From: Patescibacteria group bacterium
Lineage (GTDB): Bacteria; Patescibacteriota; Microgenomatia; UBA1400; PJMF01
Length of the DNA stretch: 41,628 bases
Direction of reading: 5' to 3'
NCBI GenBank assembly: GCA_018816485.1
Contig: JAHIVL010000073.1
Coordinates: forward strand, 1 to 41,628
Notes under the pieces: model-generated
The model's input: the letters and a program-made list of their open reading frames with translations, nothing else
The model's database searches: none
Told to the model about the DNA's origin: nothing
Program-made: the position numbers and the translations under genes
Part shown: piece after piece, positions 1 through 41,628 of the stretch
Layout: every line of letters starts with the position of its first letter
Position numbering within the stretch: position 1 is the first letter of the stretch

Positions 1-138
1 GAAATGGTAGAGTCTGTCAAAAAGATTGATCAGATTGATAGGAAAACATGTCATGATTGGGCAGTTAGTAACTTCTCATCTTCAAGAATGGTAGATGAAT
101 ATGAAGAGTTGTATAAGAAAATATTGGGAAGTAATTAA
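1..138 (+). CDS. 3' end (last 45 codons) of a glycosyltransferase-like gene cut by the window edge
   Basis: Frame 1 is open from base 1 to TAA at 136-138 (EMVESVKKIDQIDRKTCHDWAVSNFSSSRMVDEYEELYKKILGSN*). The '..FS...M...Y..LY' ending resembles GT1/GT4 C-termini, and the context is glycan genes. Confidence 0.35.
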   Translation, partial: EMVESVKKIDQIDRKTCHDWAVSNFSSSRMVDEYEELYKKILGSN

Positions 139-399
139 ATAGTTATGTCTGAAATATTGTATCTATTAGCCCGATTTATTTCCCACATCAACTTATTATA
201 ACTAGATCTATTCATAACAAACCATTGTCCCACACTTCCGACTGTGCGAGCCAAAGATCGGATATTAAAATTTGATGGTTTTCCGATGGAGTTTAAATTA
301 ATTATCACTATAATATTTCTTCAAACTGAGATTTATTTGGTTTATTAGAAAAGTAATATTGTCTGATTTTTTACATGAAGCAGGTTCAATAACGCATTT

Positions 400-1377
400 T
401 TAGGTAACTATTTTATAAATATATTTTAGATATCTATAAAAATATTTAGGTACAAATAATTTGGCAATGAGCTTTACTTGTCTAAATTCAAAATAATAAT
501 ACATTGCTTTTAAATTACTCCAAAAAGTTTTAATTTTATTTTCTTTAAAAGAGATACTTTCTTGATAATAGATACCTGAAAGACGTTTGCTGACTGCTTG
601 ATGAAATGATTTATCTGGATGATTTTCAGTGAGTGCTTTTAACTTCTGGAGTATACATTTAAATTCATTTTCACGATCGGCAAGCCGATCTCCTCTAGTT
701 ATAGAATTTTGGCCGTCTACCCTCATCTTTTTAAGTCGTTCCAAAGTAATTACTGATTTTGTAGTTAAGGCAGCTCTAAGTGTCCAATCTACGTCCCACA
801 ATAATTTAAAATCAACATCAAACATTCCTATTTTTTCTAATGCCTCTCGCCTTACAGCGGGATTTTGAAAGGGTAAAGGAGTAGTAATTACTAAATACTT
901 AAAAAGAGTTTTAGACGTTAAGTACACCTTCATGCAAATCTTTTTAGCTGACCTAGATTTTTTTAAAATAGCTTTTACTTGTTCATCATTACTTTTTTTT
1001 GCTTCCTTACTATATTTACCAAAAAAATCATATAACATGAAGATAATATTAACATTATGATTCTTAGTAAAAATGGAAACAATTTTCTCTATTGATTCAG
1101 GAGCTAATTTATCATCGTCATCTAGAAAAACTATTATTTCTCCTTTTGAATTAATAATTCCTGTATTTTTTGCACTTGCTGCTCCTTTAAATTGATTGTC
1201 ATAAATTGCTAACTTATTAACCTTATTGAGTATTTTTGAAGGGTGAATATCTGATCCATCATCAACAACTATTAATTCAGTGTATTGATAAGTTTGATTT
1301 AATGCACTTTTAACAGATTCGACTAATAACTTTGGTCTATTTTTAGTGGGTATAATAATTGATACTAATTTTTTCAT
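400..1377 (-). CDS. Glycosyltransferase family 2 (GT-A fold)
   Basis: N-terminal 'IIIPTKNRPKLLVESVKSALNQTYQYTELIVVDDGSD' and the DxD-type block 'FLDDDDKL' are classic GT2 signatures. Confidence 0.85.
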   Translation of the reverse strand: MKKLVSIIIPTKNRPKLLVESVKSALNQTYQYTELIVVDDGSDIHPSKILNKVNKLAIYDNQFKGAASAKNTGIINSKGEIIVFLDDDDKLAPESIEKIVSIFTKNHNVNIIFMLYDFFGKYSKEAKKSNDEQVKAILKKSRSAKKICMKVYLTSKTLFKYLVITTPLPFQNPAVRREALEKIGMFDVDFKLLWDVDWTLRAALTTKSVITLERLKKMRVDGQNSITRGDRLADRENEFKCILQKLKALTENHPDKSFHQAVSKRLSGIYYQESISFKENKIKTFWSNLKAMYYYFEFRQVKLIAKLFVPKYFYRYLKYIYKIVT

Positions 1378-1405
1378 TTTAAAGTTATTTCTGATTAAAT
1401 AATTT

Positions 1406-2545
1406 TTATATTATGTCTAATAAGTTGTATTTATTAGCAAGTATAGATTCTATTTGAGTTCCATTTTTTTCTTCCATACTCATTATAAATGAAGCGTGTT
1501 GTAAAAAGAATAAACATAGAGAGGCTCTAAGTATTTCTCTGTTTATTTTTGGTTTTTTAAGTGAGTATTTTTGATAAAGGCTAATAACTATTTGTTGCCA
1601 ATCTTTATTTGTAAGGTGCGGGGATTTATTTTGTTCAAAAATTGTATTTATTCTATTAAATAATTCACCTGTTAGATTTTTTTTTAATAGATTTTTATAA
1701 GTTATGTATTCTAATGATGCTGATTCCATTAGGTACAATGTAGTTTCATTTCTTGTCTTATCATTAATTTTAGAAATTGGAACAATTTGTTTCTCATTAC
1801 TACCATAAGAATTCTTATTGTTAACTAGTAGCTTTTGGTTTGATTTAATTAGATCAAATAGGGTATCTAACACTTCTATATACATATTGTCTAGTTTAGG
1901 TAAGCTAGGACTATGTATTTTTTCTCCTAAAAACACTTGATCTATTTTTAATTTTTCGTTTAAAGCATTGAAAGTAATAAAAATATCTATTCCATATTTT
2001 AATGTGTTACCAGACATTTTTTTCTTAAGAAGCATATCTATGCATTTTTTTGATAAAGCAAAATCTCCACCTATTGGTTGTTTGATATCTTTATTAAAAA
2101 TACCAGATATTATTGGACGACAAACATGATTTGTAATAGCACCATCATGCTCTTGTCTTGAGTATAGCGGTACTACTAAATCTGATCCCTTAAGTATAGA
2201 GCTAATATAGGAGTCAACCCATGAAGAAGATAAATTTTTTACATCTCCATCAAATAATAGCAGCGCTTTTAAGTTGAAATTTCTTAGGTATTGTAAAATA
2301 TTTTTTATGTTTCTACCTTTACCTTTGCGGGTTGTTTTTAAGTAGATTTTTTTTGATTTTGTTTCAGTACTTAAAAAAGCTTGTTTTGTTCCATCTGGAG
2401 AGTTATTATCTGCATTAATAATTAAGGTATTATATTTTTTTGCATATTTTACTAAAGCATCATCAATTTTTTTAACAATTGAGCTAATATTATTAGCTTC
2501 ACAGTAAGTTGGAATCCCAATAACTAAGTATGCTTTATTTTCCAT
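1406..2545 (-). CDS. GT-A fold glycosyltransferase (GT2-like)
   Basis: 'VIGIPTYCEANNISSIVKKIDDAL', 'LIINADNNSPDGTKQAF' and a DxD-like 'LLLFDGDVKN'. Co-directional with the GT2 at 400-1377, 28 nt apart. Confidence 0.6.
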   Translation of the reverse strand: MENKAYLVIGIPTYCEANNISSIVKKIDDALVKYAKKYNTLIINADNNSPDGTKQAFLSTETKSKKIYLKTTRKGKGRNIKNILQYLRNFNLKALLLFDGDVKNLSSSWVDSYISSILKGSDLVVPLYSRQEHDGAITNHVCRPIISGIFNKDIKQPIGGDFALSKKCIDMLLKKKMSGNTLKYGIDIFITFNALNEKLKIDQVFLGEKIHSPSLPKLDNMYIEVLDTLFDLIKSNQKLLVNNKNSYGSNEKQIVPISKINDKTRNETTLYLMESASLEYITYKNLLKKNLTGELFNRINTIFEQNKSPHLTNKDWQQIVISLYQKYSLKKPKINREILRASLCLFFLQHASFIMSMEEKNGTQIESILANKYNLLDII

Positions 2546-2590
2546 AAGGTGTGCTATATTATATCAATGAAAATTCAGGAGTAAATTACT

Positions 2591-3274
2591 ATGCTTGGCA
2601 TTAAAACAAAACTAAAAAAGCTATTCAGAAATAAAAATCAATCTTTGGTAAATAAAGACAAGATTATTGATTTAATGATTACTTTTAAAGCAGATGAGTT
2701 TGGTCATGAATGTAATACTGAAAAAGCAGACTTAGGATATGGTTGGATTCACTATGGTTTATTAAGACAACAAAAACCAAAAAGAGTGCTTTGTGTTGGT
2801 TCTAGACATGGTTATATTCCTGCAGTTTTTGCTCAAGCTTGTAAAGACAATGGTTTTGGAACCGTAGACTTTGTAGATGCTGGATTTGATCTGGATGATA
2901 AAGGGGGATGGACAGGAGTTGGCTATTGGAGAACTAAAAAAGGTAGGAATTGTTTTAACAACTTTAATTTAGGAAATTATATTACTTTATTTTTAACTAC
3001 AACTAAAAAATTTTCACAAAGATACCCAAACCAAGTATATGATTATATCTATATAGATGGAGATCACTCACTTAAAGGAGTGACTTCAGACTTTAAATTA
3101 TTTTGGCCAAAACTTAATAGGAATGGATATTTGGTTTTTCATGACATTTGTGTAAAAGAAGATAAGCCAGAGGGTGTTTATGGAGTTTGGAAACTTTGGA
3201 AAAAGCTTGAAAAAGAATTTAAGGGAATAAAGATTAACTATTTGGGCTCTGGATTGGGTATAATACAGAAATGA
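2591..3274 (+). CDS. Class I SAM-dependent methyltransferase (Methyltransf_24 / CmcI-TylF-like)
   Basis: Motif-I-like 'VLCVGSRHGYIP' and 'YIYIDGDHSLKGVTSDFKLFWPKLNRNGYLVFHDI', typical of sugar and macrolide O-methyltransferase relatives. AGGAG lies 9 nt upstream of the ATG. Confidence 0.7.
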   Translation: MLGIKTKLKKLFRNKNQSLVNKDKIIDLMITFKADEFGHECNTEKADLGYGWIHYGLLRQQKPKRVLCVGSRHGYIPAVFAQACKDNGFGTVDFVDAGFDLDDKGGWTGVGYWRTKKGRNCFNNFNLGNYITLFLTTTKKFSQRYPNQVYDYIYIDGDHSLKGVTSDFKLFWPKLNRNGYLVFHDICVKEDKPEGVYGVWKLWKKLEKEFKGIKINYLGSGLGIIQK

Positions 3275-4509
3275 TTTTGTTTCTAAAAAAATGTATAAGA
3301 TTTTTTTACTTTTTTCCTCAAAGGATGAGGTGTGGTTTTCTAGATGGTTTCAATACATTTATTTTGGATTTTAATAGTAAGTTCTCTTTTTTAAAACTAC
3401 TTGCTCTTTATACTTTGATTCTTTTTGAAAAGTCTGGCTTTAATATCGGACATCTATGGAGCAAATCGAGTTGGAAAAGTGTTTTTGCTTCTTTTGTTGG
3501 GAATAGATTCAATATCAACCACTTAGGAAATGTTTATTCTATAAAAAATAGCAGCTTAAGTATTACTCAAAAAATTGAGAAACAAGTTATTCAGTGGAAT
3601 AAAAAAGTTATTCATTGTGGTAATAGAAATATTGAGGGATATGTAACTAGCGGAGGGACAGAGTCAAACTTATTTTTAATGTGGATGGGTAGGGAGTATT
3701 TAAAAGAAAAGAATAACTCTAGGCCAATTTTACTTGCCACAGACTTCACTCATTACTCTATTAATAAATCTGCCAGGATATTAGATATTGATTCTTTTAT
3801 TGTGAAAGTAGACAAAAAAAATTGGGGCATGAGTCTGCTAGATTTAGAAAAAGTTGTTCTTAAATTTATTAAGAATAAAAAATGTTCATTTTTATTACCA
3901 ATTACTATTGGCTATAGTTCTACTGGCGCAAGTGATCCTCTTAAAAAAATTGTAGAATTGATTAAGAAACTAAAGAAGAAGCATTCAAACCTTAAGTGTT
4001 TTATATGGGTTGATGCAGCTGCGCAAGGCCTACCGAAATCTTTTTTGGAAAGCAATTTTAGGCCAATGGAAAGTGATTTGATTAAAGGATATGTGGTCGA
4101 TTTTCATAAACATGGAGATACACCACTTCCATCAGGAATAGTATTGTATAAAAATAACCTAAGGAAACTAATAGAAGTTCCTATTCCATACTTGTTTGAA
4201 AATGACTCAACAATTTTGGGTTCAAGACCTGGAAGTTCTGCTTTATCAATTTGGGCTAATATAGTTGGAAATAATAGGAGCAGATGGAAAAAAAAGTTTT
4301 CTAATTTAGAAATAAAGAAAACTAGCTTAATAAAAAGATTAAGAAAAATAAATCCAGATGCAAATATTTTATGTTTTAAAAATTCTTTAACATTTGCTAT
4401 AGAATTAAACTCAGATTTTAAAGAGTTTCCAAAAGAATTTGGAAGCGAGTATCAATTTGTAAAGTGTGAAATAAATGGCTTTATTCACTATAAGTTTCAT
4501 GTTCAATGA
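3271..4509 (+). CDS. PLP-dependent group II decarboxylase-like enzyme
   Basis: 'GYVTSGGTESNLFLMWMGRE' (GGTESN block), 'WVDAAAQG' (PLP-ring Asp block) and 'VDFHKHGDTPLPSGIVLY' (HK with the Schiff-base Lys) match the Pyridoxal_deC pattern. ATGA overlap with the upstream methyltransferase. Confidence 0.6.
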   Translation: MILFLKKCIRFFYFFPQRMRCGFLDGFNTFILDFNSKFSFLKLLALYTLILFEKSGFNIGHLWSKSSWKSVFASFVGNRFNINHLGNVYSIKNSSLSITQKIEKQVIQWNKKVIHCGNRNIEGYVTSGGTESNLFLMWMGREYLKEKNNSRPILLATDFTHYSINKSARILDIDSFIVKVDKKNWGMSLLDLEKVVLKFIKNKKCSFLLPITIGYSSTGASDPLKKIVELIKKLKKKHSNLKCFIWVDAAAQGLPKSFLESNFRPMESDLIKGYVVDFHKHGDTPLPSGIVLYKNNLRKLIEVPIPYLFENDSTILGSRPGSSALSIWANIVGNNRSRWKKKFSNLEIKKTSLIKRLRKINPDANILCFKNSLTFAIELNSDFKEFPKEFGSEYQFVKCEINGFIHYKFHVQ

Positions 4510-5624
4510 AAAACCAATCTAATCAAATACTAATAATAGGCTCTGGAATTTCAGGCTCAACACTGGCTGAAAGATATGCTTCTATTGGAAAAAAAGTTTT
4601 AGTCTTAGAAAAACGAAATCATGTTGGTGGAAATTGTTATGACCTTATTAATAAGGATGGCTTACTAGTTTCTAAATATGGAGCTCATATATTTCATACA
4701 AATAATAAAGATGTTTGGGAATATTTACAAAAGTTTTCTAGTTGGAAACCATATAGTCATAAAGTTAAAGCTTTTATAGGTGGAAAGTTAGTTCCTGTGC
4801 CAGTAAATATTGAAACAGTAAACATATTATATAAGCTAGATATAAAAAATAAACCAGAAATGCAAGACTGGCTTTATAAGAACCAAGTTAAAATAACTAA
4901 TCCTAAAAATAGTGAGGAAGTTGCCTTAAGTAGAGTCGGAAAAGATCTTTATGAAAAGATGTTTAAAAATTACACAATAAAACAATGGGGGAAACATCCA
5001 AAAGAGTTAGACTCTTCGATTATTTCTAGAATTCCAGTGAGAATAGATTTTGAAGACAGGTATTCTTCAGATAATTATCAAGCTCAACCAGTCGGTGGAT
5101 ATACAAAAATATTTAAAAATATGTTATCTAGTAAGAATATTGAGATTAGGCTAAATACTGATTTTTTTGAGTTTAAAAAAGAAAATAATTCTGACGATTT
5201 TGAAAAAGTTTTTTACACAGGTGCAGCAGATCATTTTTTTGATTTCTGTTTTAGTAAAAAAGGATTGGGATATAGGTCTCTCAAGTTTGAGTTTGAAACA
5301 CATAATAAAGAATTTTTTCAAGATCATGCAGTTGTTAACTTTCCAAATGATCATGAATATACGAGGATAGTTGAATACAAGCACATTACTGGGCAAAAAC
5401 ACTCCAAAACGACTATTTCCAAAGAGTATCCTAATAGTGGTAACGAACCTTATTATCCTATGTTAACTGAGGATAATATGCTGTTATATTCAAAGTACAA
5501 AAAGCTTATTATAAAGTTAAGCAATGTTCATTTTATTGGAAGGTTAGCAGAGTTTAAATACATTAATATGGATGAGGCATTTGGGAATGCTTTGGAGTTG
5601 TTTTATTCTTTAGAAAAAGATTAG
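4506..5624 (+). CDS. glf: UDP-galactopyranose mutase
   Basis: FAD-binding 'ILIIGSGISGSTLAERYA..VLVLEKRNHVGGNCYD', plus 'GAHIFHTN', 'YTIKQWG', 'EPYYPM' and 'FIGRLAEFKYINMDEA', colinear with Glf. ATGA overlap with the upstream gene. Confidence 0.9.
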   Translation: MKNQSNQILIIGSGISGSTLAERYASIGKKVLVLEKRNHVGGNCYDLINKDGLLVSKYGAHIFHTNNKDVWEYLQKFSSWKPYSHKVKAFIGGKLVPVPVNIETVNILYKLDIKNKPEMQDWLYKNQVKITNPKNSEEVALSRVGKDLYEKMFKNYTIKQWGKHPKELDSSIISRIPVRIDFEDRYSSDNYQAQPVGGYTKIFKNMLSSKNIEIRLNTDFFEFKKENNSDDFEKVFYTGAADHFFDFCFSKKGLGYRSLKFEFETHNKEFFQDHAVVNFPNDHEYTRIVEYKHITGQKHSKTTISKEYPNSGNEPYYPMLTEDNMLLYSKYKKLIIKLSNVHFIGRLAEFKYINMDEAFGNALELFYSLEKD

Positions 5625-6811
5625 TGTTTCTCAATTATATAGCCAATAGAATTAACTTTATTTTTCCACGAATTATCTATTGCTAATTGTTGTTGTTTTT
5701 TTTGATATTCTTTTGGCCATGGTTTTTTTAAGAGTAATTTAATATGTTTTTCCCATTCATTTGCAGTGTCACCAATCTTTATTAGGTTTTTAAACTTTGT
5801 TTGTTTAAGTTCTTCAATAGGAGTACTGACCACTGGTTTTTTCATATAAAAATATTCAAAAAGTTTCATTGGATAACAATATCGATTAAAATCATATGAA
5901 ATGTCATATGGAATCGTGCAAACATCTAGTTGTTGAATTATTGATCCAATTTCATCTTTGGGTTGCGAATCGAACCACATGCAATTTTTATACTTAGTAA
6001 GTTCCTCAAAATTTTTTAAGAAATTATGATTTTTATTTATAGAAATGTTTGGTTCGTGATGCTTTAAACCTATAAAAACAAAATTCCATTGCTGATTTTG
6101 TCTAATCAAATTTTTTAAAAGATCGAAGTCTAATCTTTGACTAATTTGACCAATGAAGCCAATTAAATGCTTGTAAGTCTTAAGTTTGATATTACTTTTT
6201 TGCTTAATATTTTGAAAATTTTTATAATTGAATCCTTGTGGAACTACAGCGATTGGCTTATTTGTTAAAATCTTAAATTGATTTTTTAAAGAATGTGAAT
6301 TTACTGAGATGATATTAGATTTTTTGAGTAGAAGTTGTTTTTGTTTAGTAAGTTTCTTTTGTTTTTGTGAGTTTGGTGAGGTATGGAAGTCGACAATATC
6401 AGTAATAACTTTCCAGAAAGGTAGCCTTACTTCAATAAACTGGACTAATTGGGGGAAAAACATCCATATTAAATGGTTTTCAGCATTAAGATATTTCAAG
6501 TTTAATATAAGTTGAATTGTAATCGAATAAATAATTGAGTTAATGTTTTTAATTAATTTAATTCTTTTGCCAGGAATAAGGTAAATAGGATGTAAATAAT
6601 AAATATTATTAATATTTTTTGAAAAATTTATTACTTGTTTAGAAATAATTTTTTTAAGAATTTCTTTAATAGACAAAGATTCTGTGTGATATATTATATA
6701 GACTTTGTTATTGTTTTTTTTAGCTAGTACATTGGCGGTTTGTTCTAGATAATCACAAACTTGATTTTGATGAGAAATATTGGGAATTAATATAACTGAG
6801 TTTTTAATCAT
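5621..6811 (-). CDS. GT-B fold glycosyltransferase (GT1/GT4-like, TuaH-like)
   Basis: C-terminal 'YCYPMKLFEYFYMKKPVVSTPIEEL' resembles the E-x7-E region of retaining GT-B enzymes. Its stop overlaps the glf stop convergently (TTAG at 5621-5624). Confidence 0.6.
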   Translation of the reverse strand: MIKNSVILIPNISHQNQVCDYLEQTANVLAKKNNNKVYIIYHTESLSIKEILKKIISKQVINFSKNINNIYYLHPIYLIPGKRIKLIKNINSIIYSITIQLILNLKYLNAENHLIWMFFPQLVQFIEVRLPFWKVITDIVDFHTSPNSQKQKKLTKQKQLLLKKSNIISVNSHSLKNQFKILTNKPIAVVPQGFNYKNFQNIKQKSNIKLKTYKHLIGFIGQISQRLDFDLLKNLIRQNQQWNFVFIGLKHHEPNISINKNHNFLKNFEELTKYKNCMWFDSQPKDEIGSIIQQLDVCTIPYDISYDFNRYCYPMKLFEYFYMKKPVVSTPIEELKQTKFKNLIKIGDTANEWEKHIKLLLKKPWPKEYQKKQQQLAIDNSWKNKVNSIGYIIEKH

Positions 6812-6822
6812 ATATTCTGATT

Positions 6823-8334
6823 ATGAAAAATAATAAGTTTATAGTAATATTTTCTAAACTAAACAAAGATCTAGATTCTTCGGCTATTATAGCAGTTAAC
6901 GTATACTTTTTAGTTTCTCTAGTTATTTCTTCTACAAAACTGTCTTTTCTATTTAGTTTTATTTTTTTTGTTTTTCTAGCTTATTGTTATTCATTTTATA
7001 AAGCTATGGTTTATAGTATGCTTCCATTGTTATATTTTGGCTTAGGTCAAATTCATTCGTTTGTCGCTGTGCCGGCTTCGGCAGTATATAGCCTACAATA
7101 CTGGGAAGGTAGGCAACTAGTTTTTTCTTTCTCTCCATTTTTTATTATTTTTTTATCTGGCTTAGTATTATTATTTATTTTGTGGAAGAAAATTAATATT
7201 AGGTTCTTATTACATGAAAAATTATTATTAATTTTGTTTGGCGCGTTTGGACTTTCATTTGTTGACTCTGTGATACCTCTTTTAAGTTTTGGTTTTACTT
7301 TTGGAGAACTAATGCTGATTGTGTGGGGAGTTTATTTAATTTTGGCAACAAAAAAAGTTTCCAAATTAAAATTCAAAAAAGTAATATTTACTTTAATAAT
7401 AATATTCACTGGAATTTTATTACAAAATTCGCTTGTTGTATTTGGACAAATCGTTAAAGGTGGTTCTTTAGGATTAGCAATAGAAAGAACAGAAGTTGCG
7501 CCCGTTTTTGGTCTAGGAGCCGACGAAAGAGCCGACGTTTTTAGGCCTTTTGGTTTTAATGTTCATCCAAATGGACTAGCTAATGAAGTTATTCTAGTTG
7601 GAATGAGTATTTTAATTTTAATTCAGTATTTATCAGAAAAATTTACTATAAGAAAAAAGGTAATAAACAAATTGTCGGCAGGTGTTATTTTGGTATCATT
7701 ATTGATAGTGATTTTTACTCTTAGCAGAGCAGCATTTGTAGCAATTTTTGCATCGTTATTATTTTTTGCATATAGGCACCCCAGGCTACTTAAAAAAATT
7801 AAAAATTTACAACAACAACTATTAATCAAATCTAACCCATGGTTTAAAGTTATTGTATTGATAATATTGGGAATTTTGGTTTTTAAGTTAACTAATAGGT
7901 TATTTGACAGTATTTATTCATTTACTGAATTGGGTGGAGTTACTACTAGAACCGAGCAGTATCGCGAGGCAATTGAAGTATTTAAAAGCTCTCCATTGTT
8001 TGGGGTAGGAGTTGGCATGTTCATGCCAGCTTCTTATCAATTGTTTCCAGATGGAATTATGAGATATTTTCCTGAACCAGTTCACAATGGCTATCTATTA
8101 TTTTTAGTCGAAAGAGGCTTGGCATCTACAATAACTTATTTAGTTTTTGCAATTTATTTTTATTTAGAAATTATCAGGCTAAAGCTTTCTAGAATCATGA
8201 ATACTATGATATACTCAGGCATTATTTCTAGTTTTGTAATGATGTTATTTCATCCGCAAAACAATTTTTTAAGTTTTCTAGTAGTCTTAATTTTATTTAT
8301 TGTTCATTATGAAAAAACAACTTCTAAAATATAA
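6823..8334 (+). CDS. O-antigen ligase/polymerase-like (Wzy_C domain) polytopic membrane protein
   Basis: Ten or more hydrophobic segments. 'FTLSRAAFVAIFASLLFFAY', 'PLFGVGVGMF' and 'PVHNGYLLFLVERGLAS' match the Wzy_C core. Confidence 0.75.
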   Translation: MKNNKFIVIFSKLNKDLDSSAIIAVNVYFLVSLVISSTKLSFLFSFIFFVFLAYCYSFYKAMVYSMLPLLYFGLGQIHSFVAVPASAVYSLQYWEGRQLVFSFSPFFIIFLSGLVLLFILWKKINIRFLLHEKLLLILFGAFGLSFVDSVIPLLSFGFTFGELMLIVWGVYLILATKKVSKLKFKKVIFTLIIIFTGILLQNSLVVFGQIVKGGSLGLAIERTEVAPVFGLGADERADVFRPFGFNVHPNGLANEVILVGMSILILIQYLSEKFTIRKKVINKLSAGVILVSLLIVIFTLSRAAFVAIFASLLFFAYRHPRLLKKIKNLQQQLLIKSNPWFKVIVLIILGILVFKLTNRLFDSIYSFTELGGVTTRTEQYREAIEVFKSSPLFGVGVGMFMPASYQLFPDGIMRYFPEPVHNGYLLFLVERGLASTITYLVFAIYFYLEIIRLKLSRIMNTMIYSGIISSFVMMLFHPQNNFLSFLVVLILFIVHYEKTTSKI

Positions 8335-9196
8335 AAAAATTTTTAGAAAAAAGTCTAGAGTTATAGATGTCTTTGGTGTGTTATTAATTCTGTTTATAAT
8401 TTCTTTATCGTACTTGCTTCTTAATAGAAAAGTTGAGTATTTAAATATAACCTTACGCTTGTTTAATTACGAGGGAGCAGAGTATGGAATTGGAGGCAAC
8501 AAGCCTCGTCCTTGGTATGTTGAACAAATTACTCCTGGTAAAAAACAAGTAAGTGGTTTTGGTCAGACTTTGATTGAAGTCATGGATGTATATAATTATG
8601 ATGGTCCATCGGCCTTGCAAGATACTTACGTAACACTAAAAGTTAGAGCAGCTCAAAATAGAACTAGTAAACAATATATCTATAACGGCAGTCCATTGCT
8701 AATTCATGATGTAAGGTCATTTAAAGTTCAGGATATATTAATTGTTGGAGAAATAGTTGATGTTGAAGACAGTAGTAATGCAACTATAAAGAAAAAAGAT
8801 AAATTTTTAGTTTCTTTAGACTTATATAGCCAAGAAGGTATTGTTATGAGCAATAGTGCTGTAGTTATAGATGGAATTGAGAATTACGTTTTTAAATCTT
8901 TAGAAAAAGGAATGAAAATTAATGACAGTCATGATGATGTAGTGGTAGAAATTATTGATATAGAGAAGTCTGCTGGAATTAGAAGTTGGGTGGGTTCGTA
9001 TGGATATACAGAAACCATTGATCCAAATAGAACTAAAGTAAAATTGAAATTGGAAATTTCAGGTGAGAAAATTAATAATTATTACTACTATCGTCGTGAA
9101 GCTCCTCTAATTGTTGGACAAGGTTTACATCTTATATTCAATAATACATCTGTAGTTGGAATTATTACAGAAGTGGAACCTTTATTAGAGGATTAA
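8300..9196 (+). CDS. N-terminally anchored protein with two DUF4330-like beta-rich modules
   Basis: 'RVIDVFGVLLILFIISLSYLLL' anchor followed by two similar modules that each end in '..VGEIVDVE' or '..VGIITEVE'. The resemblance to DUF4330 is from memory. The start could be 8300 or 8309. Overlaps the upstream Wzy_C gene. Confidence 0.35.
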   Translation: MFIMKKQLLKYKKIFRKKSRVIDVFGVLLILFIISLSYLLLNRKVEYLNITLRLFNYEGAEYGIGGNKPRPWYVEQITPGKKQVSGFGQTLIEVMDVYNYDGPSALQDTYVTLKVRAAQNRTSKQYIYNGSPLLIHDVRSFKVQDILIVGEIVDVEDSSNATIKKKDKFLVSLDLYSQEGIVMSNSAVVIDGIENYVFKSLEKGMKINDSHDDVVVEIIDIEKSAGIRSWVGSYGYTETIDPNRTKVKLKLEISGEKINNYYYYRREAPLIVGQGLHLIFNNTSVVGIITEVEPLLED

Positions 9197-10047
9197 TGAA
9201 ACAACTTCCAAAGATATCAATTGTTACGCCATCTTTTAATCAAGGAAAGTTTTTGGAGCAGACGATTCTTTCAGTACTCAATCAAAATTATCCAAATTTT
9301 GAGTATGTAGTTATTGACGGTGGATCTACTGATGGAAGTCAAAAAATAATTAAAAAATATCAAAAAAGATTGCACTATTGGGAAAGTAAATCAGACAGGG
9401 GGCAGTCACATGCCATTAATAAAGGTTTTGCCAAAACAAATGGTGAGATCATGTTTTGGATTAACAGCGATGATGTTTTGAGGCCTGGAGCGCTACATTT
9501 GGTGGCTAGTATTTTTTCAAAATTTAGTGAGATCAGTTGGTTAACTAGTTTGCCATCAACAATTAATGACCAAGATTTTCAACTCTATTTGTCTCAACCT
9601 CCATTATATATAAATAGCTTTATCAGAAGAGGTTGGTACACTCGTAAATTTATGGGTTTTATTATGCAAGAGGGCACATTTTGGAGGAGATCTTTATGGG
9701 ATAGAGCGGGTGGGAATCTAGATGAGGTGCCCTACTCAATGGATCTTAAACTCTGGCAGTCATTTGCAGAACACGAGCAACTATATTGTATACATGCTTG
9801 TTTAGCTTCATATAGATTAAATCGTAACCGCAAAAATAATGACAATCACCATAAATACTATAAGGAAATAAACGCCTGGGTTCCAGAAAGTATTAGTTTA
9901 ATAGGGAAAATCGTCTGGCGCCAAGTTGCTAAAATTGCTCATCATCTCAAAATAGGTCCAGCTGTTTATTATGATCAAAGAAAGTTAAAGTGGTATTTTA
10001 GAAAAAATGTATTTAACTCTCAGAGTTTTAAACTACTGAAGTTGTGA
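9196..10047 (+). CDS. Glycosyltransferase family 2
   Basis: 'ISIVTPSFNQGKFLEQTILSVLNQNYPNFEYVVIDGGSTDGS' and 'WINSDDVL'. TAATG overlap with the upstream gene. Confidence 0.85.
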   Translation: MKQLPKISIVTPSFNQGKFLEQTILSVLNQNYPNFEYVVIDGGSTDGSQKIIKKYQKRLHYWESKSDRGQSHAINKGFAKTNGEIMFWINSDDVLRPGALHLVASIFSKFSEISWLTSLPSTINDQDFQLYLSQPPLYINSFIRRGWYTRKFMGFIMQEGTFWRRSLWDRAGGNLDEVPYSMDLKLWQSFAEHEQLYCIHACLASYRLNRNRKNNDNHHKYYKEINAWVPESISLIGKIVWRQVAKIAHHLKIGPAVYYDQRKLKWYFRKNVFNSQSFKLLKL

Positions 10048-10066
10048 AGAAAAATATATATTACGA

Positions 10067-11239
10067 TTAATTTTTAATATAAAATTTCTCAACTTGCTTC
10101 GCCACACTCTTCCAAGAGAGTATCTCTGCCACTTTTCTTGAATTTTTTCCAAGAACTTCAATTTTTTTAGGATTATCTAACAGATTGCTAATTGCTTTAG
10201 CAAATTCCTTAGGATTTTCTGATGCCAAGATGCCCACTTTTTCTTTTTTGAGTAATTTTTCAACTTCTCCAGTTGGGTTGGCTGCAATTGGTCTCCCTGC
10301 AGCCAAATAATCACCTAGCTTATTTGGGAATTTACCTAAGTTGATTTCTTTGTTGGCAAAAGGCAGCAGCATTACGTCACTTGCAGCCAGGCAGTATGGA
10401 AGTAGTTTTCTGGAAACTATTCCAGGGTGGATGACTTTTTTAAGTGCTACTGGATAATTTTCAAATTCTTCATAAAATTTATCAATATTTTTTGGTCCCA
10501 ACACTAACAAAAGAGTGTCGTTTCTTTCCTTATTAAGATCAATAAATGTTTTAGCCAGTAACACCTCATCATAAGTGCCCACATAAAGATAAGTTATGAT
10601 TTTATAGTTCAATGGGAAAGAAAGTTTATTTCTGGCTTCATTTTTTGACATTGGTATAATGCCATCAATATTGCATCCGATGGGTAGAAAGAAGATATTT
10701 TTCTTTGATCCTCTAATCTTGATTGCTTTTTTGACAAGGTCATCACTAATTGGAGTTAGATATTGTGCATGTTTGACAAACCATTGTTCAAAATTATGAT
10801 CAAGAGTAATTGGAATCAAACTAAAACGACCATAGCGACGATCTGCTATTCCGCCTTTACCCCATAGATCTGCCCAATCAAGAAACCACTTTGTCTTTCT
10901 ACAAAATAGTGATTTTATAAACCCGGGAACAGAAGCTGCTGGACGGTGATTAAAAGTATGAATGATGTAGCATTTTGAAAAAAGAATCATTAAAGAGCGA
11001 TATATAATGTCAAATGGATCATAGCCACCTTTTCGAAAACGGTATGGGAAAATGCCAATTGATTCGATTACCTTGACTTTTTTTTCAAGCGATACTTTCC
11101 TAGTAAGGGAGATATTTTTGGCGCTTGTCCAGAGCGTTACTTCGTGACCAAGCTCAGTTAATCCTTGAGCTAGAGATAAAGATCGCAAATAACTGCCCCC
11201 AATCTCTTTAGCTTCGTAGGTAGAGAAGATAATTTTCAT
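10067..11239 (-). CDS. Glycosyltransferase family 4 (GT-B)
   Basis: 'MKIIFSTYEAKEIGGSYLRSLSLAQGLTELGHEVTLWT' is a typical GT4 N-terminus. I chose the internal Met (ATG 11237-11239) because it forms an ATGA overlap with the stop of the upstream GT26 gene. The track ORF extends to 11335. Confidence 0.7.
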   Translation of the reverse strand: MKIIFSTYEAKEIGGSYLRSLSLAQGLTELGHEVTLWTSAKNISLTRKVSLEKKVKVIESIGIFPYRFRKGGYDPFDIIYRSLMILFSKCYIIHTFNHRPAASVPGFIKSLFCRKTKWFLDWADLWGKGGIADRRYGRFSLIPITLDHNFEQWFVKHAQYLTPISDDLVKKAIKIRGSKKNIFFLPIGCNIDGIIPMSKNEARNKLSFPLNYKIITYLYVGTYDEVLLAKTFIDLNKERNDTLLLVLGPKNIDKFYEEFENYPVALKKVIHPGIVSRKLLPYCLAASDVMLLPFANKEINLGKFPNKLGDYLAAGRPIAANPTGEVEKLLKKEKVGILASENPKEFAKAISNLLDNPKKIEVLGKNSRKVAEILSWKSVAKQVEKFYIKN

Positions 11240-11979
11240 TTTTTTATTTGCCTGCTGGGCTGGTTGAACATAAATAATTTTTTTATTATAGTTGAAAAGA
11301 TGAAATTTGGAATAACAATTAAATATCGTTTCCACAATCTTTTAGGTTCTGTGATTAGTCTAAATAACCATTCTAAGCCACATTGTTGAACATATTTAGG
11401 AGCTTGACTTTTATTATTGGTGATAAAATCAAATGCAGCTCCTACACAAAAAATAGTAGTTTTTGTTAGTTTGATTTTTAGTTTGGTGGCTAGCTCGGCT
11501 TGTTTGGGCGATCCAATGCCAATCCATAAGACATCAGGTTGAATCTTAATAATCGTATTTAATATTTCTTGTTCTTTTTTATTAGAATCAGATTTTTTAA
11601 TAAGTAAATAGTGTTGAGAATGGTTTTTATTGAGAGTTTTTTTTCTTAAATTGCGAAGCGCTTGAGAATTAGCACCCAAAAACACGCTCGAAAATTTTTT
11701 ATTTTTTATTTTTTCTAAAATTAAAATCATTAAGTTTGGGCCATACACTCGGTCAATAATAAAATCATTTTTTGAGCGAAACCACCATGTTAGCCACATG
11801 CTGTCTGTAGTGTAGATATCAATATTGTTATAAAAAGAATTATTTTTAGCTTGTGCTAAATCATGGAGTGAGCAAGGAAGAATAACTGTCGTTTTTCTTT
11901 CCCCAATCTTATTATTGATAGTATTGGCTACTGTTTTGAAATCTCCAAGAAGGAACTTGTATTTGTTTACTTTGTTCAT
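11236..11979 (-). CDS. WecB/TagA/CpsF family glycosyltransferase (GT26)
   Basis: 'PDVLWIGIGSPKQAELA' and 'FCVGAAFDFITNNKSQAPKYVQQCGLEWLFRLITEPKRLWKRYL' are the family's hallmark blocks. Confidence 0.85.
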   Translation of the reverse strand: MNKVNKYKFLLGDFKTVANTINNKIGERKTTVILPCSLHDLAQAKNNSFYNNIDIYTTDSMWLTWWFRSKNDFIIDRVYGPNLMILILEKIKNKKFSSVFLGANSQALRNLRKKTLNKNHSQHYLLIKKSDSNKKEQEILNTIIKIQPDVLWIGIGSPKQAELATKLKIKLTKTTIFCVGAAFDFITNNKSQAPKYVQQCGLEWLFRLITEPKRLWKRYLIVIPNFIFSTIIKKLFMFNQPSRQIKK

Positions 11980-12005
11980 AATATTTCCCCATGCCCGCTT
12001 TAAGA

Positions 12006-12034
12006 TTGAATTGTCGTTTTTGATGTCCTACAAT
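12006..12034 (+). promoter_or_regulatory. Candidate sigma70-type promoter for the GME/GT-C/SGNH operon
   Basis: TTGAAT (12006-12011), a 17-nt spacer, then TACAAT (12029-12034), about 60 nt upstream of the ATG at 12096, in a divergent intergenic region. AT-rich background makes false positives likely. Confidence 0.35.
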
Positions 12035-12095
12035 GATGCTGAATGTATAAATATGCAGTTAGTATAACCTAATTTATTGATTTTTTTTCAAAGAT

Positions 12096-13085
12096 ATGAA
12101 TAAACAAAAAGAAAAGACCGTTATTTTAGTTGCTGGAGCAGGTGGCTTTATTGGCGGTCATTTGGTTAATTATTTATTTAGCAAAGGTTATAAAAAAATT
12201 AGAGCTGTAGATATTAAGCCACTTGAAGATTGGTATCAGCTCAATAAAAAGGCCGAGAACTTAAAACTAGATTTAAGTGATCTAAAAAATTGCCAAAATG
12301 TTACGCGTAAAGTAGATGAAGTTTACAATTTAGCAGCTGACATGGGAGGGATGGGATTTATTGAAGCTAATAAAGCTTTATGTATGTTAAATGTTTTAAT
12401 TAATACTCACTTATTAATGGCGGCCAGAGATAATTATGTGAAGCGGTTTTTTTATTCATCTTCTGCGTGTGTTTATGCACTTAACAAGCAACAACGATCA
12501 GATATAGATGAATTAAAGGAGTCCGATGCCTATCCTGCAATGCCGGAAGATGGTTATGGTTGGGAAAAACTTTTTTCAGAACGTATGTGTAGGCATTTTA
12601 TGGAAGATTTTGGTTTAGAAACCAGAGTTGCTCGTTTTCATAATGTTTATGGTCCTCATGGTGAATATAAAGGTGGTAGAGAGAAAGCTCCTGCGGCTAT
12701 TATTCGCAAAGTAATATCGGCTAAAAACGCGGAAAAAAATGGAATTGAAATTTGGGGAGATGGAAAACAATCTCGTACTTTTATGTATATTGATGATTGT
12801 GTAAAAGGCATCGACATGATTATGCATAGCGACATCAAAGATCCGATAAACCTAGGAAGAAGTGAGCTTGTGACGATAAACGAGTTAGTCTCTATCGTTG
12901 AATCAATTGCAAATATTAAATTGAAGCGCACTTATAGCTTAGATGCTCCTCAGGGTGTTCGTGGAAGAAGCAGTAACAACACCATGATAAGAAAATTATT
13001 GAATTGGGAACCTCAAATTTCTTTAAAAGAAGGTTTAAACAAAACTTATGAGTGGATAAAAAGAGAGTTAAGCAAAAATGGTTAA
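12096..13085 (+). CDS. gme: GDP-mannose 3,5-epimerase (SDR family, plant GME-type)
   Basis: 'VAGAGGFIGGH', 'NLAADMGGMGFI', 'RFFYSSSACVY', 'YGWEKL', 'YKGGREKAPAA', 'WGDGKQSRTFMYIDDCV' and 'PQGVRGRSSNN' are colinear with my recollection of Arabidopsis GME along the whole length. Confidence 0.85.
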   Translation: MNKQKEKTVILVAGAGGFIGGHLVNYLFSKGYKKIRAVDIKPLEDWYQLNKKAENLKLDLSDLKNCQNVTRKVDEVYNLAADMGGMGFIEANKALCMLNVLINTHLLMAARDNYVKRFFYSSSACVYALNKQQRSDIDELKESDAYPAMPEDGYGWEKLFSERMCRHFMEDFGLETRVARFHNVYGPHGEYKGGREKAPAAIIRKVISAKNAEKNGIEIWGDGKQSRTFMYIDDCVKGIDMIMHSDIKDPINLGRSELVTINELVSIVESIANIKLKRTYSLDAPQGVRGRSSNNTMIRKLLNWEPQISLKEGLNKTYEWIKRELSKNG

Positions 13086-14535
13086 AAGATACAAGTATTT
13101 TTTCTTCTTTTTTCTTTTTCTTGTTTTATTTTTTTTACCTCGTTATTTAGCTCATTCACAGTATGATGCTTTGGAAGACGAAATTTTAGCAATTGATAAT
13201 AACATGATCTATTCTGCGTCAGAACAATTATTGGCTCCAGATTTTACCCATCCTCCCTTGTGGTATTTACTTATGGAATATCCAACTAAGTTATTGGCAT
13301 TAGAGCATGGTATTGGATACTATCGTTCAATTCAAGTTCTAATTTTATTTTTTGGACTAGTATTTTCAACTGGGTATTTTTGGAGAAAAATTCCTCACAA
13401 ATTTATATTAATTTTTTTGTTGCTATTTTTAACGAATGTTGAACTAATTCATTTAACTTCTCAGCATCGCATGTACTCCTTAGTATTAAGTTTTGGAGTT
13501 TTTTATGCTCTGTATTGGTTTTATTTAATAAAATATAAAAAGGATAAAAAATGGCAAGATTTTTTTACTGTTGGAATAATTGCTTCTTTAGGTTTTTTCA
13601 CTAATTACAGTATGATTTGGTTAATACCAATTTTTCCCATAGCGTATTTAATCTCTAGTGAGAGTGAAATTCTAAAACTTCGGATAAAAAATTTATTTAT
13701 TTTTACAATTACTTTTTTTGTTTCCATTAGTTGGTTTATTCCAACCTTTATCAAAAACTCTTTAATAAGCATTAATGCCAACCAATGGACTTTTGATTTT
13801 AATATCTATAATGTTTTTCAGTTATTTGTAAATTATTTTGGAATAATTCCTGTGCAGAAAGATCTTGGTAAAATTAGTATTTATGCAGTAGTTTTTATTG
13901 TTATCTTAGTTCTGATTGTATTAGGTCAATTATTTTTAAACAAAGAAAACTCTATAAAAAGAATTTTTTTTACTTCAGCAATTTCATTTATATTTTTTCT
14001 TTTAACAGTATTTATTACAGGAAATAGTTTATTGTATCCAAGAACAGCGATTTGTTTAGTATTGGCTTTTTATGTATTAATTACATGTGCTTTTGGGAGT
14101 TTTAAGTATTCAAGAGTCTTAGTTTTTTTAATAGCAATGCTGCAATTAAGCCAGTTCTTACTTTACTTTAATCAGGATGATTCTTTTTCAAATGGATACT
14201 TTTTTATGGATTATCGTATTCACCCAATTCATTATTTTGTGGATTATAATTTTCCGCAAAAGAGTTGTTTAGTTGTTATTCCTGTTTGGAATTATAGAGC
14301 TACTAAATATTTTTTAGAAGATGTTGTACAAGTCAAATCGGCAAGTATATTTGAAGTTGAAGATTCAATTAAGTTTTCAAAAACAAAAGATTGTGCATCT
14401 TTTTATTTTTTAGAACAATTTTCTATTGGCGAGAGTCGTTTGAAGCAACAATATAAAAAGTTTCTACCTTTTGATATTGAAAGAGTTTTGTTAGATGAAC
14501 ATGAAAATCAAAAATTATATTTAATGAGTGACTAG
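13078..14535 (+). CDS. GT-C-like polytopic membrane glycosyltransferase (PMT_2/ArnT-like)
   Basis: Twelve or more hydrophobic segments, an acidic motif in the first predicted external loop ('YDALEDEILAID') and a soluble C-terminal domain. 8-nt overlap (ATGGTTAA) with the GME stop. Confidence 0.45.
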   Translation: MVKRYKYFFFFFLFLVLFFLPRYLAHSQYDALEDEILAIDNNMIYSASEQLLAPDFTHPPLWYLLMEYPTKLLALEHGIGYYRSIQVLILFFGLVFSTGYFWRKIPHKFILIFLLLFLTNVELIHLTSQHRMYSLVLSFGVFYALYWFYLIKYKKDKKWQDFFTVGIIASLGFFTNYSMIWLIPIFPIAYLISSESEILKLRIKNLFIFTITFFVSISWFIPTFIKNSLISINANQWTFDFNIYNVFQLFVNYFGIIPVQKDLGKISIYAVVFIVILVLIVLGQLFLNKENSIKRIFFTSAISFIFFLLTVFITGNSLLYPRTAICLVLAFYVLITCAFGSFKYSRVLVFLIAMLQLSQFLLYFNQDDSFSNGYFFMDYRIHPIHYFVDYNFPQKSCLVVIPVWNYRATKYFLEDVVQVKSASIFEVEDSIKFSKTKDCASFYFLEQFSIGESRLKQQYKKFLPFDIERVLLDEHENQKLYLMSD

Positions 14536-16054
14536 CGCAAAAGTATTAACAATGAAAACAATAAAATTAAAGGAAATTTTCGCCGTATTATTTTTATTGC
14601 TTCCTGTGTTTTTAATAAGTTTTTTCTTTATGAATTCTAAATTTATTCTATTAGATGATCATGAGATATACAGGCTTTATTTTAAGGAGATAAATATTTT
14701 TACCGCCATTCTAGATGATTGGAAAAATCTCTATAGATTTAGGCCATTTTATTGGTTAGTAAGGCAAGTTGAATCTATTTTTTTCGGAATAAACCCCTTT
14801 TTTTGGTACAGCACAAGCTTGGTCTTTTTTTCTACTACCATTATATCTTTATATTTATTTTTTAAAAATATTGGTTACAAATCTTTTTTAGCAGTTATTT
14901 TTACTTGGGCTAGTGTTCTGGGCTATCAATCTATTGCTAGTTGGATGGCACTAGGAATTCAAGAAGGTTTAGGGTTGTGTCTTTTTTCTTGTAGCATATA
15001 CCAGCTTTCTTTATTTGGTTTGGATAGAATAATGAAAAACTTTTGTTTATCTGTGATATTCTTTTTTTTATCATTTCTGGTCAAGGAATCATTTTTTTTC
15101 TTAATTCCTTTTGTGGTCATAATCATTTTATGGCAAGAAAAATACTTCACAAGATCATTTTTTATAAAGAGCTTAGCTTTTAGTTCGGGCTCAATCTTCA
15201 TGATTCCAATTATTATGATTCAATCATGGCGAAGTTATAAATGGAGAATGATTAGTAATAATTTTAATCAGTTTGACTTTTTAAAAACTGATAATATGTT
15301 AAATTTTTTAGCTTTAATAAAAGAAAATTATCATTTGGTGTTAACATTCACTTTTTTTATTATCAGTGGTGTGTTTCTAGTTGTTGCTAACAGAAGAAAT
15401 AGTAAAAAAATAATTTTAATTTTTACTTTTTTACTGTGTTCATTGGGAATTAGCGCGCAGTTTTTAATTTACTCATTTACTGAGTATGTCGCTCCTCATT
15501 ATATTCAACCTATATCAATGATTATTGTTTTAAGTTTGTCATTTATTTTAAAGTACTATTCTTATAAAGCAAAATTTGTATATGGCTTACTAATATCTTT
15601 AGTATTGCCAATTACCTTTTTTAATTCAATTAGGTATGCAAATGGTCATAACTTTCAATCTCGAGCTCTTTATGAGATAGAGCAACAAGTTATTCAATCT
15701 AATAAAACAGACTTAATTTTGGTGGGTCATAGATCAAGAGATCACGAAAAGTTATTTTCTTTTTATAAAAGAATTTCTTATCAGAGTCCCAATAAAACTA
15801 TTTATTTTTATCATTATGACAATCTGAACAAAAATAAAAATGACAATAGATTTGATGTTGTTGAGGATACGACAATGCTAAATGTTAATTCAAACCAATT
15901 AAATAATTACCCAATGATAGTGAATATTTCATCAAATGGTTTTAATGATGAATATAATTTTATGACAACAAAATTGTTAACCAAACCAATTCTTAAGAAT
16001 ATTAATTATGATAGCACTTGGTATGTAGAAGCTCCATCTTTAGTTTTGAAATAA
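14528..16054 (+). CDS. Second GT-C-like polytopic membrane protein
   Basis: Many TM segments, an acidic first-loop motif 'FILLDDHEIYRLYF' and a soluble C-terminal domain. Start is GTG at 14528 or, more likely, ATG at 14552. Confidence 0.4.
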   Translation: MTSAKVLTMKTIKLKEIFAVLFLLLPVFLISFFFMNSKFILLDDHEIYRLYFKEINIFTAILDDWKNLYRFRPFYWLVRQVESIFFGINPFFWYSTSLVFFSTTIISLYLFFKNIGYKSFLAVIFTWASVLGYQSIASWMALGIQEGLGLCLFSCSIYQLSLFGLDRIMKNFCLSVIFFFLSFLVKESFFFLIPFVVIIILWQEKYFTRSFFIKSLAFSSGSIFMIPIIMIQSWRSYKWRMISNNFNQFDFLKTDNMLNFLALIKENYHLVLTFTFFIISGVFLVVANRRNSKKIILIFTFLLCSLGISAQFLIYSFTEYVAPHYIQPISMIIVLSLSFILKYYSYKAKFVYGLLISLVLPITFFNSIRYANGHNFQSRALYEIEQQVIQSNKTDLILVGHRSRDHEKLFSFYKRISYQSPNKTIYFYHYDNLNKNKNDNRFDVVEDTTMLNVNSNQLNNYPMIVNISSNGFNDEYNFMTTKLLTKPILKNINYDSTWYVEAPSLVLK

Positions 16055-16079
16055 AATAAACAAATTAGAAATGAATTAA

Positions 16080-17186
16080 ATGATAGAACATATTAAGTCG
16101 ATATTTGCAAAGATATTCCTAGCAGTAATATCTGTTACCTTGACACTAATTTTACTAGCTGTCGCTTTCAACTTATATCTTGAAAAGACTAGATATATAG
16201 GTGATGGAAATATGGGTTTTACATTGGATTATGCTGTTTTTAACCTAGATTATATTTTCTGGCAAAAATATTTTTGTGATTTGGAAGATAATTGTCCCGA
16301 AACTGTTTCTTATGTTGATAGCTTACTAATTCATCCGCAAAATATTTTTGGTTCTGAATATTCACCAACATGCAAGAAAATTTTGTTTTTAGGAGATTCA
16401 TTTTCAACAGCTCCCTTTAGTGAGTTTAGTTATGGTGATTACTTTACTGAAAAGCTATCTGAGGAATTTCATCATTGTTTTATTTCTTTGCATTTGGCTT
16501 CTGGTGGAGTAGGTAATAGTCAAGAATTAGCTAAGCTAGAGGATAATATTGAGGTGATAGATCCAGATTTAGTTATTTGGCAATTTTATTGGAATGATTT
16601 AGTTAATAATGTTCAGTTTTCTGTCCATGACATTGATAGAAATTTATTAAAAAGAAAGAAAGCATGGAACAATGCGTTTTTTATATCTGGTTTTCTTAAC
16701 CAACACATTCCATTTTTAAGAACTTCTGTCATAGGAAATTATTTTTTTGAAGAGTCAACAAAAAAAGACTTTTTTAGAACTTGGCCAGCAGATATATATA
16801 CCGATGATGTGGATGAATATAACAAGGTTTTTGTTCCCTTGCTTTTAGAATCAGGAAAAAAACTAGCTGCAAATAACTCAGCTAAATTACTAACTACTAT
16901 TTCTCCATTAGAATGTTATCTAGATCAAGAAAAGACATGTGATGAATGGAGTTTAGGTGATCATATAATACTAGAAGGTATTCTGATTGAAAACAGTATG
17001 TTTATTAGCATGGAATCTACTAGTAGTGCTACTATATTTGTTGAAAACAACTTGAATAATCTTTTTTCAAACGATGATATGAAAAACTATGGTTCGAGGC
17101 ATCTTTCTGAGCAAGGAGAAATTTATTTTGGAACAAACTTATTCTTAAACTCCAAAGAAATAATAAAGAATTTAATTTTTCATTAA
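16080..17186 (+). CDS. Membrane-anchored SGNH/GDSL hydrolase-family protein (esterase or O-acyl-modifying)
   Basis: N-terminal TM. Block I 'ILFLGDSFS', block II 'ASGGVGNS', block III 'FYWNDL', and a C-terminal 'GSRHLSEQG' in place of the DxxH block. Confidence 0.55.
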   Translation: MIEHIKSIFAKIFLAVISVTLTLILLAVAFNLYLEKTRYIGDGNMGFTLDYAVFNLDYIFWQKYFCDLEDNCPETVSYVDSLLIHPQNIFGSEYSPTCKKILFLGDSFSTAPFSEFSYGDYFTEKLSEEFHHCFISLHLASGGVGNSQELAKLEDNIEVIDPDLVIWQFYWNDLVNNVQFSVHDIDRNLLKRKKAWNNAFFISGFLNQHIPFLRTSVIGNYFFEESTKKDFFRTWPADIYTDDVDEYNKVFVPLLLESGKKLAANNSAKLLTTISPLECYLDQEKTCDEWSLGDHIILEGILIENSMFISMESTSSATIFVENNLNNLFSNDDMKNYGSRHLSEQGEIYFGTNLFLNSKEIIKNLIFH

Positions 17187-17326
17187 AATAACATATAAAC
17201 AAAAGGACTCACAGGAGAAGTAGTAGAAAAAGCTACTAGTAGTCCAAAAATCACAAACACAATTATTGGAGGCATTAACCACCACTTTTTATTTTTCATT
17301 AAATATTCTATTAGCTCTTTAATCAT
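17183..17326 (-). CDS. 47-aa DUF5989-like small membrane protein (absent from the supplied ORF track)
   Basis: My own translation of the reverse strand gives MIKELIEYLMKNKKWWLMPPIIVFVIFGLLVAFSTTSPVSPFVYMLF*. The 'KKWWL.P.I....G.L...PF.Y.LF' pattern matches my memory of DUF5989, a family usually found beside carbamoyltransferases. It lies 26 nt downstream of the SGNH gene on the same strand. Confidence 0.6.
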   Translation of the reverse strand: MIKELIEYLMKNKKWWLMPPIIVFVIFGLLVAFSTTSPVSPFVYMLF

Positions 17327-17352
17327 AACTTCTTTCTTTTTTGTTAATAATA

Positions 17353-18312
17353 CTAATTACAAATCTTTTTTTCTTTTTGTAAATAATTAAAAATATTTTT
17401 GGCTATAACAGTATGACCTTCTTTATTTGGGTGTTTATCCGGTAATTGTTCATTTTGTTTTGGTTGTGGTACTAAGGAAATAAAAGTTGCTATTTTATAT
17501 CGGTTTTGCCATTTTTCAATTATTTTTTCGTTTTCTTTTAATAGGTTCTTATAATAGAAAACAATTGTATTATCAGTATTATCTAGATTAAAAAATATGT
17601 CGAAGTTGTATTCTGAAAACTGTACGAGCTCATTTACAGAGTATTCTTTTAACAATTGTTGATATGCTTTGTTATAACAAATTGCATATCCATTAAAGTT
17701 AGATATGTCTTCTATGCAATCATTAATTAGTGGTTGCATGAGTTCGTTATATCTAGAAAAACCCGTGCTACTATCAAACCATAAAATTAGATTCGGATCG
17801 TATTTTTGGCCAAGCTCTTTATATCTTTGGACAATATATTGAATATCATATCCAGCCATGCCAAGATTAATAACTTCAAAGTTTTTATGCTTACAATTTT
17901 GATTATTGTCATTATTGATCAACACTTCTAGCTGCTCGCTCCAGCTGTCTTCAACATTTACGTGATGGCCATATGTGAATGAATCTCCTAAAGTAATTAT
18001 TCTATAGGTGTCCGTTGGTTTATTGATAGAGTAATCATTTATTTCTCTTAGACCATCATTGTTAATATGATATGTAACTTCATAGGAAAGCCAATCTGGT
18101 TTTTCTATCCATTCTTTTGGCTCTAGTTTCCAGTAGTATTTTAGTTCTTCACTTTGTCCAATAATTGTATTTGATTTATCTATGCCGGTTACTATGTTTG
18201 TTCCAAGAATATTATTTTGAGTAATTTTATTTTGAGAAACTTTATAAATAAAAAGAGTTCCGAGTAAAATTTCAGTTACTACAATAGTAATCAAAAATAT
18301 TTTTTTCTTCAC
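17353..18312 (-). CDS. Membrane-anchored SGNH/GDSL hydrolase-family protein
   Basis: N-terminal TM. Block I 'IITLGDSFTYG', block II 'NLGMAGYD', block V 'DKHPNKEGHTVIAKNIF'. 4-nt overlap with the carbamoyltransferase stop. Confidence 0.65.
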   Translation of the reverse strand: MKKKIFLITIVVTEILLGTLFIYKVSQNKITQNNILGTNIVTGIDKSNTIIGQSEELKYYWKLEPKEWIEKPDWLSYEVTYHINNDGLREINDYSINKPTDTYRIITLGDSFTYGHHVNVEDSWSEQLEVLINNDNNQNCKHKNFEVINLGMAGYDIQYIVQRYKELGQKYDPNLILWFDSSTGFSRYNELMQPLINDCIEDISNFNGYAICYNKAYQQLLKEYSVNELVQFSEYNFDIFFNLDNTDNTIVFYYKNLLKENEKIIEKWQNRYKIATFISLVPQPKQNEQLPDKHPNKEGHTVIAKNIFNYLQKEKKICN

Positions 18313-20009
18313 TTTTTAACAACATAATTATCTATCACCAAGTAATCTATATCAGTACTCAAAAAACACCTGATTGCATCATTTGGAGTGCAAACGATTG
18401 GCTCACCCCTGACATTAAAAGAAGTGTTGATAATTATTGGAATCCCAGTTTTATCTTTATAGGATTTTACCAAGTCATAGTATTTTGGGTTATCTTTTCT
18501 GATCAGAGTTTCGAGTCTACCACTATTATCAACGTGGGCCACTGCAGGGACTTGTTTAAGGCCGATCTTTTTAAAAGGATATACCATTAGCATCCATCTT
18601 GCAGAAGGAGAGATATAGTCATCAGTTTCAAAATAATTCTTTGTATCTTCTTCAAGAATCACTGGCGCAAAGGGTCTAAACATTTCTCTCTTTTTAACTT
18701 TTTCATTAATGATATCTCTCATTTTTGTTGTAGTTGCCGAAGCTAAAATGCTTCTATTTCCAAGAGCTCGTGGTCCCCATTCCATTCTTCCTTGAAACCA
18801 ACCGATTACTTTTTTAGATTTAATTAATTTAGATACTTTATCAACCAATTTTTTATCACTTTCAATTCGTACGTATTTTAATTTATATTTTTTTAATTCT
18901 TTTTCAATTTGATACCATTTATATTCTGGTCCCAAATATGGATGAAAATCCTTCTTGTTCACTAATTTGCTTGTATGCTGAGTGTAGGAATACATAGCGG
19001 CACCCATAGCGGCACCAGCATCACTAGGATCAGGGGGAATAAATAACCTTTCAAACTGTGTATTAGATAGAATTTTTCCATTTAAAACAGAATTAAGAGC
19101 AACTCCACCCGCAAAGCATAGATTTTTTGTTTTGTAGGTTTTATATGCTGTATTTAAGAGGTTAACAACTACTTCTTCCAGCTTTTTCTGCAATGCTGCA
19201 GCAATATTTTCATGATATTTTTTTACTGGTCCCTCCTTTTTTCTAGGAGGATGGCCAAATAATTCACTCATTTTTTCTGAAGGCATATGATCAGCCCAAT
19301 CAAAATCAAAATATTTCATGTTTAGTTTAAAACTACCATCAGGAAATACCTCAATAATTTTGTCAAAATGTTTTTTAAATGGTTTGGGATCACCATAAGC
19401 CGCTAGGCCCATAACCTTGTATTCGCTGTCATTGGCACTAAATCCCAGATAAGTGGTTAAAGTGCTGTAAAGCAAACCAAGTGAGTGAGGAAAGTAAATT
19501 TCTTTGTCAATTTGAATTTTTTCATTAGATCCGTATCCAATGGTAGTAGTGGACCACTCACCAACTCCGTCAACTGTAACAATCGCTGATTTTTTAAATG
19601 GTGCAAGATAAAAAGCACTAGCCGCATGCGAAAGGTGGTGATCAATAAAATTGACTTCGCCAAAATAATTCACCTTTTCTTCAAGTGTTTTTTTAATTTG
19701 TAATCGAGATCCAAACCATGGCCCAATAGTGTTGACAAACTGTTTGTAACTTTTTGGGAAATTTTCTAGATGTTGAGAAATAATTCTCTCAAACTTAATC
19801 AAGGGTTTTTCATAAAAAGAAACTAAGTCAACCTCGTTTGCAGAAATATTTAAACTATCAAGGCAAAACTCAATAGCTTTTAGAGGAAAACTATTATCAT
19901 GTTTAATGCGGGTAAATCTTTCTTCAGCAGCTCCTGCAACAATTTTCCCATCTTTAATGATGCAAGCAGCACTATCGTGGTAATAGCAAGATATTCCTAG
20001 TACAATCAT
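18309..20009 (-). CDS. Carbamoyltransferase (NodU/CmcH family)
   Basis: 'GISCYYHDSAACIIKDGKIVAGAAEERFTRIKHDNSFP', 'HHLSHAASAFY', 'GGVALNSVLNGKI', 'MEWGPRALGNRSILA', 'RPFAPVILEE' and 'IIINTSFNVRGEPIV'. Confidence 0.9.
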   Translation of the reverse strand: MIVLGISCYYHDSAACIIKDGKIVAGAAEERFTRIKHDNSFPLKAIEFCLDSLNISANEVDLVSFYEKPLIKFERIISQHLENFPKSYKQFVNTIGPWFGSRLQIKKTLEEKVNYFGEVNFIDHHLSHAASAFYLAPFKKSAIVTVDGVGEWSTTTIGYGSNEKIQIDKEIYFPHSLGLLYSTLTTYLGFSANDSEYKVMGLAAYGDPKPFKKHFDKIIEVFPDGSFKLNMKYFDFDWADHMPSEKMSELFGHPPRKKEGPVKKYHENIAAALQKKLEEVVVNLLNTAYKTYKTKNLCFAGGVALNSVLNGKILSNTQFERLFIPPDPSDAGAAMGAAMYSYTQHTSKLVNKKDFHPYLGPEYKWYQIEKELKKYKLKYVRIESDKKLVDKVSKLIKSKKVIGWFQGRMEWGPRALGNRSILASATTTKMRDIINEKVKKREMFRPFAPVILEEDTKNYFETDDYISPSARWMLMVYPFKKIGLKQVPAVAHVDNSGRLETLIRKDNPKYYDLVKSYKDKTGIPIIINTSFNVRGEPIVCTPNDAIRCFLSTDIDYLVIDNYVVKK

Positions 20010-20020
20010 ATTTTAAAATA

Positions 20021-20212
20021 TTAATACATTTTTACAGAGTTTTTATTAGAAAGATATTCTTTCCAGCTTGTTTTTGACTGGTTATTATTAAGGAATTTTT
20101 TATTAACTAGTCTTGAAAATAAAAATGTCAAGCCAATTCCTAAAATAAATACAAAGTTTAGGGCAATTATTTCAATTACTTTATCAATTTTAGTTTTAAA
20201 CTTTTTTAGCAT
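20021..20212 (-). CDS. 63-aa single-TM protein, possibly SxtJ-like (C-terminal portion only)
   Basis: 'VIEIIALNFVFILGIGLTFLFSRLVNKKFL......SWKEY' resembles the tail of SxtJ-family proteins that accompany carbamoyltransferases (from memory, weak). It lies 11 nt upstream of the carbamoyltransferase. Confidence 0.35.
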   Translation of the reverse strand: MLKKFKTKIDKVIEIIALNFVFILGIGLTFLFSRLVNKKFLNNNQSKTSWKEYLSNKNSVKMY

Positions 20213-20237
20213 TACTTGATAATATCATGAACATTAA

Positions 20238-20513
20238 TTTTTTTTTGTTTTAACACCAGACATATTGACATTTGGTACCCCAACAGAGAATACATTAGGA
20301 GATTCGCTTGGATCAATAGTTAGGAAGAATAATTTTCCATATTTTAATTCAAGTCCAGGAATGATGCGGATTAATAGCAGTTTGCCTGGTTCTGAATCAT
20401 TAGACTTTTCAGATTTATACACTGGTCAAGATGGTTATCATCTTAATGCATACGGAAATAAGGTTTGCGCGTTTCTAGTTGCTGATTTTATAAGCAGTAA
20501 AATTGAAATCTAA
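20238..20513 (+). pseudogene. Truncated C-terminal remnant of an SGNH hydrolase gene
   Basis: The frame is open from 20238 (stop at 20235-20237) and the first candidate start is TTG at 20265. It encodes only '..TPDILTFGTPTEN..' and '..GQDGYHLNAYGNKVCAFLVADFI', a block III-like and a block V (DxxH) region. There is no block I Ser, and no room upstream because a minus-strand gene ends at 20212. Confidence 0.45.
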
Positions 20514-20533
20514 AATTATGTTACCATTATTAT

Positions 20534-21793
20534 ATGACTTTATCGCCTAAAAAAAGTATTTTTTTATTTCTTTTTGCGTCTTTTCAAGTTTTAATCTTTT
20601 TTTTATTCTACACCTCATACCAATTCATAATAATTTCATTGTTTTTAGTTTTTTTATTTTTTTATTTTTGGTTTTTCAAATTAAAAATTACATTTGATTT
20701 GAGAGTGGGAATGTTGTGGTTGGGATTAATACTTTTTTTATGTATATCTTCAATTTTTAGTCATAGCTTGCCACTAAGTTTAGATAATATCGTTTTTTAC
20801 GCATCTTCATTTTGTATCTTTATATTTTTTAAAAGCTTGGGACTTAGTAAAATATTTTCAAAATCTCAGATAGCAGCTACTTTTTTATTAGTGGGTTTTG
20901 TTCTTTCAATGTTTTTTATACTATTCTTTAGTTTTCCAGAAACATCTGAATTTTTGCCTCCAGTTAATTTTTTTACAACGCATTATGGGCACAATCATTT
21001 TGCAGCTCTGCTTTTATTTTTAATTCCTTTGAGTTGGTGGTTTATCAGTTCTAGTGAATACAAATTTTTTGCTTATAGAAAGTCGATATTAGTTCTTTTT
21101 TACACTTTAATTATTTTTTCATTTGGTAGATTTGCAACTTTGTTAACAATAATTCAACTTTTTTTCATACCTGGAATAATCAACAAAAAATTCTTTAAGA
21201 AAATTTATCTTTATCTGGTGGGTATTATCTTGGCAAGTTCATTAGTGATTGGAGCGATGGTTTCATTAAACTCCGTTTCAAATTGTTTAGTAAATGAGTT
21301 CAAAATTCAGCTATGCAAACCAATCACAAACGAAGCTAGACCAGAGTATTTTAAACAGGCCGTAAGAAGTTTAAAAGCTTATCCTTTATTTGGATATGGT
21401 CCTGGAAGTTTTTCTTTAATATCCAAGAGATTTAACACAACATCGCAAAGTTTTTCGATATATGCTCATAACAACTTTCTTCAGATTTTTTCAGAATCTG
21501 GAGTTATTGTTGGAATTATCTATGTGCTGTTAATTGGATTGTTGTATAAAAATATGTTTTCTGTTTTGAAAAAAAGCAAAGATGGTAATAGATTAAATAG
21601 TTTTTTATATCTAGGATTAGTAAGTTTATTAATAAATTCATTTATTGATTTCGATTGGGAACTATTTCCTATTTTTCAGATGGTAATTATTTTTATAGCT
21701 GTTGTTCTTTGGGATTATCAGGGAGCATACTTCGATAATAAAAGAATATTTTTAGTATTAAAAAAATCTATTAATTACTTTTTATTTTTCTAA
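20534..21793 (+). CDS. O-antigen ligase/polymerase-like (Wzy_C domain) polytopic membrane protein
   Basis: 'SFGRFATLLTIIQLFF', 'GYGPGSFSLISKRF' and 'YAHNNFLQIFSESGVIVGIIYVLLIGLL' match the Wzy_C core, with 10 or more TM segments. Confidence 0.75.
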   Translation: MTLSPKKSIFLFLFASFQVLIFFLFYTSYQFIIISLFLVFLFFYFWFFKLKITFDLRVGMLWLGLILFLCISSIFSHSLPLSLDNIVFYASSFCIFIFFKSLGLSKIFSKSQIAATFLLVGFVLSMFFILFFSFPETSEFLPPVNFFTTHYGHNHFAALLLFLIPLSWWFISSSEYKFFAYRKSILVLFYTLIIFSFGRFATLLTIIQLFFIPGIINKKFFKKIYLYLVGIILASSLVIGAMVSLNSVSNCLVNEFKIQLCKPITNEARPEYFKQAVRSLKAYPLFGYGPGSFSLISKRFNTTSQSFSIYAHNNFLQIFSESGVIVGIIYVLLIGLLYKNMFSVLKKSKDGNRLNSFLYLGLVSLLINSFIDFDWELFPIFQMVIIFIAVVLWDYQGAYFDNKRIFLVLKKSINYFLFF

Positions 21794-22326
21794 TGGTGAT
21801 GCTGATTGGTCTTGGATTTATTAATTTTGTTACGAAAATTCTAATTAATGGCGGTAATGAGGAAATAACATTTAGAATTTTTCCTTACTTCTACTCACAA
21901 TCTGAATTCTTTTTGACTGAAGCAGATATTTCAGAAGAACAAACTGATTTATTATATAAAATTTATGAGAATCACGATAAATTTATTTTGAATAATATTG
22001 AAAAAGAACCAAATATAGATAAAAAAATTGAACTATATAAAAAACTCATGGTGGTAAGGTTGTACGATGTTACAAACACAAATTATTATCAGCTCTTGCT
22101 AGACCAGGGCATGTATGTCAGCTTGGGAGAGGCTTCATACAAAGGTCTTTCTATGCTGATAGAAAATGAAAATAATGGAATGGGGCAGTCATACATAGTA
22201 AAAGAAAACATAATTAATTATCTTTTATTGTCTGCTCATTGGCACGAAGAAAATGGTGAGTATGATTTGTATAAAAAATACTATGATTTTATTGAGTCAA
22301 TTTGGAATAAAGATTGGAGTAATTAA
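21793..22326 (+). CDS. Hypothetical protein with an N-terminal TM, coupled to the Wzy_C gene
   Basis: TAATG overlap with the upstream gene. The helical, Tyr/Glu-rich sequence has no family I recognise. Confidence 0.4.
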   Translation: MVMLIGLGFINFVTKILINGGNEEITFRIFPYFYSQSEFFLTEADISEEQTDLLYKIYENHDKFILNNIEKEPNIDKKIELYKKLMVVRLYDVTNTNYYQLLLDQGMYVSLGEASYKGLSMLIENENNGMGQSYIVKENIINYLLLSAHWHEENGEYDLYKKYYDFIESIWNKDWSN

Positions 22327-22979
22327 TAGTCACCTTTTAATAGCTGCTTGATGATTATTTTATAAAAAGTATTGAAAATTAGAGAAAGGTCATTTTTTAA
22401 CGACCAATTGAGTTTTGATTCATTTCTAACAATCAAGTCATTGATTTCGTTTTTTTCTAGTTTTCTCCATTCATTTAATGATTGGTAGCGATTTGGAGAT
22501 AGTGCCCATTTTGATATTATTCCTGGCCTAACTTTATATCTAAAATCCCAAGAAGAAGGAAGGCTATTAGCTTCGTTAACTGGTAGGGGGCGAGGTCCAA
22601 CTAAACTCATTTCTCCTTTTAGAATATTAATTATTTGTGGAATTTCATCTATACCAAAATTTGAAAGAGTTTTGCCAATAATAGTAAATCTTGGGTCGTT
22701 TTTAATTTTAAACATTGGGTAAGGAGAAATATTTAGTTTTTTGAGTTTGTCTTGTTGTGAGCTAGCTCCACGCTTCATAGTTCTAAGCTTGTAAATAGTA
22801 AATATTTTCTTGTCTTTTCCTATTCTTTTTTGTTTAAAAATAACTGGACATCCAATTAACAATACAAAAAAGGGATAAATAAATACAAAAATTGGTATGA
22901 AAAATATTAGACCAATGATTGATAAAATTATGTCAAAAATTCTTTTATTATCAATCATAGTTTGATCCCGGGTGGACAA
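22323..22979 (-). CDS. Small monotopic phosphoglycosyl transferase (bacterial sugar transferase, WbaP C-terminal/PglC-like), the pathway-initiating enzyme
   Basis: 'RIFDIILSIIGLIFFIPIF', 'VIFKQKRIGKDKKIFTIYKLRTM' and 'DEIPQIINILKGEMSLVGPRPLP'. Confidence 0.9.
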   Translation of the reverse strand: MSTRDQTMIDNKRIFDIILSIIGLIFFIPIFVFIYPFFVLLIGCPVIFKQKRIGKDKKIFTIYKLRTMKRGASSQQDKLKKLNISPYPMFKIKNDPRFTIIGKTLSNFGIDEIPQIINILKGEMSLVGPRPLPVNEANSLPSSWDFRYKVRPGIISKWALSPNRYQSLNEWRKLEKNEINDLIVRNESKLNWSLKNDLSLIFNTFYKIIIKQLLKGDY

Positions 22980-24294
22980 TTAAATCTAAATCTATATTTT
23001 TTGTAGTTTTAGTCTGTTTATATATCAATATTAACATTGTCGAAAAGATATAGTATACCAAATATTTATGAAATCTTGGTTTTAAGTAGTTTTTTATCGA
23101 GCGAAGCGTTCGAACTTTCTTAATTCTTTTTTCTTCTGATATCTCATTAAGAATACTTCTGACTGGTTCAAATATATGCAAATGTTGTTCCGAGTTAATT
23201 TCTTTAATAATAATACCTTTTTTTTGAAAAAATATTATTTGAGCTTCGATTTCTTTCTTGATTTCACTTTTTGATATTTTCTTTATGATAAGTCTAAGCA
23301 AGAAATTTGGGAGATTATAAAATATTCCGTTGTTATCTACTAAGGTGGGGATACTCTGAGTTTCTAAAATGGGTTTTCCACGTAAAAGATTTATATGAAC
23401 AATTATTTGATAATCATCAGTTAATTTTTTAAGAATATTTAAATCTTTTTTCGATACCATATTGGCAAAGACTGAAATATGAGTAATTGATTTTGCCTGA
23501 AGTTGATCAATGATTGCGTTATTAATTATTTCTGACATTCCATAGTCATCTGCAACAATTTTATCTGATGATTTTGATTTCAATAATCTAAAATCAATTA
23601 ATCTAATTAGATCAATACATGTTTTTACAATTCTTTGTAAAGAAGAATATCTGCTTGGTCTAATTTCTCGAATAGTAATTGGTAGTTCAATTACTTCATT
23701 TTTAAGTTTTAACAAAAGCTCAGTGTCAAATAGTTCGTGCTTTGTTGTAATTTCTCGTAATGCCTTTTTGAGTTTTTTAGTATTTCTAAATGCTTTTATT
23801 CCGTGCGTGTCTGTTCCTTCATATTTAAGTATGTATTTTAAAACAAATCCGAGTAGTTTTGTTCTGAGTCTTTCAAAATAAGGCCTTGAATCACTACTTT
23901 GTTTGTGTAGTTTTGAACCAGAAACAATGTTATGAGTTTGCAATTTTTTAAATGATTTTTTGATGAAATCGATGTCATAAAAATCAACATTTAGAACAAA
24001 AAGGTATCTGCAATTCGAACTTAGTAGTCCGTGTTTTACAGCTTGTCCAAATGATGGAAATGAGATTCGTCTTTTTTTAATAAATTTATATTTATTTTCT
24101 AATCGACATATTTCATTCCACGATTTGTCTGCGCTTCCATTTTCAATTAAAATAATTTCATCTAATGGAAGATTGTGTTGCTTAATTTCTGCAATAAAAG
24201 ATTCTATTTGAGTTGCTAGATCTTTTTCTTCATTGTAAACGGGGAAAATATAACTAGTTTTTAAAATTTCTTTCATACCACTTAACTGTTTCAA
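22951..24294 (-). CDS. Fusion protein: N-terminal GT2 glycosyltransferase plus C-terminal YdjC/ChbG/HpnK-type carbohydrate deacetylase
   Basis: GT2 part: 'YIFPVYNEEKDLATQIESF..IILIENGSADKSW'. YdjC part: 'IVADDYGMSEIINNAIIDQ', 'NSEQHLHIFEPV' and 'LIVHPGS', with a hydrophobic segment 'YLVYYIFSTMLILIY' between the last two blocks. Confidence 0.7.
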   Translation of the reverse strand: MKQLSGMKEILKTSYIFPVYNEEKDLATQIESFIAEIKQHNLPLDEIILIENGSADKSWNEICRLENKYKFIKKRRISFPSFGQAVKHGLLSSNCRYLFVLNVDFYDIDFIKKSFKKLQTHNIVSGSKLHKQSSDSRPYFERLRTKLLGFVLKYILKYEGTDTHGIKAFRNTKKLKKALREITTKHELFDTELLLKLKNEVIELPITIREIRPSRYSSLQRIVKTCIDLIRLIDFRLLKSKSSDKIVADDYGMSEIINNAIIDQLQAKSITHISVFANMVSKKDLNILKKLTDDYQIIVHINLLRGKPILETQSIPTLVDNNGIFYNLPNFLLRLIIKKISKSEIKKEIEAQIIFFQKKGIIIKEINSEQHLHIFEPVRSILNEISEEKRIKKVRTLRSIKNYLKPRFHKYLVYYIFSTMLILIYKQTKTTKNIDLDLIVHPGSNYD

Positions 24295-25183
24295 TCAAAC
24301 CCTGTTTAAGAGTAACTTTTGGTTTCCATTTTAACTCTTTTAAAGCTTTCTTGTTTGAAATATAACTTCTGTTTTGCTCAATACTTTTCATTTTCTTATA
24401 TTTAATTTTAATTTCCGAATTAAACATTCCTTTTATTTTTTTGCTTAAATCTTTAATTGAGGTTTCAGTTTGTGAAGAAATATTGAAACAGTTATTTATA
24501 TCATATTTTAGTGCCAAAACATTAGCATAAACAAGATCTGAAACAAATATAAAATCTCGTGTTTGATCTCCATTATTATTTATTGTTAATCGTTTTCCAT
24601 TGATAATATTTTCAATAAATATCGAAATTACTGATTTATTTTTGTTATTTTGTCTTGGGCCGTAGACATTAGAATAGCGTAATATTACATATTTTATTCC
24701 ACATATTTTTGAGTAGGCTTTAATATAATATTCTCCTGCAAGTTTTGATACACCATATGGTGTAATGGGAAAAGGTTGAGTTTTCTCAGTAAATGGAAGG
24801 GTTTTATCTTCTGAATAGATTGCTCCAGCAGAAGATGCAAAAATAATTTTTTTCACTTTATATTTTTTTGCGGCTTCAAGTAGGTTAATAACAGATGTGA
24901 TGTTATTGGCATCATTTAATGGTTTTTCTAGTGAGTTTGTTACTGAAATATTAGCAGCATGATGATTGATAACATCTGGTTTTTCATCCTCAATAAGTTT
25001 ATTTATTTCTTTTGATTTAGTTAAATTTATTTGGAAATAAGAAGCGGAAGGATTCTTGTAGGGGAGTAAATTAGCTTGTCTTTTGTCAGCTATGATAACT
25101 TCATGTCCTAGCTTGATATATGCATCAACTATGTGTGAGCCAATAAAACCACATCCTCCAGTGACGAGTATTTTCATAAACAA
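24254..25183 (-). CDS. NAD-dependent sugar-nucleotide epimerase/dehydratase (GalE-like SDR)
   Basis: 'KILVTGGCGFIGSHIVDAY', 'SSAGAIY' and the YxxxK block 'YGVSKLAGEYY'. It starts 9 nt after the stop of the surface-protein gene. Confidence 0.85.
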   Translation of the reverse strand: MFMKILVTGGCGFIGSHIVDAYIKLGHEVIIADKRQANLLPYKNPSASYFQINLTKSKEINKLIEDEKPDVINHHAANISVTNSLEKPLNDANNITSVINLLEAAKKYKVKKIIFASSAGAIYSEDKTLPFTEKTQPFPITPYGVSKLAGEYYIKAYSKICGIKYVILRYSNVYGPRQNNKNKSVISIFIENIINGKRLTINNNGDQTRDFIFVSDLVYANVLALKYDINNCFNISSQTETSIKDLSKKIKGMFNSEIKIKYKKMKSIEQNRSYISNKKALKELKWKPKVTLKQGLIETVKWYERNFKN

Positions 25184-25192
25184 TATGCAATT

Positions 25193-26761
25193 CTAACCCC
25201 CCAACTCACCTTTTTCCAGCTGAGTAGAAATCCAGAAACTCCATAGTCCTGAAATTATGAAGAATAAACCGCCAAATATTAACGCCATTGTTGTTCCTAC
25301 AGATCCTGAAACTGGTACGCCTTCGTCTGTGGCTGGTTGCGATGTTCTTGCTTCATCAGTAGCTTCTGCCGAGTTACTTGCTTCTGCTGAGTCAGTGGCG
25401 TCATCAATAGGGTAGGGATTTCCAGATCCATATGGAGCTGAATCTGCTTCATCATCAATATAATCTCCAGCATCAGCTAGTTGTTGGGATGTATCACTAA
25501 CGGTAAAATTAACAGTTTTTTCTACGATCTCTCCAGTATCTGGGTCTGTATATGAATAAGTTACGCTATGTTCGCCTGGTTCCAATGATTCCGAAAGTTC
25601 AGAAATATCTAAAACAAATTCCCCATTCTCATCAGCAATTATTTCTTGCTGAATTTGAGTGTCGGAATGAACCGAGATAGAAACCGCTATACCTGGAAGT
25701 GCTTTTCCAGTAATTATTGGTGTTGAGGTAGTGACTGTTTGATGATCTGTTAATTCAAGATCAAGTTTTGTAATAATAGCGCTCTCACTTGAACTTACAT
25801 CTTCATTTATCAAGTCATCAAGTAAAGCACTTCTATTAGATCTATCAGTTATTTTAGCTGAATCAGTAGCAATTTCTTTTTGAATAGTATCTATTGGCAT
25901 GATATCCATTTCTTTATCTATGACATCCTCAACAGTATTGATAGGAGCACTCACGAATTCTCTGATTGAATCTGTTTCTTTAGCTGAAATATTAGTATCG
26001 ATAGTTTTCTGTCCAAAGGTCATTCCAGTCACTGGTTGGGAATGTTCGACAGTTGTTGAAAAGAAAGTTTTTTGTGTGGAAAGAGGGCCTTGAACATTAA
26101 TAGTTATGTTATCTTGATCAGAAATCGATGCATATGCATTGCCATCAATAGTTCTCGCATTTGAAAGAGGAATAGCCCAGCTGCCAGACGCTTTTACTTG
26201 AGAAGACATAGTTCCAGCTCTATTAATATCGACATAAACGACAGATCCCTCAGCAGGAGCTCCGGTTTCGGTGGTGACACTTCCATAAATTGTTTTTGCA
26301 GCAGCAGGAGCTCCGTTTCTACTTGCGGTTTTTATTCTAAATGGTTGTCCATTATCGTCAAATGTATCTCCGGAGCCAGTTCCAATAAGGTAATAATACG
26401 TAGTAGCTTGTTCTAACCCTCTAATTGTGATGTGATGAATCTGAAACTCACCAACAGTACCGCTGATTTGATCTCTATCATTGCTTGCTTGAGATTTTAA
26501 ACTATTAGACTCAGCGCCATATTTTACAAATCCCGCAGTATTGTTGTCTGTTAAAAATGAAATAGTAAAACTAGTGTCATGAACATTCGACACTTTAACA
26601 TTTTTTGGAGTGGTTTCTACAGAAGCGCGTGGAGAGAAAACACCACCACCCTTTCCAATAAGCAAAGTTCCTGATATTAAAGCTATGACTAAAACAACAG
26701 TTCCCAGTATAGTGGGGATTCTTTTGTCAAGTATTTTCTTTGGTATCTTTAAATTATTCAT
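25193..26761 (-). CDS. Large surface protein: N-terminal signal anchor, FN3 (purple-acid-phosphatase N-like) domain, beta-sandwich/Ig-like domains, acidic linker, C-terminal hydrophobic anchor
   Basis: 'PKNVKVSNVHDTSFTISFLTDNNTAGFVKYG...HHITIRGLEQATTYYY' is FN3-like. 'YGSVTTETGAPAEGSVVYV' is CarboxypepD_reg-like. 'ITGKALPGIAVSISVHSDT...ADENGEFVL' is Ig-like. The tail is 'DDATDSAEASNSAEATDEARTSQPATDEGVPVSGSVGTTMALIFGGLFFIISGLWSFWI'. Confidence 0.55.
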   Translation of the reverse strand: MNNLKIPKKILDKRIPTILGTVVLVIALISGTLLIGKGGGVFSPRASVETTPKNVKVSNVHDTSFTISFLTDNNTAGFVKYGAESNSLKSQASNDRDQISGTVGEFQIHHITIRGLEQATTYYYLIGTGSGDTFDDNGQPFRIKTASRNGAPAAAKTIYGSVTTETGAPAEGSVVYVDINRAGTMSSQVKASGSWAIPLSNARTIDGNAYASISDQDNITINVQGPLSTQKTFFSTTVEHSQPVTGMTFGQKTIDTNISAKETDSIREFVSAPINTVEDVIDKEMDIMPIDTIQKEIATDSAKITDRSNRSALLDDLINEDVSSSESAIITKLDLELTDHQTVTTSTPIITGKALPGIAVSISVHSDTQIQQEIIADENGEFVLDISELSESLEPGEHSVTYSYTDPDTGEIVEKTVNFTVSDTSQQLADAGDYIDDEADSAPYGSGNPYPIDDATDSAEASNSAEATDEARTSQPATDEGVPVSGSVGTTMALIFGGLFFIISGLWSFWISTQLEKGELGG

Positions 26762-26918
26762 ATCTATTTGGCAAAATAAAAAGTATGCCTAGTTTTTCCA
26801 CATAAAAACTGTTCGTTTTTTTTCACGACAACTCTTCTATCTACTTTAGATAAGTATAGTCAAGAAAGCAACGCGAACAAAGACCGAAAATAATGTAATG
26901 AATGAGTACAAAAGATAT

Positions 26919-27374
26919 CTAGTTGTTGATGGGAGGTGTTTCTTCCTGAGTAGATTCAGAAATATCACTACTTTTTGAACTTTCAATTTCAGTTTTTAGT
27001 AATGATTCAGAGTCCTTTTTTTTAACTGGTGCCATTACTTGTTTTGGATCTAAATCGTCGATTGTGACCTCCAAAGGAACAACTTTTTCAGTTTTTCCAT
27101 CTCTGGATGTTAATATTTTATAAATAATAAATGAAGATAGTTCCTGTTCTGAATAAGAGTGTTTTTCTTGGATTTTTAGCAATTCATCCCTGTCAAAACT
27201 CGGCGTCAATGGCATTGCTAATGCAGTTAATTCCTTGGAAATTTCATCATTAGTTTGTGAGCTTATCAAACTAATTACAATCCAAAATAAAACTGAAACG
27301 AATAGCAAGATTAAAATAGTAAGGAACTGTCTATTGGTTTTTAATTTCTGAAAATCTTTTTTAATTTGGTTCAT
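26919..27374 (-). CDS. Hypothetical single-TM protein downstream of the pilO-like gene
   Basis: TM 'FLTILILLFVSVLFWIVISLI' and a Ser/Glu-rich tail. It starts 13 nt after the pilO-like stop. No family recognised. Confidence 0.4.
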   Translation of the reverse strand: MNQIKKDFQKLKTNRQFLTILILLFVSVLFWIVISLISSQTNDEISKELTALAMPLTPSFDRDELLKIQEKHSYSEQELSSFIIYKILTSRDGKTEKVVPLEVTIDDLDPKQVMAPVKKKDSESLLKTEIESSKSSDISESTQEETPPINN

Positions 27375-27387
27375 ATTGTTTTACTTT

Positions 27388-28020
27388 TTATTTAGATTTA
27401 GAAAGTACTTTTGTTTCAACTCCAAAATAGGGAACATTTATAGAAATATTAGCATTTAGTTTTTTTGATCCTCTATTTTCTTCAAGTGCAAATGTCACAG
27501 AATCAATAACAAAACTTTTTCTAGAATTTCTAAGAGCTTCAGTAAAATTCCTAATAGAGACGTAGTCACCCGATATGTTAATAGAAAAATTTAATTTTTG
27601 CTTTGCTTTTTGTGAAAAGAGAATATCTACAGAGTCATTTTGGGGTAGTTCAACAATACTCAAGCTTCTTATTATGACTTTGTTGTCGGCTGCTACTTTT
27701 TCAACGATCTTTGCACTTTTAATAATTTCAGGAGTTGAAGGTATTGCTTCGTCAAGAACGGGCAGTAAGCTCTCCACTGAGAGATATTCAGTCTGAGCAG
27801 TTTGGAGTGCGGCAATTTTTTGAGTAAGTTGTTTTTCTAATTTTTCTTTATTCTCAATTTCTTTTATAAGACTAGACATAGTTAATATTGTTGGTTTAAT
27901 GGCAAATACTGCTAGGAATAAAACTAGCCCAATAGTTAAAAAGAGCTCTAGTGATACTTTGGCCACTGGATTTTTATAAAAATGGTTAAGGGTGCTGGTG
28001 ATTTCACTTTTTTTTCGCAT
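27388..28020 (-). CDS. pilO: PilO-like type IV pilus assembly protein
   Basis: Short cytoplasmic N-terminus, one TM ('LFLTIGLVLFLAVFAI'), a coiled coil ('IENKEKLEKQLTQKIAALQTAQTEY') and an alpha/beta C-terminal domain. Its start is 1 nt from the pilN-like stop. Confidence 0.5.
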   Translation of the reverse strand: MRKKSEITSTLNHFYKNPVAKVSLELFLTIGLVLFLAVFAIKPTILTMSSLIKEIENKEKLEKQLTQKIAALQTAQTEYLSVESLLPVLDEAIPSTPEIIKSAKIVEKVAADNKVIIRSLSIVELPQNDSVDILFSQKAKQKLNFSINISGDYVSIRNFTEALRNSRKSFVIDSVTFALEENRGSKKLNANISINVPYFGVETKVLSKSK

Positions 28021-28021
28021 T

Positions 28022-28633
28022 TTATAATCCTTGAGTTCTATCTAGAAGGTCTACTGTTTCTTCCTTAGTAGGTTGTTGTTTAATCTTTACTTCTGGTCTA
28101 GTATCAACATTGATATTGAAAAATAATCCTGGCTCTACACTACTAGATTCAACCTCGTTTACATTAATATTTGAAAAATCTGGTGATATTTGTAAATTAT
28201 TGATAAGCAAATTAAATGAATTTTGAGAAAGAGTTTTTCCTGAAATGATGACAGAAGTAGGTCTGATAGCAAGTTCTTCCAATACGATTCCTTCTGGCAT
28301 AATATTACTCATACTTGCAAATGTATCAACAATATTTGTTTCTTGCTCAGTTTGCTTATATTGAAGGATTTTTTCTTGAATAGTTCTAAAGTTTTCCTCG
28401 GTGTCACCATAAGAAAGAACTATTTGTTTTTTTTGATTTATCGATGAGTTAAGGTCGGTAACTTTTCTGTCTAGACTAAATCTAGTGATAAAACTCATGA
28501 TAACTACAAGTTCAGTAAAAATAACAATGTATCTACCAGCAGATAAGGACCACCTTAATATTTTTCCTATGACTGTGGAAAAAAAGGGATCTTTTGGAAC
28601 TAAATTAATCTCTATCTGAGTAGCTTTTTTCAT
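28022..28633 (-). CDS. pilN: PilN-like type IV pilus assembly protein
   Basis: N-terminal 'IEINLVPKD' (the INLLP-type PilM-binding motif), one TM ('YIVIFTELVVIMSFI') and a coiled coil followed by a C-terminal domain. Confidence 0.6.
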   Translation of the reverse strand: MKKATQIEINLVPKDPFFSTVIGKILRWSLSAGRYIVIFTELVVIMSFITRFSLDRKVTDLNSSINQKKQIVLSYGDTEENFRTIQEKILQYKQTEQETNIVDTFASMSNIMPEGIVLEELAIRPTSVIISGKTLSQNSFNLLINNLQISPDFSNINVNEVESSSVEPGLFFNINVDTRPEVKIKQQPTKEETVDLLDRTQGL

Positions 28634-28642
28634 TACAAATTT

Positions 28643-28672
28643 ATTGTACTAGAAAATTGAGGACTATAGCAA
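28643..28672 (-). promoter_or_regulatory. Candidate promoter for pilN, possibly giving a leaderless or near-leaderless transcript
   Basis: On the minus strand: TTGCTA (28672-28667), an 18-nt spacer, TACAAT (28648-28643), then 9 nt to the ATG. No Shine-Dalgarno sequence is visible. Confidence 0.25.
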
Positions 28673-28723
28673 GTTAGATTTGATTGTTTTGGTTTACAAA
28701 AATACCCAGGTGACTTAAAGTTA

Positions 28724-28818
28724 AAGCAGATAAATGTGCTTAAGGTGAGTATCCAGCGATATTCATTTGAAATTATAAATAAAGAGCGTCAACTCATCTT
28801 ATGAATATTTATCTGCTT
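28724..28818. repeat. 12-bp perfect inverted repeat with a 71-nt spacer in the murJ/pilN intergenic region
   Basis: AAGCAGATAAAT (28724-28735) and ATTTATCTGCTT (28807-28818) are exact reverse complements. An adjacent ATTCAT/ATGAAT pair can extend the structure. Confidence 0.6.
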
Positions 28819-28834
28819 ATATTATCTAAGCTAC

Positions 28835-30535
28835 CTACACTAGATCATCATCCACCGACGTTTCTATCAAGAATTCTTGAGTTTGGTTGACATCTGATTT
28901 CCATTTTTGACCAAAAGTTCTGATTGCTTTATTAACAAGTTCTAGCTCTTTTATTTCGAATATTGCTGCAAAATATATATAAACTAGTATGCCGATGGTG
29001 CCAGTTGTAAGTGTTAATGCGATTAGTTCAATCGTTTTTGTAGTATTGAAAATTAGTTCATCAAATATTCTGAATGGCAGATATAAAAATATCGCCATGA
29101 AAAAGCTTGCTAATAATATTTTTATTTGCGGTATGAGTAAAGATTTGTCGATGAAGTTTGGTATAAATTTGTTAAAAATAATGATGTATAAAAATAGCTC
29201 TACCAAAAAGCTCGCACAACTAATAACTGCTAAGCCTAGAATACCAAAATTTGTGTAGTTAACCACTAAAAAAGAGCCGATGAGGTAAGAGCTAGTAAAT
29301 AAAACAGAAATGATAAGTGGGGTTTTTGTATCTTTCAATGCATGAAAACCTCTGATTAAAAGTTGTACCATGGCCTGGGCAGTTATAGATATGGCTAGTA
29401 TTGCCAAAATTTTTCCAGTTGTAATTGTTGAATGCCAGCTAAAGTTATCGGTTCCAAAAGCCAAACGAACTATTGGAACTCTTAAAATAAGTAAAAGCAC
29501 TGAAGTCGGCATCGCTAAGAAAGAAATTTGGTTTAATGATTGAAGAATAAGATCTCTGAACTTTGCAAGATTTTCTTTTCCAGATTGTTGAGATAAAAAA
29601 GGTAATGCTGCTTGGCTTAGTGGTACTCCAAACAGCCTAACTGGAAATACTGATAGGTAGGTTGCGTAAGAAATGTATAGGAAGCTAAGCTGGCCAATAG
29701 ATGTTGCAAAATAACCTAAAGCTAGGGTTTGAATGTGACTTACTCCAATTGTTAAAAATCTTGCTGGAGAAAGTAAAAATAATTTTTTGACTCCGGGGTA
29801 ATTTATATTAAGTGACAAAGTTGGTTTATAACCAAGCTTAAGAGCTAAAGGAATTTGGACAATCATGTGCATTAATGCCCCACACACTACTCCGATTCCT
29901 GCAGAATAAATACCAAAGGTTTTATGAAATATTGCAACTCCAGCGATGATTCCAAAATTATAAATAATTGGAGCAATACTTGGGACAATAAATCTTTTGT
30001 ATGATTGTAAAATTCCCGTCATAACATTTGAAACTGTAAAAAATATTTGAGCTAAAAGCATGGTTTTGGTAAGATTGATTACGATTGAAAGTTGTTCGGA
30101 AGATAGCTTGTCTCCAACTCTAGCCAATGTTAGTGGCTCGGCATAAAAGTAAATAACAATACTTGCGATGGCGAAGACCAACATGAGTATATTCAATACA
30201 ATAGAACTCATTTTAAAAGCCGTTTCTTCATTATTATTTTTTTTCACTGAGAGAAAAATTGGAATGAAAGAAGCAGATAGGGCACCAAATACTAGGAGCT
30301 GAAATAACATGTCTGGGATTTGAAATGCTAGCGTCCATGCAGTGACAATTTCCTCACTAAAGTAGGTGAGTATAACTCTGGTTCTTACGAAACCTGATAA
30401 AATTGAAAGTATATTAGCCAAAGCAATAACAGCAGCAGCAGAGTTAATACTTGTTTGTTGTTTTTCAAGCCATTTTGTATTATTGGAAAAAAGCTGAGTA
30501 ATTGTATTTTTTGTAAATGAAAACATTTGTATCAA
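28835..30535 (-). CDS. murJ: Lipid II flippase MurJ (MviN, MOP superfamily)
   Basis: 'SGFVRTRVILTYF', 'AWTLAFQIPDMLFQLLVFGALSASFIPIFL', about 14 TM segments and a length typical of MurJ. Confidence 0.85.
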   Translation of the reverse strand: MIQMFSFTKNTITQLFSNNTKWLEKQQTSINSAAAVIALANILSILSGFVRTRVILTYFSEEIVTAWTLAFQIPDMLFQLLVFGALSASFIPIFLSVKKNNNEETAFKMSSIVLNILMLVFAIASIVIYFYAEPLTLARVGDKLSSEQLSIVINLTKTMLLAQIFFTVSNVMTGILQSYKRFIVPSIAPIIYNFGIIAGVAIFHKTFGIYSAGIGVVCGALMHMIVQIPLALKLGYKPTLSLNINYPGVKKLFLLSPARFLTIGVSHIQTLALGYFATSIGQLSFLYISYATYLSVFPVRLFGVPLSQAALPFLSQQSGKENLAKFRDLILQSLNQISFLAMPTSVLLLILRVPIVRLAFGTDNFSWHSTITTGKILAILAISITAQAMVQLLIRGFHALKDTKTPLIISVLFTSSYLIGSFLVVNYTNFGILGLAVISCASFLVELFLYIIIFNKFIPNFIDKSLLIPQIKILLASFFMAIFLYLPFRIFDELIFNTTKTIELIALTLTTGTIGILVYIYFAAIFEIKELELVNKAIRTFGQKWKSDVNQTQEFLIETSVDDDLV

Positions 30536-30549
30536 TTATAGAACATTTC

Positions 30550-30558
30550 TGGTATAAT
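30550..30558 (+). promoter_or_regulatory. Extended -10 element (TGgTATAAT) upstream of rpsT
   Basis: TGGTATAAT at 30550-30558, about 67 nt upstream of the rpsT ATG, in the murJ/rpsT divergent spacer. No good -35 element. Confidence 0.35.
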
Positions 30559-30625
30559 TCCTGCCTAGCTTAAATTTAAAAATTAGGAATTTAATTAGTT
30601 ATATAATTAGTATTAAACAATATAT

Positions 30626-31018
30626 ATGCCAATATTACAAAACGCAAAAAAAGCACTTAGATCCAGTAGAAAAAAAGCAGTTTTTAATTCAAGAGTAAAA
30701 TCAATATTAAAAACTATGATTGATAAGATAAAAAAAGATCCATCTAAAGGTAATCTTTCTATTGTTTTTTCTAGTATCGACAAGGCTGTTAAAAGAAATT
30801 TAATGCATAAAAATAAAGCTGGACGAATGAAATCTCAACTAAGTAAGTTGGTTAAAACTTCTAGTTCTTCAAGTGCTTCAAAAGCAAAAAAGTTAGTCGT
30901 AACAAAGAAACCCGTAGTCAAAAAAGTAGCAAAATCTGTTAAGAAAACTGTTAAGAAAATTGTTAAGAAACCTGTAGTAAAAAAGACTGTAGTAAAAAAG
31001 ACCGTAGTTAAAAAATAA
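30626..31018 (+). CDS. rpsT: 30S ribosomal protein S20 with a roughly 45-aa Lys-rich C-terminal extension
   Basis: 'MPILQNAKKALRSSRKKAVFNSRVKS..' is the S20 N-terminus. The tail is 'KKLVVTKKPVVKKVAKSVKKTVKKIVKKPVVKKTVVKKTVVKK'. Confidence 0.9.
   Translation: MPILQNAKKALRSSRKKAVFNSRVKSILKTMIDKIKKDPSKGNLSIVFSSIDKAVKRNLMHKNKAGRMKSQLSKLVKTSSSSSASKAKKLVVTKKPVVKKVAKSVKKTVKKIVKKPVVKKTVVKKTVVKK
30914..31015 (+). repeat. In-frame short tandem repeats encoding the (V/T)KK-rich S20 tail
   Basis: Three 12-mers: gttaagaaaact, gttaagaaaatt, gttaagaaacct (30938-30973). Then 15-mers gtagtaaaaaagact and gtagtaaaaaagacc, plus the partial gtagttaaaaaa (30974-31015). A related copy gtagtcaaaaaagta lies at 30914-30928. 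Confidence 0.8.
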
Positions 31019-31035
31019 TACCCCGAAGGGCACAG

Positions 31036-32853
31036 GTGAAAATGGGAAACCCAGCGTACTCGCGCTCTTCTATTCGAAATTTTTCAATAATTGCACATAT
31101 CGATCACGGCAAGACAACTTTGACCGATAGATTCTTACGTTTTACCAACACGGTTGATAAGCTTAATTTTCAAGACAGAATGATGGATAGTAATCCTATC
31201 GAGAGAGAAAGAGGAATTACTATCAAATTGGCTCCAGTTAGAATAGAGTATGTTAGTGGGAATCATGAAGGCAAAAAATATATTTTCAATTTAATTGATA
31301 CCCCAGGTCATGTTGACTTTGGATATGAAGTTAGTCGTTCTTTAGCTGCTTGCGAAGGAGTGATTTTAGTTGTTGATGCTTCGCAGGGAATTCAGGCACA
31401 AACATTATCAAATTTTGAGCAAGCAATTGCTTTGGGCTTAGTGGTTATTCCTGTTTTGAATAAAGTTGATTTGCCATCCGCAGAAATAGAAAGAGTCGCT
31501 TTGGAGGTGATGGAACTATGTAATTGCTCAGAAGATGAATTGATTATGGTTTCAGCAAAAACTGGAGAAAATATTCAATCAGTTCTTGAAGCAGTTATTG
31601 ATCGGATTCCAGCCCCCGGTGGAGATGATAAAAAGGACGCAAGATCCTTATTAATAACTTCATATTTTGATCCTCATAGAGGGGCAGTAGCTTTGATTAG
31701 AGTTATTGATGGAGTAGTAAAAAAAGAAAAAATGGGTTTTACACAGTCAAAATCATCTTTTTCACCAATAGAGTTGGGTGTTTTTGTTCCAGGTATGCAA
31801 CCTAAAGATGAGTTAAGGGCAGGTGAAGTAGGTTATGTAGCAACAGGATTAAAAGACATTAAATCTTTAAAAATTGGTGACACTATGACCACTTTCAGTA
31901 AAAGAGATAAAGTTGTGCCCTTACCAGGATATAAAGAGCCGATGCCAATGGTTTATATGGAAATTTATCCTACTGATTCAGCGGAATTTACTTTTTTGCA
32001 AGATGCAATGGACAAATTATCTCTTAGAGATGCTGCACTTAGATTTTCTGGTACTCATTCTCAGGCTTTGGGAAGCGGTTTGAGAGTGGGGTTTTTGGGA
32101 ATTTTACATGCAGAAATTGTTGTTGAAAGATTAACTCGTGAATTTAATTTGGAGCTAATTGCTACAGTTCCATCAGTTACTTATCAAGTAACTACTTCAA
32201 ATGGAGAAGAATTATTGGTAAGAACGCCAGCTGATATGCCAGACCCATCTTTGATCAGAGAAATTCGTGAGCCAATTACTAGAACAAATATATTGTCCCC
32301 AATTCATCAAATGAGTGAAATCATTAATTTAGTGAGAGATAGAAGAGGTAGCTTTGTAAAGAGCATCCACGTGGGAAGTAGAGTTAATATTGAGTGTATT
32401 GTGCCACTTGCTGAAATAATTACCGATTTTCATGACACTCTAAAATCACTTACTTCAGGATATGCATCAATGGAATATAAATTAATCAAGTTCGAGCCGG
32501 TGGATGCTGTCAAAATATCAATTTTACTTAATGGCGAGGAAGTGGAGGCATTAAGTTTTATGACTGTGAGGGAGACTGCTCCGCAACAAGGAAAAAGAGT
32601 CGTCAAGAAATTAAAAGAAGTATTACCAAGACAAATGTTTGAACTTCCAATTCAAGCTGTGATTGGAGGAACTGTTGTTGCCCGCGAAACTGTTAAAGCA
32701 TTTAGAAAAGACGTTACAGCTAAACTTTATGGAGGTGATGTTACTAGAAGAAAAAAGCTTTTATCTAAACAAGCCAAAGGCAAAAAACGCATGAAACAGT
32801 TTGGTAAGGTTGAGTTAAATCAAGATACTTTTATGGCAGTTTTAAAGAGGTAG
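31036..32853 (+). CDS. lepA: Translation elongation factor 4 (LepA)
   Basis: 'IRNFSIIAHIDHGKTTLTDR', 'LIDTPGHVDF', 'NKVDLPSA' and the LepA-specific C-terminus 'KLYGGDVTRRKKLLSKQAKGKKRMKQFGKVELNQDTFMAVLK'. Start is GTG at 31036 or ATG at 31042. Confidence 0.95.
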   Translation: MKMGNPAYSRSSIRNFSIIAHIDHGKTTLTDRFLRFTNTVDKLNFQDRMMDSNPIERERGITIKLAPVRIEYVSGNHEGKKYIFNLIDTPGHVDFGYEVSRSLAACEGVILVVDASQGIQAQTLSNFEQAIALGLVVIPVLNKVDLPSAEIERVALEVMELCNCSEDELIMVSAKTGENIQSVLEAVIDRIPAPGGDDKKDARSLLITSYFDPHRGAVALIRVIDGVVKKEKMGFTQSKSSFSPIELGVFVPGMQPKDELRAGEVGYVATGLKDIKSLKIGDTMTTFSKRDKVVPLPGYKEPMPMVYMEIYPTDSAEFTFLQDAMDKLSLRDAALRFSGTHSQALGSGLRVGFLGILHAEIVVERLTREFNLELIATVPSVTYQVTTSNGEELLVRTPADMPDPSLIREIREPITRTNILSPIHQMSEIINLVRDRRGSFVKSIHVGSRVNIECIVPLAEIITDFHDTLKSLTSGYASMEYKLIKFEPVDAVKISILLNGEEVEALSFMTVRETAPQQGKRVVKKLKEVLPRQMFELPIQAVIGGTVVARETVKAFRKDVTAKLYGGDVTRRKKLLSKQAKGKKRMKQFGKVELNQDTFMAVLKR

Positions 32854-32950
32854 AGAGTGTTAAAAAGTTCCACCCTCCCATGAAAACCTAGAACCTCCAC
32901 ATGTTTGCATCCCATAATTATATCATATTAGAAGTGATGAATCACTGTTT

Positions 32951-32976
32951 AATCGAGTACGTCTTTTCGATTTTTT
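32951..32976 (+). terminator. Weak candidate intrinsic terminator after lepA
   Basis: AATCGA (32951-32956) pairs with TCGATT (32967-32972) across a 10-nt loop and runs into TTTTTT (32971-32976). The stem is short and AT-rich. Confidence 0.2.
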
Positions 32977-33008
32977 CTAGATTGTAGATTTTTATTTTTT
33001 GCAGTACA

Positions 33009-33659
33009 TTGATCATATATATGAAAACTGCAGTTCAAAACAATCTTTCTTACCCTAGAATTTTCCCAACATCTAAAAATACCGCCCTTTCTTCAGAAGT
33101 TAGTTTAGTAATAGGTTTGGTTGGTCCAATCGCTAGTGGCAAGGGAACAATATCTGAATTTTTAAAATCCAAGGGCTTTAAGTATTTTTCATTGTCCGAT
33201 GTGGTTAGAGCCGAAACATTTGCTCGTGGCTTGGAAATTACTAGAGAAAATCTGCAAGATATTGGGAATGATTTAAGAGAAAATTTTTCAGGATCTGTTC
33301 TAGTAGATCGAATTGTTGATGAAATTAAAAAACATGACTTTGTTGTTATTGACGGAGTAAGAAATCCTCAAGAAATTTCTGCAATAAAAAATGATTTGGG
33401 TGGAAAAATAGTCCATATTTCAGCTTATAAAAGTAGGCGTTTAGAGAGATATCTCAAGAGAGCTAAGGTTCGGGGAGAAGATGATGCGACTATTTCAAAG
33501 TTCAAACAAGTAGAAGCAAGAGACTTAGGAGTTGGAGAAGGAGAGAATGGTCAACAAGTTTCCGAATGTTTGAGCTTGGCTGATTTTAAACTCGTTAATA
33601 ATTTATCTTTAGATCAATTTTACTTAGATTGTGAAAAAATGTTGAGCGAGTATTCATGA
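33009..33659 (+). CDS. P-loop nucleotide kinase (dephospho-CoA kinase / dNMP kinase-like)
   Basis: Walker A 'GLVGPIASGKGTISEFL' and 'VVIDGVRNPQEI'. The track starts at TTG 33009, but ATG 33021 is more likely. Confidence 0.5.
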   Translation: MIIYMKTAVQNNLSYPRIFPTSKNTALSSEVSLVIGLVGPIASGKGTISEFLKSKGFKYFSLSDVVRAETFARGLEITRENLQDIGNDLRENFSGSVLVDRIVDEIKKHDFVVIDGVRNPQEISAIKNDLGGKIVHISAYKSRRLERYLKRAKVRGEDDATISKFKQVEARDLGVGEGENGQQVSECLSLADFKLVNNLSLDQFYLDCEKMLSEYS

Positions 33660-33684
33660 TATCAAAAAATGCTATAATATAGAT

Positions 33685-34341
33685 ATGGCAACTAAAATGG
33701 CAGGTACAACTTTAGCTGAGAAAGATCGTTTAAGACGACACGTTGACGAATATTCAGAAGTTATGAGGAAGGAAGTTCCATGCAAGCGTCATAATTCTGC
33801 TTTCTTACCTAAGCCAAAAAGATTAACGATTGATATTCAAGCTGAGAGCGAGCAAATAGTATTAGTGCTCAGGCAACATGTGATTACTCAAACAAAATCA
33901 GTTTTTATTGTGGTGGCTTTACTTCTTTTGCCACTGCTCTTTTCAGCAACCCAAATTTTTTCTTTTTTACCACTTACATATAGATTTGGGAGCATGATGG
34001 GTTGGTATCTATTTACGGCAGGGTTTTCTCTAGAATGCTATTTGAAATGGTTCTATAGAGTTTTTATTGTTACAGATGAAAGAATTATTGATGTCGATTT
34101 TAACTCGATGATCTATAAAGATGTCTCCACAACAAAGATTGATAAAATTGAAGATATTACCGCAATAACAAGTGGCTTTTTTTCTTCAATATTTGATTAC
34201 GGTACTGTGATTATCCAAACTGCAGGAACTAAGCAAGAATTAGAGTTTGAGGATATTCCACAGCCTGCTAAAGTTACTGCACTCTTAAATGAGATGATCC
34301 TTGAAGAAGAGTTAGAAAAATTTGAAGGGAGGGTCAATTAA
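33685..34341 (+). CDS. Membrane protein with a bacterial PH (bPH_2/YdbT-like) domain
   Basis: 'EQIVLVLRQHVIT' followed by two TM segments, then 'RVFIVTDERIIDVD....DYGTVIIQTAGTKQELEFEDIPQPAKV', the bPH_2 pattern. Confidence 0.55.
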   Translation: MATKMAGTTLAEKDRLRRHVDEYSEVMRKEVPCKRHNSAFLPKPKRLTIDIQAESEQIVLVLRQHVITQTKSVFIVVALLLLPLLFSATQIFSFLPLTYRFGSMMGWYLFTAGFSLECYLKWFYRVFIVTDERIIDVDFNSMIYKDVSTTKIDKIEDITAITSGFFSSIFDYGTVIIQTAGTKQELEFEDIPQPAKVTALLNEMILEEELEKFEGRVN

Positions 34342-34580
34342 TGAATCCATTATATTTACTTCAAATTAACAATGGTAGTGAAATTATGCTTGTAGTGGTC
34401 AAGTATATGTTTGTCTTAGCTGGATTTTTATATTTGTTATATGCAATTTTAGTTACCAAACAAGTTTCAATAATGAGTAAGACTGTGGAAACAACCAACT
34501 CAACACAAAACAAGGTTTTAGCATTCGTTCATCTAGTTATAGCAATATTGATTTTGATATACTACTTACTAGTTTTGTAA
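34341..34580 (+). CDS. 79-aa two-TM protein (DUF5657-like, tentative)
   Basis: 'VVKYMFVLAGFLYLLYAILVTKQVSIMSKTVET....LAFVHLVIAILILIYYLLVL'. TAATG overlap with the upstream gene. Confidence 0.45.
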   Translation: MNPLYLLQINNGSEIMLVVVKYMFVLAGFLYLLYAILVTKQVSIMSKTVETTNSTQNKVLAFVHLVIAILILIYYLLVL

Positions 34581-34615
34581 GGTAATTTTTGCATTGGTGT
34601 GATAGAATTTGATTA

Positions 34616-36574
34616 ATGATTCGTCTCAAGGTAACTCCAGTTGTGGGCTTGCCACAGTTTACAGGTTGGTCCCAAGTAGCTGAAAGCATTTCCTCAGTCA
34701 GCACTAGGTTAATTAGTGTATTTGCAATTTCAGGTAAGCATGCTGGCAATGTTGGCAGAGATGTTTCTGATAAAATTTCCGACTTTTACTATTATGATAT
34801 TGAACAACTTCATGAATTTGTTCAGGATTTAGTTGAGTTCGTAAAGGAAAATGATTGTGAGCTATTTATTTCATGCGCTTTAATTAGTGGCAAAAACAGC
34901 GTTTTTGTTACTAAAGGTGGCTCTGTTTTTCTAAAGAGAAAAGAAAAAATTGGAAAAATATTATTCTCGCAAGACCAAATTAAGATTGTAAAAGGAAGCT
35001 ACACAAATGACGATGTTTTTGTGCTCACAACATTTCAAGCTACTCAGTTTTTAAACGAGATTGAACAAAAATTTTCTCAGGGATTTGATGTTGATATCAT
35101 TATTACCTCTGTTGTGCCTGGGCTTCATGCGCAAACAGACTCTTCTTTATCTGCAATAGTTTTTATCAATCAATTTCTCGAAGGAGAGGATGATGATGAA
35201 AAACATACAAAAAATCAAGAAGTAAAAAATGAACCAAGTTTAGAAGCCAGTATTGAAGTTGATGAGACCGATGATCTAGATAATCAAGTTGGAGATTTTA
35301 AAATTTCTACAGATTTACCAAAAAATTTAGTTAATTATTTATCAAAATTAAAACTTGTTGTTTCAAGGTCCGAAATTTTTTCTAAAGTCGGCATATTTAT
35401 TAAATTCTTTTTCAAAAGAAGCATCAGTATTTTTAAACAAATAAAAATAAAAGAATTTTTTTCTAACATTAAGTCAATAAAGAGAAAAAAACTAGTTTCT
35501 ATGGTTATTGCAGTATTGTTTGTCATAGGAGTTATTTTTTCATTTGTAATCAGTAATAAAAATGAAGCAGAAAAAATTAATTCTTTGATGATTCCGATTC
35601 AAGAAAGAATTGATCTCGCTCAACAACAATTAATTACAGATCCAATTTCAGCAAGGGAGATTGTTCAAGAAGCAATTAGTTCTTTAGAAAAATTACATAA
35701 AGAAAATTCAGAGAGTAGTGCAATTAAACTCATAGATGAAAAAATAAATCAAACCTCAGATTTTTATAATGAGATTTCAGGGAAAAAAGAAATGAGTGAG
35801 CTAGATGTTTTTTATGATCTTAGGTTAGTTAAATCTGATTACATTGCTAACGATGTCGATGTTAATAACGACAAACTAGTTCTTCTTGATTCAGAAAAGA
35901 AACAGATTATTGTGTTAGACATTTCAACAAAAAAAGTTGAAGTTAAAGATTTCTCAAGTTACGAAAATGCAAGTGATTTGGCTGTAAACGAGAATGAAGT
36001 ATTTGTACTTTCGGATGGTTTGAAGTCATTTGAGTTGGCAGATAACAGTGAAATAAAAACAGTTAGAGAGTTGGGTGATTCTAACAGAAATGCTATTTTT
36101 ATTAACGCCTATGATCGATTTGTATATGTGATTAACCCTGAAAAACGTGAAATTTATAGATATTCTAAAGGTGACGATGGATATTCAGATCCAATTGGAT
36201 GGATGCAGTCAGCAACTGGACTAAAGTATGACAAAATAACTTCATTTTCAATTGATGGAGATATATGGTTTTCAACGATTGATGGTCAAATAAAGAAGTT
36301 TGCTAGTGGTAGAGAAGAAGGTTTTATTACTAGAGGACTTAATGAAGAATTTTCGAGTAGTATTAAAATATTTACGAACATTAATCAAGAAAATATTTAT
36401 GTATTAGAGGTAGATAAAAATAGAATTGTGATTTTTTCTAAAGACGGAGAATTTAAAAGAGAAATAAAATCTGTTTCTCTTTCCACAGTTAAGGAAATTG
36501 CAGCGAGCGAAGAATTAAATAAAATTTTTGCCGTGAGTGGCTCGATCGTTTTTGAAATTCCAATTTCTCTATAG
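34616..36574 (+). CDS. Bitopic membrane protein: cytoplasmic PP2C/SpoIIE-like (probably degenerate) domain, one TM, helical linker, beta-propeller-like repeats
   Basis: 'VFAISGKHAGNVGRDVS', 'NSVFVTKGGSVFLKR', 'DDVFVLTT' and 'DSSLSAIVF' follow PP2C block order but lack the canonical Asp residues. The TM is 'LVSMVIAVLFVIGVIFSFVI'. C-terminal repeats such as 'KLVLLDSEKKQIIVLD', 'RFVYVINPEKREIYRYS' and 'IYVLEVDKNRIVIFSKDGEF' are NHL/propeller-like. Confidence 0.45.
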   Translation: MIRLKVTPVVGLPQFTGWSQVAESISSVSTRLISVFAISGKHAGNVGRDVSDKISDFYYYDIEQLHEFVQDLVEFVKENDCELFISCALISGKNSVFVTKGGSVFLKRKEKIGKILFSQDQIKIVKGSYTNDDVFVLTTFQATQFLNEIEQKFSQGFDVDIIITSVVPGLHAQTDSSLSAIVFINQFLEGEDDDEKHTKNQEVKNEPSLEASIEVDETDDLDNQVGDFKISTDLPKNLVNYLSKLKLVVSRSEIFSKVGIFIKFFFKRSISIFKQIKIKEFFSNIKSIKRKKLVSMVIAVLFVIGVIFSFVISNKNEAEKINSLMIPIQERIDLAQQQLITDPISAREIVQEAISSLEKLHKENSESSAIKLIDEKINQTSDFYNEISGKKEMSELDVFYDLRLVKSDYIANDVDVNNDKLVLLDSEKKQIIVLDISTKKVEVKDFSSYENASDLAVNENEVFVLSDGLKSFELADNSEIKTVRELGDSNRNAIFINAYDRFVYVINPEKREIYRYSKGDDGYSDPIGWMQSATGLKYDKITSFSIDGDIWFSTIDGQIKKFASGREEGFITRGLNEEFSSSIKIFTNINQENIYVLEVDKNRIVIFSKDGEFKREIKSVSLSTVKEIAASEELNKIFAVSGSIVFEIPISL

Positions 36575-36589
36575 GGTTTAATTACCTAA

Positions 36590-36692
36590 AACCTAGCTAA
36601 ATATTTATATAAGCAAACCTAATGGAGCGTAGATTTATAATATTTCAAAATCTGCGCAATCGAGTTTGATTATATAAATATTTAGCTAGGTT
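36590..36692. repeat. Perfect 23-bp inverted repeat with a 57-nt spacer that contains a nested 10-bp hairpin, ending 2 nt before the smpB ORF
   Basis: AACCTAGCTAAATATTTATATAA (36590-36612) is the exact reverse complement of TTATATAAATATTTAGCTAGGTT (36670-36692). The inner arms GCGTAGATTT (36627-36636) and AAATCTGCGC (36648-36657) give 9 Watson-Crick pairs plus 1 G-U. Confidence 0.85.
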
Positions 36693-36694
36693 AA

Positions 36695-37159
36695 ATGCGT
36701 TATAATACTCTCATGCTTCTATTAAAAAACAAACGAGCAACTCATGACTATTCCATAGAGAAAACCTATGTGGCAGGTATTGTATTGAGTGGTCCCGAAG
36801 TCAAAAGTTTGCGCAACAAAAGCGGGAGTTTTAAGGGAAGTTATGTTAAAGTTATTAGTGAAGAGGTCTTTTTAATTAATGCTCAAATTACTCCATATAC
36901 TTTTGCCGATAATGAAAACTATGATCCCAAGAGAACTAGAAAATTATTATTGAAAAAGAAAGAGATTGCTAGTTTAGCAGAAGAACTAGATAAAAAAAAC
37001 AGAACACTTGTCCCCCTAAGTTTTAATACTATCGGAAGGAATATTAAAGTAAAAATTGGCGTTGGCATCGGTCTAAAATTTCATGATAAAAGAGCTAAAA
37101 TGAAAAAAAGAACTATTGACCGAGAAGTAGCAAAGGAACTAAAGTCGGTGGGGAGATAA
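36695..37159 (+). CDS. smpB: SsrA-binding protein SmpB
   Basis: 'KNKRATHDYSIEKTYVAGIVLSGPEVKSLR', 'DPKRTRKLLLKKKEI' and 'VKIGVGIGLKFHDKR'. The alternative start at ATG 36713 (MLLLKNKRA..) is at least as plausible. Confidence 0.9.
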   Translation: MRYNTLMLLLKNKRATHDYSIEKTYVAGIVLSGPEVKSLRNKSGSFKGSYVKVISEEVFLINAQITPYTFADNENYDPKRTRKLLLKKKEIASLAEELDKKNRTLVPLSFNTIGRNIKVKIGVGIGLKFHDKRAKMKKRTIDREVAKELKSVGR

Positions 37160-37180
37160 AACCACCTCTCGACTTTTATT
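37144..37180 (+). terminator. Weak candidate intrinsic terminator overlapping the smpB stop
   Basis: GTC/GAC plus GGTGG/CCACC form an imperfect stem (37144-37173) followed by TTTTATT. Confidence 0.25.
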
Positions 37181-37242
37181 AATAATTAATCTTTAATATA
37201 GATAAGGTTTTTGTAATATTATTTATAAGGAGTACCTAAATT

Positions 37243-37470
37243 ATGCCTAAAAAAGTTTTTTGGCCAGCATCACTTGTATCGATGGGTTTCATTTTTTTGG
37301 CATCTAATCTGGGTTATTTGCCTAGAGCCTTTTGGAATCTTTGGCCAATTATTTTAATTGTTGTAGGATTAGGTGGCTTGCTCACATCTGACAAAGAAGA
37401 GTGGGAAAGTTCAGGAAAAAAAACCGCTAAAAAAGTGGTTAAAAAAGCAGTTCGTAAAAGAAAGAAGTAG
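37243..37470 (+). CDS. Small membrane protein, LiaI/LiaF-like TM region (DUF5668-like), with a Lys-rich tail
   Basis: 'FWPASLVSMGFIFLASNLGYLP..FWNLWPIILIVVGLGGLL' then 'GKKTAKKVVKKAVRKRKK'. AGGAG lies 10 nt upstream. Confidence 0.55.
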   Translation: MPKKVFWPASLVSMGFIFLASNLGYLPRAFWNLWPIILIVVGLGGLLTSDKEEWESSGKKTAKKVVKKAVRKRKK

Positions 37471-37473
37471 GGT

Positions 37474-38181
37474 TTGAACAATCATTTCCACATAGCCATC
37501 GATGGTCCTGTTGCTGCGGGCAAAGGTACTATCTCAAGGATCATTGCTGAGAGATTAAATTTTCTATACATTGATACGGGAGCAATGTATAGAGTCGCTG
37601 TGTTGTTGGCAATGAAAAATGATGTTCAGTTTGATGACGAAAATGCTTTAGTAGCTTTGTTAGAAAAATCTGAAATTAAAATGAATAATCCAGTTGGTCT
37701 AGAAAGAGATGGTCGTTTGACAACTGTGATCGCCAATAATAAGGATGTTTCTTGGAAAATAAGAACTGAAGAAGTTGGCAGAGGCGCTTCTATTGTTAGC
37801 CAAATAACTGCAGTAAGGACAATTCTAGTTAAGAAACAACAGGCAATAACTCAATTTCAAGATGTAGTAATGGAAGGTAGGGATATTACTTATAAAGTAT
37901 TGCCTAATGCTAATCTCAAGATATACTTAACAGGAAAGGACTTTATAAGGGCAAATAGAAGGCACCTACAACTTCAAAATAGAGGGATTGATGTATCCTT
38001 TAATCAAGTTTATTCAGATTTGGTTTTAAGAGATAAGATGGATATAGAGAGAACCAATGATCCACTTAAAATTGTCGATGACGCTTGGGTGATTGATACA
38101 AGTGATTTATCGATAGAACAAGTGGTAAATTTAATTGTTTTTAAAGTAAATATCATGCAGGAAACATTGTTAGAAAATTAG
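37474..38181 (+). CDS. cmk: Cytidylate kinase
   Basis: 'IAIDGPVAAGKGTISRIIAERLNFLYIDTGAMYR', 'VMEGRDI' and 'DKMDIERTNDPL'. TTG start per the track. Confidence 0.9.
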   Translation: MNNHFHIAIDGPVAAGKGTISRIIAERLNFLYIDTGAMYRVAVLLAMKNDVQFDDENALVALLEKSEIKMNNPVGLERDGRLTTVIANNKDVSWKIRTEEVGRGASIVSQITAVRTILVKKQQAITQFQDVVMEGRDITYKVLPNANLKIYLTGKDFIRANRRHLQLQNRGIDVSFNQVYSDLVLRDKMDIERTNDPLKIVDDAWVIDTSDLSIEQVVNLIVFKVNIMQETLLEN

Positions 38182-38203
38182 ATTATTCAAAGTAAGGGTA
38201 AAA

Positions 38204-38431
38204 ATGAAAAGGAAAAGATCTAAATCAAATGAGCTTTTAAATGAAGAACTAATAAGGCGTACTCAAGAAGTTGAAGACGAAAAAGAAGAAGAAAAAAAAG
38301 TTCGTTTGGAAAAAAAAGAAGAAAAAGAGAAAAAGAGAAAGCGGGAACAAGCAGAAAAATTGGTTGCACCAATTTTATTAGTTATCACGATAATTATTTC
38401 TCTAATTGTTAAGGTTTTGAATAATAATTAG
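38204..38431 (+). CDS. Hypothetical tail-anchored protein with a highly charged Lys/Glu N-terminal region
   Basis: 'EVEDEKEEEKKVRLEKKEEKEKKRKREQAEK' followed by the TM 'LVAPILLVITIIISLIVKVL'. Confidence 0.4.
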   Translation: MKRKRSKSNELLNEELIRRTQEVEDEKEEEKKVRLEKKEEKEKKRKREQAEKLVAPILLVITIIISLIVKVLNNN

Positions 38432-38451
38432 CACTCCAAAAACGATTTTGT

Positions 38452-40683
38452 CTAGAAGTTTGGTTTGGTTTTTATAAAAGGAGAAGGTGAAATTTTCGGT
38501 ACCAGCGGACGACAATATTTTGGCTCGACTTTTGGTTCTGTTCCTTTTATAAAGTACTCATCAATTATTGTCGAACCTTTGCAAACTTTATTTGATACGA
38601 TATTATTTGGTATAGCAAATAGATGTGGATTTTTTTCATTAAGTTGAGTTCTGATAATTTTATTCCAAATTGGTGAAGCGCCAGTAATTCCTGATGCTAC
38701 ATAACTCATCGAAGTATTGTCATTATTTCCAACCCAAACAGAAACTAACCTATCTGATGTATAGCCAAAAGTCCAGTTATCTCTTAGGTTGTTGGTTGTA
38801 CCGGTTTTAACTGCAACTTGTTGACCGGGAATATGTAAAGTAGACAAAGGTCCGAAGGCAGGGGTTCTAGCCGAATTATCTGACAAAATACTTGAAATTA
38901 AAAAGGCAACTCCCTGATTTAAAACTTTTCTATCCGAACAGTCTTCATTGTTTAAAACACACTCGTTTTGATAATAAATTTTTCCTTTATAGTCTTTGAT
39001 TTCTAAGATAGGATTTGTTTCTACATGATATCCACCAGTGGCCAATGTACCATAGACTTCAGTCATGTCTAACATGGTCACTTCACCACCACCTAATGTT
39101 AATGATAAACCAAATCTTGATCTATCTTTCCAGGTTGAAATACCCATTTCTTCTCCCAAATCAATCATGTTGTTGACGCCATTCTCAGCTAAAGATTTTA
39201 CTGCTGGAATATTATATGAAGAAGCTAAAGCCTCTCTAATTGTTACATTACCATGGTATTTTCCATCATAGTTTCTTGGAGAGTATGGTTTGGATCCTAG
39301 TGTTTGATATGTAATTGGACTATCGTTTATAATCGAAGCCAGTGTTTGTCCATGTGATAAAGATAGAGCATAATTAATTGGTTTTATCGAACTTCCTGGC
39401 TGCCTTGGTCTTAAGGTTACATTGACTTGTCCATCATTCTCAAAATCAAAGTAGTCAGTACTACCAACCATTGCCAATACTTCACCAGTTTTTGGATTCG
39501 TAACCATGGCTGCACCGTTGCCAACTCTCAATTTTTGCAAGCTTATGATTTCATCAAAAACAATTTCTTCGGCTTCTTCTTGGGTTTTTAGATCAAGTGT
39601 TGTTCTTACTTCGAGCCCGCCGTTATTCAAGATTTCTTCACCGTATTCTTGAGCAAGAATTCTTTTTACATACATCACAAAGTGAGGAGCTTTAATATCA
39701 ATTTTACTGGTGTTTAATACAAGAGTTTGGTTTTTGGCTTTGTCAGCATTTTCTTCAGTTATATAACCATCTTCCACCATTCTTCGTAAGACTTCTTCTT
39801 GTCTTTTTGAAGCAAATTCAGGGTTTGGTCCGAATGGAGTGTAGGCCGATGGAGCAGCAGGCAATCCAGCTAATACTGCACTTTCAGCCAATGTAAGTTT
39901 GTTAGCTGGTTTGTTAAAATATCTCTGTGAAGCTTCTTCAATTCCGTAAGTTGATCCTCCGTAAGCAACTTGGTTCAGATACATTTCTAATATTTCATCT
40001 TTGCTGTAAACTCCTTCAACAAGGATGGATAGTAAAATTTCTTTAATTTTTCTACTAAATGTTCTTTGAGATGTTAACAATCTATTTTTTACCAATTGTT
40101 GAGTGAGAGTTGATCCTCCTTGAAGTTTTTCTCCTTTGAAATTGGAAATTATTGCTCTGGAGATTCCTCTAATTGAAAATCCATGATGATAATAAAAGTC
40201 CTTATCTTCGATAGCGATCGTTGCGTTAATTATGCTTTTGGGAATTTTGGACAAGGGAATAATACTGCGGTTTTCATTTTCATAAATTTTATATAAGATT
40301 TCTCCATTTCTATCTAAAATTTTTGTTGAAACGCTTTGCTCTTTTTTTGTTAAGTCGAGTGGTGAGGGGAGGTCTTTAAAAATTTGATCATAAGCCCAGT
40401 AGGTTGCTAGAAAAAATATTCCACTAATTAATAAAGCTATTAACGAGTGTTTCTTGTGATTTTTAAAAGTTAGTTTAAATGAAACCAATATTTCTAGCCA
40501 GAGTTGATAGGGTTTAGAGGATTGGATTTTTTTTAACCTTTTTTCTTTTTTTGTAACTACATACTTTTTTGTTTTAGCTTTTTTTTGTTTAATTTTTTGT
40601 TTAATAGCATACGCAAGAAGATATTTTTTTAAGGATTCTTTTTTATTTTTTTGTGATTGGTGATCAAAAAGTAGTATATTCAT
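38452..40683 (-). CDS. Class A penicillin-binding protein (GT51 transglycosylase plus transpeptidase, PBP1A-type) with a Lys-rich N-terminal extension
   Basis: GT51 blocks: 'IEDKDFYYHHGFSIRGISRA', 'GGSTLTQQLVKN', 'RKIKEILLSILVE'. Transpeptidase blocks: 'GSSIKP' (SxxK), 'SYN', 'KTGTTNN'. Confidence 0.9.
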   Translation of the reverse strand: MNILLFDHQSQKNKKESLKKYLLAYAIKQKIKQKKAKTKKYVVTKKEKRLKKIQSSKPYQLWLEILVSFKLTFKNHKKHSLIALLISGIFFLATYWAYDQIFKDLPSPLDLTKKEQSVSTKILDRNGEILYKIYENENRSIIPLSKIPKSIINATIAIEDKDFYYHHGFSIRGISRAIISNFKGEKLQGGSTLTQQLVKNRLLTSQRTFSRKIKEILLSILVEGVYSKDEILEMYLNQVAYGGSTYGIEEASQRYFNKPANKLTLAESAVLAGLPAAPSAYTPFGPNPEFASKRQEEVLRRMVEDGYITEENADKAKNQTLVLNTSKIDIKAPHFVMYVKRILAQEYGEEILNNGGLEVRTTLDLKTQEEAEEIVFDEIISLQKLRVGNGAAMVTNPKTGEVLAMVGSTDYFDFENDGQVNVTLRPRQPGSSIKPINYALSLSHGQTLASIINDSPITYQTLGSKPYSPRNYDGKYHGNVTIREALASSYNIPAVKSLAENGVNNMIDLGEEMGISTWKDRSRFGLSLTLGGGEVTMLDMTEVYGTLATGGYHVETNPILEIKDYKGKIYYQNECVLNNEDCSDRKVLNQGVAFLISSILSDNSARTPAFGPLSTLHIPGQQVAVKTGTTNNLRDNWTFGYTSDRLVSVWVGNNDNTSMSYVASGITGASPIWNKIIRTQLNEKNPHLFAIPNNIVSNKVCKGSTIIDEYFIKGTEPKVEPKYCRPLVPKISPSPFIKTKPNF

Positions 40684-40714
40684 TAGTAAATCGAGTAATT
40701 TTGCTCAATTTTGG

Positions 40715-40743
40715 ATGATATCATACTAGGCTAGTTGATACAA
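40715..40743 (-). promoter_or_regulatory. Candidate promoter for the PBP gene
   Basis: On the minus strand: TTGTAT (40743-40738), a 17-nt spacer whose last 3 nt (TGa) precede TATCAT as an extended -10, then TATCAT (40720-40715). It lies about 30 nt upstream of the ATG at 40683. Confidence 0.25.
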
Positions 40744-40906
40744 TTAGATATATTTAAAAACTCTAGCTTGTCTAGCGACCTTTTTAGCATCTGTGCTTCT
40801 TTTTTTTGCAGTACATTTTTAGTGAGGCAATTCGCGGTAGTGACTTTTCAGTAAGGAAATTATATTATAATTTAGTCTTAAGATAAAGTTTGAGAAATGT
40901 AAATAT

Positions 40907-41628
40907 ATGCAAGAACCAACAGAACAACATGGAGTAGAAGCATCCCAGATGCGAGAAGTTGAAGGCAAGCCTGCCAACAATGAATTTCTTATTAAAGGTT
41001 ATCTAACACATAAGTTTTCTTCAGATGAAGATGGCGTAGGAAAACAACACTCATTATTGAGAAGGGTTAAGGAGTTTAGCGTAGGTAGTGAATCTACAAA
41101 AAGTACGACAGAAATTGCCGATAATTTGATAGGTGATGAAGAGCAAGAGTTAGTTGTTGCACCAGATATGAATATAGACTTAGAAACTACAAAGCAAAAT
41201 TTTAAAGATACAATGATGCAAAGGATGAAAGATGTGCTTCGTGGACAAGAATCAAAAATAGAAAATGCTGATAAATTTATATCTCAACTTTCTGAATCAT
41301 TATTTAATTCTATTGGAGAACAAGGTCTAAACCTGGAAGAAGAACGTAACCTAGTAGAAAAAGGACTCCAACTTGCAACTATGGTTGTTGAGGCTATTAA
41401 TTACCAGGATTTAGCTGCAAATGCAGTTAGTCTTGGAGATCATGGTTGGTCTCACCTGACTCAAGATATGCATGATTCTATGGTAATAGCCGAAGGATTA
41501 AAAAGAGAAGATTTATCTGCCAAAGAGAAGCTGATGCTTACTCTTACAGCAGCTTTTCATGATATTGGCTATGCTAGCCCACAAGTTGCAGATCAACAAC
41601 AAAAAGATTCTAAAAATTATAGTTTAGA
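40907..41628 (+). CDS. 5' part of an HD-domain protein gene (runs off the window end; not in the ORF track)
   Basis: My own translation from ATG 40907 is open to the end of the window: MQEPTEQHGVEASQ...LGDHGWSHLTQDMHDS...LTLTAAFHDIGYASPQ. The H...HD spacing is typical of HD phosphohydrolases. TATAAT at 40866-40871 lies upstream. Confidence 0.55.
   Translation, partial: MQEPTEQHGVEASQMREVEGKPANNEFLIKGYLTHKFSSDEDGVGKQHSLLRRVKEFSVGSESTKSTTEIADNLIGDEEQELVVAPDMNIDLETTKQNFKDTMMQRMKDVLRGQESKIENADKFISQLSESLFNSIGEQGLNLEEERNLVEKGLQLATMVVEAINYQDLAANAVSLGDHGWSHLTQDMHDSMVIAEGLKREDLSAKEKLMLTLTAAFHDIGYASPQVADQQQKDSKNYSL

What the first reader, a model, noticed from the sequence alone, without database searches (positions are those of the whole stretch)
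12096..13085. Plant-type GDP-mannose 3,5-epimerase in a bacterial glycan locus, implying L-galactose or L-gulose in the glycan
Seen: a 329-aa SDR whose blocks (NLAADMGGMGFI, RFFYSSSACVY, YGWEKL, YKGGREKAPAA, GDGKQSRTFMYIDDCV, GVRGRSSNN) are colinear with plant GME as I remember it. These include the Cys of SSAC[IV]Y and the Lys of KGGREK, which I recall as the acid/base pair. Known: GME converts GDP-D-mannose to GDP-L-galactose and GDP-L-gulose. Prokaryotic homologues exist but are uncommon and rarely linked to a defined glycan. Seen: its stop overlaps the start of a GT-C-like gene by 8 nt, and no manB/manC or GDP-mannose dehydratase gene is in the window. Inference: an L-hexose from GDP-mannose is a building block of this glycan.
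Basis: partly seen in the sequence, partly recalled or inferred. Interest (0 to 1): 0.6.

Follow-up and report, generated by a model that had tools for sequence, protein, structure and literature searches.

The report
GDP-mannose 3,5-epimerase in CPR glycan locus
The gene is a genuine but ordinary bacterial GDP-mannose 3,5-epimerase, the enzyme that makes activated L-galactose and L-gulose, in a surface-sugar gene cluster of an ultra-small (Woesebacteria-like) bacterium; the family is widespread in bacteria, and its most frequent gene neighbour is a WecG/TagA-type sugar transferase that may install the L-sugar.

Summary
Observation confirmed. The ORF at 12096-13085 (+) encodes a 329-aa extended SDR. 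It carries every quoted motif and overlaps the next gene by 8 nt.

Identity as a GDP-mannose 3,5-epimerase (GME) is strongly supported:
- Plant GME structures are the best solved match (E 1e-93, 47% identity, full length). The next family scores E 6e-29.
- All eight functional residues are kept: S123, C125, Y154, K158, N183, K197, R227, R291.
- It lies in a 100/99-supported clade with plant GMEs, apart from Fcl, Gmd, RfbB and GalE.

The genome encodes PGI/PMI, PGM/PMM and ManC on other contigs, so GDP-mannose supply is plausible.

"Uncommon in prokaryotes" is wrong overall. At least 599 species genomes hold close homologues, and about 1080 clusters at 50% identity reach E<=1e-30. It does hold within Patescibacteria (8 of 400 sampled). 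"Plant-type" misleads, because the protein sits in a bacterial clade.

The downstream gene has a GT-C fold, so it cannot take a GDP-sugar directly.

New lead: a WecG/TagA (GT26) gene lies beside GME here, in all five GME-positive close relatives, and in 27 of 80 loci from at least six other phyla. It was found near none of 7 other Patescibacteria checked.

This scan has found GME before on other DNA and judged it ordinary. Verdict: new member of a known kind, low to moderate interest.

The parts
12096..13085 (+). GDP-mannose 3,5-epimerase (GME/GM35E), 329 aa. GxxGxxG at G14/G17/G20; S123-Y154-K158 triad; C125 acid, K197 base, R291 Cys-acidifying Arg, R227 diphosphate-binding Arg, N183.
11980..12095 (.). 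116-nt divergent intergenic region between the GT26 gene (-) and GME (+). It holds one promoter-like match (TTGAAT-17-TACAAT, 12006-12034, +). Promoter-like sites in the scanned region are no more frequent than in shuffles.
11236..11979 (-). WecG/TagA/CpsF-family (GT26) glycosyltransferase, 247 aa. Best candidate for the transferase that uses the GME product (inferred from conserved gene pairing).
   Evidence: Pfam PF03808 E 3e-40; TIGR00696 104.6 bits against cut-off 69; TagA structure 7mpk E 4.7e-14; pairing
10067..11239 (-). GT4 glycosyltransferase (GT4b). The likely true start is the ATG at 11239-11237, which overlaps the GT26 stop TGA (ATGA) and gives about 390 aa, as in homologues of 387-392 aa. 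The listed ORF extends to a GTG at 11335.
13078..14535 (+). GT-C-fold polytopic membrane glycosyltransferase (GTC1), 485 aa. Invariant D34/E35 in the first loop. Small CPR-restricted family with no Pfam match.
14528..16054 (+). Second polytopic membrane protein (GTC2), 508 aa. Its GTG start overlaps the GTC1 stop by 8 nt. GT-C-like by position and topology only; it was not modelled here.
   Evidence: tandem GTC1-like pair in G002
9196..10047 (+). GT2 glycosyltransferase (GT2b), a conserved member of the cassette
22323..22979 (-). Small polyprenyl-phosphate phosphoglycosyltransferase (Bac_transf), the likely initiating enzyme of the lipid-linked glycan
   Evidence: A PGT-GT26 fusion lies next to GME in relative G005, and a PGT+GME fusion is P0217.
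22951..24294 (-). GT2-YdjC fusion, a probable lipid-phosphate amino-sugar donor route that could feed the GT-C proteins
6823..8334 (+). Wzy_C-domain membrane protein, a conserved cassette member
18309..20009 (-). Carbamoyltransferase that co-occurs with GME in related cassettes (L025, G010, G123)

Best explanation
The ORF encodes an NAD+-dependent extended-SDR GDP-mannose 3,5-epimerase (EC 5.1.3.18).

Mechanism, taken from the characterised Arabidopsis and Methylacidiphilum enzymes: tightly bound NAD+ with Y154/K158/S123 oxidises C4 of GDP-alpha-D-mannose. C125 and K197 then act as the acid/base pair that inverts C5 and C3 through ene-diolate intermediates, with R291 lowering the pKa of the Cys. 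NADH reduces C4 again. The result is an equilibrium mixture of GDP-Man, GDP-beta-L-galactose and GDP-beta-L-gulose.

GDP-mannose would come from genes on other contigs: a bifunctional PGI/PMI, a PgmG-like PGM/PMM and a ManC (inferred). A glycosyltransferase of the same locus pulls the unfavourable equilibrium by transferring the L-hexose onto an undecaprenyl-PP-linked glycan started by the small PGT. The most likely transferase is the divergently transcribed GT26 WecG/TagA-like enzyme, acting as second-sugar transferase (inferred from gene pairing; about 45% likely within this explanation).

The two GT-C proteins coupled downstream act later, outside the membrane. They probably use a lipid-phosphate amino-sugar donor on the same glycan.

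Shown here: family membership, catalytic residues, genomic context and supply genes. Inferred: substrate and products in this organism, which L-sugar is incorporated, and which transferase uses it.
For: - Best solved relatives are plant GMEs (8sg0 E 1.3e-93, 2c59 E 7.8e-92), aligned over residues 6-327. The next family, UXS, scores 6.5e-29.
- Identity to AtGME is 47% (150 of 316 aligned residues), and all eight functional residues named in PMC8787198 are conserved.
- In an alignment of 46 SDRs, the Cys/Lys/Arg set is present in all 37 GME-clade rows. E. coli Fcl has Cys/His/Lys, and GalE, RfbB and Gmd lack it.
- The ML tree gives a GME clade at 100/99* that includes both plant GMEs. Fcl is sister, and GalE and RfbB are distant.
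- Supply genes in the genome: ManC at C4:9794-10897 (TIGR01479 E 3.5e-93), PgmG-like mutase at C99:24868-26310 (E 1e-109), PGI/PMI at C99:21544-22659 (E 3.5e-74).
- The cassette Wzy, unknown, GT2, GT4(-), GT26(-), GME, GT-C is conserved in a Woesebacteria genome and in Pacebacteria contigs.
- A GT26 gene lies directly beside GME in 27 of 80 loci from Acidobacteriota, Verrucomicrobiota, Planctomycetota, Actinomycetota, Gemmatimonadota and Vulcanimicrobiota (plus one record without a phylum label), and within 6 kb in 31 of 80.
- Among 40 relatives, the six closest GT26 matches (41-75% identity) include all five GME-positive genomes; there the GT26 gene is adjacent to GME or one gene away.
- A PGT-GT26 fusion lies next to GME in G005.
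- All 39 GME-linked GT26 fall in one 100/99* clade that excludes E. coli WecG and TagA.
- Independent signs that bacterial GME products feed L-fucosyltransferase-like enzymes: a WcaI-like GT4 is the second commonest neighbour (14 of 80 loci), and a GME+NodZ-like fusion exists.
Against: - No biochemical data exist for this protein or any CPR homologue.
- No NCBIfam equivalog reaches its cut-off. No family listed in that search is a GME model, so this counts as no evidence rather than a failure.
- ManC, PMM and PMI each score below their curated equivalog cut-offs. The single PGM/PMM-family gene sits beside a GlmU-like gene and may mainly serve as GlmM.
- The GT26 pairing is not universal. None of 7 other GME-positive Patescibacteria from an even phylum sample has a GT26 within about 9 kb of GME.
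- Seven GT26 of the same clade come from genomes or loci without GME; one is G024.
- Known GT26 enzymes use UDP-sugars (own knowledge; no paper linking GT26 with GDP-L-Gal was found).
- In the genomes searched, the GTC1 family occurs only in GME loci, so a closer GME to GT-C link through an unidentified lipid-P-L-hexose synthase cannot be excluded.
Confidence: 0.85

Rival explanations
1. It is a GME-family enzyme, but its L-hexose reaches the glycan through the two GT-C proteins coupled to it. A GT2 of the polyprenyl-phosphate glycosyltransferase type would first move L-Gal or L-Gul from GDP onto undecaprenyl phosphate. GTC1 and GTC2 would then attach it outside the membrane.
For: - 8-nt overlaps chain GME to GTC1 and GTC1 to GTC2.
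- GTC1 has a GT-C fold closest to ArnT.
- Among 41 genomes, the GTC1 family is found only in G000, G002 and G010, always inside the GME locus.
- Many of its 26 homologues share contig lengths with GME homologues.
- In Pacebacteria, a PpgS/AglJ-like polyprenyl-P-sugar synthase plus DUF2304 follows GME and a GT-C-like gene.
Against: - No GtrB/ArnC/DPM1-type GT2 with a clear match is present in the window apart from the GT2-YdjC fusion, whose deacetylase domain points to an N-acetyl-hexosamine and not L-Gal.
- PpgS-type enzymes use UDP-HexNAc (own knowledge).
- GME occurs without GTC1 in G001, G004 and G005, whereas GT26 accompanies it in all five GME-positive relatives.
- GTC1 is not found in any of the 80 loci from other phyla.
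Confidence: 0.15
2. It is a GME-clade enzyme whose physiological substrate or product differs from the textbook one. Examples: it supplies only GDP-L-gulose (C5 epimer), or it acts on another GDP-hexose such as GDP-mannuronate, GDP-D-rhamnose (which would give GDP-L-fucose) or GDP-glucose.
For: - Characterised GMEs release both L-Gal and L-Gul, and BlmG is thought to supply L-gulose (PMC6678494).
- GDP-altrose has been reported as a further product (reference listed).
- NDP-sugar 6-dehydrogenase+GME fusions exist (P0171, P0281), and a dehydrogenase is a frequent neighbour (10 of 80 loci). Uronic-acid chemistry is therefore linked to some GMEs.
- The genome has Gmd plus a Gmd-like SDR, and no Fcl-type (Cys/His) SDR turned up among the own-genome SDR hits examined.
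Against: - The window and its cassette contain no dehydrogenase next to GME.
- The complete active-site set is identical to that of enzymes shown to act on GDP-mannose.
- No evidence exists that any GME accepts 6-deoxy or uronate substrates (own knowledge).
Confidence: 0.1
3. It is not a 3,5-epimerase at all but a generic UDP-hexose 4-epimerase (GalE-like), a GDP-fucose synthase (GMER/Fcl) or a dehydratase of the same superfamily.
For: - Pfam assigns only the superfamily domains Epimerase and GDP_Man_Dehyd.
- The best NCBIfam match is the Fcl model, at 123 bits.
- Public annotations mostly read 'NAD-dependent epimerase/dehydratase family protein'.
Against: - The Fcl model scores 123 bits against a cut-off of 500, and GalE 85 bits against 262.
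- The base is Lys and not the His of GMER, and the acidifier is Arg and not Lys. GalE has Thr/Gly/Y at these sites (criteria).
- The tree separates it from Fcl, GalE, RfbB and Gmd with 100/99* support.
- There is a 200-bit gap between GME and any other solved family.
Confidence: 0.02

Closest known systems
Arabidopsis thaliana GDP-mannose 3,5-epimerase (AtGM35E/GME; PDB 2c59, 2c54, 2c5a, 2c5e) and the plant GME of PDB 8sg0
   Same: Full-length collinear alignment at 47% identity. Same S/Y/K triad, Cys-Lys acid/base pair, Cys-acidifying Arg, diphosphate Arg and orange-wall Asn. Same clade in the tree.
   Different: - It lacks the plant N-terminal (about 25 aa) and C-terminal (about 30 aa) extensions.
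- It has GxxGxxG where AtGME has GxxGxxA.
- It belongs to a bacterial sub-clade.
- It serves a surface-glycan locus, not ascorbate or cell-wall synthesis.
Methylacidiphilum fumariolicum SolV MfGM35E (UniProt I0K0X9), the first characterised bacterial GME (PMC6678494)
   Same: A bacterial, self-sufficient GME of about the same size, encoded next to a glycosyltransferase in a presumed envelope-glycan context. The same catalytic residues are reported.
   Different: Its sequence could not be fetched here, so no direct comparison was made. It comes from a thermophilic verrucomicrobium, whereas this one comes from an uncultured organism with a 1-Mb CPR genome.
BlmG (bleomycin) and the GME of the A201A pathway
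   Same: Bacterial GME homologues that supply L-gulose or L-galactose to a glycosyltransferase (PMC6678494).
   Different: Those act in secondary-metabolite glycosylation in actinomycetes. This one lies in a Wzy/PGT-type surface-glycan locus.
GDP-L-fucose synthase (GMER/Fcl/WcaG), E. coli K-12 b2052
   Same: Sister family in the tree. It uses the same Cys acid and performs a 3,5-epimerisation on a GDP-sugar.
   Different: Fcl uses His as base and Lys as acidifier, needs the 4-keto-6-deoxy substrate from Gmd, and ends with an NADPH reduction. The window protein has Lys and Arg, and matches the Fcl model at 123 bits against a cut-off of 500.
TagA/TarA and WecG (GT26): second-sugar transferases acting on Und-PP-GlcNAc
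   Same: The neighbouring gene 11236-11979 matches the family above its cut-off and matches TagA structure 7mpk. A PGT-GT26 fusion in a relative fits a second-step role.
   Different: The GME-linked GT26 form a clade that excludes TagA and WecG. Their donor would be a GDP-L-hexose and not UDP-ManNAc(A). This is inferred, not shown.
ArnT, and the PpgS/Rv3632/Rv3779-type or FlmF2/NaxD/FlmK-type lipid-carrier glycosylation systems
   Same: GTC1 has the GT-C fold with ArnT as best match. A GT2-YdjC fusion (window) or a PpgS-like GT2 plus DUF2304 (Pacebacteria) accompanies the GT-C genes.
   Different: There is no detectable sequence similarity to these families (no Pfam family reaches its score cut-off; only a weak PMT_2 match, E 0.008, 16.8 bits). 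Acceptor and donor are unknown.

Membership tests
GDP-mannose 3,5-epimerase (GM35E/GME, EC 5.1.3.18) | Extended-SDR fold with an N-terminal glycine motif for NAD+ (GxxGxxG/A) | tested here: met
   PF01370 E 7.9e-46 over residues 10-254; G14, G17, G20
GDP-mannose 3,5-epimerase (GM35E/GME, EC 5.1.3.18) | Catalytic triad [ST]xnYx3K for C4 oxidation and reduction (At S143, Y174, K178) | tested here: met
   S123, Y154, K158 align with the At residues
GDP-mannose 3,5-epimerase (GM35E/GME, EC 5.1.3.18) | Catalytic acid Cys (At C145) | tested here: met
   C125 in SSACVY; criterion from PMC8787198
GDP-mannose 3,5-epimerase (GM35E/GME, EC 5.1.3.18) | Catalytic base is Lys (At K217), not the His of GMER | tested here: met
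   K197 in GGREKAPAA. E. coli Fcl and the L023 SDR have His at this column.
GDP-mannose 3,5-epimerase (GM35E/GME, EC 5.1.3.18) | Cys-acidifying residue is Arg (At R306), not the Lys of GMER. Also the diphosphate-binding Arg (At R243) and the conserved Asn (At N203). | tested here: met
   R291, R227, N183
GDP-mannose 3,5-epimerase (GM35E/GME, EC 5.1.3.18) | Groups with characterised GMEs to the exclusion of GMER, GalE, RmlB and Gmd | tested here: met
   The clade of 37 rows, including two plant GMEs with solved structures, has support 100/99*. There is a 200-bit margin over the next solved family.
GDP-mannose 3,5-epimerase (GM35E/GME, EC 5.1.3.18) | All seven 'heptagonal box' wall motifs of Da Costa et al. 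2021 | tested here: inconclusive
   Only the residues named in the text of PMC8787198 could be checked. The figure holding the full motifs is not available.
GDP-mannose 3,5-epimerase (GM35E/GME, EC 5.1.3.18) | [quoted passage not shown] | not testable with these tools
   Needs recombinant enzyme and HPLC or NMR
UDP-glucose 4-epimerase (GalE) | Reaches the GalE equivalog score, and has no additional acid/base pair | tested here: not met
   TIGR01179 scores 85.4 bits against a cut-off of 262.3. GalE has Thr/Gly/Tyr where this protein has Cys/Lys/Arg. It is distant in the tree.
GDP-L-fucose synthase (GMER/Fcl) | Cys acid with His base and Lys acidifier, and the equivalog score | tested here: not met
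   NF047922 scores 123.2 bits against a cut-off of 500. Lys and Arg replace His and Lys.
GT26 WecG/TagA/CpsF glycosyltransferase (neighbour 11236-11979) | Family profile above its cut-off, and similarity to the TagA structure | tested here: met
   TIGR00696 scores 104.6 bits against a cut-off of 69; PF03808 E 3.2e-40; 7mpk E 4.7e-14
GT26 WecG/TagA/CpsF glycosyltransferase (neighbour 11236-11979) | Uses the GME product (a GDP-L-hexose) as donor | not testable with these tools
   Only gene pairing supports it. It fails as a universal rule.
GT-C glycosyltransferase (downstream gene 13078-14535) | GT-C membrane fold with an acidic motif in the first extracytoplasmic loop | tested here: met
   AF2 pLDDT 88.8, pTM 0.89. 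Top 13 Foldseek PDB matches are all GT-C, with ArnT at E 3.7e-4 and TM 0.5. D34 and E35 are invariant in 25 homologues.

The most novel reading that the evidence does not exclude
The GME-linked branch of the GT26 (WecG/TagA) family would be a previously unrecognised class of bacterial GDP-L-galactose (or GDP-L-gulose) transferases. These enzymes would add the L-hexose as the second sugar on an undecaprenyl-PP-linked primer. Woesebacteria and Pacebacteria, and many Acidobacteriota, Verrucomicrobiota and Planctomycetota, would then display L-Gal or L-Gul near the reducing end of a surface glycan. The CPR-specific GT-C family, found only in GME loci, would decorate that L-hexose-containing polymer outside the membrane.
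Probability: 0.35. Interest if true: 0.55.

Novelty: new member of a known kind. Interest (0 to 1): 0.3.

Why it matters
The annotation itself is routine. GME is a known enzyme, one bacterial example has been characterised, and homologues occur in hundreds of bacterial species.

Its value is descriptive. It predicts that an uncultured CPR bacterium with a 1-Mb genome spends genes on a rare L-hexose in its envelope glycan.

The recurrent pairing of GME with a distinct GT26 clade gives a concrete, testable candidate for a bacterial L-galactosyl or L-gulosyl transferase. In other loci the partners are WcaI-like GT4, NodZ-like or GT11 enzymes. Transferases for these L-sugars are wanted for glycorandomisation and L-galactoside synthesis (PMC8787198).

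Tried and rejected
- **Literature.** No paper combines GDP-L-galactose, glycosyltransferase and WecG. L-galactose with Patescibacteria gave only irrelevant papers, and so did GT26/TagA/donor/GDP. Two searches failed on term syntax or returned nothing.
- **MfGM35E sequence.** It could not be obtained.
- **Supply genes next to GME in other phyla.** This is rare: ManC in 2 of 80 loci, ManB in 0 of 80, Gmd in 5 of 80 matches at that threshold (two above 40% identity). Absence of manB/manC from this window is therefore typical and not informative.
- **GTC1, GTC2, GT4b and GT2b in the 80 loci from other phyla.** Hits were 0, 0, 0 and 1. These partners are CPR-specific.
- **GT26 pairing as a universal rule.** Rejected: none of 7 further GME-positive Patescibacteria has a GT26 within about 9 kb of GME.
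- **NCBIfam.** It has no usable GME model; all hits fall below their cut-offs.
- **Promoter scan.** Matches are no more frequent than in shuffles, so no promoter claim is made.
- **Glf (4506-5624) as an L-Gal mutase.** Considered, since the A201A pathway has L-Galf. Rejected as unsupported: it is an ordinary UGM-family protein (PF03275 E 2e-71).
Full report
**1. Observation**

The ORF at 12096-13085 (+) starts at ATG, ends at TAA and encodes 329 aa. The next ORF begins at 13078, so the junction ATGGTTAA gives the stated 8-nt overlap.

The window holds no ManC, PMM or Gmd gene. The ManC model, NTP_transferase, PGM_PMM_I and Gmd profiles hit only contigs C4, C22, C72, C99 and C25 of the same genome. 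The only window matches to the Gmd model are GME itself and a second SDR at 24254-25183, both far below the cut-off.

**2. Organism**

The window is contig C20 of a 1.04-Mb genome in 103 contigs, 97.6% complete and about 30% G+C. The closest GME homologue is 83% identical. It is identical to the protein of relative G002 (same genus) and is named 'Candidatus Woesebacteria bacterium', assembly GCA_017999345.1. The organism is therefore a CPR/Patescibacteria (Microgenomates) bacterium.

**3. What the protein is**

- Search against all PDB sequences: plant GDP-mannose 3,5-epimerases lead (8sg0 E 1.3e-93, 317 bits; Arabidopsis 2c59 E 7.8e-92), aligned over residues 6-327. The next family, UDP-glucuronate decarboxylase, scores E 6.5e-29 (105 bits). 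Fcl scores 1.8e-22.
- Pfam gives only the superfamily domain. No NCBIfam equivalog comes near its cut-off: Fcl 123 of 500 bits, GalE 85 of 262.
- The review PMC8787198 names the features that distinguish GME from GalE and from GDP-fucose synthase (GMER). These are the S/Y/K triad (At S143, Y174, K178), Cys acid C145, Lys base K217 (His in GMER), Cys-acidifying R306 (Lys in GMER), diphosphate-binding R243 and N203.
- Mapping through the HMMER alignment gives S123, Y154, K158, C125, K197, R291, R227 and N183, all conserved, at 47% identity over 316 columns.
- In a 46-sequence alignment, every GME-clade row has Cys/Lys/Arg. E. coli Fcl has Cys/His/Lys, GalE has Thr/Gly/Tyr, and Gmd and RfbB have Glu at the Cys position.
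- A maximum-likelihood tree (LG+C20, 46 rows) puts the window protein in a 37-row clade with both plant GMEs (100/99*, stem length 4.5). Fcl is sister, and GalE and RfbB are remote.

**4. Mechanism (from the characterised enzymes; inferred here)**

NAD+-dependent oxidation at C4 is followed by Cys/Lys-mediated inversion at C5 and C3, then re-reduction. [quoted passage not shown] Because the equilibrium is unfavourable, a glycosyltransferase has to pull the reaction.

**5. Substrate supply**

Elsewhere in the genome lie:
- a ManC without the PMI domain (C4:9794-10897, TIGR01479 E 3.5e-93), in a second glycan locus;
- a PgmG-like phosphoglucomutase/phosphomannomutase (C99:24868-26310, E 1e-109);
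- a bifunctional PGI/PMI (C99:21544-22659, E 3.5e-74);
- a Gmd above its cut-off, with a Gmd-like SDR beside it on C25.

All but Gmd score below their equivalog cut-offs. The single mutase sits next to a GlmU-like gene. The route to GDP-mannose is therefore plausible but not certain.

**6. How common is it?**

Dozens of hits are 65-76% identical, from Pacebacteria, Bacteroidetes, Aminicenantes, Planctomycetia and others, and some are named GDP-D-mannose 3',5'-epimerase by JGI.
The best 80 are 62-68% identical and come from Acidobacteriota, Verrucomicrobiota, Planctomycetota, Actinomycetota, Chlamydiota, Bacteroidota, Cyanobacteriota, Chloroflexota, Gemmatimonadota and Pseudomonadota.
- An exhaustive HMMER search of 1.84 billion representatives found 1080 clusters at 50% identity with E<=1e-30.
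- Within Patescibacteria the gene is sparse and patchy: 8 of 400 evenly sampled genomes, all with the full residue set, and 5 of 40 close relatives.
- Two GME lineages only about 50% identical occur within the same genus, which points to cassette exchange.

So 'uncommon in prokaryotes' is wrong in general but fair for this phylum. 'Plant-type' is misleading, because the protein belongs to a bacterial sub-clade. Earlier follow-ups in this scan reached the same verdict on other DNA.

**7. Context in the window**

Roughly 400-26761 is one glycan locus. It contains GT2s, an MGS-like GT, a methyltransferase, a PLP decarboxylase-like protein, Glf, two GT4s, two Wzy_C proteins, GT26, GME, two polytopic proteins, SGNH/GDSL proteins, a carbamoyltransferase, a small PGT, a GT2-YdjC fusion, another SDR and a purple-acid-phosphatase-like surface protein.

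The block Wzy, unknown, GT2, GT4(-), GT26(-), GME, polytopic protein recurs in the Woesebacteria relative and on Pacebacteria contigs. It recurs, rearranged, in G123 and G010.

**8. The downstream gene**

GTC1 has no Pfam family above its score cut-off (only a weak PMT_2 match, E 0.008) and only 26 homologues. An AF2 model built from them is confident (pLDDT 88.8, pTM 0.89). Its 13 best PDB fold matches are all GT-C enzymes: ArnT, ALG12, STT3, ALG9, Pmt4, AftA, ALG3 and Pmt1/2. D34/E35 in the first loop are invariant. 'GT-C-like' is therefore correct.

GT-C enzymes take polyprenyl-phosphate-linked donors, so GTC1 cannot use GDP-L-Gal directly. Other routes to lipid-linked donors are encoded nearby:
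- The locus encodes a GT2-YdjC fusion, which an earlier follow-up read as a lipid-linked amino-sugar route (not re-tested here).
- The Pacebacteria cassette has a PpgS/AglJ-like GT2 plus DUF2304 between its GT-C-like genes.

On the other side, among 41 genomes the GTC1 family occurs only inside GME loci (G000, G002 with two copies, G010). A closer link cannot be ruled out, and I keep it as a rival at 0.15.

**9. Who uses the product?**

I clustered the genes within 2.5 kb of GME in the 80 loci.
- The commonest neighbour is a WecG/TagA (GT26) gene: 29 loci by clustering, 31 by HMM, and 27 directly adjacent on the same strand with a median gap of 108 nt.
- Second is a WcaI-like GT4 in 14 loci. 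Its blastp score against the E. coli colanic-acid fucosyltransferase is 1.7e-30.
- Third is an NDP-sugar dehydrogenase in 10 loci.

In this window the GT26 gene (11236-11979, -) is divergent from GME across 116 nt. Its TGA overlaps the ATG of GT4b (ATGA).

Among 40 relatives, the six closest matches to this GT26 (41-75% identity) are in G002, G010, G024, G005, G004 and G001; five of these are the five GME-positive genomes. In four of those the GT26 gene abuts GME, and in G002 one gene lies between them. In G005 the GT26 is fused to the PGT domain, which fits a second-sugar transferase. The sixth, G024, has the GT26 without GME.

In a GT26 tree, all 39 GME-linked sequences fall in one clade (100/99*). 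That clade excludes E. coli WecG, TagA (7mpk) and nine unlinked CPR GT26, but it also holds seven unlinked members.

Against a universal rule: none of 7 further GME-positive Patescibacteria has a GT26 within about 9 kb. The control sets were also small and were chosen by similarity to the query. I rate GT26 as the consumer at roughly 45% within the main explanation.

Fusion proteins among the representatives give independent hints. GME+NodZ-like (a fucosyltransferase family) and PGT+GME fusions tie GME to glycan assembly with L-fucose-type transferases. Dehydrogenase+GME fusions suggest uronic-acid variants elsewhere. One GME carries an intein.

**10. Comparison and novelty**

The protein meets every GME membership feature that could be tested in silico. 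Only the in-vitro activity is untestable here, and the full heptagonal-box motifs were not available.

It is a new member of a known kind. A bacterial GME was characterised in 2019, and BlmG and the A201A enzyme are earlier bacterial cases. No paper was found that links GME with GT26 or reports L-galactose in Patescibacteria. The pairing is thus a modest new lead and not an established fact.

**11. Verdict**

Confidence that this is a functional GME supplying an L-hexose to the locus glycan is 0.85. Interest is 0.3: a sound, ordinary annotation with one testable comparative-genomic lead.

Noticed in passing
window 11236-11239 (- strand): The GT26 stop TGA overlaps an in-frame ATG of the GT4 gene (ATGA). 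The GT4 probably starts at 11239 (about 390 aa, like its 387-392-aa homologues), not at the listed GTG at 11335. GT26 and GT4b would then be translationally coupled.
   Followed up: partly
L118 (G005:C1) 6325-7698 (+), next to GME at 7687-8637 (-): In a same-genus relative, the initiating phosphoglycosyltransferase (Bac_transf) and the GT26 domain are fused into one 457-aa protein beside a GME of the second lineage.
   Followed up: partly
L019-L022 versus window 12096-13085: Two GME lineages only about 50% identical occur within one genus: G001, G004 and G005 against G000 and G002. Each travels with its own GT26 sub-clade, which suggests cassette replacement and not vertical descent.
   Followed up: partly
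L117 (G024:C11) 4136-8325: A relative without GME keeps the CPR GME-type GT26, flanked by two GT4 genes and a radical SAM/SPASM protein. Its donor sugar is unknown.
   Followed up: no
genome contig C99:21544-26310 (- strand): One co-directional string encodes a bifunctional PGI/PMI, a Cof-type HAD phosphatase, an archaeal-GlmU-like sugar-1-P nucleotidylyltransferase/acetyltransferase, and a PgmG-like PGM/PMM that is the only PGM/PMM-family gene in the genome. It looks like a compact hexose-activation operon.
   Followed up: partly
genome contig C25:1337-8065 (+ strand): A second envelope-glycosylation set: Ugd-like dehydrogenase, a Gmd-like SDR (possibly Rmd), Gmd, a PgfS/GtrB-like GT2 with a membrane tail, a 492-aa polytopic protein and another GT2. 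It is another consumer of GDP-mannose.
   Followed up: no
L025 9004-13234 (Pacebacteria contig): Right after GME come a 547-aa polytopic protein (DUF8201 in the precomputed annotation), a PpgS/AglJ-like polyprenyl-P-sugar synthase (226 aa), DUF2304 and a PMT_2-like polytopic protein. The layout recalls the mycobacterial PpgS/Rv3632/GT-C galactosamine system.
   Followed up: partly
proteins P0171, P0281, P0217, P0238, P0163 (representatives): GME occurs fused to an NDP-sugar 6-dehydrogenase, to a Bac_transf phosphoglycosyltransferase and to a NodZ-like fucosyltransferase domain. One copy is interrupted by a Hint/LAGLIDADG intein.
   Followed up: partly
L024 4652-7249 and L025 5376-7976: A roughly 865-aa PQQ-like beta-propeller protein is inserted in the cassette of the Woesebacteria relative and the Pacebacteria. 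It is absent from this window's cassette.
   Followed up: no
window 24254-25183 (-): A second SDR (309 aa) in the locus is closest to GalE and RmlB models but below their cut-offs. It has Ser/Ala/Ser at the GME acid, base and Arg columns, so it is probably a 4-epimerase or similar enzyme for another sugar of the glycan.
   Followed up: no

Follow-up and report, generated by a model that had tools for sequence, protein, structure and literature searches.

A carbamoyltransferase genetically locked to two membrane microproteins and anchored SGNH enzymes in a surface-glycan locus of a CPR bacterium

Which proteins accompany a carbamoyltransferase at the membrane, and what could they do together? 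The question is raised by a row of four minus-strand genes in a 41,628-nucleotide stretch of DNA, analysed as a whole and called here the window, from an ultra-small Microgenomates (CPR) bacterium whose genome (1.04 Mb, ~30% GC) is 97.6% complete. ORF calling verified the four genes. The first, encoding a protein that we call mini-SxtJ, lies 11 nt upstream of the carbamoyltransferase gene, whose stop is overlapped by 4 nt by the start of an SGNH gene; a gap of 26 nt then precedes the gene of a DUF5989 microprotein. The gene order is J-I-L-K (mini-SxtJ, carbamoyltransferase, SGNH, DUF5989), and strand, order and all three spacings agree exactly with an earlier reading made from the sequence alone (the sequence-only reading). 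The features are:

20021..20212, minus strand: mini-SxtJ, 63 aa (ORF, homologues, dN/dS)
18309..20009, minus strand: NodU/CmcH/TobZ-type O-carbamoyltransferase, 566 aa (Carbam_trans_N and Carbam_trans_C)
17353..18312, minus strand: anchored SGNH/GDSL enzyme, 319 aa (AF2 model, conserved residues)
17183..17326, minus strand: DUF5989 (SxtK-type) microprotein, 47 aa (PF19451)
17186..17203, minus strand: FxYxxF motif, the last six codons of the DUF5989 gene, F-V-Y-M-L-F (homologue alignment)
16080..17186, plus strand: second membrane-anchored SGNH/GDSL-type protein, 368 aa (homologues with PF00657)

Around these genes the window encodes GT2, GT4, two Wzy_C, Glf, WecG, Bac_transf and PMT_2-like proteins, which together make a glycan locus; this setting is backed by the Pfam content of the window and by the wider gene neighbourhood, as first proposed. 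The four genes form an sxtIJKL-type membrane carbamoylation module within a Wzy-type surface-glycan locus. The type example, sxtIJKL, lies in an alkaloid cluster (PMC2679770), which would favour, by analogy with saxitoxin, a secreted natural product instead of a glycan as the carbamoyl acceptor. For the present module this is very improbable: only glycan-assembly genes surround it, no scaffold-building enzymes were found in the window or the 1.04-Mb genome, and across phyla the neighbours of the trio (carbamoyltransferase, SxtJ-type protein and DUF5989) are glycosyltransferases, sugar epimerases and methyltransferases.

The carbamoyltransferase contains both domains of its family, in order, spanning its full length and above the Pfam gathering cut-offs (Carbam_trans_N, 3.4e-84, 283.7 bits, cut-off 24; Carbam_trans_C, 3.8e-68, 228.8 bits, cut-off 27). 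It also matches the solved proteins 7xb6, NovN, GdmN and TobZ over its full length (E 1e-78 to 1e-93), and scores 160.6 bits with the NodU equivalog NF041651, for which the cut-off is 1000. Judged by these comparisons, it is a member of the superfamily and not a NodU orthologue. It is predicted to be soluble and cytoplasmic, occurs as a single copy in the genome, and shows a dN/dS of 0.06 against the closest relative (L031). Pfam and locus conservation thus bear out the initial description of a NodU/CmcH-type enzyme with two conserved small membrane partners.

Of the two families suggested for these partners, only one was recovered by its HMM: the 47-residue protein is a member of DUF5989, as had been supposed (PF19451, 61.1 bits, cut-off 27, model positions 3-49 of 49), whereas Pfam SxtJ (PF19588) gave no match to the 63-residue protein even at E<=1. 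The long members of the mini-SxtJ family (141-152 aa) are likewise without a PF19588 match. Mini-SxtJ is amphipathic at its N-terminus and has a single TM helix, which carries a GxG motif; W50 is conserved, the C-terminus (KMY) is aromatic, and the family alignment contains no conserved His, Ser or Cys. In hhalign comparisons, in which TM composition may inflate the scores, the family aligned with short SxtJ-like proteins at 94.2% (E 1e-7), these with full-length SxtJ at 98.9%, and the family directly with full-length SxtJ at 65.6%. Archaeal members match the full-length SxtJ HMM (1e-5 to 1e-8) and bridge the family to SxtJ, to the C-terminal third of which profile comparison ties it. Full-length SxtJ mostly has three TM helices in ~125-145 aa, against one helix in 63 aa here. 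The position beside the carbamoyltransferase is that of SxtJ: homologues lie directly upstream of the enzyme in all family-level loci, and the family occupies this slot in related CPR bacteria and DPANN archaea. On sequence grounds, the 63-residue protein is best described as a probable one-helix remote relative of SxtJ, outside Pfam SxtJ.

The DUF5989 gene, a single copy in the genome, stands one gene away from the carbamoyltransferase. Its product has one TM helix between a basic amphipathic N-terminus (KNKKWW) and an uncharged C-tail; across the family the net charge averages +2.9 on the N-side and is close to 0 in the C-tail. An N-in, C-out topology is predicted, which would place the C-terminus outside the cell. 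The window protein ends in FVYMLF, that is FxYxxF at the extreme C-terminus, and the motif is conserved across 65 DUF5989 homologues from many bacterial and archaeal phyla: F(-6) in 64/65, Y(-4) in 64/65 and F(-1) in 63/65. Only 4 of 10,690 frames in the genome end in F.Y..F; DUF5989 is the only real gene among them, the other three being antisense frames.

In AT-rich DNA of ~30% GC short open frames are common, and the small ORFs might be such chance frames, the more so as Pfam does not match the 63-aa ORF and the word index gives it a single homologue. This reading, practically nil in probability, is refuted by the dN/dS values against L031 (0.18 for mini-SxtJ, 0.04 for DUF5989), by a position kept in every related locus, by the 890 cluster representatives returned by the mini-SxtJ profile search (399 at E<=1e-10) and by the 61 bits of DUF5989. 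Both small ORFs are real genes under purifying selection, and their conservation beside carbamoyltransferases holds, with homologues at the same positions wherever a locus of the same family bears the module.

The SGNH enzyme encoded at 17353-18312 starts with a TM helix (~residues 5-23, KKK before the helix), after which the AF2 model (pLDDT 92.5) has an SGNH fold; the catalytic domain is predicted to be extracytoplasmic. Residues G109-D110-S111, D292 and H294 are invariant in 56 homologues and provide blocks I and V of the superfamily, with a D-x-H spacing in block V instead of the usual D-x-x-H. With Lipase_GDSL_2 the protein scores 22 bits, below the cut-off of 32.9 that many homologues pass. 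A second SGNH gene (16080-17186), missing from the sequence-only reading, converges on the DUF5989 gene with a 4-nt overlap. Its homologues are named SGNH/GDSL and carry PF00657, it conserves G105-D106-S107, N172-D173 and H341, and its orthologue lies at the same position in L031. These two ORFs, the only GDSL-like ones in the genome, flank DUF5989, and which SGNH paralogue occupies the slot differs between close relatives.

The carbamoyltransferase could add its group directly, with the anchored SGNH hydrolases stripping carbamoyl or acetyl from the mature glycan and thereby tuning or recycling the decoration. This is the traditional reading of SxtL, whose likeness to GDSL enzymes led to its proposal as a decarbamoylase (PMC2885083). 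In its favour, the best Foldseek matches of the 17353-18312 enzyme are hydrolases (TesA and other GDSL esterases, E 2.5e-7, probability 1.0; also an acetyl-mannan esterase), and the block II Gly region is kept (N149-L150-G in the SGNH alignment), unlike in the transferases PatB and OatA, for which an atypical block II is reported (PMC12148441). However, a remover needs no translational coupling to the adder, as in the 4-nt overlap; among the SGNH proteins encoded within such modules, some are similar to the acetyltransferase AlgX; and the FxYxxF tail is left unaccounted for. We consider such editing improbable.

Recurrence of the trio across phyla, noted in the sequence-only reading, was found in a survey of 80 carbamoyltransferase loci from many phyla: an SxtJ-type gene is present in 76/80 and DUF5989 lies nearby in 65/80. 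SGNH is the commonest immediate neighbour family of the trio (GDSL_2 23/133 and ALGX 6/133), GDSL_2 being compared with 2/92 at fourth-gene positions taken as control (Fisher p 2e-4), and 18/21 SGNH matches lie inside the module or <=300 nt from it. In archaea, the sister loci L050 and L054 repeat the order mini-SxtJ, carbamoyltransferase, SGNH, DUF5989, and the L054 SGNH protein also matches the AlgX acetyltransferase model (36 bits). The view of the SGNH gene as foreign, inserted inside the trio, must be given up: it is the usual companion of the trio, a recurrent fourth component, as neighbour enrichment and sxtL indicate (PMC2679770, PMC2885083). The carbamoyltransferase is genetically locked to the two microproteins and to membrane-anchored SGNH enzymes.

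How could these parts work together? In other bacteria, SGNH enzymes outside the membrane receive acyl groups by way of a C-terminal tyrosine acyl-shuttle motif (PMC12148441, PMC13653941). Our best reading, which we hold at a little under even confidence, is a carbamoyl relay that starts at the cytoplasmic enzyme, passes by way of the DUF5989 tyrosine to an anchored SGNH transferase and ends on the surface glycan. With the amphipathic heads of mini-SxtJ and DUF5989 as its cytoplasmic docking site, the carbamoyltransferase would activate carbamate as carbamoyl-AMP and put the carbamoyl group on the invariant tail Tyr of DUF5989. The tail would offer O-carbamoyl-Tyr to the catalytic Ser of the anchored extracytoplasmic SGNH enzyme, which would carbamoylate a hydroxyl of the exported glycan, with acceptor specificity set by exchangeable SGNH paralogues. 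The predicted anchor-plus-ectodomain build of the 17353-18312 enzyme, the same as that of DltD, counts for this relay. So do the gene set with its spacing and selection, the conservation of the trio, the near-invariant FxYxxF, the SGNH enrichment beside the module, the order shared with L050 and L054, the GDSL-like sxtL, the placing of DUF5989 between the only two GDSL-like ORFs, the lack of an MBOAT match, the glycan locus and a natural carbamoyltransferase-SxtJ fusion in L098.

Several observations count against it. No enzyme able to load an externally placed Tyr was identified, mini-SxtJ having one helix and no conserved His, Ser or Cys, and the carbamoyltransferase being soluble, and no carbamoyl-phosphate-making gene was found in the genome. 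By Foldseek the 17353-18312 enzyme is nearest to plain esterases and not to DltD or PatB, and carbamoyl-serine enzymes usually turn over slowly. Furthermore, an SGNH gene adjoins the trio in only ~20-35% of loci, L031 has none between carbamoyltransferase and DUF5989, and 3/6 sampled homologues of the 17353-18312 enzyme lie away from any module.

Trio loci without an adjacent SGNH gene, and SGNH homologues without the trio nearby, would fit a tether model, which develops the idea of the sequence-only reading: the role of the microproteins would be confined to keeping the soluble carbamoyltransferase at the inner membrane face, where it could O-carbamoylate an undecaprenyl-phosphate-linked sugar before flipping, and the SGNH proteins would be separate glycan O-acyl esterases or transferases sharing the locus. 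The conserved basic amphipathic N-termini of both microproteins, predicted on the cytoplasmic side, and the natural carbamoyltransferase-SxtJ fusion (L098) also point this way, as do the solved relatives TobZ, GdmN and NovN, which all act directly on their own substrates. Nevertheless, such tethering leaves unaccounted that the most conserved part of DUF5989 is the uncharged FxYxxF predicted outside, that no other neighbour comes near SGNH in enrichment, and that DUF5989 lies between the only two SGNH genes of the genome; we regard it as rather unlikely.

Extending the relay reading beyond this locus, we tentatively propose that DUF5989/SxtK is a carbamoyl-tyrosine shuttle and that sxtIJKL-type modules may represent a third trans-membrane decoration route, independent of MBOAT and AT3. 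If so, SxtL-type SGNH proteins would be terminal carbamoyltransferases and not decarbamoylases, and the CPR/DPANN version would show that the SxtJ partner is reducible to a single helix, which in turn would make SxtJ a scaffold and not a catalytic conduit. A DUF5989 acyl-shuttle tag would give a testable mechanism for a widespread carbamoyltransferase set, present here in a CPR surface-sugar island.

Comparison with known systems sets these proposals in context. TobZ, GdmN, NovN and NodU share the YrdC-like and Kae1-like two-domain build of the window enzyme and act, as far as is known, alone on soluble small molecules, whereas the window enzyme is genetically locked to membrane microproteins. 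The saxitoxin cluster, which reads sxtI-J-K-L with a GDSL-like SxtL (PMC2679770, PMC2885083), likewise has O-carbamoyltransferase, SxtJ-type membrane protein, SxtK/DUF5989 and GDSL/SGNH genes side by side. The window module differs in lying in the glycan locus of a 1-Mb CPR genome without toxin-scaffold genes, in an SxtJ partner shrunk to one helix and placed upstream (order J-I-L-K), and in the second SGNH gene that converges on K.

With the Dlt pathway (DltB MBOAT, DltX microprotein, DltD SGNH) and with peptidoglycan O-acetylation by PatA/PatB, the module shares a one-TM microprotein of ~47-49 aa with an invariant Tyr in a C-terminal FxYxxF (DltX and DUF5989) and, as its probable target, an envelope polymer. 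DltX has 49 aa and ends in FIYNEF, and the PatA motif is FIYANF (PMC13653941, PMC12148441), both matched by that of DUF5989; DltX and DUF5989 also share a predicted N-in, C-out topology. DltD, whose pocket is bound by the DltX tail, combines a single TM helix at its N-terminus with an SGNH domain on the outside, and an acetyl-Tyr hexapeptide can serve PatB as a donor (PMC13653941, PMC12148441); the SGNH partner in the window has the same single N-terminal helix and a catalytic domain predicted outside. The likeness of DUF5989 to DltX is one of motif and architecture and not of detected homology: DltX (PF12459) gave no match to DUF5989 at E<=1. Moreover, MBOAT (PF03062) has no match in the 97.6% complete genome, and DUF5989 is therefore no MBOAT's partner. 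The periplasmic polysaccharide O-acetyltransferases of the AlgX/AlgJ type are extracytoplasmic SGNH-like enzymes that also decorate exported glycans, and the six module neighbours across phyla and the L054 SGNH protein that match ALGX resemble them, although the window SGNH has no ALGX match and the donor system differs. Finally, the activator here is an ATP-dependent carbamoyltransferase, as opposed to DltA/DltC or acyl-CoA, and the group transferred by the window module would be carbamoyl.

The carbamoyltransferase module lies on the minus strand and is composed of four genes:

20021-20212, minus strand: 63-aa ORF (mini-SxtJ), without Pfam match
18309-20009, minus strand: carbamoyltransferase of 566 aa, Pfam Carbam_trans_N (3.4e-84) and Carbam_trans_C (3.8e-68)
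17353-18312, minus strand: SGNH protein of 319 aa, sub-threshold Pfam match to GDSL_2 (22 bits)
17183-17326, minus strand: DUF5989 protein of 47 aa, Pfam DUF5989 (61 bits, cut-off 27)

These coordinates, and the spacing of the genes (63-aa ORF and carbamoyltransferase gene 11 nt apart, carbamoyltransferase and SGNH genes overlapping by 4 nt, SGNH and DUF5989 genes 26 nt apart), are exactly those of the sequence-only reading, and the Pfam score confirms its assignment of the 47-aa ORF to DUF5989. A scan of 16900-20600 for promoters and terminators gave no excess over shuffled sequence. The GC content of the window is about 30%, and the host genome comprises 1.04 Mb in 103 contigs, with an estimated completeness of 97.6%; Carbam_trans_N and DUF5989 each occur in it once. 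The homologues that carry names belong to Pacebacteria, Gottesmanbacteria and Doudnabacteria. Full-length alignments (E 1e-78 to 1e-93) join the carbamoyltransferase to the solved structures of TobZ, GdmN, NovN and 7xb6; its score is far below the NodU equivalog cut-off.

The linkage of this trio (carbamoyltransferase, SxtJ-type gene and DUF5989, or SxtK-type, gene) is already known from the saxitoxin literature, where SxtJ and SxtK, found beside carbamoyltransferases, have been listed as 'unknown' since the description of the saxitoxin cluster (PMC2679770). The trio occurs in many bacterial and archaeal phyla. The literature searched yielded nothing on DUF5989, and no paper tying SxtK to DltX or to a shuttle motif. 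The module is a variant of a known but mechanistically unexplained carbamoyltransferase module.

Both small ORFs are, on sequence evidence, real genes, because of their dN/dS values against the closest relative, the Logan contig L031, and of their conserved position in genomes of the same family. L031 has the same order of 63-aa gene, enzyme and 47-aa gene, with 90% identity for the enzyme and 83% for the 63-aa gene, and Nei-Gojobori dN/dS is 0.18 for the 63-aa gene, 0.04 for the 47-aa gene and 0.06 for the enzyme. Furthermore, a homologous one-helix ORF is found 1-12 nt upstream of the enzyme in all module-bearing genomes of the family, its identity falling from 83% to 33% as that of the enzyme falls from 90% to 60%.

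The kinship of the 63-aa protein to SxtJ fails at the level of Pfam and appears through chained profile evidence as a probable remote one. Proteins of 71-78 aa are found upstream of the enzyme in relatives of the same order, one of which scores 23.8 bits on positions 52-94 of the SxtJ model, and the phylum contains full-length three-helix SxtJ proteins as well as these short forms. With hhalign, the 63-aa family matches the short forms at 94.2% (E 1e-7), and the short forms match full-length SxtJ at 98.9% (E 1e-17); the direct comparison of the 63-aa family with full-length SxtJ gives 65.6%. Moreover, in five archaeal loci, from Woesearchaeota and from MAGs labelled Methanosarcinales, the HMM of the 63-aa family matches the ORF that lies upstream of the carbamoyltransferase gene (1e-12 to 5e-15); these ORFs have the SxtJ-like C-terminal end 'SYW...YYRQF', and four of the five also match a full-length SxtJ HMM built here (1e-5 to 1e-8). 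This chain of evidence suggests that the 63-aa proteins are a sister family of SxtJ with architecture and genomic partner in common.

With the profile of the mini-SxtJ family, 890 cluster representatives are retrieved, of which 399 score E<=1e-10; the majority have 79-83 aa, and some of 141-152 aa carry two additional N-terminal helices. A direct Pfam bridge through these longer relatives was ruled out, as they have no Pfam SxtJ match either. The window's copy, with one helix, the conserved residues L18, G25, G27, F40 and W50 and an aromatic C-terminus, is the most reduced form of the family; such a one-helix SxtJ variant, missed by current Pfam models, would bound the possible roles of SxtJ. 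Four long members (P0166, P0181, P0189 and P0203) share a conserved C-terminal EEYYRQF, with Tyr at -4 and Phe at -1. This Tyr(-4) is not general in mini-SxtJ and SxtJ, since the window's copy ends in KMY and canonical SxtJ in KQF.

The carbamoyltransferase tree has an archaeal clade as sister of the CPR family clade (support 100), and a single branch (SH-aLRT 92, not starred) sets every locus with the mini partner apart on the same side. The nearest carbamoyltransferases outside the CPR family are archaeal, at 51-52% identity (loci L050-L054, from Woesearchaeota and other archaeal MAGs); these loci share the mini-SxtJ partner, and L050 and L054 also share the gene order of the window. The sister clades, together with the shared partner and order, suggest that the module as a whole was transferred between the two domains, from or to CPR bacteria and DPANN-type archaea.

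Two natural fusions were found elsewhere. An Aegiribacteria MAG encodes a 674-aa fusion of Carbam_trans_N, Carbam_trans_C and SxtJ (L098:1888-3912, plus strand). This fusion shows joint action of the enzyme and SxtJ, the N-terminus of SxtJ being inside, and nothing beyond that. An Omnitrophota MAG joins in one ORF (L115:1924-3021, plus strand) a GT2 domain to a stretch that matches the SxtJ HMM (1e-17) and that Pfam does not report.

A surface-glycan locus fills the first 25 kb of the window. It encodes several GT2 and GT4 enzymes; Wzy_C proteins, epimerases/dehydratases and PMT_2-like polytopic proteins, two of each; and a methyltransferase, a UDP-galactopyranose mutase, a WecG/TagA transferase, a GT2-YdjC fusion and an initiating Bac_transf enzyme. 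In L031 and in a further relative, L132, the GT2-YdjC gene directly adjoins the mini-SxtJ gene; in the window the two are separated by about 2.7 kb (20213-22950) holding the Bac_transf gene, a 177-aa ORF, a Wzy_C gene and an 82-aa ORF, which from the sequence comparison is a rearrangement seam in the glycan island. This setting bears on the nature of the acceptor: a glycan would fit the neighbouring genes, and an unlikely rival explanation, in which the target would be a small molecule, would fit the trio's occurrence in the saxitoxin cluster.

The genome offers no obvious origin for the carbamoyl group. Contigs C1-C103 gave no OTC/ATC-type domain (OTCace_N), no carbamate kinase (arcC) and no large subunit of CPSase, and the only AA_kinase match, of 250 aa, has the size of a UMP kinase; the genome thus carries the module and no recognisable source of carbamoyl phosphate. 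OTC was also not found in two closed relatives with the module (G018 and G038), where weak CPSase_L_D2 matches were rejected as CPSase, being ATP-grasp proteins of 350-377 aa and too short. As a separate observation, another Patescibacteria genome has, in the 3-kb locus L037 (1390-2579, minus strand), a 314-aa ORF that resembles an OTC-type carbamoyltransferase by eye, immediately upstream of a short SxtJ-like gene of 77 aa; that locus contains no enzyme of the NodU type.

We then consider whether the SGNH gene is a member of the module or an insertion. The AF2 model of the 319-aa protein (pLDDT 92.5) combines an SGNH core with an N-terminal helix (2-32) and a small beta unit, and G109-D110-S111, D292 and H294 are invariant across 56 homologues. 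The best Foldseek matches of the model are TesA-type esterases (E 2.5e-7), with neither DltD nor PatB singled out, so the fold cannot tell a transferase from a hydrolase. It is here that a rival model, in which the SGNH protein would be a decarbamoylase, has its place beside a transferase role; the in-module SGNH protein of the archaeal locus L054 matches the AlgX acetyltransferase model above cut-off, and TPR or discoidin sugar-binding domains occur in those of other loci.

The carbamoyltransferase alignment yielded 80 carbamoyltransferase loci spread over many phyla, in which an HMM of the SGNH subfamily detects 21 ORFs; 18 of these (in 17 loci) are interior to the module or at most 300 nt away from it. 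The association of trio and SGNH is borne out statistically: among immediate or interior neighbours, Lipase_GDSL_2 ranks first in the Pfam tally (23/133, with ALGX adding 6 more), against 2/92 for genes four positions away (Fisher p 2e-4). The SGNH gene lies between module genes in several loci, L050 and L054 having exactly the order of the window. In the saxitoxin tables, sxtI, sxtJ, sxtK and sxtL are likewise consecutive, SxtL being GDSL-like (PMC2679770, PMC2885083).

The only GDSL_2-like ORFs in the genome are 17353-18312 and the convergent gene at 16080-17186 (plus strand), whose homologues are named SGNH/GDSL and whose product keeps GDS, ND and His; the block V Asp is not kept. L031 has no SGNH gene between enzyme and DUF5989 and retains the convergent one. 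In G001, a genome of the same genus, this slot holds a different, distantly related SGNH gene, and an orthologue of the window's SGNH (48% identical) lies convergent downstream. The paralogue in the slot thus differs among genomes of one genus, and at least one SGNH gene touches the module in seven of nine family-level loci; from these comparisons, the variable feature is the occupant of the slot. Only 3/6 sampled homologues of the window's SGNH are beside a module, which counts against strict dependence. Arrays of two to three differing SGNH paralogues surround DUF5989 in L025 (from G001, 5003-7165) and in another relative's locus, L029 (6151-9126). A plus-strand frame of 82-91 codons (20238-20513), flanked by the mini-SxtJ gene and by the second Wzy_C gene, has a GDS-like 'GDSLGS' and a block-V-like 'DGYHLNAYG' about 42 residues apart; its 82-aa ORF (20265-20513) has no Pfam match and no homologue in any sequences retrieved for comparison, and the frame may be a decayed SGNH remnant or chance.

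The C-terminal eight residues of DUF5989 have the consensus A-P-F-I-Y-(T/A)-(L/I)-F in 65 proteins from the 80 loci, with F(-6) and Y(-4) in 64/65 and F(-1) in 63/65; the window's protein ends in SPFVYMLF. DltX and, at their C-termini, PatA and related MBOATs (NgPatA peptide FIYANF) have FxYxxF as acyl-shuttle motif, in which the invariant Tyr bears the acyl group and delivers it to the SGNH partner's catalytic Ser (PMC12148441). In this F/Y-rich genome, F.Y..F closes 4 of the 10,690 frames that have 35 codons or more, and the other three were ruled out as additional shuttles, being antisense frames inside long genes. No MBOAT was found in the genome (97.6% complete), which rules out DUF5989 as partner of an MBOAT elsewhere; the one AT3 gene is on a separate contig from the module.

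What is observed comprises a conserved gene set, the tail motif, the predicted topologies, the link to SGNH genes and the glycan surroundings, and a relay that would join them can be outlined. Formation of carbamoyl-AMP is established for the TobZ family; by analogy, the cytoplasmic carbamoyltransferase would form it here, and the carbamoyl group would be put on Tyr44 of DUF5989, whose tail would carry it to Ser111 of the anchored SGNH enzyme outside the membrane. This enzyme would carbamoylate the exported glycan, and exchange of SGNH paralogues would alter the acceptor. The weak link of the relay is loading, as a soluble enzyme faces a Tyr predicted outside the membrane: no His, Ser or Cys is conserved within the membrane in either microprotein, mini-SxtJ has one helix, and no MBOAT-like catalyst is in sight. 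The relay competes with the tether model of the sequence-only reading, in which the small proteins would hold the enzyme at the membrane to act on a lipid-linked or nascent glycan. That reading is supported in part only, its gene set standing and its tether being now a rival to the relay.

To the known module the window adds a probable one-helix SxtJ variant, an SGNH slot between enzyme and putative shuttle that varies among close relatives, a genome whose entire SGNH complement is located at the module, and a carrier without recognisable carbamoyl-phosphate source. The surface glycan is the host contact face of episymbiotic CPR and DPANN cells. With the SGNH statistics and the match of the DUF5989 tail to the experimentally established Tyr shuttle of DltX and PatA, the question of SxtJ and SxtK becomes experimentally approachable.

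DltX of L. plantarum has 49 aa and a C-terminal FIYNEF, and its tail binds a pocket of DltD, which has one N-terminal TM helix and its SGNH domain outside (PMC13653941). DUF5989 gives no match to the DltX Pfam model, and no DltX above cut-off was found in 121 sampled genomes of one MAG's phylum (labelled Bacillota). The likeness lies in the tail motif, in the size and in the orientation predicted by the positive-inside rule, the mean net charge of the DUF5989 family being +2.9 before the helix and about 0 after it. If the relay is true, O-carbamoylation would belong, like acetylation and D-alanylation, to the envelope modifications that take place outside the membrane.

What the first reader, a model, noticed from the sequence alone, without database searches (positions are those of the whole stretch)
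22323..28633. One co-directional gene string joins PilN/PilO-like pilus assembly genes, a 522-aa FN3/Ig surface protein and the initiating enzymes of a glycan pathway
Seen: seven consecutive minus-strand genes with almost no spacing. The pilN stop and pilO start are 1 nt apart. The pilO gene and the 151-aa TM protein gene are 13 nt apart, followed by a 157-nt gap. The surface-protein stop and the GalE-like start are 9 nt apart. The GalE-like gene overlaps GT2::YdjC by 41 nt, and GT2::YdjC overlaps the phosphoglycosyl transferase by 29 nt. Known: PilN/PilO form the inner-membrane alignment subcomplex of type IV pili, and small PglC/WbaP-type transferases start polyprenyl-linked glycan assembly. 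Pilins and surface proteins are frequent O-glycosylation targets. Inference: the surface protein, and possibly a pilus-like appendage, may be produced and glycosylated as one functional unit. The adjacent 25-kb island would supply the glycan. I do not know of a described system with this gene order.
Basis: partly seen in the sequence, partly recalled or inferred. Interest (0 to 1): 0.75.

Follow-up and report, generated by a model that had tools for sequence, protein, structure and literature searches.

The report
Conserved PilN-PilO surface-protein operon beside glycan island
The seven-gene string is two things joined: an old, strictly conserved four-gene module of ultra-small Microgenomates (CPR) bacteria, which pairs two pilus-machine membrane proteins with a small membrane protein and a surface protein that has a membrane helix at each end, and next to it the changeable edge of a sugar-synthesis island.

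Summary
All seven minus-strand ORFs, their spacing and their domains are confirmed. The string is composite, not one unit.

**Conserved core.** It is pilN–pilO–a 151-aa single-pass membrane protein (TM151)–the 522-aa FN3/Ig protein.
- The quartet is intact in 45/45 GTDB-species loci of the window's clade.
- It is intact in 32/33 loci of a distant clade (~35-40% identity), although the flanks there are rearranged.
- In the distant clade TM151 and the FN3 gene overlap by 4 nt in 18/32 loci.
- No PilM, PilB, PilC or pilin was recognised in the annotated flanks; most loci were screened only with window-derived queries that include none of these.

**Glycan genes.** They are clade-specific neighbours.
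- The phosphoglycosyl transferase (PGT) follows the FN3 gene directly in 24/41 loci of the window's clade and in 0/35 of the distant clade.
- GalE and GT2::YdjC sit between them only in the window and 2-3 loci.
- These three genes have island-like GC content.
- Promoter-like elements precede pilN, the FN3 gene (deeply conserved) and the glycan genes.

**The FN3 protein.** It has an N-terminal membrane helix, three β-sandwich domains, two disordered linkers and a C-terminal LPXTG-like motif followed by a second membrane helix.

**Best reading (about 0.45).** A PilN/PilO-based envelope module, probably a lineage-specific outer part of the CPR type IV pilus machine. Glycosylation of the FN3 protein is plausible but unproven. 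Verdict: new variant of a known kind, moderately interesting.

The parts
28022..28633 (-). PilN-family single-pass membrane protein (203 aa), first gene of the conserved quartet
   Evidence: Pfam PilN 40.4 bits, cut-off 22.8. One membrane helix at about residues 30-50. The N-terminal motif INL(L/V)PKDPFF is invariant in 24 orthologues. Present upstream of the FN3 gene in 45/45 and 32/33 loci.
28643..28672 (-). Promoter-like element upstream of pilN: TTGCTA-18 nt-TACAAT, ending 9 nt before the ATG
   Evidence: Consensus scan and sequence. An equivalent -10 box lies close to the pilN ATG in most loci. The distant clade has a clean TTTACA-N17-TATACT ending 6-8 nt before the ATG. Inferred, not mapped.
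27388..28020 (-). PilO-family single-pass membrane protein (210 aa), 1 nt after the pilN stop
   Evidence: The window protein alone is weak (PF04350, E = 0.008). 23/24 orthologues match PF04350, best 3.2e-11. The family profile matches M. xanthus PilO 3jc8_O at 4.4e-8.
26919..27374 (-). TM151: lineage-specific small single-pass membrane protein in the position that pilP or pilW occupies in other pilus operons
   Evidence: No Pfam family among 24 members. Only 53 homologues, all from this family. AF2 model (pLDDT 70): membrane helix 2-41, short helices, β-hairpin 85-100. No Foldseek match, E >= 0.7. No profile relation to PilN or PilO. Always lies between pilO and the FN3 gene.
26843..26877 (-). 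Conserved promoter-like element dedicated to the FN3 gene: TTCGCGTTGC-N17-TAAAGT
   Evidence: The pattern TTCGCRTTG-N20-24-TANAGT occurs once in the window, with 0 expected from shuffles. It occurs exactly once per locus in 40/53 loci, always just upstream of the FN3 gene. In some lineages the ATG lies 9-14 nt after the -10 box.
25193..26761 (-). 522-aa FN3/Ig surface protein with a membrane helix at each end: N-terminal helix, three β-sandwich domains, two disordered linkers, C-terminal VPVSG motif plus helix
   Evidence: Pfam. AF2 model (pLDDT 78): helices 9-36 and 488-519; domains 50-145, 155-250 and 332-421; disordered 259-330 and 429-486. Foldseek gives only generic FN3/Ig hits. The family has 925 50%-identity clusters at E <= 1e-30. 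The C-terminal [LIV]Px[STAP]G-plus-helix is conserved across clades.
24254..25183 (-). GalE-like NAD-dependent sugar epimerase/dehydratase (probable start at ATG 25177); part of the variable glycan island
   Evidence: Pfam Epimerase 1.4e-58; NCBIfam GalE below cut-off. In this position only in the window, L010 and L011. GC 0.281. A -10-like TAGAAT overlaps the FN3 stop codon, 12 nt before ATG 25177.
22951..24294 (-). GT2::YdjC fusion: glycosyltransferase plus carbohydrate deacetylase; part of the variable island
   Evidence: Pfam GT2 4e-11 plus YdjC 3.6e-28. Weak NCBIfam similarity to HpnK and chitin-disaccharide deacetylase. Found at this position in 3 loci and elsewhere in L007. GC 0.272.
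22323..22979 (-). Small PglC-type phosphoglycosyl transferase (initiating enzyme)
   Evidence: Bac_transf 161 bits. One N-terminal hydrophobic segment. Directly downstream of the FN3 gene in 24/41 loci of the window's clade and 0/35 of the distant clade.
20534..22326 (+). Wzy_C (O-antigen-ligase superfamily) membrane protein converging on the PGT; split in the window by a 1-nt deletion near 21790
   Evidence: Wzy_C 49-50 bits. The public records carry one 597-aa ORF; the window has T5 instead of T6. A convergent Wzy_C gene accompanies the PGT in 22/30 loci with at least 5 kb downstream. Weak C-terminal TPR hits in 2 of 6 orthologues.
28835..30535 (-). MurJ (lipid II flippase family): conserved neighbour, not part of the unit
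   Evidence: Pfam MurJ 5e-62. Same strand upstream in 41/43 loci of the window's clade. Opposite strand in 14/16 loci of the distant clade, where rpsT lies directly upstream of pilN instead (13/16).

Best explanation
The string is a composite of two parts.

**Part 1: the conserved module.** This is an ancient operon of Microgenomates-type CPR bacteria: pilN-pilO-TM151-FN3 gene.
- PilN and PilO are true members of the type IV pilus alignment-protein families.
- PilN keeps the N-terminal INLLP-type peptide that in other systems docks the cytoplasmic PilM.
- TM151 sits in the operon position of PilP or PilW. The FN3 protein sits in the position of PilQ.
- The FN3 protein starts with a conserved membrane helix. 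It then extends three β-sandwich domains and two flexible linkers outward. It ends in an LPXTG-like motif plus a second helix.
- It could therefore tie the membrane platform to the cell wall.

**What I infer.** The four proteins form one envelope complex. Most likely it is the lineage-specific outer, wall-crossing or wall-anchoring part of the CPR type IV pilus machine, which has no secretin.

**Part 2: the glycan genes.** GalE, GT2::YdjC and the PGT, with the convergent Wzy_C gene, are the proximal edge of a variable surface-glycan island. The island is inserted next to the module. They probably have their own promoter. They may decorate the FN3 protein's Ser/Thr/Pro-rich linkers, but they are not part of the conserved unit.

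**Shown versus inferred.**
- Shown: gene content, family membership, topology, conservation, operon-like packing.
- Inferred: complex formation, link to the pilus, sortase processing, glycosylation.
For: **The quartet is one unit.**
- It is intact in 45/45 loci of the window's clade, in 32/33 loci of a distant clade and in three still more divergent loci.
- This holds although murJ and rpsT are inverted relative to the quartet between the clades.
- pilN/pilO/TM151 overlap or lie within 13 nt of each other. In the distant clade TM151 and the FN3 gene overlap by 4 nt in 18/32 loci and lie within 12 nt in 31/32.
- The FN3 protein's two membrane helices are conserved, including IPTxxG at the N-terminus and a Gly pattern at the C-terminus.

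**PilN and PilO are true family members.**
- PilN is above Pfam's cut-off.
- PilO is supported at family level.
- The PilN N-terminal motif is invariant.

**Background from the literature.**
- CPR bacteria have type IV pili with PilM, PilN and PilO but no PilQ (PMC6744442).
- A lineage-specific gene (pilW) in the pilP slot has a precedent in Thermus (PMC6325625).

**The glycan genes are separable.**
- Their frequencies at this position are 24/41, 0/35 and 3-4 loci.
- There is a GC break at the FN3|GalE junction.
- The FN3 gene has its own deeply conserved promoter-like element.
- TATAAT-like boxes lie 6-12 nt before the PGT or GalE start in 11/19 loci.
Against: - No PilM, PilB, PilC, PilT, PilD or pilin was recognised in the flanks. 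Pfam annotation covers the window and about eight loci. The other ~100 loci were screened only with window-derived queries, none of which is a PilM/B/C/pilin. I could not check whether these genes exist elsewhere in the same genomes, or whether a second pilMNO set exists.
- TM151 is not PilP-like in sequence or predicted fold.
- The FN3 protein matches only generic FN3/Ig folds and nothing pilus-specific.
- The dedicated strong-looking promoter of the FN3 gene in the window's clade fits an abundant structural surface protein as well as a machine part.
- The flanking housekeeping block (smpB...lepA-rpsT) is almost as syntenic within the window's clade. Synteny within one clade alone is therefore weak evidence.
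- PilN/PilO homologues can serve machines other than pili (PMC10823254).
- The LPXTG-like motif is degenerate. The NCBIfam scan of this protein, whatever anchor models that library holds, returned no family at all. A crude motif search found no sortase gene in the loci.
Confidence: 0.45

Rival explanations
1. All seven genes are one functional unit in which the FN3 protein, and perhaps a pilus, is made and O-glycosylated. The adjacent PGT starts the glycan. GalE and GT2::YdjC supply or modify the sugars. The Wzy_C protein acts as a PglL/WsaB-type O-oligosaccharyltransferase.
For: - The genes are tightly packed, and the 9-15-nt FN3-GalE gap holds no terminator.
- The PGT directly follows the FN3 gene in 24/41 loci, with a convergent Wzy_C gene.
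- The FN3 protein has Ser/Thr/Ala/Pro-rich disordered linkers, a typical kind of O-glycosylation target.
- The Wzy_C neighbours carry long C-terminal extensions, with weak TPR hits in 2 of 6, as in WsfB and PglL (PMC2943079).
- Other lineages carry GT2 plus PMT (GT-C) genes downstream instead.
- There is a precedent: S-layer genes next to slg clusters (PMC2943079).
Against: - The PGT and Wzy_C are absent downstream in 0/35 distant-clade loci and in about a third of the window's clade.
- GalE and GT2::YdjC are at this position in only 3-4 loci.
- There is a GC break at the FN3|GalE junction.
- Separate promoter-like elements are present.
- The island also holds WecG/TagA, Glf, a second Wzy_C and a carbamoyltransferase. 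These fit a wall polysaccharide at least as well.
- Nothing tested here distinguishes a Wzy_C O-oligosaccharyltransferase from a ligase or a polymerase.
Confidence: 0.2
2. PilN and PilO have been repurposed. The quartet is a pilus-independent machine in which a PilN/PilO cage or platform, plus TM151, positions, exports or anchors the FN3 protein as a new surface structure. This would be comparable to the recruitment of PilM/N/O into the Helicobacter flagellar cage.
For: - pilM, pilB, pilC and pilin genes were never recognised in the flanks.
- The four genes are strictly co-inherited and translationally coupled.
- There is a precedent for PilN/PilO outside pili (PMC10823254).
- In Saccharibacteria, by contrast, pilM, pilN and pilO lie inside the pilus loci (PMC12206443).
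Against: - The PilN N-terminus keeps the PilM-docking type of motif, which argues for a PilM partner.
- Tiny CPR genomes rarely keep paralogous sets.
- PilN and PilO families are reported as part of CPR pilus systems (PMC6744442).
Confidence: 0.2
3. Synteny without function. The FN3 protein is simply an abundant wall-anchored or S-layer-like surface protein. Its gene has stayed next to pilN-pilO-TM151 because these small genomes rarely rearrange.
For: - The unrelated housekeeping genes smpB, lepA, rpsT and murJ are nearly as syntenic within the window's clade.
- The FN3 gene has its own conserved promoter and the highest GC in the window, which is consistent with high expression.
- Its folds are generic adhesin or S-layer-like folds.
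- Genes for other LPxTG/LPxAG-type surface proteins follow it in many loci.
Against: - The quartet survives the murJ/rpsT inversion that separates the clades.
- In the distant clade TM151 and the FN3 gene share an ATGA-type 4-nt overlap in 18/32 loci and have no promoter spacer between them, so they form one operon there.
- The FN3 protein's membrane helices are conserved well beyond what a signal peptide needs.
Confidence: 0.15

Closest known systems
Type IVa pilus alignment operon pilMNOPQ (Pseudomonas, Myxococcus) and Thermus pilMNOWQ
   Same: - PilN followed at once by PilO, both single-pass membrane proteins.
- Two further envelope proteins follow in the same operon.
- A lineage-specific gene in the pilP slot has a precedent (pilW; PMC6325625).
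- The PilN N-terminal peptide is of the PilM-binding type.
   Different: - No pilM upstream.
- The third protein has no lipobox and no PilP-type β-sandwich.
- The fourth protein is not a secretin. It is an FN3/Ig protein with a membrane helix at each end.
- The organism has no outer membrane.
Helicobacter pylori flagellar-cage PilM/PilN/PilO (PMC10823254)
   Same: PilN/PilO homologues are encoded away from any pilus genes, and there they serve another envelope machine.
   Different: - H. pylori keeps pilM in the same operon.
- It has no FN3-type partner.
- CPR bacteria generally do have type IV pili.
Gram-positive LPXTG sortase substrates (Ig-fold adhesins with Pro/Thr-rich wall-spanning linkers)
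   Same: - N-terminal hydrophobic leader.
- Tandem β-sandwich domains.
- A Pro/Thr/Ser-rich linker.
- A C-terminal [LIV]Px[STAP]G motif followed by a hydrophobic helix and a short charged tail.
- Neighbouring genes encode clearer LPxTG/LPxAG proteins.
   Different: - The motif is degenerate (VPVSG).
- The tail has mixed charge.
- Both helices are unusually conserved.
- The NCBIfam scan returned no family for this protein.
- No sortase gene is nearby.
S-layer glycoprotein genes beside slg clusters (Geobacillus sgsE; WsaP, WsaB) and pilin O-glycosylation (PglL, TfpO) (PMC2943079)
   Same: - A surface-protein gene next to a low-GC glycan cluster.
- An initiating PGT.
- A Wzy_C-domain membrane protein.
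- The structural gene appears to have its own promoter.
   Different: - Glycosylation is untested here.
- The PGT is the small PglC type, not the WbaP type.
- The linkage is not universal in the family.
- The island also has teichoic-acid-like genes (WecG/TagA).
Actinobacterial Ppm1/Pmt protein O-mannosylation (my own knowledge)
   Same: In the distant clades a small GT2 and PMT/PMT_2 (GT-C) genes lie a few kb downstream of the quartet. The neighbouring surface proteins are Thr/Pro-rich.
   Different: This does not apply to the window itself. PMT_2 proteins are common in CPR genomes and their substrates are unknown.

Membership tests
PilN (type IV pilus alignment protein, PF05137) | Match to the family model above the curated cut-off | tested here: met
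   40.4 bits against a cut-off of 22.8. The distant-clade orthologue in L066 scores 41.5 bits.
PilN (type IV pilus alignment protein, PF05137) | Single-pass topology with a short cytoplasmic N-terminus that carries the PilM-binding peptide (INLLP type) | tested here: met
   One membrane helix at about residues 30-50. N10, L11, P13, D15, P16 and F17 are invariant in 24 orthologues. The distant clade has IEF(I/L)P. [quoted passage not shown] The INLLP consensus is from my own knowledge.
PilN (type IV pilus alignment protein, PF05137) | Encoded with pilM and other pilus core genes | tested here: not met
   Where flanks carry Pfam annotation (the window; L001-L004, L066, L118-L120) no PilM, PilB, PilC, PilT or pilin appears within ±10 kb. 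The other ~100 loci were screened only with window-derived queries that would not detect these genes, but the known neighbours (MurJ or rpsT, then PilO) leave no room for pilM directly upstream of pilN. Presence elsewhere in the genome could not be tested.
PilO (PF04350) | Match to the family model or profile | tested here: met
   The window protein alone is below cut-off (16.7 against 22 bits). 23/24 orthologues match, best 3.2e-11. L066 scores 48.6 bits. The family profile matches M. xanthus PilO 3jc8_O at 4.4e-8 over residues 13-192.
PilP / GspC (inner-membrane-anchored β-sandwich adaptor) | Lipobox or membrane anchor plus a homology-region β-sandwich domain | tested here: not met
   TM151 has a membrane helix but no Cys lipobox. 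The AF2 model shows only short helices and one β-hairpin. No Pfam match and no Foldseek match. Only the operon position is shared.
Secretin PilQ | Secretin and N0/N1 domains | tested here: not met
   The FN3 protein matches only Pur_ac_phosph_N/fn3, CarboxypepD_reg and Big domains. Foldseek gives generic FN3/Ig hits.
LPXTG sortase-anchored surface proteins | C-terminal LPXTG pentapeptide, hydrophobic helix, positively charged tail | tested here: inconclusive
   [LIV]Px[STAP]G plus a helix is conserved across clades. The motif is degenerate and the tail has mixed charge. The NCBIfam scan returned no family for this protein.
LPXTG sortase-anchored surface proteins | A sortase encoded in the genome | not testable with these tools
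   No TLxTC-type ORF was found in about 115 loci with a crude motif search.
En bloc O-linked protein glycosylation (PglL / WsaB type) | Initiating polyprenyl-phosphate phosphoglycosyl transferase | tested here: met
   Bac_transf 161 bits. NCBIfam similarity to the WbaP/WcaJ/EpsZ catalytic domain.
En bloc O-linked protein glycosylation (PglL / WsaB type) | Wzy_C-domain O-oligosaccharyltransferase, as distinct from a ligase or polymerase | tested here: inconclusive
   The Wzy_C domain is present (49 bits). No PglL-specific domain was found. Weak TPR hits appear in 2/6 orthologues.
En bloc O-linked protein glycosylation (PglL / WsaB type) | The acceptor protein actually carries the glycan | not testable with these tools
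   This needs glycoproteomics.

The most novel reading that the evidence does not exclude
PilN-PilO-TM151-FN3 is an undescribed envelope-spanning module of Microgenomates. In it, a β-sandwich protein held in the membrane at its N-terminus and tied to the wall or membrane at its C-terminus replaces the PilP/PilQ outer half of the type IV pilus machine. Alternatively, a PilN/PilO platform has been recruited to build a new, pilus-independent surface structure.
Probability: 0.4. Interest if true: 0.75.

Novelty: new variant of a known kind. Interest (0 to 1): 0.55.

Why it matters
CPR/Patescibacteria depend on type IV pili and surface contacts with their hosts. It is not known how their pili cross the wall and S-layer, since they have no secretin.

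- **A candidate for that gap.** A four-gene module is conserved across hundreds of lineages (925 clusters at 50% identity). It links the only recognisable periplasmic pilus proteins to a dedicated surface protein that has a membrane helix at each end.
- **Better annotation.** Many genes now labelled 'fibronectin type III domain protein' or 'hypothetical protein' can be read as one unit.
- **A regulatory landmark.** The conserved promoter-like element before the FN3 gene gives a fixed reference point in these uncultured genomes.
- **A caution.** Tight co-directional packing next to a glycan island does not by itself define a functional unit.

Tried and rejected
**Searches for a specific structural or sequence relative**
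- Foldseek of the FN3 model against the PDB gave only generic FN3/Ig hits: adhesins, contactins, the purple-acid-phosphatase N-domain and one S-layer protein.
- Profile searches of PilN, TM151 and the FN3 protein against PDB sequences gave nothing significant. Only PilO matched.

**TM151**
- As a PilP-like or half-PilO protein: rejected by hhalign, by the AF2 model and by Foldseek.

**The FN3 protein as a sortase-polymerised pilin**
- The invariant Lys in AAKTIYG is not conserved in the distant clade.

**The FN3 protein as a type IV pilin**
- It has no G-F-T-L-x-E class III signal sequence.

**RNA elements**
- Rfam and tRNA scans of the window found nothing.
- The leader hairpin before the FN3 gene is strong in some loci (z = -4) but weak in the window. 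I did not pursue it.

**Terminators**
- No convincing terminator lies at any junction of the string. The total number of promoter-like and terminator-like hits does not exceed the shuffles.

**Sortase**
- The motif search in the loci found none.

**Literature**
- Searches for a prior description of this module found none.
- Searches for the INLLP motif text found nothing.

- The first metagenome scan, with a 31-sequence alignment, failed for lack of conserved stretches and was repeated with 7 sequences.

Full report
**1. What is in the window**

The window has low GC (0.31). It matches an ENA/Logan metagenome contig that NCBI assigns to a 'Patescibacteria group bacterium'.

All seven minus-strand ORFs named in the finding exist at the stated coordinates, with the stated spacing. 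The gene caller's later starts change two junctions slightly. GalE then starts at 25177, giving a 15-nt gap. GT2::YdjC then starts at 24276, giving a 23-nt overlap.

Pfam and NCBIfam confirm these assignments:
- a small PglC-type phosphoglycosyl transferase (PGT; Bac_transf, 161 bits);
- a GT2::YdjC fusion;
- a GalE-like epimerase;
- a 522-aa protein with FN3 (purple-acid-phosphatase N-domain type) and CarboxypepD_reg/Big_6 domains;
- a 151-aa protein with no family (TM151);
- a weak PilO match;
- a clear PilN match.

The surroundings:
- Upstream on the same strand lies MurJ.
- Beyond MurJ is a housekeeping block: rpsT, lepA, smpB, cmk and PBP1.
- Downstream, a Wzy_C gene converges on the PGT.
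- Positions 400-22326 hold a glycan island: several GT2 and GT1 genes, Glf, WecG/TagA, a second Wzy_C, a carbamoyltransferase and others.
- No window ORF of at least 100 aa matches PilM, PilB, PilC, PilD or a pilin.

**2. PilN and PilO are real family members**

PilN:
- It is above Pfam's cut-off.
- It has one membrane helix.
- Across 24 orthologues its N-terminus is invariant: INL(L/V)PKDPFF.
[quoted passage not shown] The INLLP consensus itself is from my own knowledge.

PilO:
- In the window copy alone it is weak.
- 23 of 24 orthologues match PF04350, best 3.2e-11.
- The family profile matches Myxococcus PilO (PDB 3jc8) at 4.4e-8 over nearly its full length.

**3. The 522-aa FN3 protein**

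AlphaFold2 with 115 homologues (mean pLDDT 78) gives this layout:
- an N-terminal membrane helix (9-36);
- three confident β-sandwich domains (50-145, 155-250, 332-421);
- two disordered linkers (259-330, 429-486);
- a C-terminal membrane helix (488-519).

Foldseek against the PDB returns only generic FN3/Ig tandem hits.

The alignments show unusually conserved helices:
- an IPTxxG motif before the first helix;
- a Gly pattern in the last helix.

They also show a conserved C-terminal [LIV]Px[STAP]G motif directly before the last helix. In the window it reads VPVSG. In other lineages it reads IPETG, LPNSG, LPVAG or VPTSG.

Neighbouring genes in many loci encode proteins with clearer LPxTG or LPxAG endings. 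A sortase-type sorting signal is therefore a reasonable reading. It remains unproven:
- the NCBIfam scan returned no family for this protein, whatever anchor models that library holds;
- no sortase gene is nearby;
- the tail after the helix has mixed charge.

The family is large. It has 925 clusters at 50% identity with E <= 1e-30.

**4. TM151**

- It has a membrane helix, a few short helices, one β-hairpin and a disordered acidic/Ser-rich tail.
- It has no Pfam family.
- It has only 53 detectable homologues, all from this family.
- It has no structural match.
- It has no profile similarity to PilN or PilO.
- It shares only its operon position with PilP.

**5. Gene neighbourhoods: the decisive evidence**

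*The window's clade.* A scan of GTDB species genomes with the FN3 profile gave 49 loci, named Pacebacteria, Woesebacteria or Microgenomates. Several carry an obviously wrong 'Pseudomonadales' label. I annotated them with phmmer:

| Feature | Count |
|---|---|
| PilN, PilO and TM151 directly upstream of the FN3 gene | 45/45 loci with enough sequence |
| MurJ upstream on the same strand | 41/43 |
| PGT within 300 nt downstream | 24/41 |
| PGT anywhere downstream | 27/41 |
| PGT and Wzy_C both present, among loci with at least 5 kb downstream | 22/30 |
| GalE and GT2::YdjC between the FN3 gene and the PGT | window, L010, L011; partly L043 |

In about a third of these loci the FN3 gene is followed instead by paralogous surface proteins that begin 'MINATP...' and end in LPxTG-type motifs.

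*A distant clade.* I used distant family members (about 35-40% identical to the window protein) to scan metagenomes. This gave 63 further loci, annotated:

| Feature | Count |
|---|---|
| Quartet complete | 32/33 (exception L091) |
| murJ on the opposite strand | 14/16 |
| rpsT directly upstream of pilN, same strand | 13/16 |
| TM151 and the FN3 gene overlap by 4 nt | 18/32 |
| TM151 and the FN3 gene within 12 nt | 31/32 |
| PGT or Wzy_C downstream | 0/35 |

*Still more divergent members.* Three further loci show the same quartet. It is followed by GT2, GT4, methyltransferase, amine-oxidase, PMT/PMT_2 (GT-C) and DUF2298 genes.

*What this shows.* The quartet survives a rearrangement of its flanks and is translationally coupled. 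That is much stronger evidence for a functional unit than synteny within one clade, where unrelated housekeeping genes are conserved just as well.

**6. Transcription signals (inferred from sequence conservation only)**

Before the FN3 gene:
- The TM151-FN3 gap holds a deeply conserved element, TTCGnnnnnTTnTTCGCRTTGC-N17-TCTCTAnAGT.
- It occurs once in the window at 26843-26877, with 0 expected from shuffles.
- It occurs exactly once per locus in 40/53 loci, always at this position.
- It reads as a -35/-10 promoter.
- In some lineages the FN3 ATG lies 9-14 nt after the -10 box, which suggests a leaderless mRNA.
- In others a short leader with a hairpin and a U-run precedes the ATG.

Before pilN:
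- There is a separate -10 box close to the ATG.
- In the window it is TTGCTA-18-TACAAT, ending 9 nt before the ATG.
- In the distant clade it is a clean TTTACA-N17-TATACT.

Before the PGT or GalE:
- A TATAAT-like box lies 6-12 nt before the start in 11/19 loci.
- It often overlaps the FN3 stop codon. In the window it is TAGAAT at 25195-25190.

No terminator is evident at any junction. The likely units in the window are therefore [pilN-pilO-TM151], [the FN3 gene, with possible read-through] and [galE-GT2::YdjC-pgt].

GC content agrees with this split:
- FN3 gene: 0.383, the highest in the window.
- pilN, pilO and TM151: about 0.31.
- The three glycan genes: 0.27-0.29, like the island (mean 0.294).

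**7. Interpretation**

*Shown.* The conserved unit is PilN-PilO-TM151-FN3. The glycan genes are a clade-specific and partly locus-specific neighbour.

*Inferred, best reading (about 0.45).* The four proteins form one envelope complex.
- PilN and PilO still look able to bind PilM.
- CPR bacteria are reported to have type IV pili with PilM, PilN and PilO but no secretin (PMC6744442).
- TM151 and the FN3 protein occupy the operon positions of PilP/PilW and PilQ (PMC6325625).
- The FN3 protein's architecture suits a membrane-to-wall strut or ring.

*Rivals.*
Glycosylation of the FN3 linkers remains plausible, given the Wzy_C neighbour, the slg precedent in PMC2943079 and the PMT genes in other clades.
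- (b) PilN and PilO repurposed for a pilus-independent structure, as in the Helicobacter flagellar cage (PMC10823254), about 0.2.
- (c) Mere inherited adjacency of an abundant surface protein, about 0.15.

*The main gap.* I could not inspect whole genomes for pilM, pilB or pilC, or for a second pilN/pilO pair. Within the flanks, only the window and about eight loci carry Pfam annotation. The rest were screened with window-derived queries that cannot detect those genes.

**8. Novelty and verdict**

I found no paper that describes this module. Public records name the genes 'PilN domain-containing', 'fibronectin type III domain-containing' and 'hypothetical'. Each part belongs to a known kind. 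The combination and its deep conservation are new.

Verdict: new variant of a known kind, interest about 0.55. Its interpretation is partly supported.

Noticed in passing
window 21785-21795 (Wzy_C gene 20534-22326, + strand): The window carries T5 where both public records of the same contig carry T6. One 597-aa Wzy_C gene is therefore split into 419-aa and 177-aa ORFs. This is either a homopolymer sequencing or assembly difference or a real frameshift variant.
   Followed up: yes
window 26843-26877 (-); same position in 40/53 loci: A deeply conserved promoter-like element dedicated to the FN3 gene (TTCGCRTTGC-N17-TAnAGT), preceded by a TTCG repeat. It is unique within each 20-kb locus, so it is not a general promoter consensus. 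It may include a regulator binding site.
   Followed up: partly
window 26762-26842 (-); L014 7122-7165, L051 9144-9185: Between the -10 box and the FN3 ATG many loci have a hairpin of variable sequence followed by a U-run, with no obvious Shine-Dalgarno sequence. The fold is strong in some loci (z about -4) and weak in the window, which instead has a 4-codon mini-ORF (ATG TGG AAA AAC TAG). It may be an mRNA stabiliser or an attenuator.
   Followed up: partly
window 28643-28633 and 25195-25177; many loci: The start codons of pilN, of the FN3 gene (in some lineages) and of PGT/GalE lie only 6-14 nt after a TATAAT-like box. This suggests that leaderless mRNAs are common in these organisms.
   Followed up: partly
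L015 11844-16002, L027 11704-16765, L042 11544-16923, L048 3328-6475, L050 8783-12739: A family of paralogous surface proteins that begin 'MINA(T/N)P...', with a low-complexity cytoplasmic N-terminus, one membrane helix and a C-terminal LPxTG-type ending. In about a third of the window-clade loci they take the place of the glycan genes directly after the FN3 gene.
   Followed up: no
window 22951-24294 (-): The GT2::YdjC fusion joins a polyprenyl-phosphate-type glycosyltransferase to a sugar deacetylase. The pairing recalls HpnI/HpnK or ArnC/ArnD and could make a lipid-linked amino sugar. It recurs in L007, L010 and L011.
   Followed up: no
window 30626-37159 (+), and the matching block in the window-clade loci: The block smpB - 650-aa protein (cytoplasmic domain, one membrane helix, repeat-rich C-terminal half) - 79-aa DUF5657 - bPH_2 protein - (kinase) - lepA - rpsT is syntenic across the whole window clade. 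It served as the control for 'synteny without function'.
   Followed up: partly
PilN C-terminus, window 28022-28050 (-); alignment A2: A subset of PilN orthologues ends in a conserved (L/I)LDRTQGL peptide after a variable linker. Its function is unknown.
   Followed up: no
Record titles of loci L010, L014, L016-L020 and others: Many of these CPR genome bins are deposited under the name 'uncultured Pseudomonadales bacterium'. Given their gene content and low GC, this is clearly a labelling error.
   Followed up: no
L066 13185-19729; L118 11352-20736; L119 10001-19463: In the distant clades the quartet is followed by a recurring set: an amine-oxidase-type flavoprotein, unknown polytopic membrane proteins, PMT/PMT_2 (GT-C) and DUF2298. 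This may be a different surface-glycosylation system.
   Followed up: partly

What the first reader, a model, noticed from the sequence alone, without database searches (positions are those of the whole stretch)
22951..24294. GT2 glycosyltransferase fused to a YdjC/ChbG/HpnK-type deacetylase
Seen: one 447-aa ORF with a GT2 N-terminal half (YIFPVYNEE..IENGSADKSW) and a complete YdjC-type C-terminal half (IVADDYGMS, EQHLHIF, VHPGS). It lies directly upstream of the initiating phosphoglycosyl transferase. Known: GT2 enzymes of the ArnC/GtrB/HpnI type load a sugar onto a lipid carrier. ArnD and HpnK then deformylate or deacetylate the lipid-linked sugar, and a GT-C enzyme such as ArnT transfers it outside the membrane. 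Inference: the fusion could make a polyprenyl-phosphate-linked free amino sugar such as GlcN in one polypeptide. That product would feed the two GT-C-like proteins at 13078-16054. Such a route would add cationic sugars to a surface polymer or protein.
Basis: partly seen in the sequence, partly recalled or inferred. Interest (0 to 1): 0.65.

Follow-up and report, generated by a model that had tools for sequence, protein, structure and literature searches.

The report
Fused lipid-sugar synthase and deacetylase
One gene of an ultra-small (CPR) bacterium joins an enzyme that probably puts an N-acetyl sugar onto a membrane lipid carrier to the enzyme that strips the acetyl group, probably supplying an amino-sugar donor for enzymes that decorate the cell surface; this is a fused, untested variant of a pathway known in Francisella and Bordetella.

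Summary
A continuous minus-strand ORF (22951-24294; likely ATG start at 24276, 441 aa) carries a GT2 domain and a YdjC domain, both above Pfam cut-offs. It overlaps the downstream phosphoglycosyl transferase gene by 8 nt.

It is not an assembly artefact. About 43 clusters at 50% identity have the same full-length architecture; those that carry names are from CPR/Patescibacteria. Thirteen other genomes carry the two halves as adjacent genes, most of them overlapping.

The GT2 half is most like polyprenyl-phosphate glycosyltransferases (ArnC, GtrB, Dol-P-Man synthase). The YdjC half keeps all five ChbG catalytic residues but lacks about the last 38 residues.

The 485-aa protein at 13078-14535 models as a GT-C fold, best match ArnT. 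Relatives of it, or PMT_2 proteins, lie within 10 kb of 16-19 of 21 fused loci. Other members of the same GT2 clade are fused directly to PMT_2 GT-C domains.

Best explanation (0.62): a bifunctional polyprenyl-P-HexNAc synthase/deacetylase that makes a polyprenyl-P-HexN donor for GT-C enzymes. This parallels FlmF2/NaxD/FlmK and LgmA/LgmC/LgmB.

Caveats: no transmembrane anchor, Asn in place of the first DxD Asp, no flippase found, and sugar and acceptor unknown. I rate it a new variant of a known kind, of moderate interest.

The parts
22951..24276 (-). GT2-YdjC fusion gene (441 aa from ATG 24276; the ORF extends to a TTG at 24294)
   Evidence: ORF; start and stop context; both Pfam domains above cut-off; 43 two-domain clusters of 436-480 aa; AF2 model pLDDT 90.1, pTM 0.90.
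23581..24276 (-). GT2 (GT-A) domain plus two juxtamembrane-like helices, residues 1-232
   Evidence: Pfam GT2. The best PDB sequence match is P. furiosus Dol-P-Man synthase over residues 5-232. The A1 profile matches ArnC over 5-232 at E 7e-14, including REIRPSRYS against ArnC REFGESKYS. The top 19 Foldseek hits are ArnC, GtrB and DPMS. Invariant residues: N46 G47 S48 D50 D98 D129 R131 H158 D184 E186.
22954..23565 (-). Short YdjC-type deacetylase domain, residues 238-441
   Evidence: Pfam YdjC 99.6 bits. NCBIfam HpnK 68.8 and ChbG 63.8 bits, both below their equivalog cut-offs. The profile matches ChbG 7vi8 at E 4e-16. D243, D244, H294, H365/H367 and H435 are invariant and align with ChbG D10, D11, H61, H125 and H206. 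ChbG residues ~212-249, including R223, are absent.
22323..22958 (-). Small initiating phosphoglycosyl transferase (Bac_transf), translationally coupled to the fusion
   Evidence: Pfam 161 bits; ATG inside the fusion's last codons; the same adjacency occurs in L007 and L008.
24254..25183 (-). GalE-like SDR epimerase/dehydratase, immediately upstream in the same operon
   Evidence: Pfam Epimerase 198 bits and NCBIfam galE 177 bits, the latter below cut-off. An epimerase-family ORF (matching both window epimerases) sits directly upstream of the fusion in L007 and L009; in L008 only the weaker hit to the other window epimerase (Epi329) was tabulated.
13078..14535 (+). 485-aa GT-C-fold glycosyltransferase of a family with no significant Pfam match ('famA'), the proposed user of the lipid-linked donor
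   Evidence: AF2 pLDDT 88.8. The top 13 Foldseek hits are all GT-C enzymes, with ArnT 5ezm/5f15 best at TM 0.51-0.54. Asp-Glu pair in the first loop, where PMT-type GT-C enzymes carry theirs (my own knowledge): E33 nearly invariant, D34 and E35 invariant. Homologs lie 4 bp (L003) and 25 bp (L016) from the fusion and share contigs with fusions in at least 7 clusters.
14528..16054 (+). 508-aa multi-pass membrane protein, a probable remote GT-C paralogue of famA
   Evidence: No Pfam hit. A profile-profile comparison with famA gives 89.5% probability, E 2e-6, over 177 N-terminal columns; these include its DDHE stretch, which falls beside, not in register with, famA's EDE. Homologs share contigs with fusions and famA. 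The fold was not modelled.
12096..13085 (+). Second SDR epimerase/dehydratase, overlapping the famA GT-C gene
   Evidence: Pfam Epimerase 157 bits. The same pairing with GT-C genes occurs in L005 (83% identity); a 72%-identical epimerase domain lies 6.4 kb from the GT-C gene in L003.
20534..22326 (+). Wzy_C (O-antigen ligase/polymerase-like) gene, here as two ORFs, convergent with the operon
   Evidence: Pfam Wzy_C 50.3 bits. Single 771- and 735-aa homologs lie 134 bp (L005) and about 0.6 kb (L007) from the fusion; Wzy_C proteins are adjacent in L003, L015 and L017.

Best explanation
The gene encodes a cytoplasmic, membrane-peripheral bifunctional enzyme that makes a lipid-linked amino-sugar donor.

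Step 1 (inferred from fold, profile and gene context): the N-terminal GT-A domain is a polyprenyl-phosphate glycosyltransferase of the DPMS/GtrB/ArnC kind. It transfers an N-acetylhexosamine from a nucleotide sugar onto undecaprenyl phosphate. The sugar is probably GlcNAc or GalNAc from the UDP form, given the GalE-like epimerase co-transcribed upstream.

Step 2 (inferred from conserved catalytic residues and the NaxD/LgmC precedent): the C-terminal YdjC domain is a metal-dependent deacetylase. It removes the acetyl group while the sugar is still on the carrier, giving polyprenyl-P-HexN.

Step 3 (no gene assigned): the product is flipped across the membrane.

Step 4 (GT-C fold shown by modelling; the link rests on gene neighbourhood and domain fusions): GT-C enzymes such as 13078-14535, and probably 14528-16054, transfer the free-amine sugar onto an extracytoplasmic acceptor. 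The acceptor is probably the glycopolymer or glycoprotein built by the surrounding PGT/WecG/GT4/Wzy_C cluster.

Fusing the two enzymes would hand the acetylated intermediate directly from one active site to the other.
For: Architecture is real and conserved:
- Both domains pass Pfam cut-offs.
- 43 two-domain clusters and about 43 full-length representatives at 50% identity.
- 13 genomes encode the same two halves as separate genes, most joined by short stop/start overlaps (ATGA in six), so this is a functional pair that fused.

The GT2 half resembles Pren-P glycosyltransferases:
- The best PDB sequence hit is Dol-P-Man synthase over the whole domain.
- The profile aligns with ArnC over 5-232, including the motif before the second juxtamembrane helix (REIRPSRYS against REFGESKYS).
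- The top 19 structural matches are ArnC, GtrB and DPMS.
- The model has helices at 133-150 and 212-231, where those enzymes have JM1 and JM2.

The YdjC half looks active:
- Residues aligning with ChbG D10, D11, H61, H125 and H206 are invariant in 34 sequences down to 29% identity.

Precedent:
- NaxD is a YdjC-superfamily enzyme that deacetylates Und-P-GalNAc before transfer to lipid A.
- LgmA, LgmB and LgmC add GlcN to Bordetella lipid A.

Link to GT-C enzymes:
- 13078-14535 models as GT-C with ArnT as best match.
- famA-like GT-C genes lie within 10 kb in 13 of 21 non-redundant fused loci, as close as 4 and 25 bp.
- Fused loci without famA have PMT_2 proteins instead: three pass the cut-off (L010 45.2, L014 31.7, L009 30.7 bits) and three fall below it.
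- Proteins of the same GT2 clade are fused to PMT_2 GT-C domains (P0139 48.6 bits, L076 31.2 bits) or to methyltransferases.
- GT2-only relatives in Acidobacteriota sit beside famA-like GT-C genes together with a different tailoring-type enzyme.
Against: - There is no biochemical evidence.
- The protein has no transmembrane helix (maximum 19-residue hydropathy about 1.0), whereas ArnC and GtrB are anchored by transmembrane helices, as is PfDPMS (my own knowledge).
- The first Asp of the DxD motif is described as universally conserved and is the favoured catalytic base in ArnC and GtrB. Here it is Asn96, as in 26 of 34 fusions.
- The usual DDGS nucleotide motif reads ENGS.
- The Foldseek margin over other GT-A enzymes is modest: E 1e-10 against 1e-8.
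- The YdjC domain lacks the ChbG C-terminus, including the acetate-binding R223.
- No GtrA-, SMR- or dedicated MATE-type flippase was found in the window.
- In this window the GT-C genes lie 8.4 kb away on the other strand, while the gene translationally coupled to the fusion is a PGT that makes an Und-PP-linked sugar.
Confidence: 0.62

Rival explanations
1. The fusion acts on the Und-PP-linked intermediate made by the translationally coupled phosphoglycosyl transferase. The GT2 domain adds the second sugar (a HexNAc) to Und-PP-sugar. The YdjC domain deacetylates that residue, so the repeat unit itself contains a free amino sugar. The GT-C proteins would then be unrelated neighbours.
For: The fusion and the PGT overlap by 8 nt in the window and are adjacent in L007 and L008. 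A PGT lies within 10 kb in 8 of 21 fused loci. The protein has no membrane anchor, as is typical of peripheral GT-A enzymes acting on Und-PP-glycans (my own knowledge). Asn replaces the proposed phosphate-activating Asp. Invariant D184 and E186 lie in the region where GtrB's candidate base D157 lies; residue equivalence was not established.
Against: This model does not explain the repeated tight linkage to GT-C genes in distant lineages, nor the GT2-GT-C fusions in the same clade. Whole-domain sequence and fold matches favour ArnC, DPMS and GtrB, including the pre-JM2 motif. I know of no YdjC enzyme that acts on an Und-PP-glycan. Most fused loci (13 of 21) have no PGT within 10 kb.
Confidence: 0.2
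2. The enzyme makes a free-amine glycolipid as an end product, as HpnI/HpnK do. It would glycosylate a membrane lipid alcohol or diacylglycerol-type acceptor and deacetylate it, giving a cationic GlcN-lipid in the membrane rather than a donor for GT-C enzymes.
For: The best NCBIfam match of the YdjC half is HpnK (68.8 bits). A sister subclade of fusions is flanked by a B12-radical-SAM protein whose best match is HpnJ (159-175 bits), recalling the HpnI/HpnK/HpnJ triad.
Against: The HpnK and HpnJ scores are far below their equivalog cut-offs of 232.6 and 577.6. The GT2 half gives no HpnI hit. CPR bacteria are not known to make hopanoids (my own knowledge). In the sister subclade the HpnJ-like gene is itself adjacent to a famA-like GT-C gene (L024, L020, L023), which again points to a donor role.
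Confidence: 0.08
3. The YdjC half has a ChbG-like catabolic or soluble-sugar role, or is an inactive remnant, and the fusion has no pathway meaning.
For: The YdjC domain is truncated and lacks the equivalent of R223. ChbG scores about as well as HpnK.
Against: All five catalytic residues are invariant across 34 diverged sequences. The fused or adjacent arrangement is conserved in 34 non-redundant loci. There are no chitobiose PTS or hydrolase genes nearby; the surrounding genes are for envelope glycan assembly.
Confidence: 0.04

Closest known systems
FlmF2 / NaxD / FlmK (Francisella, with NaxD also in Acinetobacter) and LgmA / LgmC / LgmB (Bordetella): amino-sugar modification of lipid A
   Same: The same three chemical steps are proposed: a GT2 makes Und-P-HexNAc, a YdjC-superfamily deacetylase converts it to Und-P-HexN, and an ArnT-like GT-C transfers the cationic sugar outside the membrane (the roles of FlmF2, FlmK and the individual Lgm proteins are from my own knowledge). 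From memory, naxD and flmF2 are neighbouring genes, like the split CPR loci.
   Different: Here the synthase and the deacetylase are one polypeptide with no transmembrane helix. The organism is a CPR bacterium without LPS genes in view, so the acceptor cannot be assumed to be lipid A. The GT-C belongs to a family with no significant Pfam match. No NaxD or LgmC sequence was available, so orthology is untested.
ArnC / ArnD / ArnT (L-Ara4N modification of lipid A)
   Same: A Pren-P GT2 is followed by de-N-acylation of the lipid-linked sugar and then GT-C transfer. ArnC is the top structural match and a full-domain profile match, and ArnT is the top match of the 485-aa protein.
   Different: ArnD is a NodB/CE4-type deformylase, not a YdjC enzyme (my own knowledge). 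ArnC has two transmembrane helices and a DxD with both Asp residues. The sugar differs.
HpnI / HpnK / HpnJ (bacteriohopanepolyol glucosamine and cyclitol ether synthesis)
   Same: A GT2 plus a YdjC deacetylase act in sequence on a lipid-linked GlcNAc. HpnK is the best NCBIfam hit of the YdjC half, and a sister subclade adds an HpnJ-like radical SAM enzyme.
   Different: All scores are far below the equivalog cut-offs. The GT2 half does not match HpnI. The hopanoid acceptor is not expected in CPR bacteria. The systems here are linked to GT-C enzymes.
Three-component extracytoplasmic glycosylation systems (GtrA/GtrB/Gtr*; Citrobacter youngae ORF15/ORF14/ORF12)
   Same: The general logic is a lipid-linked donor synthase, a flippase and a GT-C enzyme. 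C. youngae ORF15 is also a fusion of a donor synthase with an enzyme that tailors the lipid-linked sugar, in that case a phosphatase.
   Different: The tailoring step here is deacetylation, no flippase was identified, and the synthase lacks transmembrane helices.
ChbG (chitooligosaccharide monodeacetylase, the YdjC family prototype)
   Same: The same fold family and the same catalytic set: D10 as base, D11/H61/H125 binding the metal, and H206 as acid.
   Different: ChbG is a soluble dimer acting on chitobiose. The domain here lacks ChbG residues ~212-249 (R223, D224) and about 25 internal residues, and it is tethered to a GT2.

Membership tests
Glycosyltransferase family 2 (GT-A fold) | Match to the Pfam Glycos_transf_2 model above its gathering score | tested here: met
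   43.5 bits against 23.3, residues 15-175.
Glycosyltransferase family 2 (GT-A fold) | Metal-binding Asp of the DxD motif and the nucleotide-binding motif after beta-2 | tested here: met
   D98 (aligning with ArnC D102 and GtrB D96) and D50 are invariant. The nucleotide motif reads E45-N46-G47-S48 instead of DDGS.
Polyprenyl-phosphate glycosyltransferases (DPMS / GtrB / ArnC type) | GT-A domain closest in sequence and structure to known Pren-P GTs over its whole length | tested here: met
   PfDPMS is the best PDB sequence hit over 5-232. ArnC matches at E 7e-14 over 5-232. The top 19 Foldseek hits are ArnC, GtrB and DPMS, although the margin over other GT-A enzymes is only about 100-fold in E-value.
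Polyprenyl-phosphate glycosyltransferases (DPMS / GtrB / ArnC type) | Two juxtamembrane (interface) helices between which the lipid enters | tested here: inconclusive
   The model has helices at 133-150 and 212-231 in the expected order, basic and partly amphipathic. The ArnC alignment runs through the second one.
Polyprenyl-phosphate glycosyltransferases (DPMS / GtrB / ArnC type) | C-terminal transmembrane helices anchoring the enzyme | tested here: not met
   There is no segment with transmembrane-level hydropathy. The YdjC domain follows the second helix, where ArnC and GtrB have TM1 and TM2.
Polyprenyl-phosphate glycosyltransferases (DPMS / GtrB / ArnC type) | First Asp of DxD (ArnC D100, GtrB D94, DPMS D89), described as universally conserved and proposed as the catalytic base | tested here: not met
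   It is Asn96 in the window protein and in 26 of 34 fusions, and Asp in 8. D101 (aligning with GtrB D99) and invariant D184 remain as candidate bases.
Polyprenyl-phosphate glycosyltransferases (DPMS / GtrB / ArnC type) | Conserved basic residues that bind the acceptor phosphate (GtrB R122/R125/R197; ArnC R128/R131/R137/R205) | tested here: inconclusive
   K122 is nearly invariant, R131 is invariant, and R206, R209 and R215 are nearly invariant, all in the corresponding regions. Residue-by-residue equivalence could not be fixed without a structural superposition.
Polyprenyl-phosphate glycosyltransferases (DPMS / GtrB / ArnC type) | Transfer of a sugar to polyprenyl phosphate | not testable with these tools
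   This needs an enzyme assay.
YdjC / ChbG / HpnK / NaxD deacetylase family | Match to the Pfam YdjC model above its gathering score | tested here: met
   99.6 bits against 29.7.
YdjC / ChbG / HpnK / NaxD deacetylase family | Catalytic set: base Asp, metal ligands Asp/His/His, and acid His (ChbG D10, D11, H61, H125, H206) | tested here: met
   D243, D244, H294, H365/H367 and H435 are invariant in 34 sequences and align with the E. coli ChbG residues.
YdjC / ChbG / HpnK / NaxD deacetylase family | Complete domain, including the C-terminal helices and the acetate/substrate-binding Arg (ChbG R223) | tested here: not met
   The protein ends 6 residues after H435. ChbG residues ~212-249 have no counterpart. 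The invariant R389 might substitute, but this is untested.
HpnK or ChbG as specific equivalogs | NCBIfam equivalog score | tested here: not met
   HpnK 68.8 against 232.6; ChbG 63.8 against 227.
NaxD / LgmC (Und-P-HexNAc deacetylases) | Closer relationship to NaxD or LgmC than to ChbG or HpnK | not tested
Three-component extracytoplasmic glycosylation system | GT-C enzyme genetically linked to the donor synthase | tested here: met
   The 485-aa protein has a GT-C fold. 16 fused loci have a famA-like or above-cut-off PMT_2 neighbour, and 3 more have a sub-threshold PMT_2 hit, out of 21. GT2-PMT_2 fusions exist in the same clade.
Three-component extracytoplasmic glycosylation system | Dedicated flippase (GtrA, SMR or MATE type) | tested here: not met
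   No small multi-pass ORF lies near the genes. The only MATE-like protein in the window is a MurJ homolog at 28835-30535.

The most novel reading that the evidence does not exclude
This GT2 clade is a modular, transmembrane-less family of polyprenyl-phosphate sugar synthases. In different lineages it is joined, by fusion or by gene overlap, to the enzyme that tailors the sugar on the carrier, and it feeds a GT-C family that Pfam does not significantly cover. The tailoring partners seen are a YdjC deacetylase (as here), a methyltransferase, a Glf-like flavoprotein, and YdjC plus an HpnJ-like B12-radical-SAM enzyme. If so, Microgenomates-type CPR bacteria decorate their envelope or pili with free-amine sugars. 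In the sister subclade the transferred group could be a radical-SAM-rearranged amino sugar or aminocyclitol, a kind of GT-C donor not yet described.
Probability: 0.25. Interest if true: 0.75.

Novelty: new variant of a known kind. Interest (0 to 1): 0.5.

Why it matters
CPR/Patescibacteria are mostly uncultured, live attached to other cells, and their surface chemistry is almost unknown.

A conserved route that puts positively charged amino sugars on the surface would bear on how these cells attach to hosts and on how they resist cationic peptides and phages.

For enzymology, a naturally fused, transmembrane-free synthase-deacetylase could be easier to express and crystallise than ArnC or GtrB together with NaxD. 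It would also let substrate hand-over between two enzymes acting on a lipid-linked sugar be tested directly.

The work also assigns a likely function and donor type to a GT-C family that has no significant Pfam match.

The chemistry itself has clear precedents (NaxD, LgmC, Arn), so the advance would be one of breadth and architecture rather than of principle.

Tried and rejected
- Assembly or frameshift artefact: rejected. Two-domain proteins of similar length occur in 43 clusters and about 43 exhaustive-search representatives. The split versions are clean two-gene arrangements, most with short stop/start overlaps, not broken copies.
- HpnI/HpnK orthology: rejected. Scores are far below the cut-offs and there is no HpnI hit.
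- Sequence-only identification of the 485-aa family: the profile search against PDB sequences found nothing, and Pfam gave only a 16.8-bit PMT_2 hint. The fold search was needed.
- The 508-aa protein: a single-sequence hhalign gave 3.6% probability, and Pfam and PDB profile searches gave nothing significant. Only a profile-profile comparison gave 89.5%.
- Flippase search among small or multi-pass ORFs in the window: nothing convincing.
- Promoter and terminator scan of 21500-27500: promoter-like sites no more frequent than in shuffled sequence; terminator-like sites above it (7 against 2.6), but none separates the genes of the operon; no operon boundary was defined.
- Geometry of the two active sites: the model coordinates are not exposed to the scripting environment.
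- The primary NaxD paper (PMC3841722) is not held, so NaxD's role is cited from a review.
- Literature search for YdjC together with CPR/Patescibacteria: none of the 10 papers listed holds YdjC (24 matched at least 3 of the 4 terms).


Full report
THE FEATURE

The window has about 30% G+C. Its proteins are 57-89% identical to those of a Candidatus Woesebacteria genome (GCA_017999345.1, locus L005). The window therefore comes from a Microgenomates-type CPR/Patescibacteria bacterium.

On the minus strand, 22951..24294 is one uninterrupted ORF. The database gene call (P0001, 441 aa) and the aligned N-termini of homologs point to the ATG at 24276 as the start.

Pfam finds Glycos_transf_2 (43.5 bits, cut-off 23.3) and YdjC (99.6 bits, cut-off 29.7).

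The gene is the third of four co-directional genes:
- a 522-aa surface protein (25193-26761);
- a GalE-like epimerase (24254-25183), whose end overlaps the fusion's start;
- the fusion itself;
- a small Bac_transf phosphoglycosyl transferase, whose ATG (22958) lies inside the fusion's last codons.

IS THE FUSION REAL?

Yes. A word-indexed search found 43 clusters, at 32-100% identity, that carry both Pfam domains at lengths of 436-480 aa. Where they are named, they come from Woesebacteria, Pacebacteria, Chisholmbacteria or 'Patescibacteria group'.

An exhaustive HMMER search of 1.84 billion representatives found about 43 full-length two-domain proteins among 875 hits at E <= 1e-30. The family is small but well established.

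A scan of one genome per species returned 80 loci. After I removed duplicates and added the window, these were 21 fused loci, 13 'split' loci and 47 loci with the GT2 alone. In the split loci a ~235-aa GT2 gene is followed by a separate YdjC gene, ~206-245 aa where complete, usually through a short stop/start overlap (ATGA in six). The two halves are therefore a conserved functional pair that has fused in some lineages.

THE GT2 HALF

The best PDB sequence match is Pyrococcus Dol-P-Man synthase, aligned over residues 5-232.

A profile of 34 fusions aligns with ArnC over 5-232 at E 7e-14. The alignment includes REIRPSRYS against ArnC REFGESKYS, just before the second juxtamembrane helix.

The AlphaFold model is confident (pLDDT 90.1, pTM 0.90). 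Its 19 best PDB matches are all ArnC, GtrB or Dol-P-Man synthase, ahead of other GT-A enzymes by about two orders of magnitude in E-value. The model places helices at 133-150 and 212-231, where those enzymes have the two juxtamembrane helices between which the polyprenyl phosphate enters.

There are three departures from the known enzymes:
- There is no transmembrane helix. The YdjC domain begins where ArnC and GtrB have TM1.
- The first Asp of the DxD motif is the favoured catalytic base in ArnC and GtrB. Here it is Asn96, as in 26 of 34 fusions. The metal-binding D98 is invariant, and D101 and D184 remain as candidate bases.
- The nucleotide motif reads ENGS rather than DDGS.

THE YdjC HALF

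Profile matches to ChbG (7vi8), 8jqe and EF3048 (2i5i) are at E ~1e-15 to 4e-16.

The ChbG structure paper assigns D10 as the base, D11/H61/H125 as zinc ligands, H206 as the acid and R223 as an acetate contact. In an alignment with E. coli ChbG, the corresponding D243, D244, H294, H365/H367 and H435 are invariant across the fusions.

The protein ends six residues after H435, however, so the last ~38 residues of ChbG, including R223, are missing. About 25 internal residues are also deleted in the window's subclade. The split-gene YdjC proteins of some Roizmanbacteria (L033, L034) are equally short, so this reduction is a property of the clade and not of the fusion event.

HpnK (68.8 bits) and ChbG (63.8 bits) both score far below their equivalog cut-offs.

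THE LINK TO GT-C ENZYMES

The 485-aa protein at 13078-14535 has no significant Pfam match and no PDB sequence match. Its model (pLDDT 88.8) has GT-C enzymes as its 13 best structural matches. ArnT is first (TM 0.51-0.54), followed by ALG12, STT3, ALG9, Pmt4, AftA, ALG3 and Pmt1/2. It has an Asp-Glu pair in its first loop, with E33 nearly invariant and D34 and E35 invariant.

The neighbouring 508-aa protein (14528-16054) aligns with that family at 89.5% hhalign probability over its N-terminal half, a stretch that includes its own DDHE sequence. It is probably a GT-C paralogue, but this is not shown.

Across genomes:
- Homologs of the 485-aa family lie 4 bp (L003) and 25 bp (L016) from the fusion, and within 10 kb in 13 of 21 fused loci.
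- Fused loci without such a homolog have multi-pass PMT_2 proteins near the fusion (from overlapping it to about 4 kb away). Three pass the cut-off (L010 45.2, L014 31.7, L009 30.7 bits). Three are sub-threshold (L001, L007, L013).
- Proteins of 700-800 aa from the same GT2 clade (about 230-250 bits against the fusion profile) have the GT2 domain fused to a multi-pass region that, in three of the eight tested, matches PMT_2 (P0139 48.6 bits, L076 31.2 bits).
- Others of the clade are fused to methyltransferases.
- GT2-only relatives outside the CPR (Acidobacteriota, Gemmatimonadota and others) are usually preceded by a Glf-like flavoprotein; in 11 of the 47 loci, mostly acidobacterial, a famA-like GT-C gene lies nearby.

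The recurring pattern is this GT2, plus an enzyme of a tailoring type, plus a GT-C. That is what is expected if the GT2 makes the lipid-linked donor that GT-C enzymes require (general scheme).

MOST LIKELY MECHANISM

1. Inferred: the GT2 domain transfers a HexNAc from a nucleotide sugar to undecaprenyl phosphate at the cytoplasmic face. The co-transcribed GalE-like epimerase hints at UDP-GlcNAc/UDP-GalNAc interconversion; an epimerase-family gene is likewise adjacent in L007 and L009, and L008 has a weaker hit of the same kind.
2. Inferred from the catalytic residues and from the NaxD/LgmC precedent: the tethered YdjC domain removes the acetyl group, giving polyprenyl-P-HexN.
3. Unassigned: a flippase moves the product across the membrane.
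4. The fold is shown by modelling and the link by gene context: GT-C enzymes transfer the free-amine sugar to an extracytoplasmic acceptor.

The surrounding genes encode a PGT, WecG/TagA, GT4 and GT2 enzymes, two Wzy_C proteins, UDP-galactopyranose mutase, a carbamoyltransferase, SGNH-like proteins and a methyltransferase. A cell-surface glycopolymer, or a glycoprotein made through a PglL-like Wzy_C enzyme, is therefore the likely acceptor. I put this model at about 0.62.

RIVAL EXPLANATIONS

The main rival (about 0.2) is that the enzyme extends and deacetylates the Und-PP-sugar made by the coupled PGT. That would fit the lack of a membrane anchor and the Asn96 substitution. It leaves the GT-C linkage and the GT2-GT-C fusions unexplained.

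An HpnI/HpnK-like end-product glycolipid (about 0.08) and a ChbG-like soluble-sugar role (about 0.04) are less likely.

COMPARISON WITH KNOWN SYSTEMS, AND NOVELTY

In how it works, the closest systems are FlmF2/NaxD/FlmK and LgmA/LgmC/LgmB, followed by ArnC/ArnD/ArnT. In domain families, it also recalls HpnI/HpnK. The fusion of a donor synthase with an enzyme that tailors the lipid-linked sugar has a precedent in Citrobacter ORF15.

What differs here is the single polypeptide, the absence of transmembrane helices, the reduced YdjC domain, the Asn at the first DxD position, the CPR host and the uncharacterised GT-C partners.

None of the 10 papers listed by a search for YdjC together with CPR/Patescibacteria terms holds YdjC. 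Public annotation calls these proteins 'ChbG/HpnK family deacetylase' or 'glycosyl transferase family 2'.

I classify the feature as a new variant of a known kind, with interest 0.5. It is solid and testable and broadens a known pathway, but a specialist would not find the chemistry surprising. The more unusual lead is the sister subclade with an HpnJ-like radical SAM enzyme placed between the fusion and the GT-C gene.

Noticed in passing
L024:141-4549; also L019, L020, L023, L027 (fused) and L037, L049 (split): A sister subclade of the GT2-YdjC module (30-37% identical to the window protein) carries a 459-505-aa B12-binding radical SAM protein. In the three tested (L019, L037, L024), the best NCBIfam match is HpnJ (159-175 bits, nearly full length, below the 577.6 cut-off). 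The gene order is fusion, then rSAM, then famA-like GT-C in L024, and rSAM then GT-C in L020 and L023. This suggests a lipid-linked amino sugar that is further rearranged before GT-C transfer. The window has no such gene.
   Followed up: partly
L075:6977-10783 and about 27 other GT2-only loci (e.g. L044, L053, L055, L057, L072): The nearest stand-alone relatives of the GT2 half occur in Acidobacteriota, Gemmatimonadota, Myxococcota and Planctomycetota. They are preceded, with overlap on the same strand, by a ~440-aa FAD/NAD_binding_8 flavoprotein remotely related to UDP-galactopyranose mutase. In 11 of the 47 loci a famA-like GT-C gene is also nearby. This is a different 'synthase + tailoring enzyme + GT-C' module.
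   Followed up: partly
L041:10007-12142, L076:9003-11147, L077:9944-12364; proteins P0139, P0161, P0163, P0170, P0177: Proteins of 700-800 aa from the same GT2 clade are fused to a multi-pass region that matches PMT_2 in three of the eight proteins tested (P0139 48.6 bits, L076 31.2 bits, L041 17.8 bits), a donor synthase joined to its GT-C user. Others (P0147, P0193, P0048, P0059) are fused to SAM methyltransferases.
   Followed up: partly
window 20534-21793 and 21793-22326 (+): The Wzy_C (O-antigen ligase/polymerase-like) gene is present as two abutting ORFs of 419 and 177 aa. The homologs in L005 and L007 are single proteins of 771 and 735 aa. This could be a real split, a frameshift or a sequencing error.
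   Followed up: no
window 25193-26761 (-): A 522-aa predicted surface protein lies directly upstream of the epimerase-fusion-PGT genes. It has an N-terminal hydrophobic segment, a purple-acid-phosphatase-N (FN3-like) domain, Ig-like domains, an acidic Ser/Thr/Asp-rich stretch and a C-terminal hydrophobic segment. The same placement is seen in L007; in L005 the homolog lies a few kb away beside the PGT. It is a candidate glycosylation target.
   Followed up: no
window 16080-17186 (+) and 17353-18312 (-); 18309-20009 (-): Two weakly SGNH/GDSL-like proteins and a NodU/CmcH-type carbamoyltransferase accompany the GT-C genes. They recur with the fusion in L003, L019 and L023, and in part in L037, which suggests O-acyl or O-carbamoyl decoration of the same glycan.
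   Followed up: no
window 13078-14535 (protein residues 395-485): The GT-C family has a C-terminal alpha/beta domain with two invariant cysteines (C397, C439). This is consistent with an extracytoplasmic disulfide-bonded domain.
   Followed up: no
L007, L009, L012, L016, L018, L030, L036 (record titles): Several contigs whose fusion-locus gene content resembles that of the CPR loci here are titled 'uncultured Pseudomonadales' or 'Gammaproteobacteria'. These MAG taxonomy labels are probably wrong.
   Followed up: no
window 26919-28633 (-) and 28835-30535 (-): A PilN-like gene with two neighbouring small genes and a MurJ homolog flank the glycan cluster, in the same order as in L005. Type IV pilus components next to a PGT/Wzy_C cluster could point to pilin glycosylation.
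   Followed up: no
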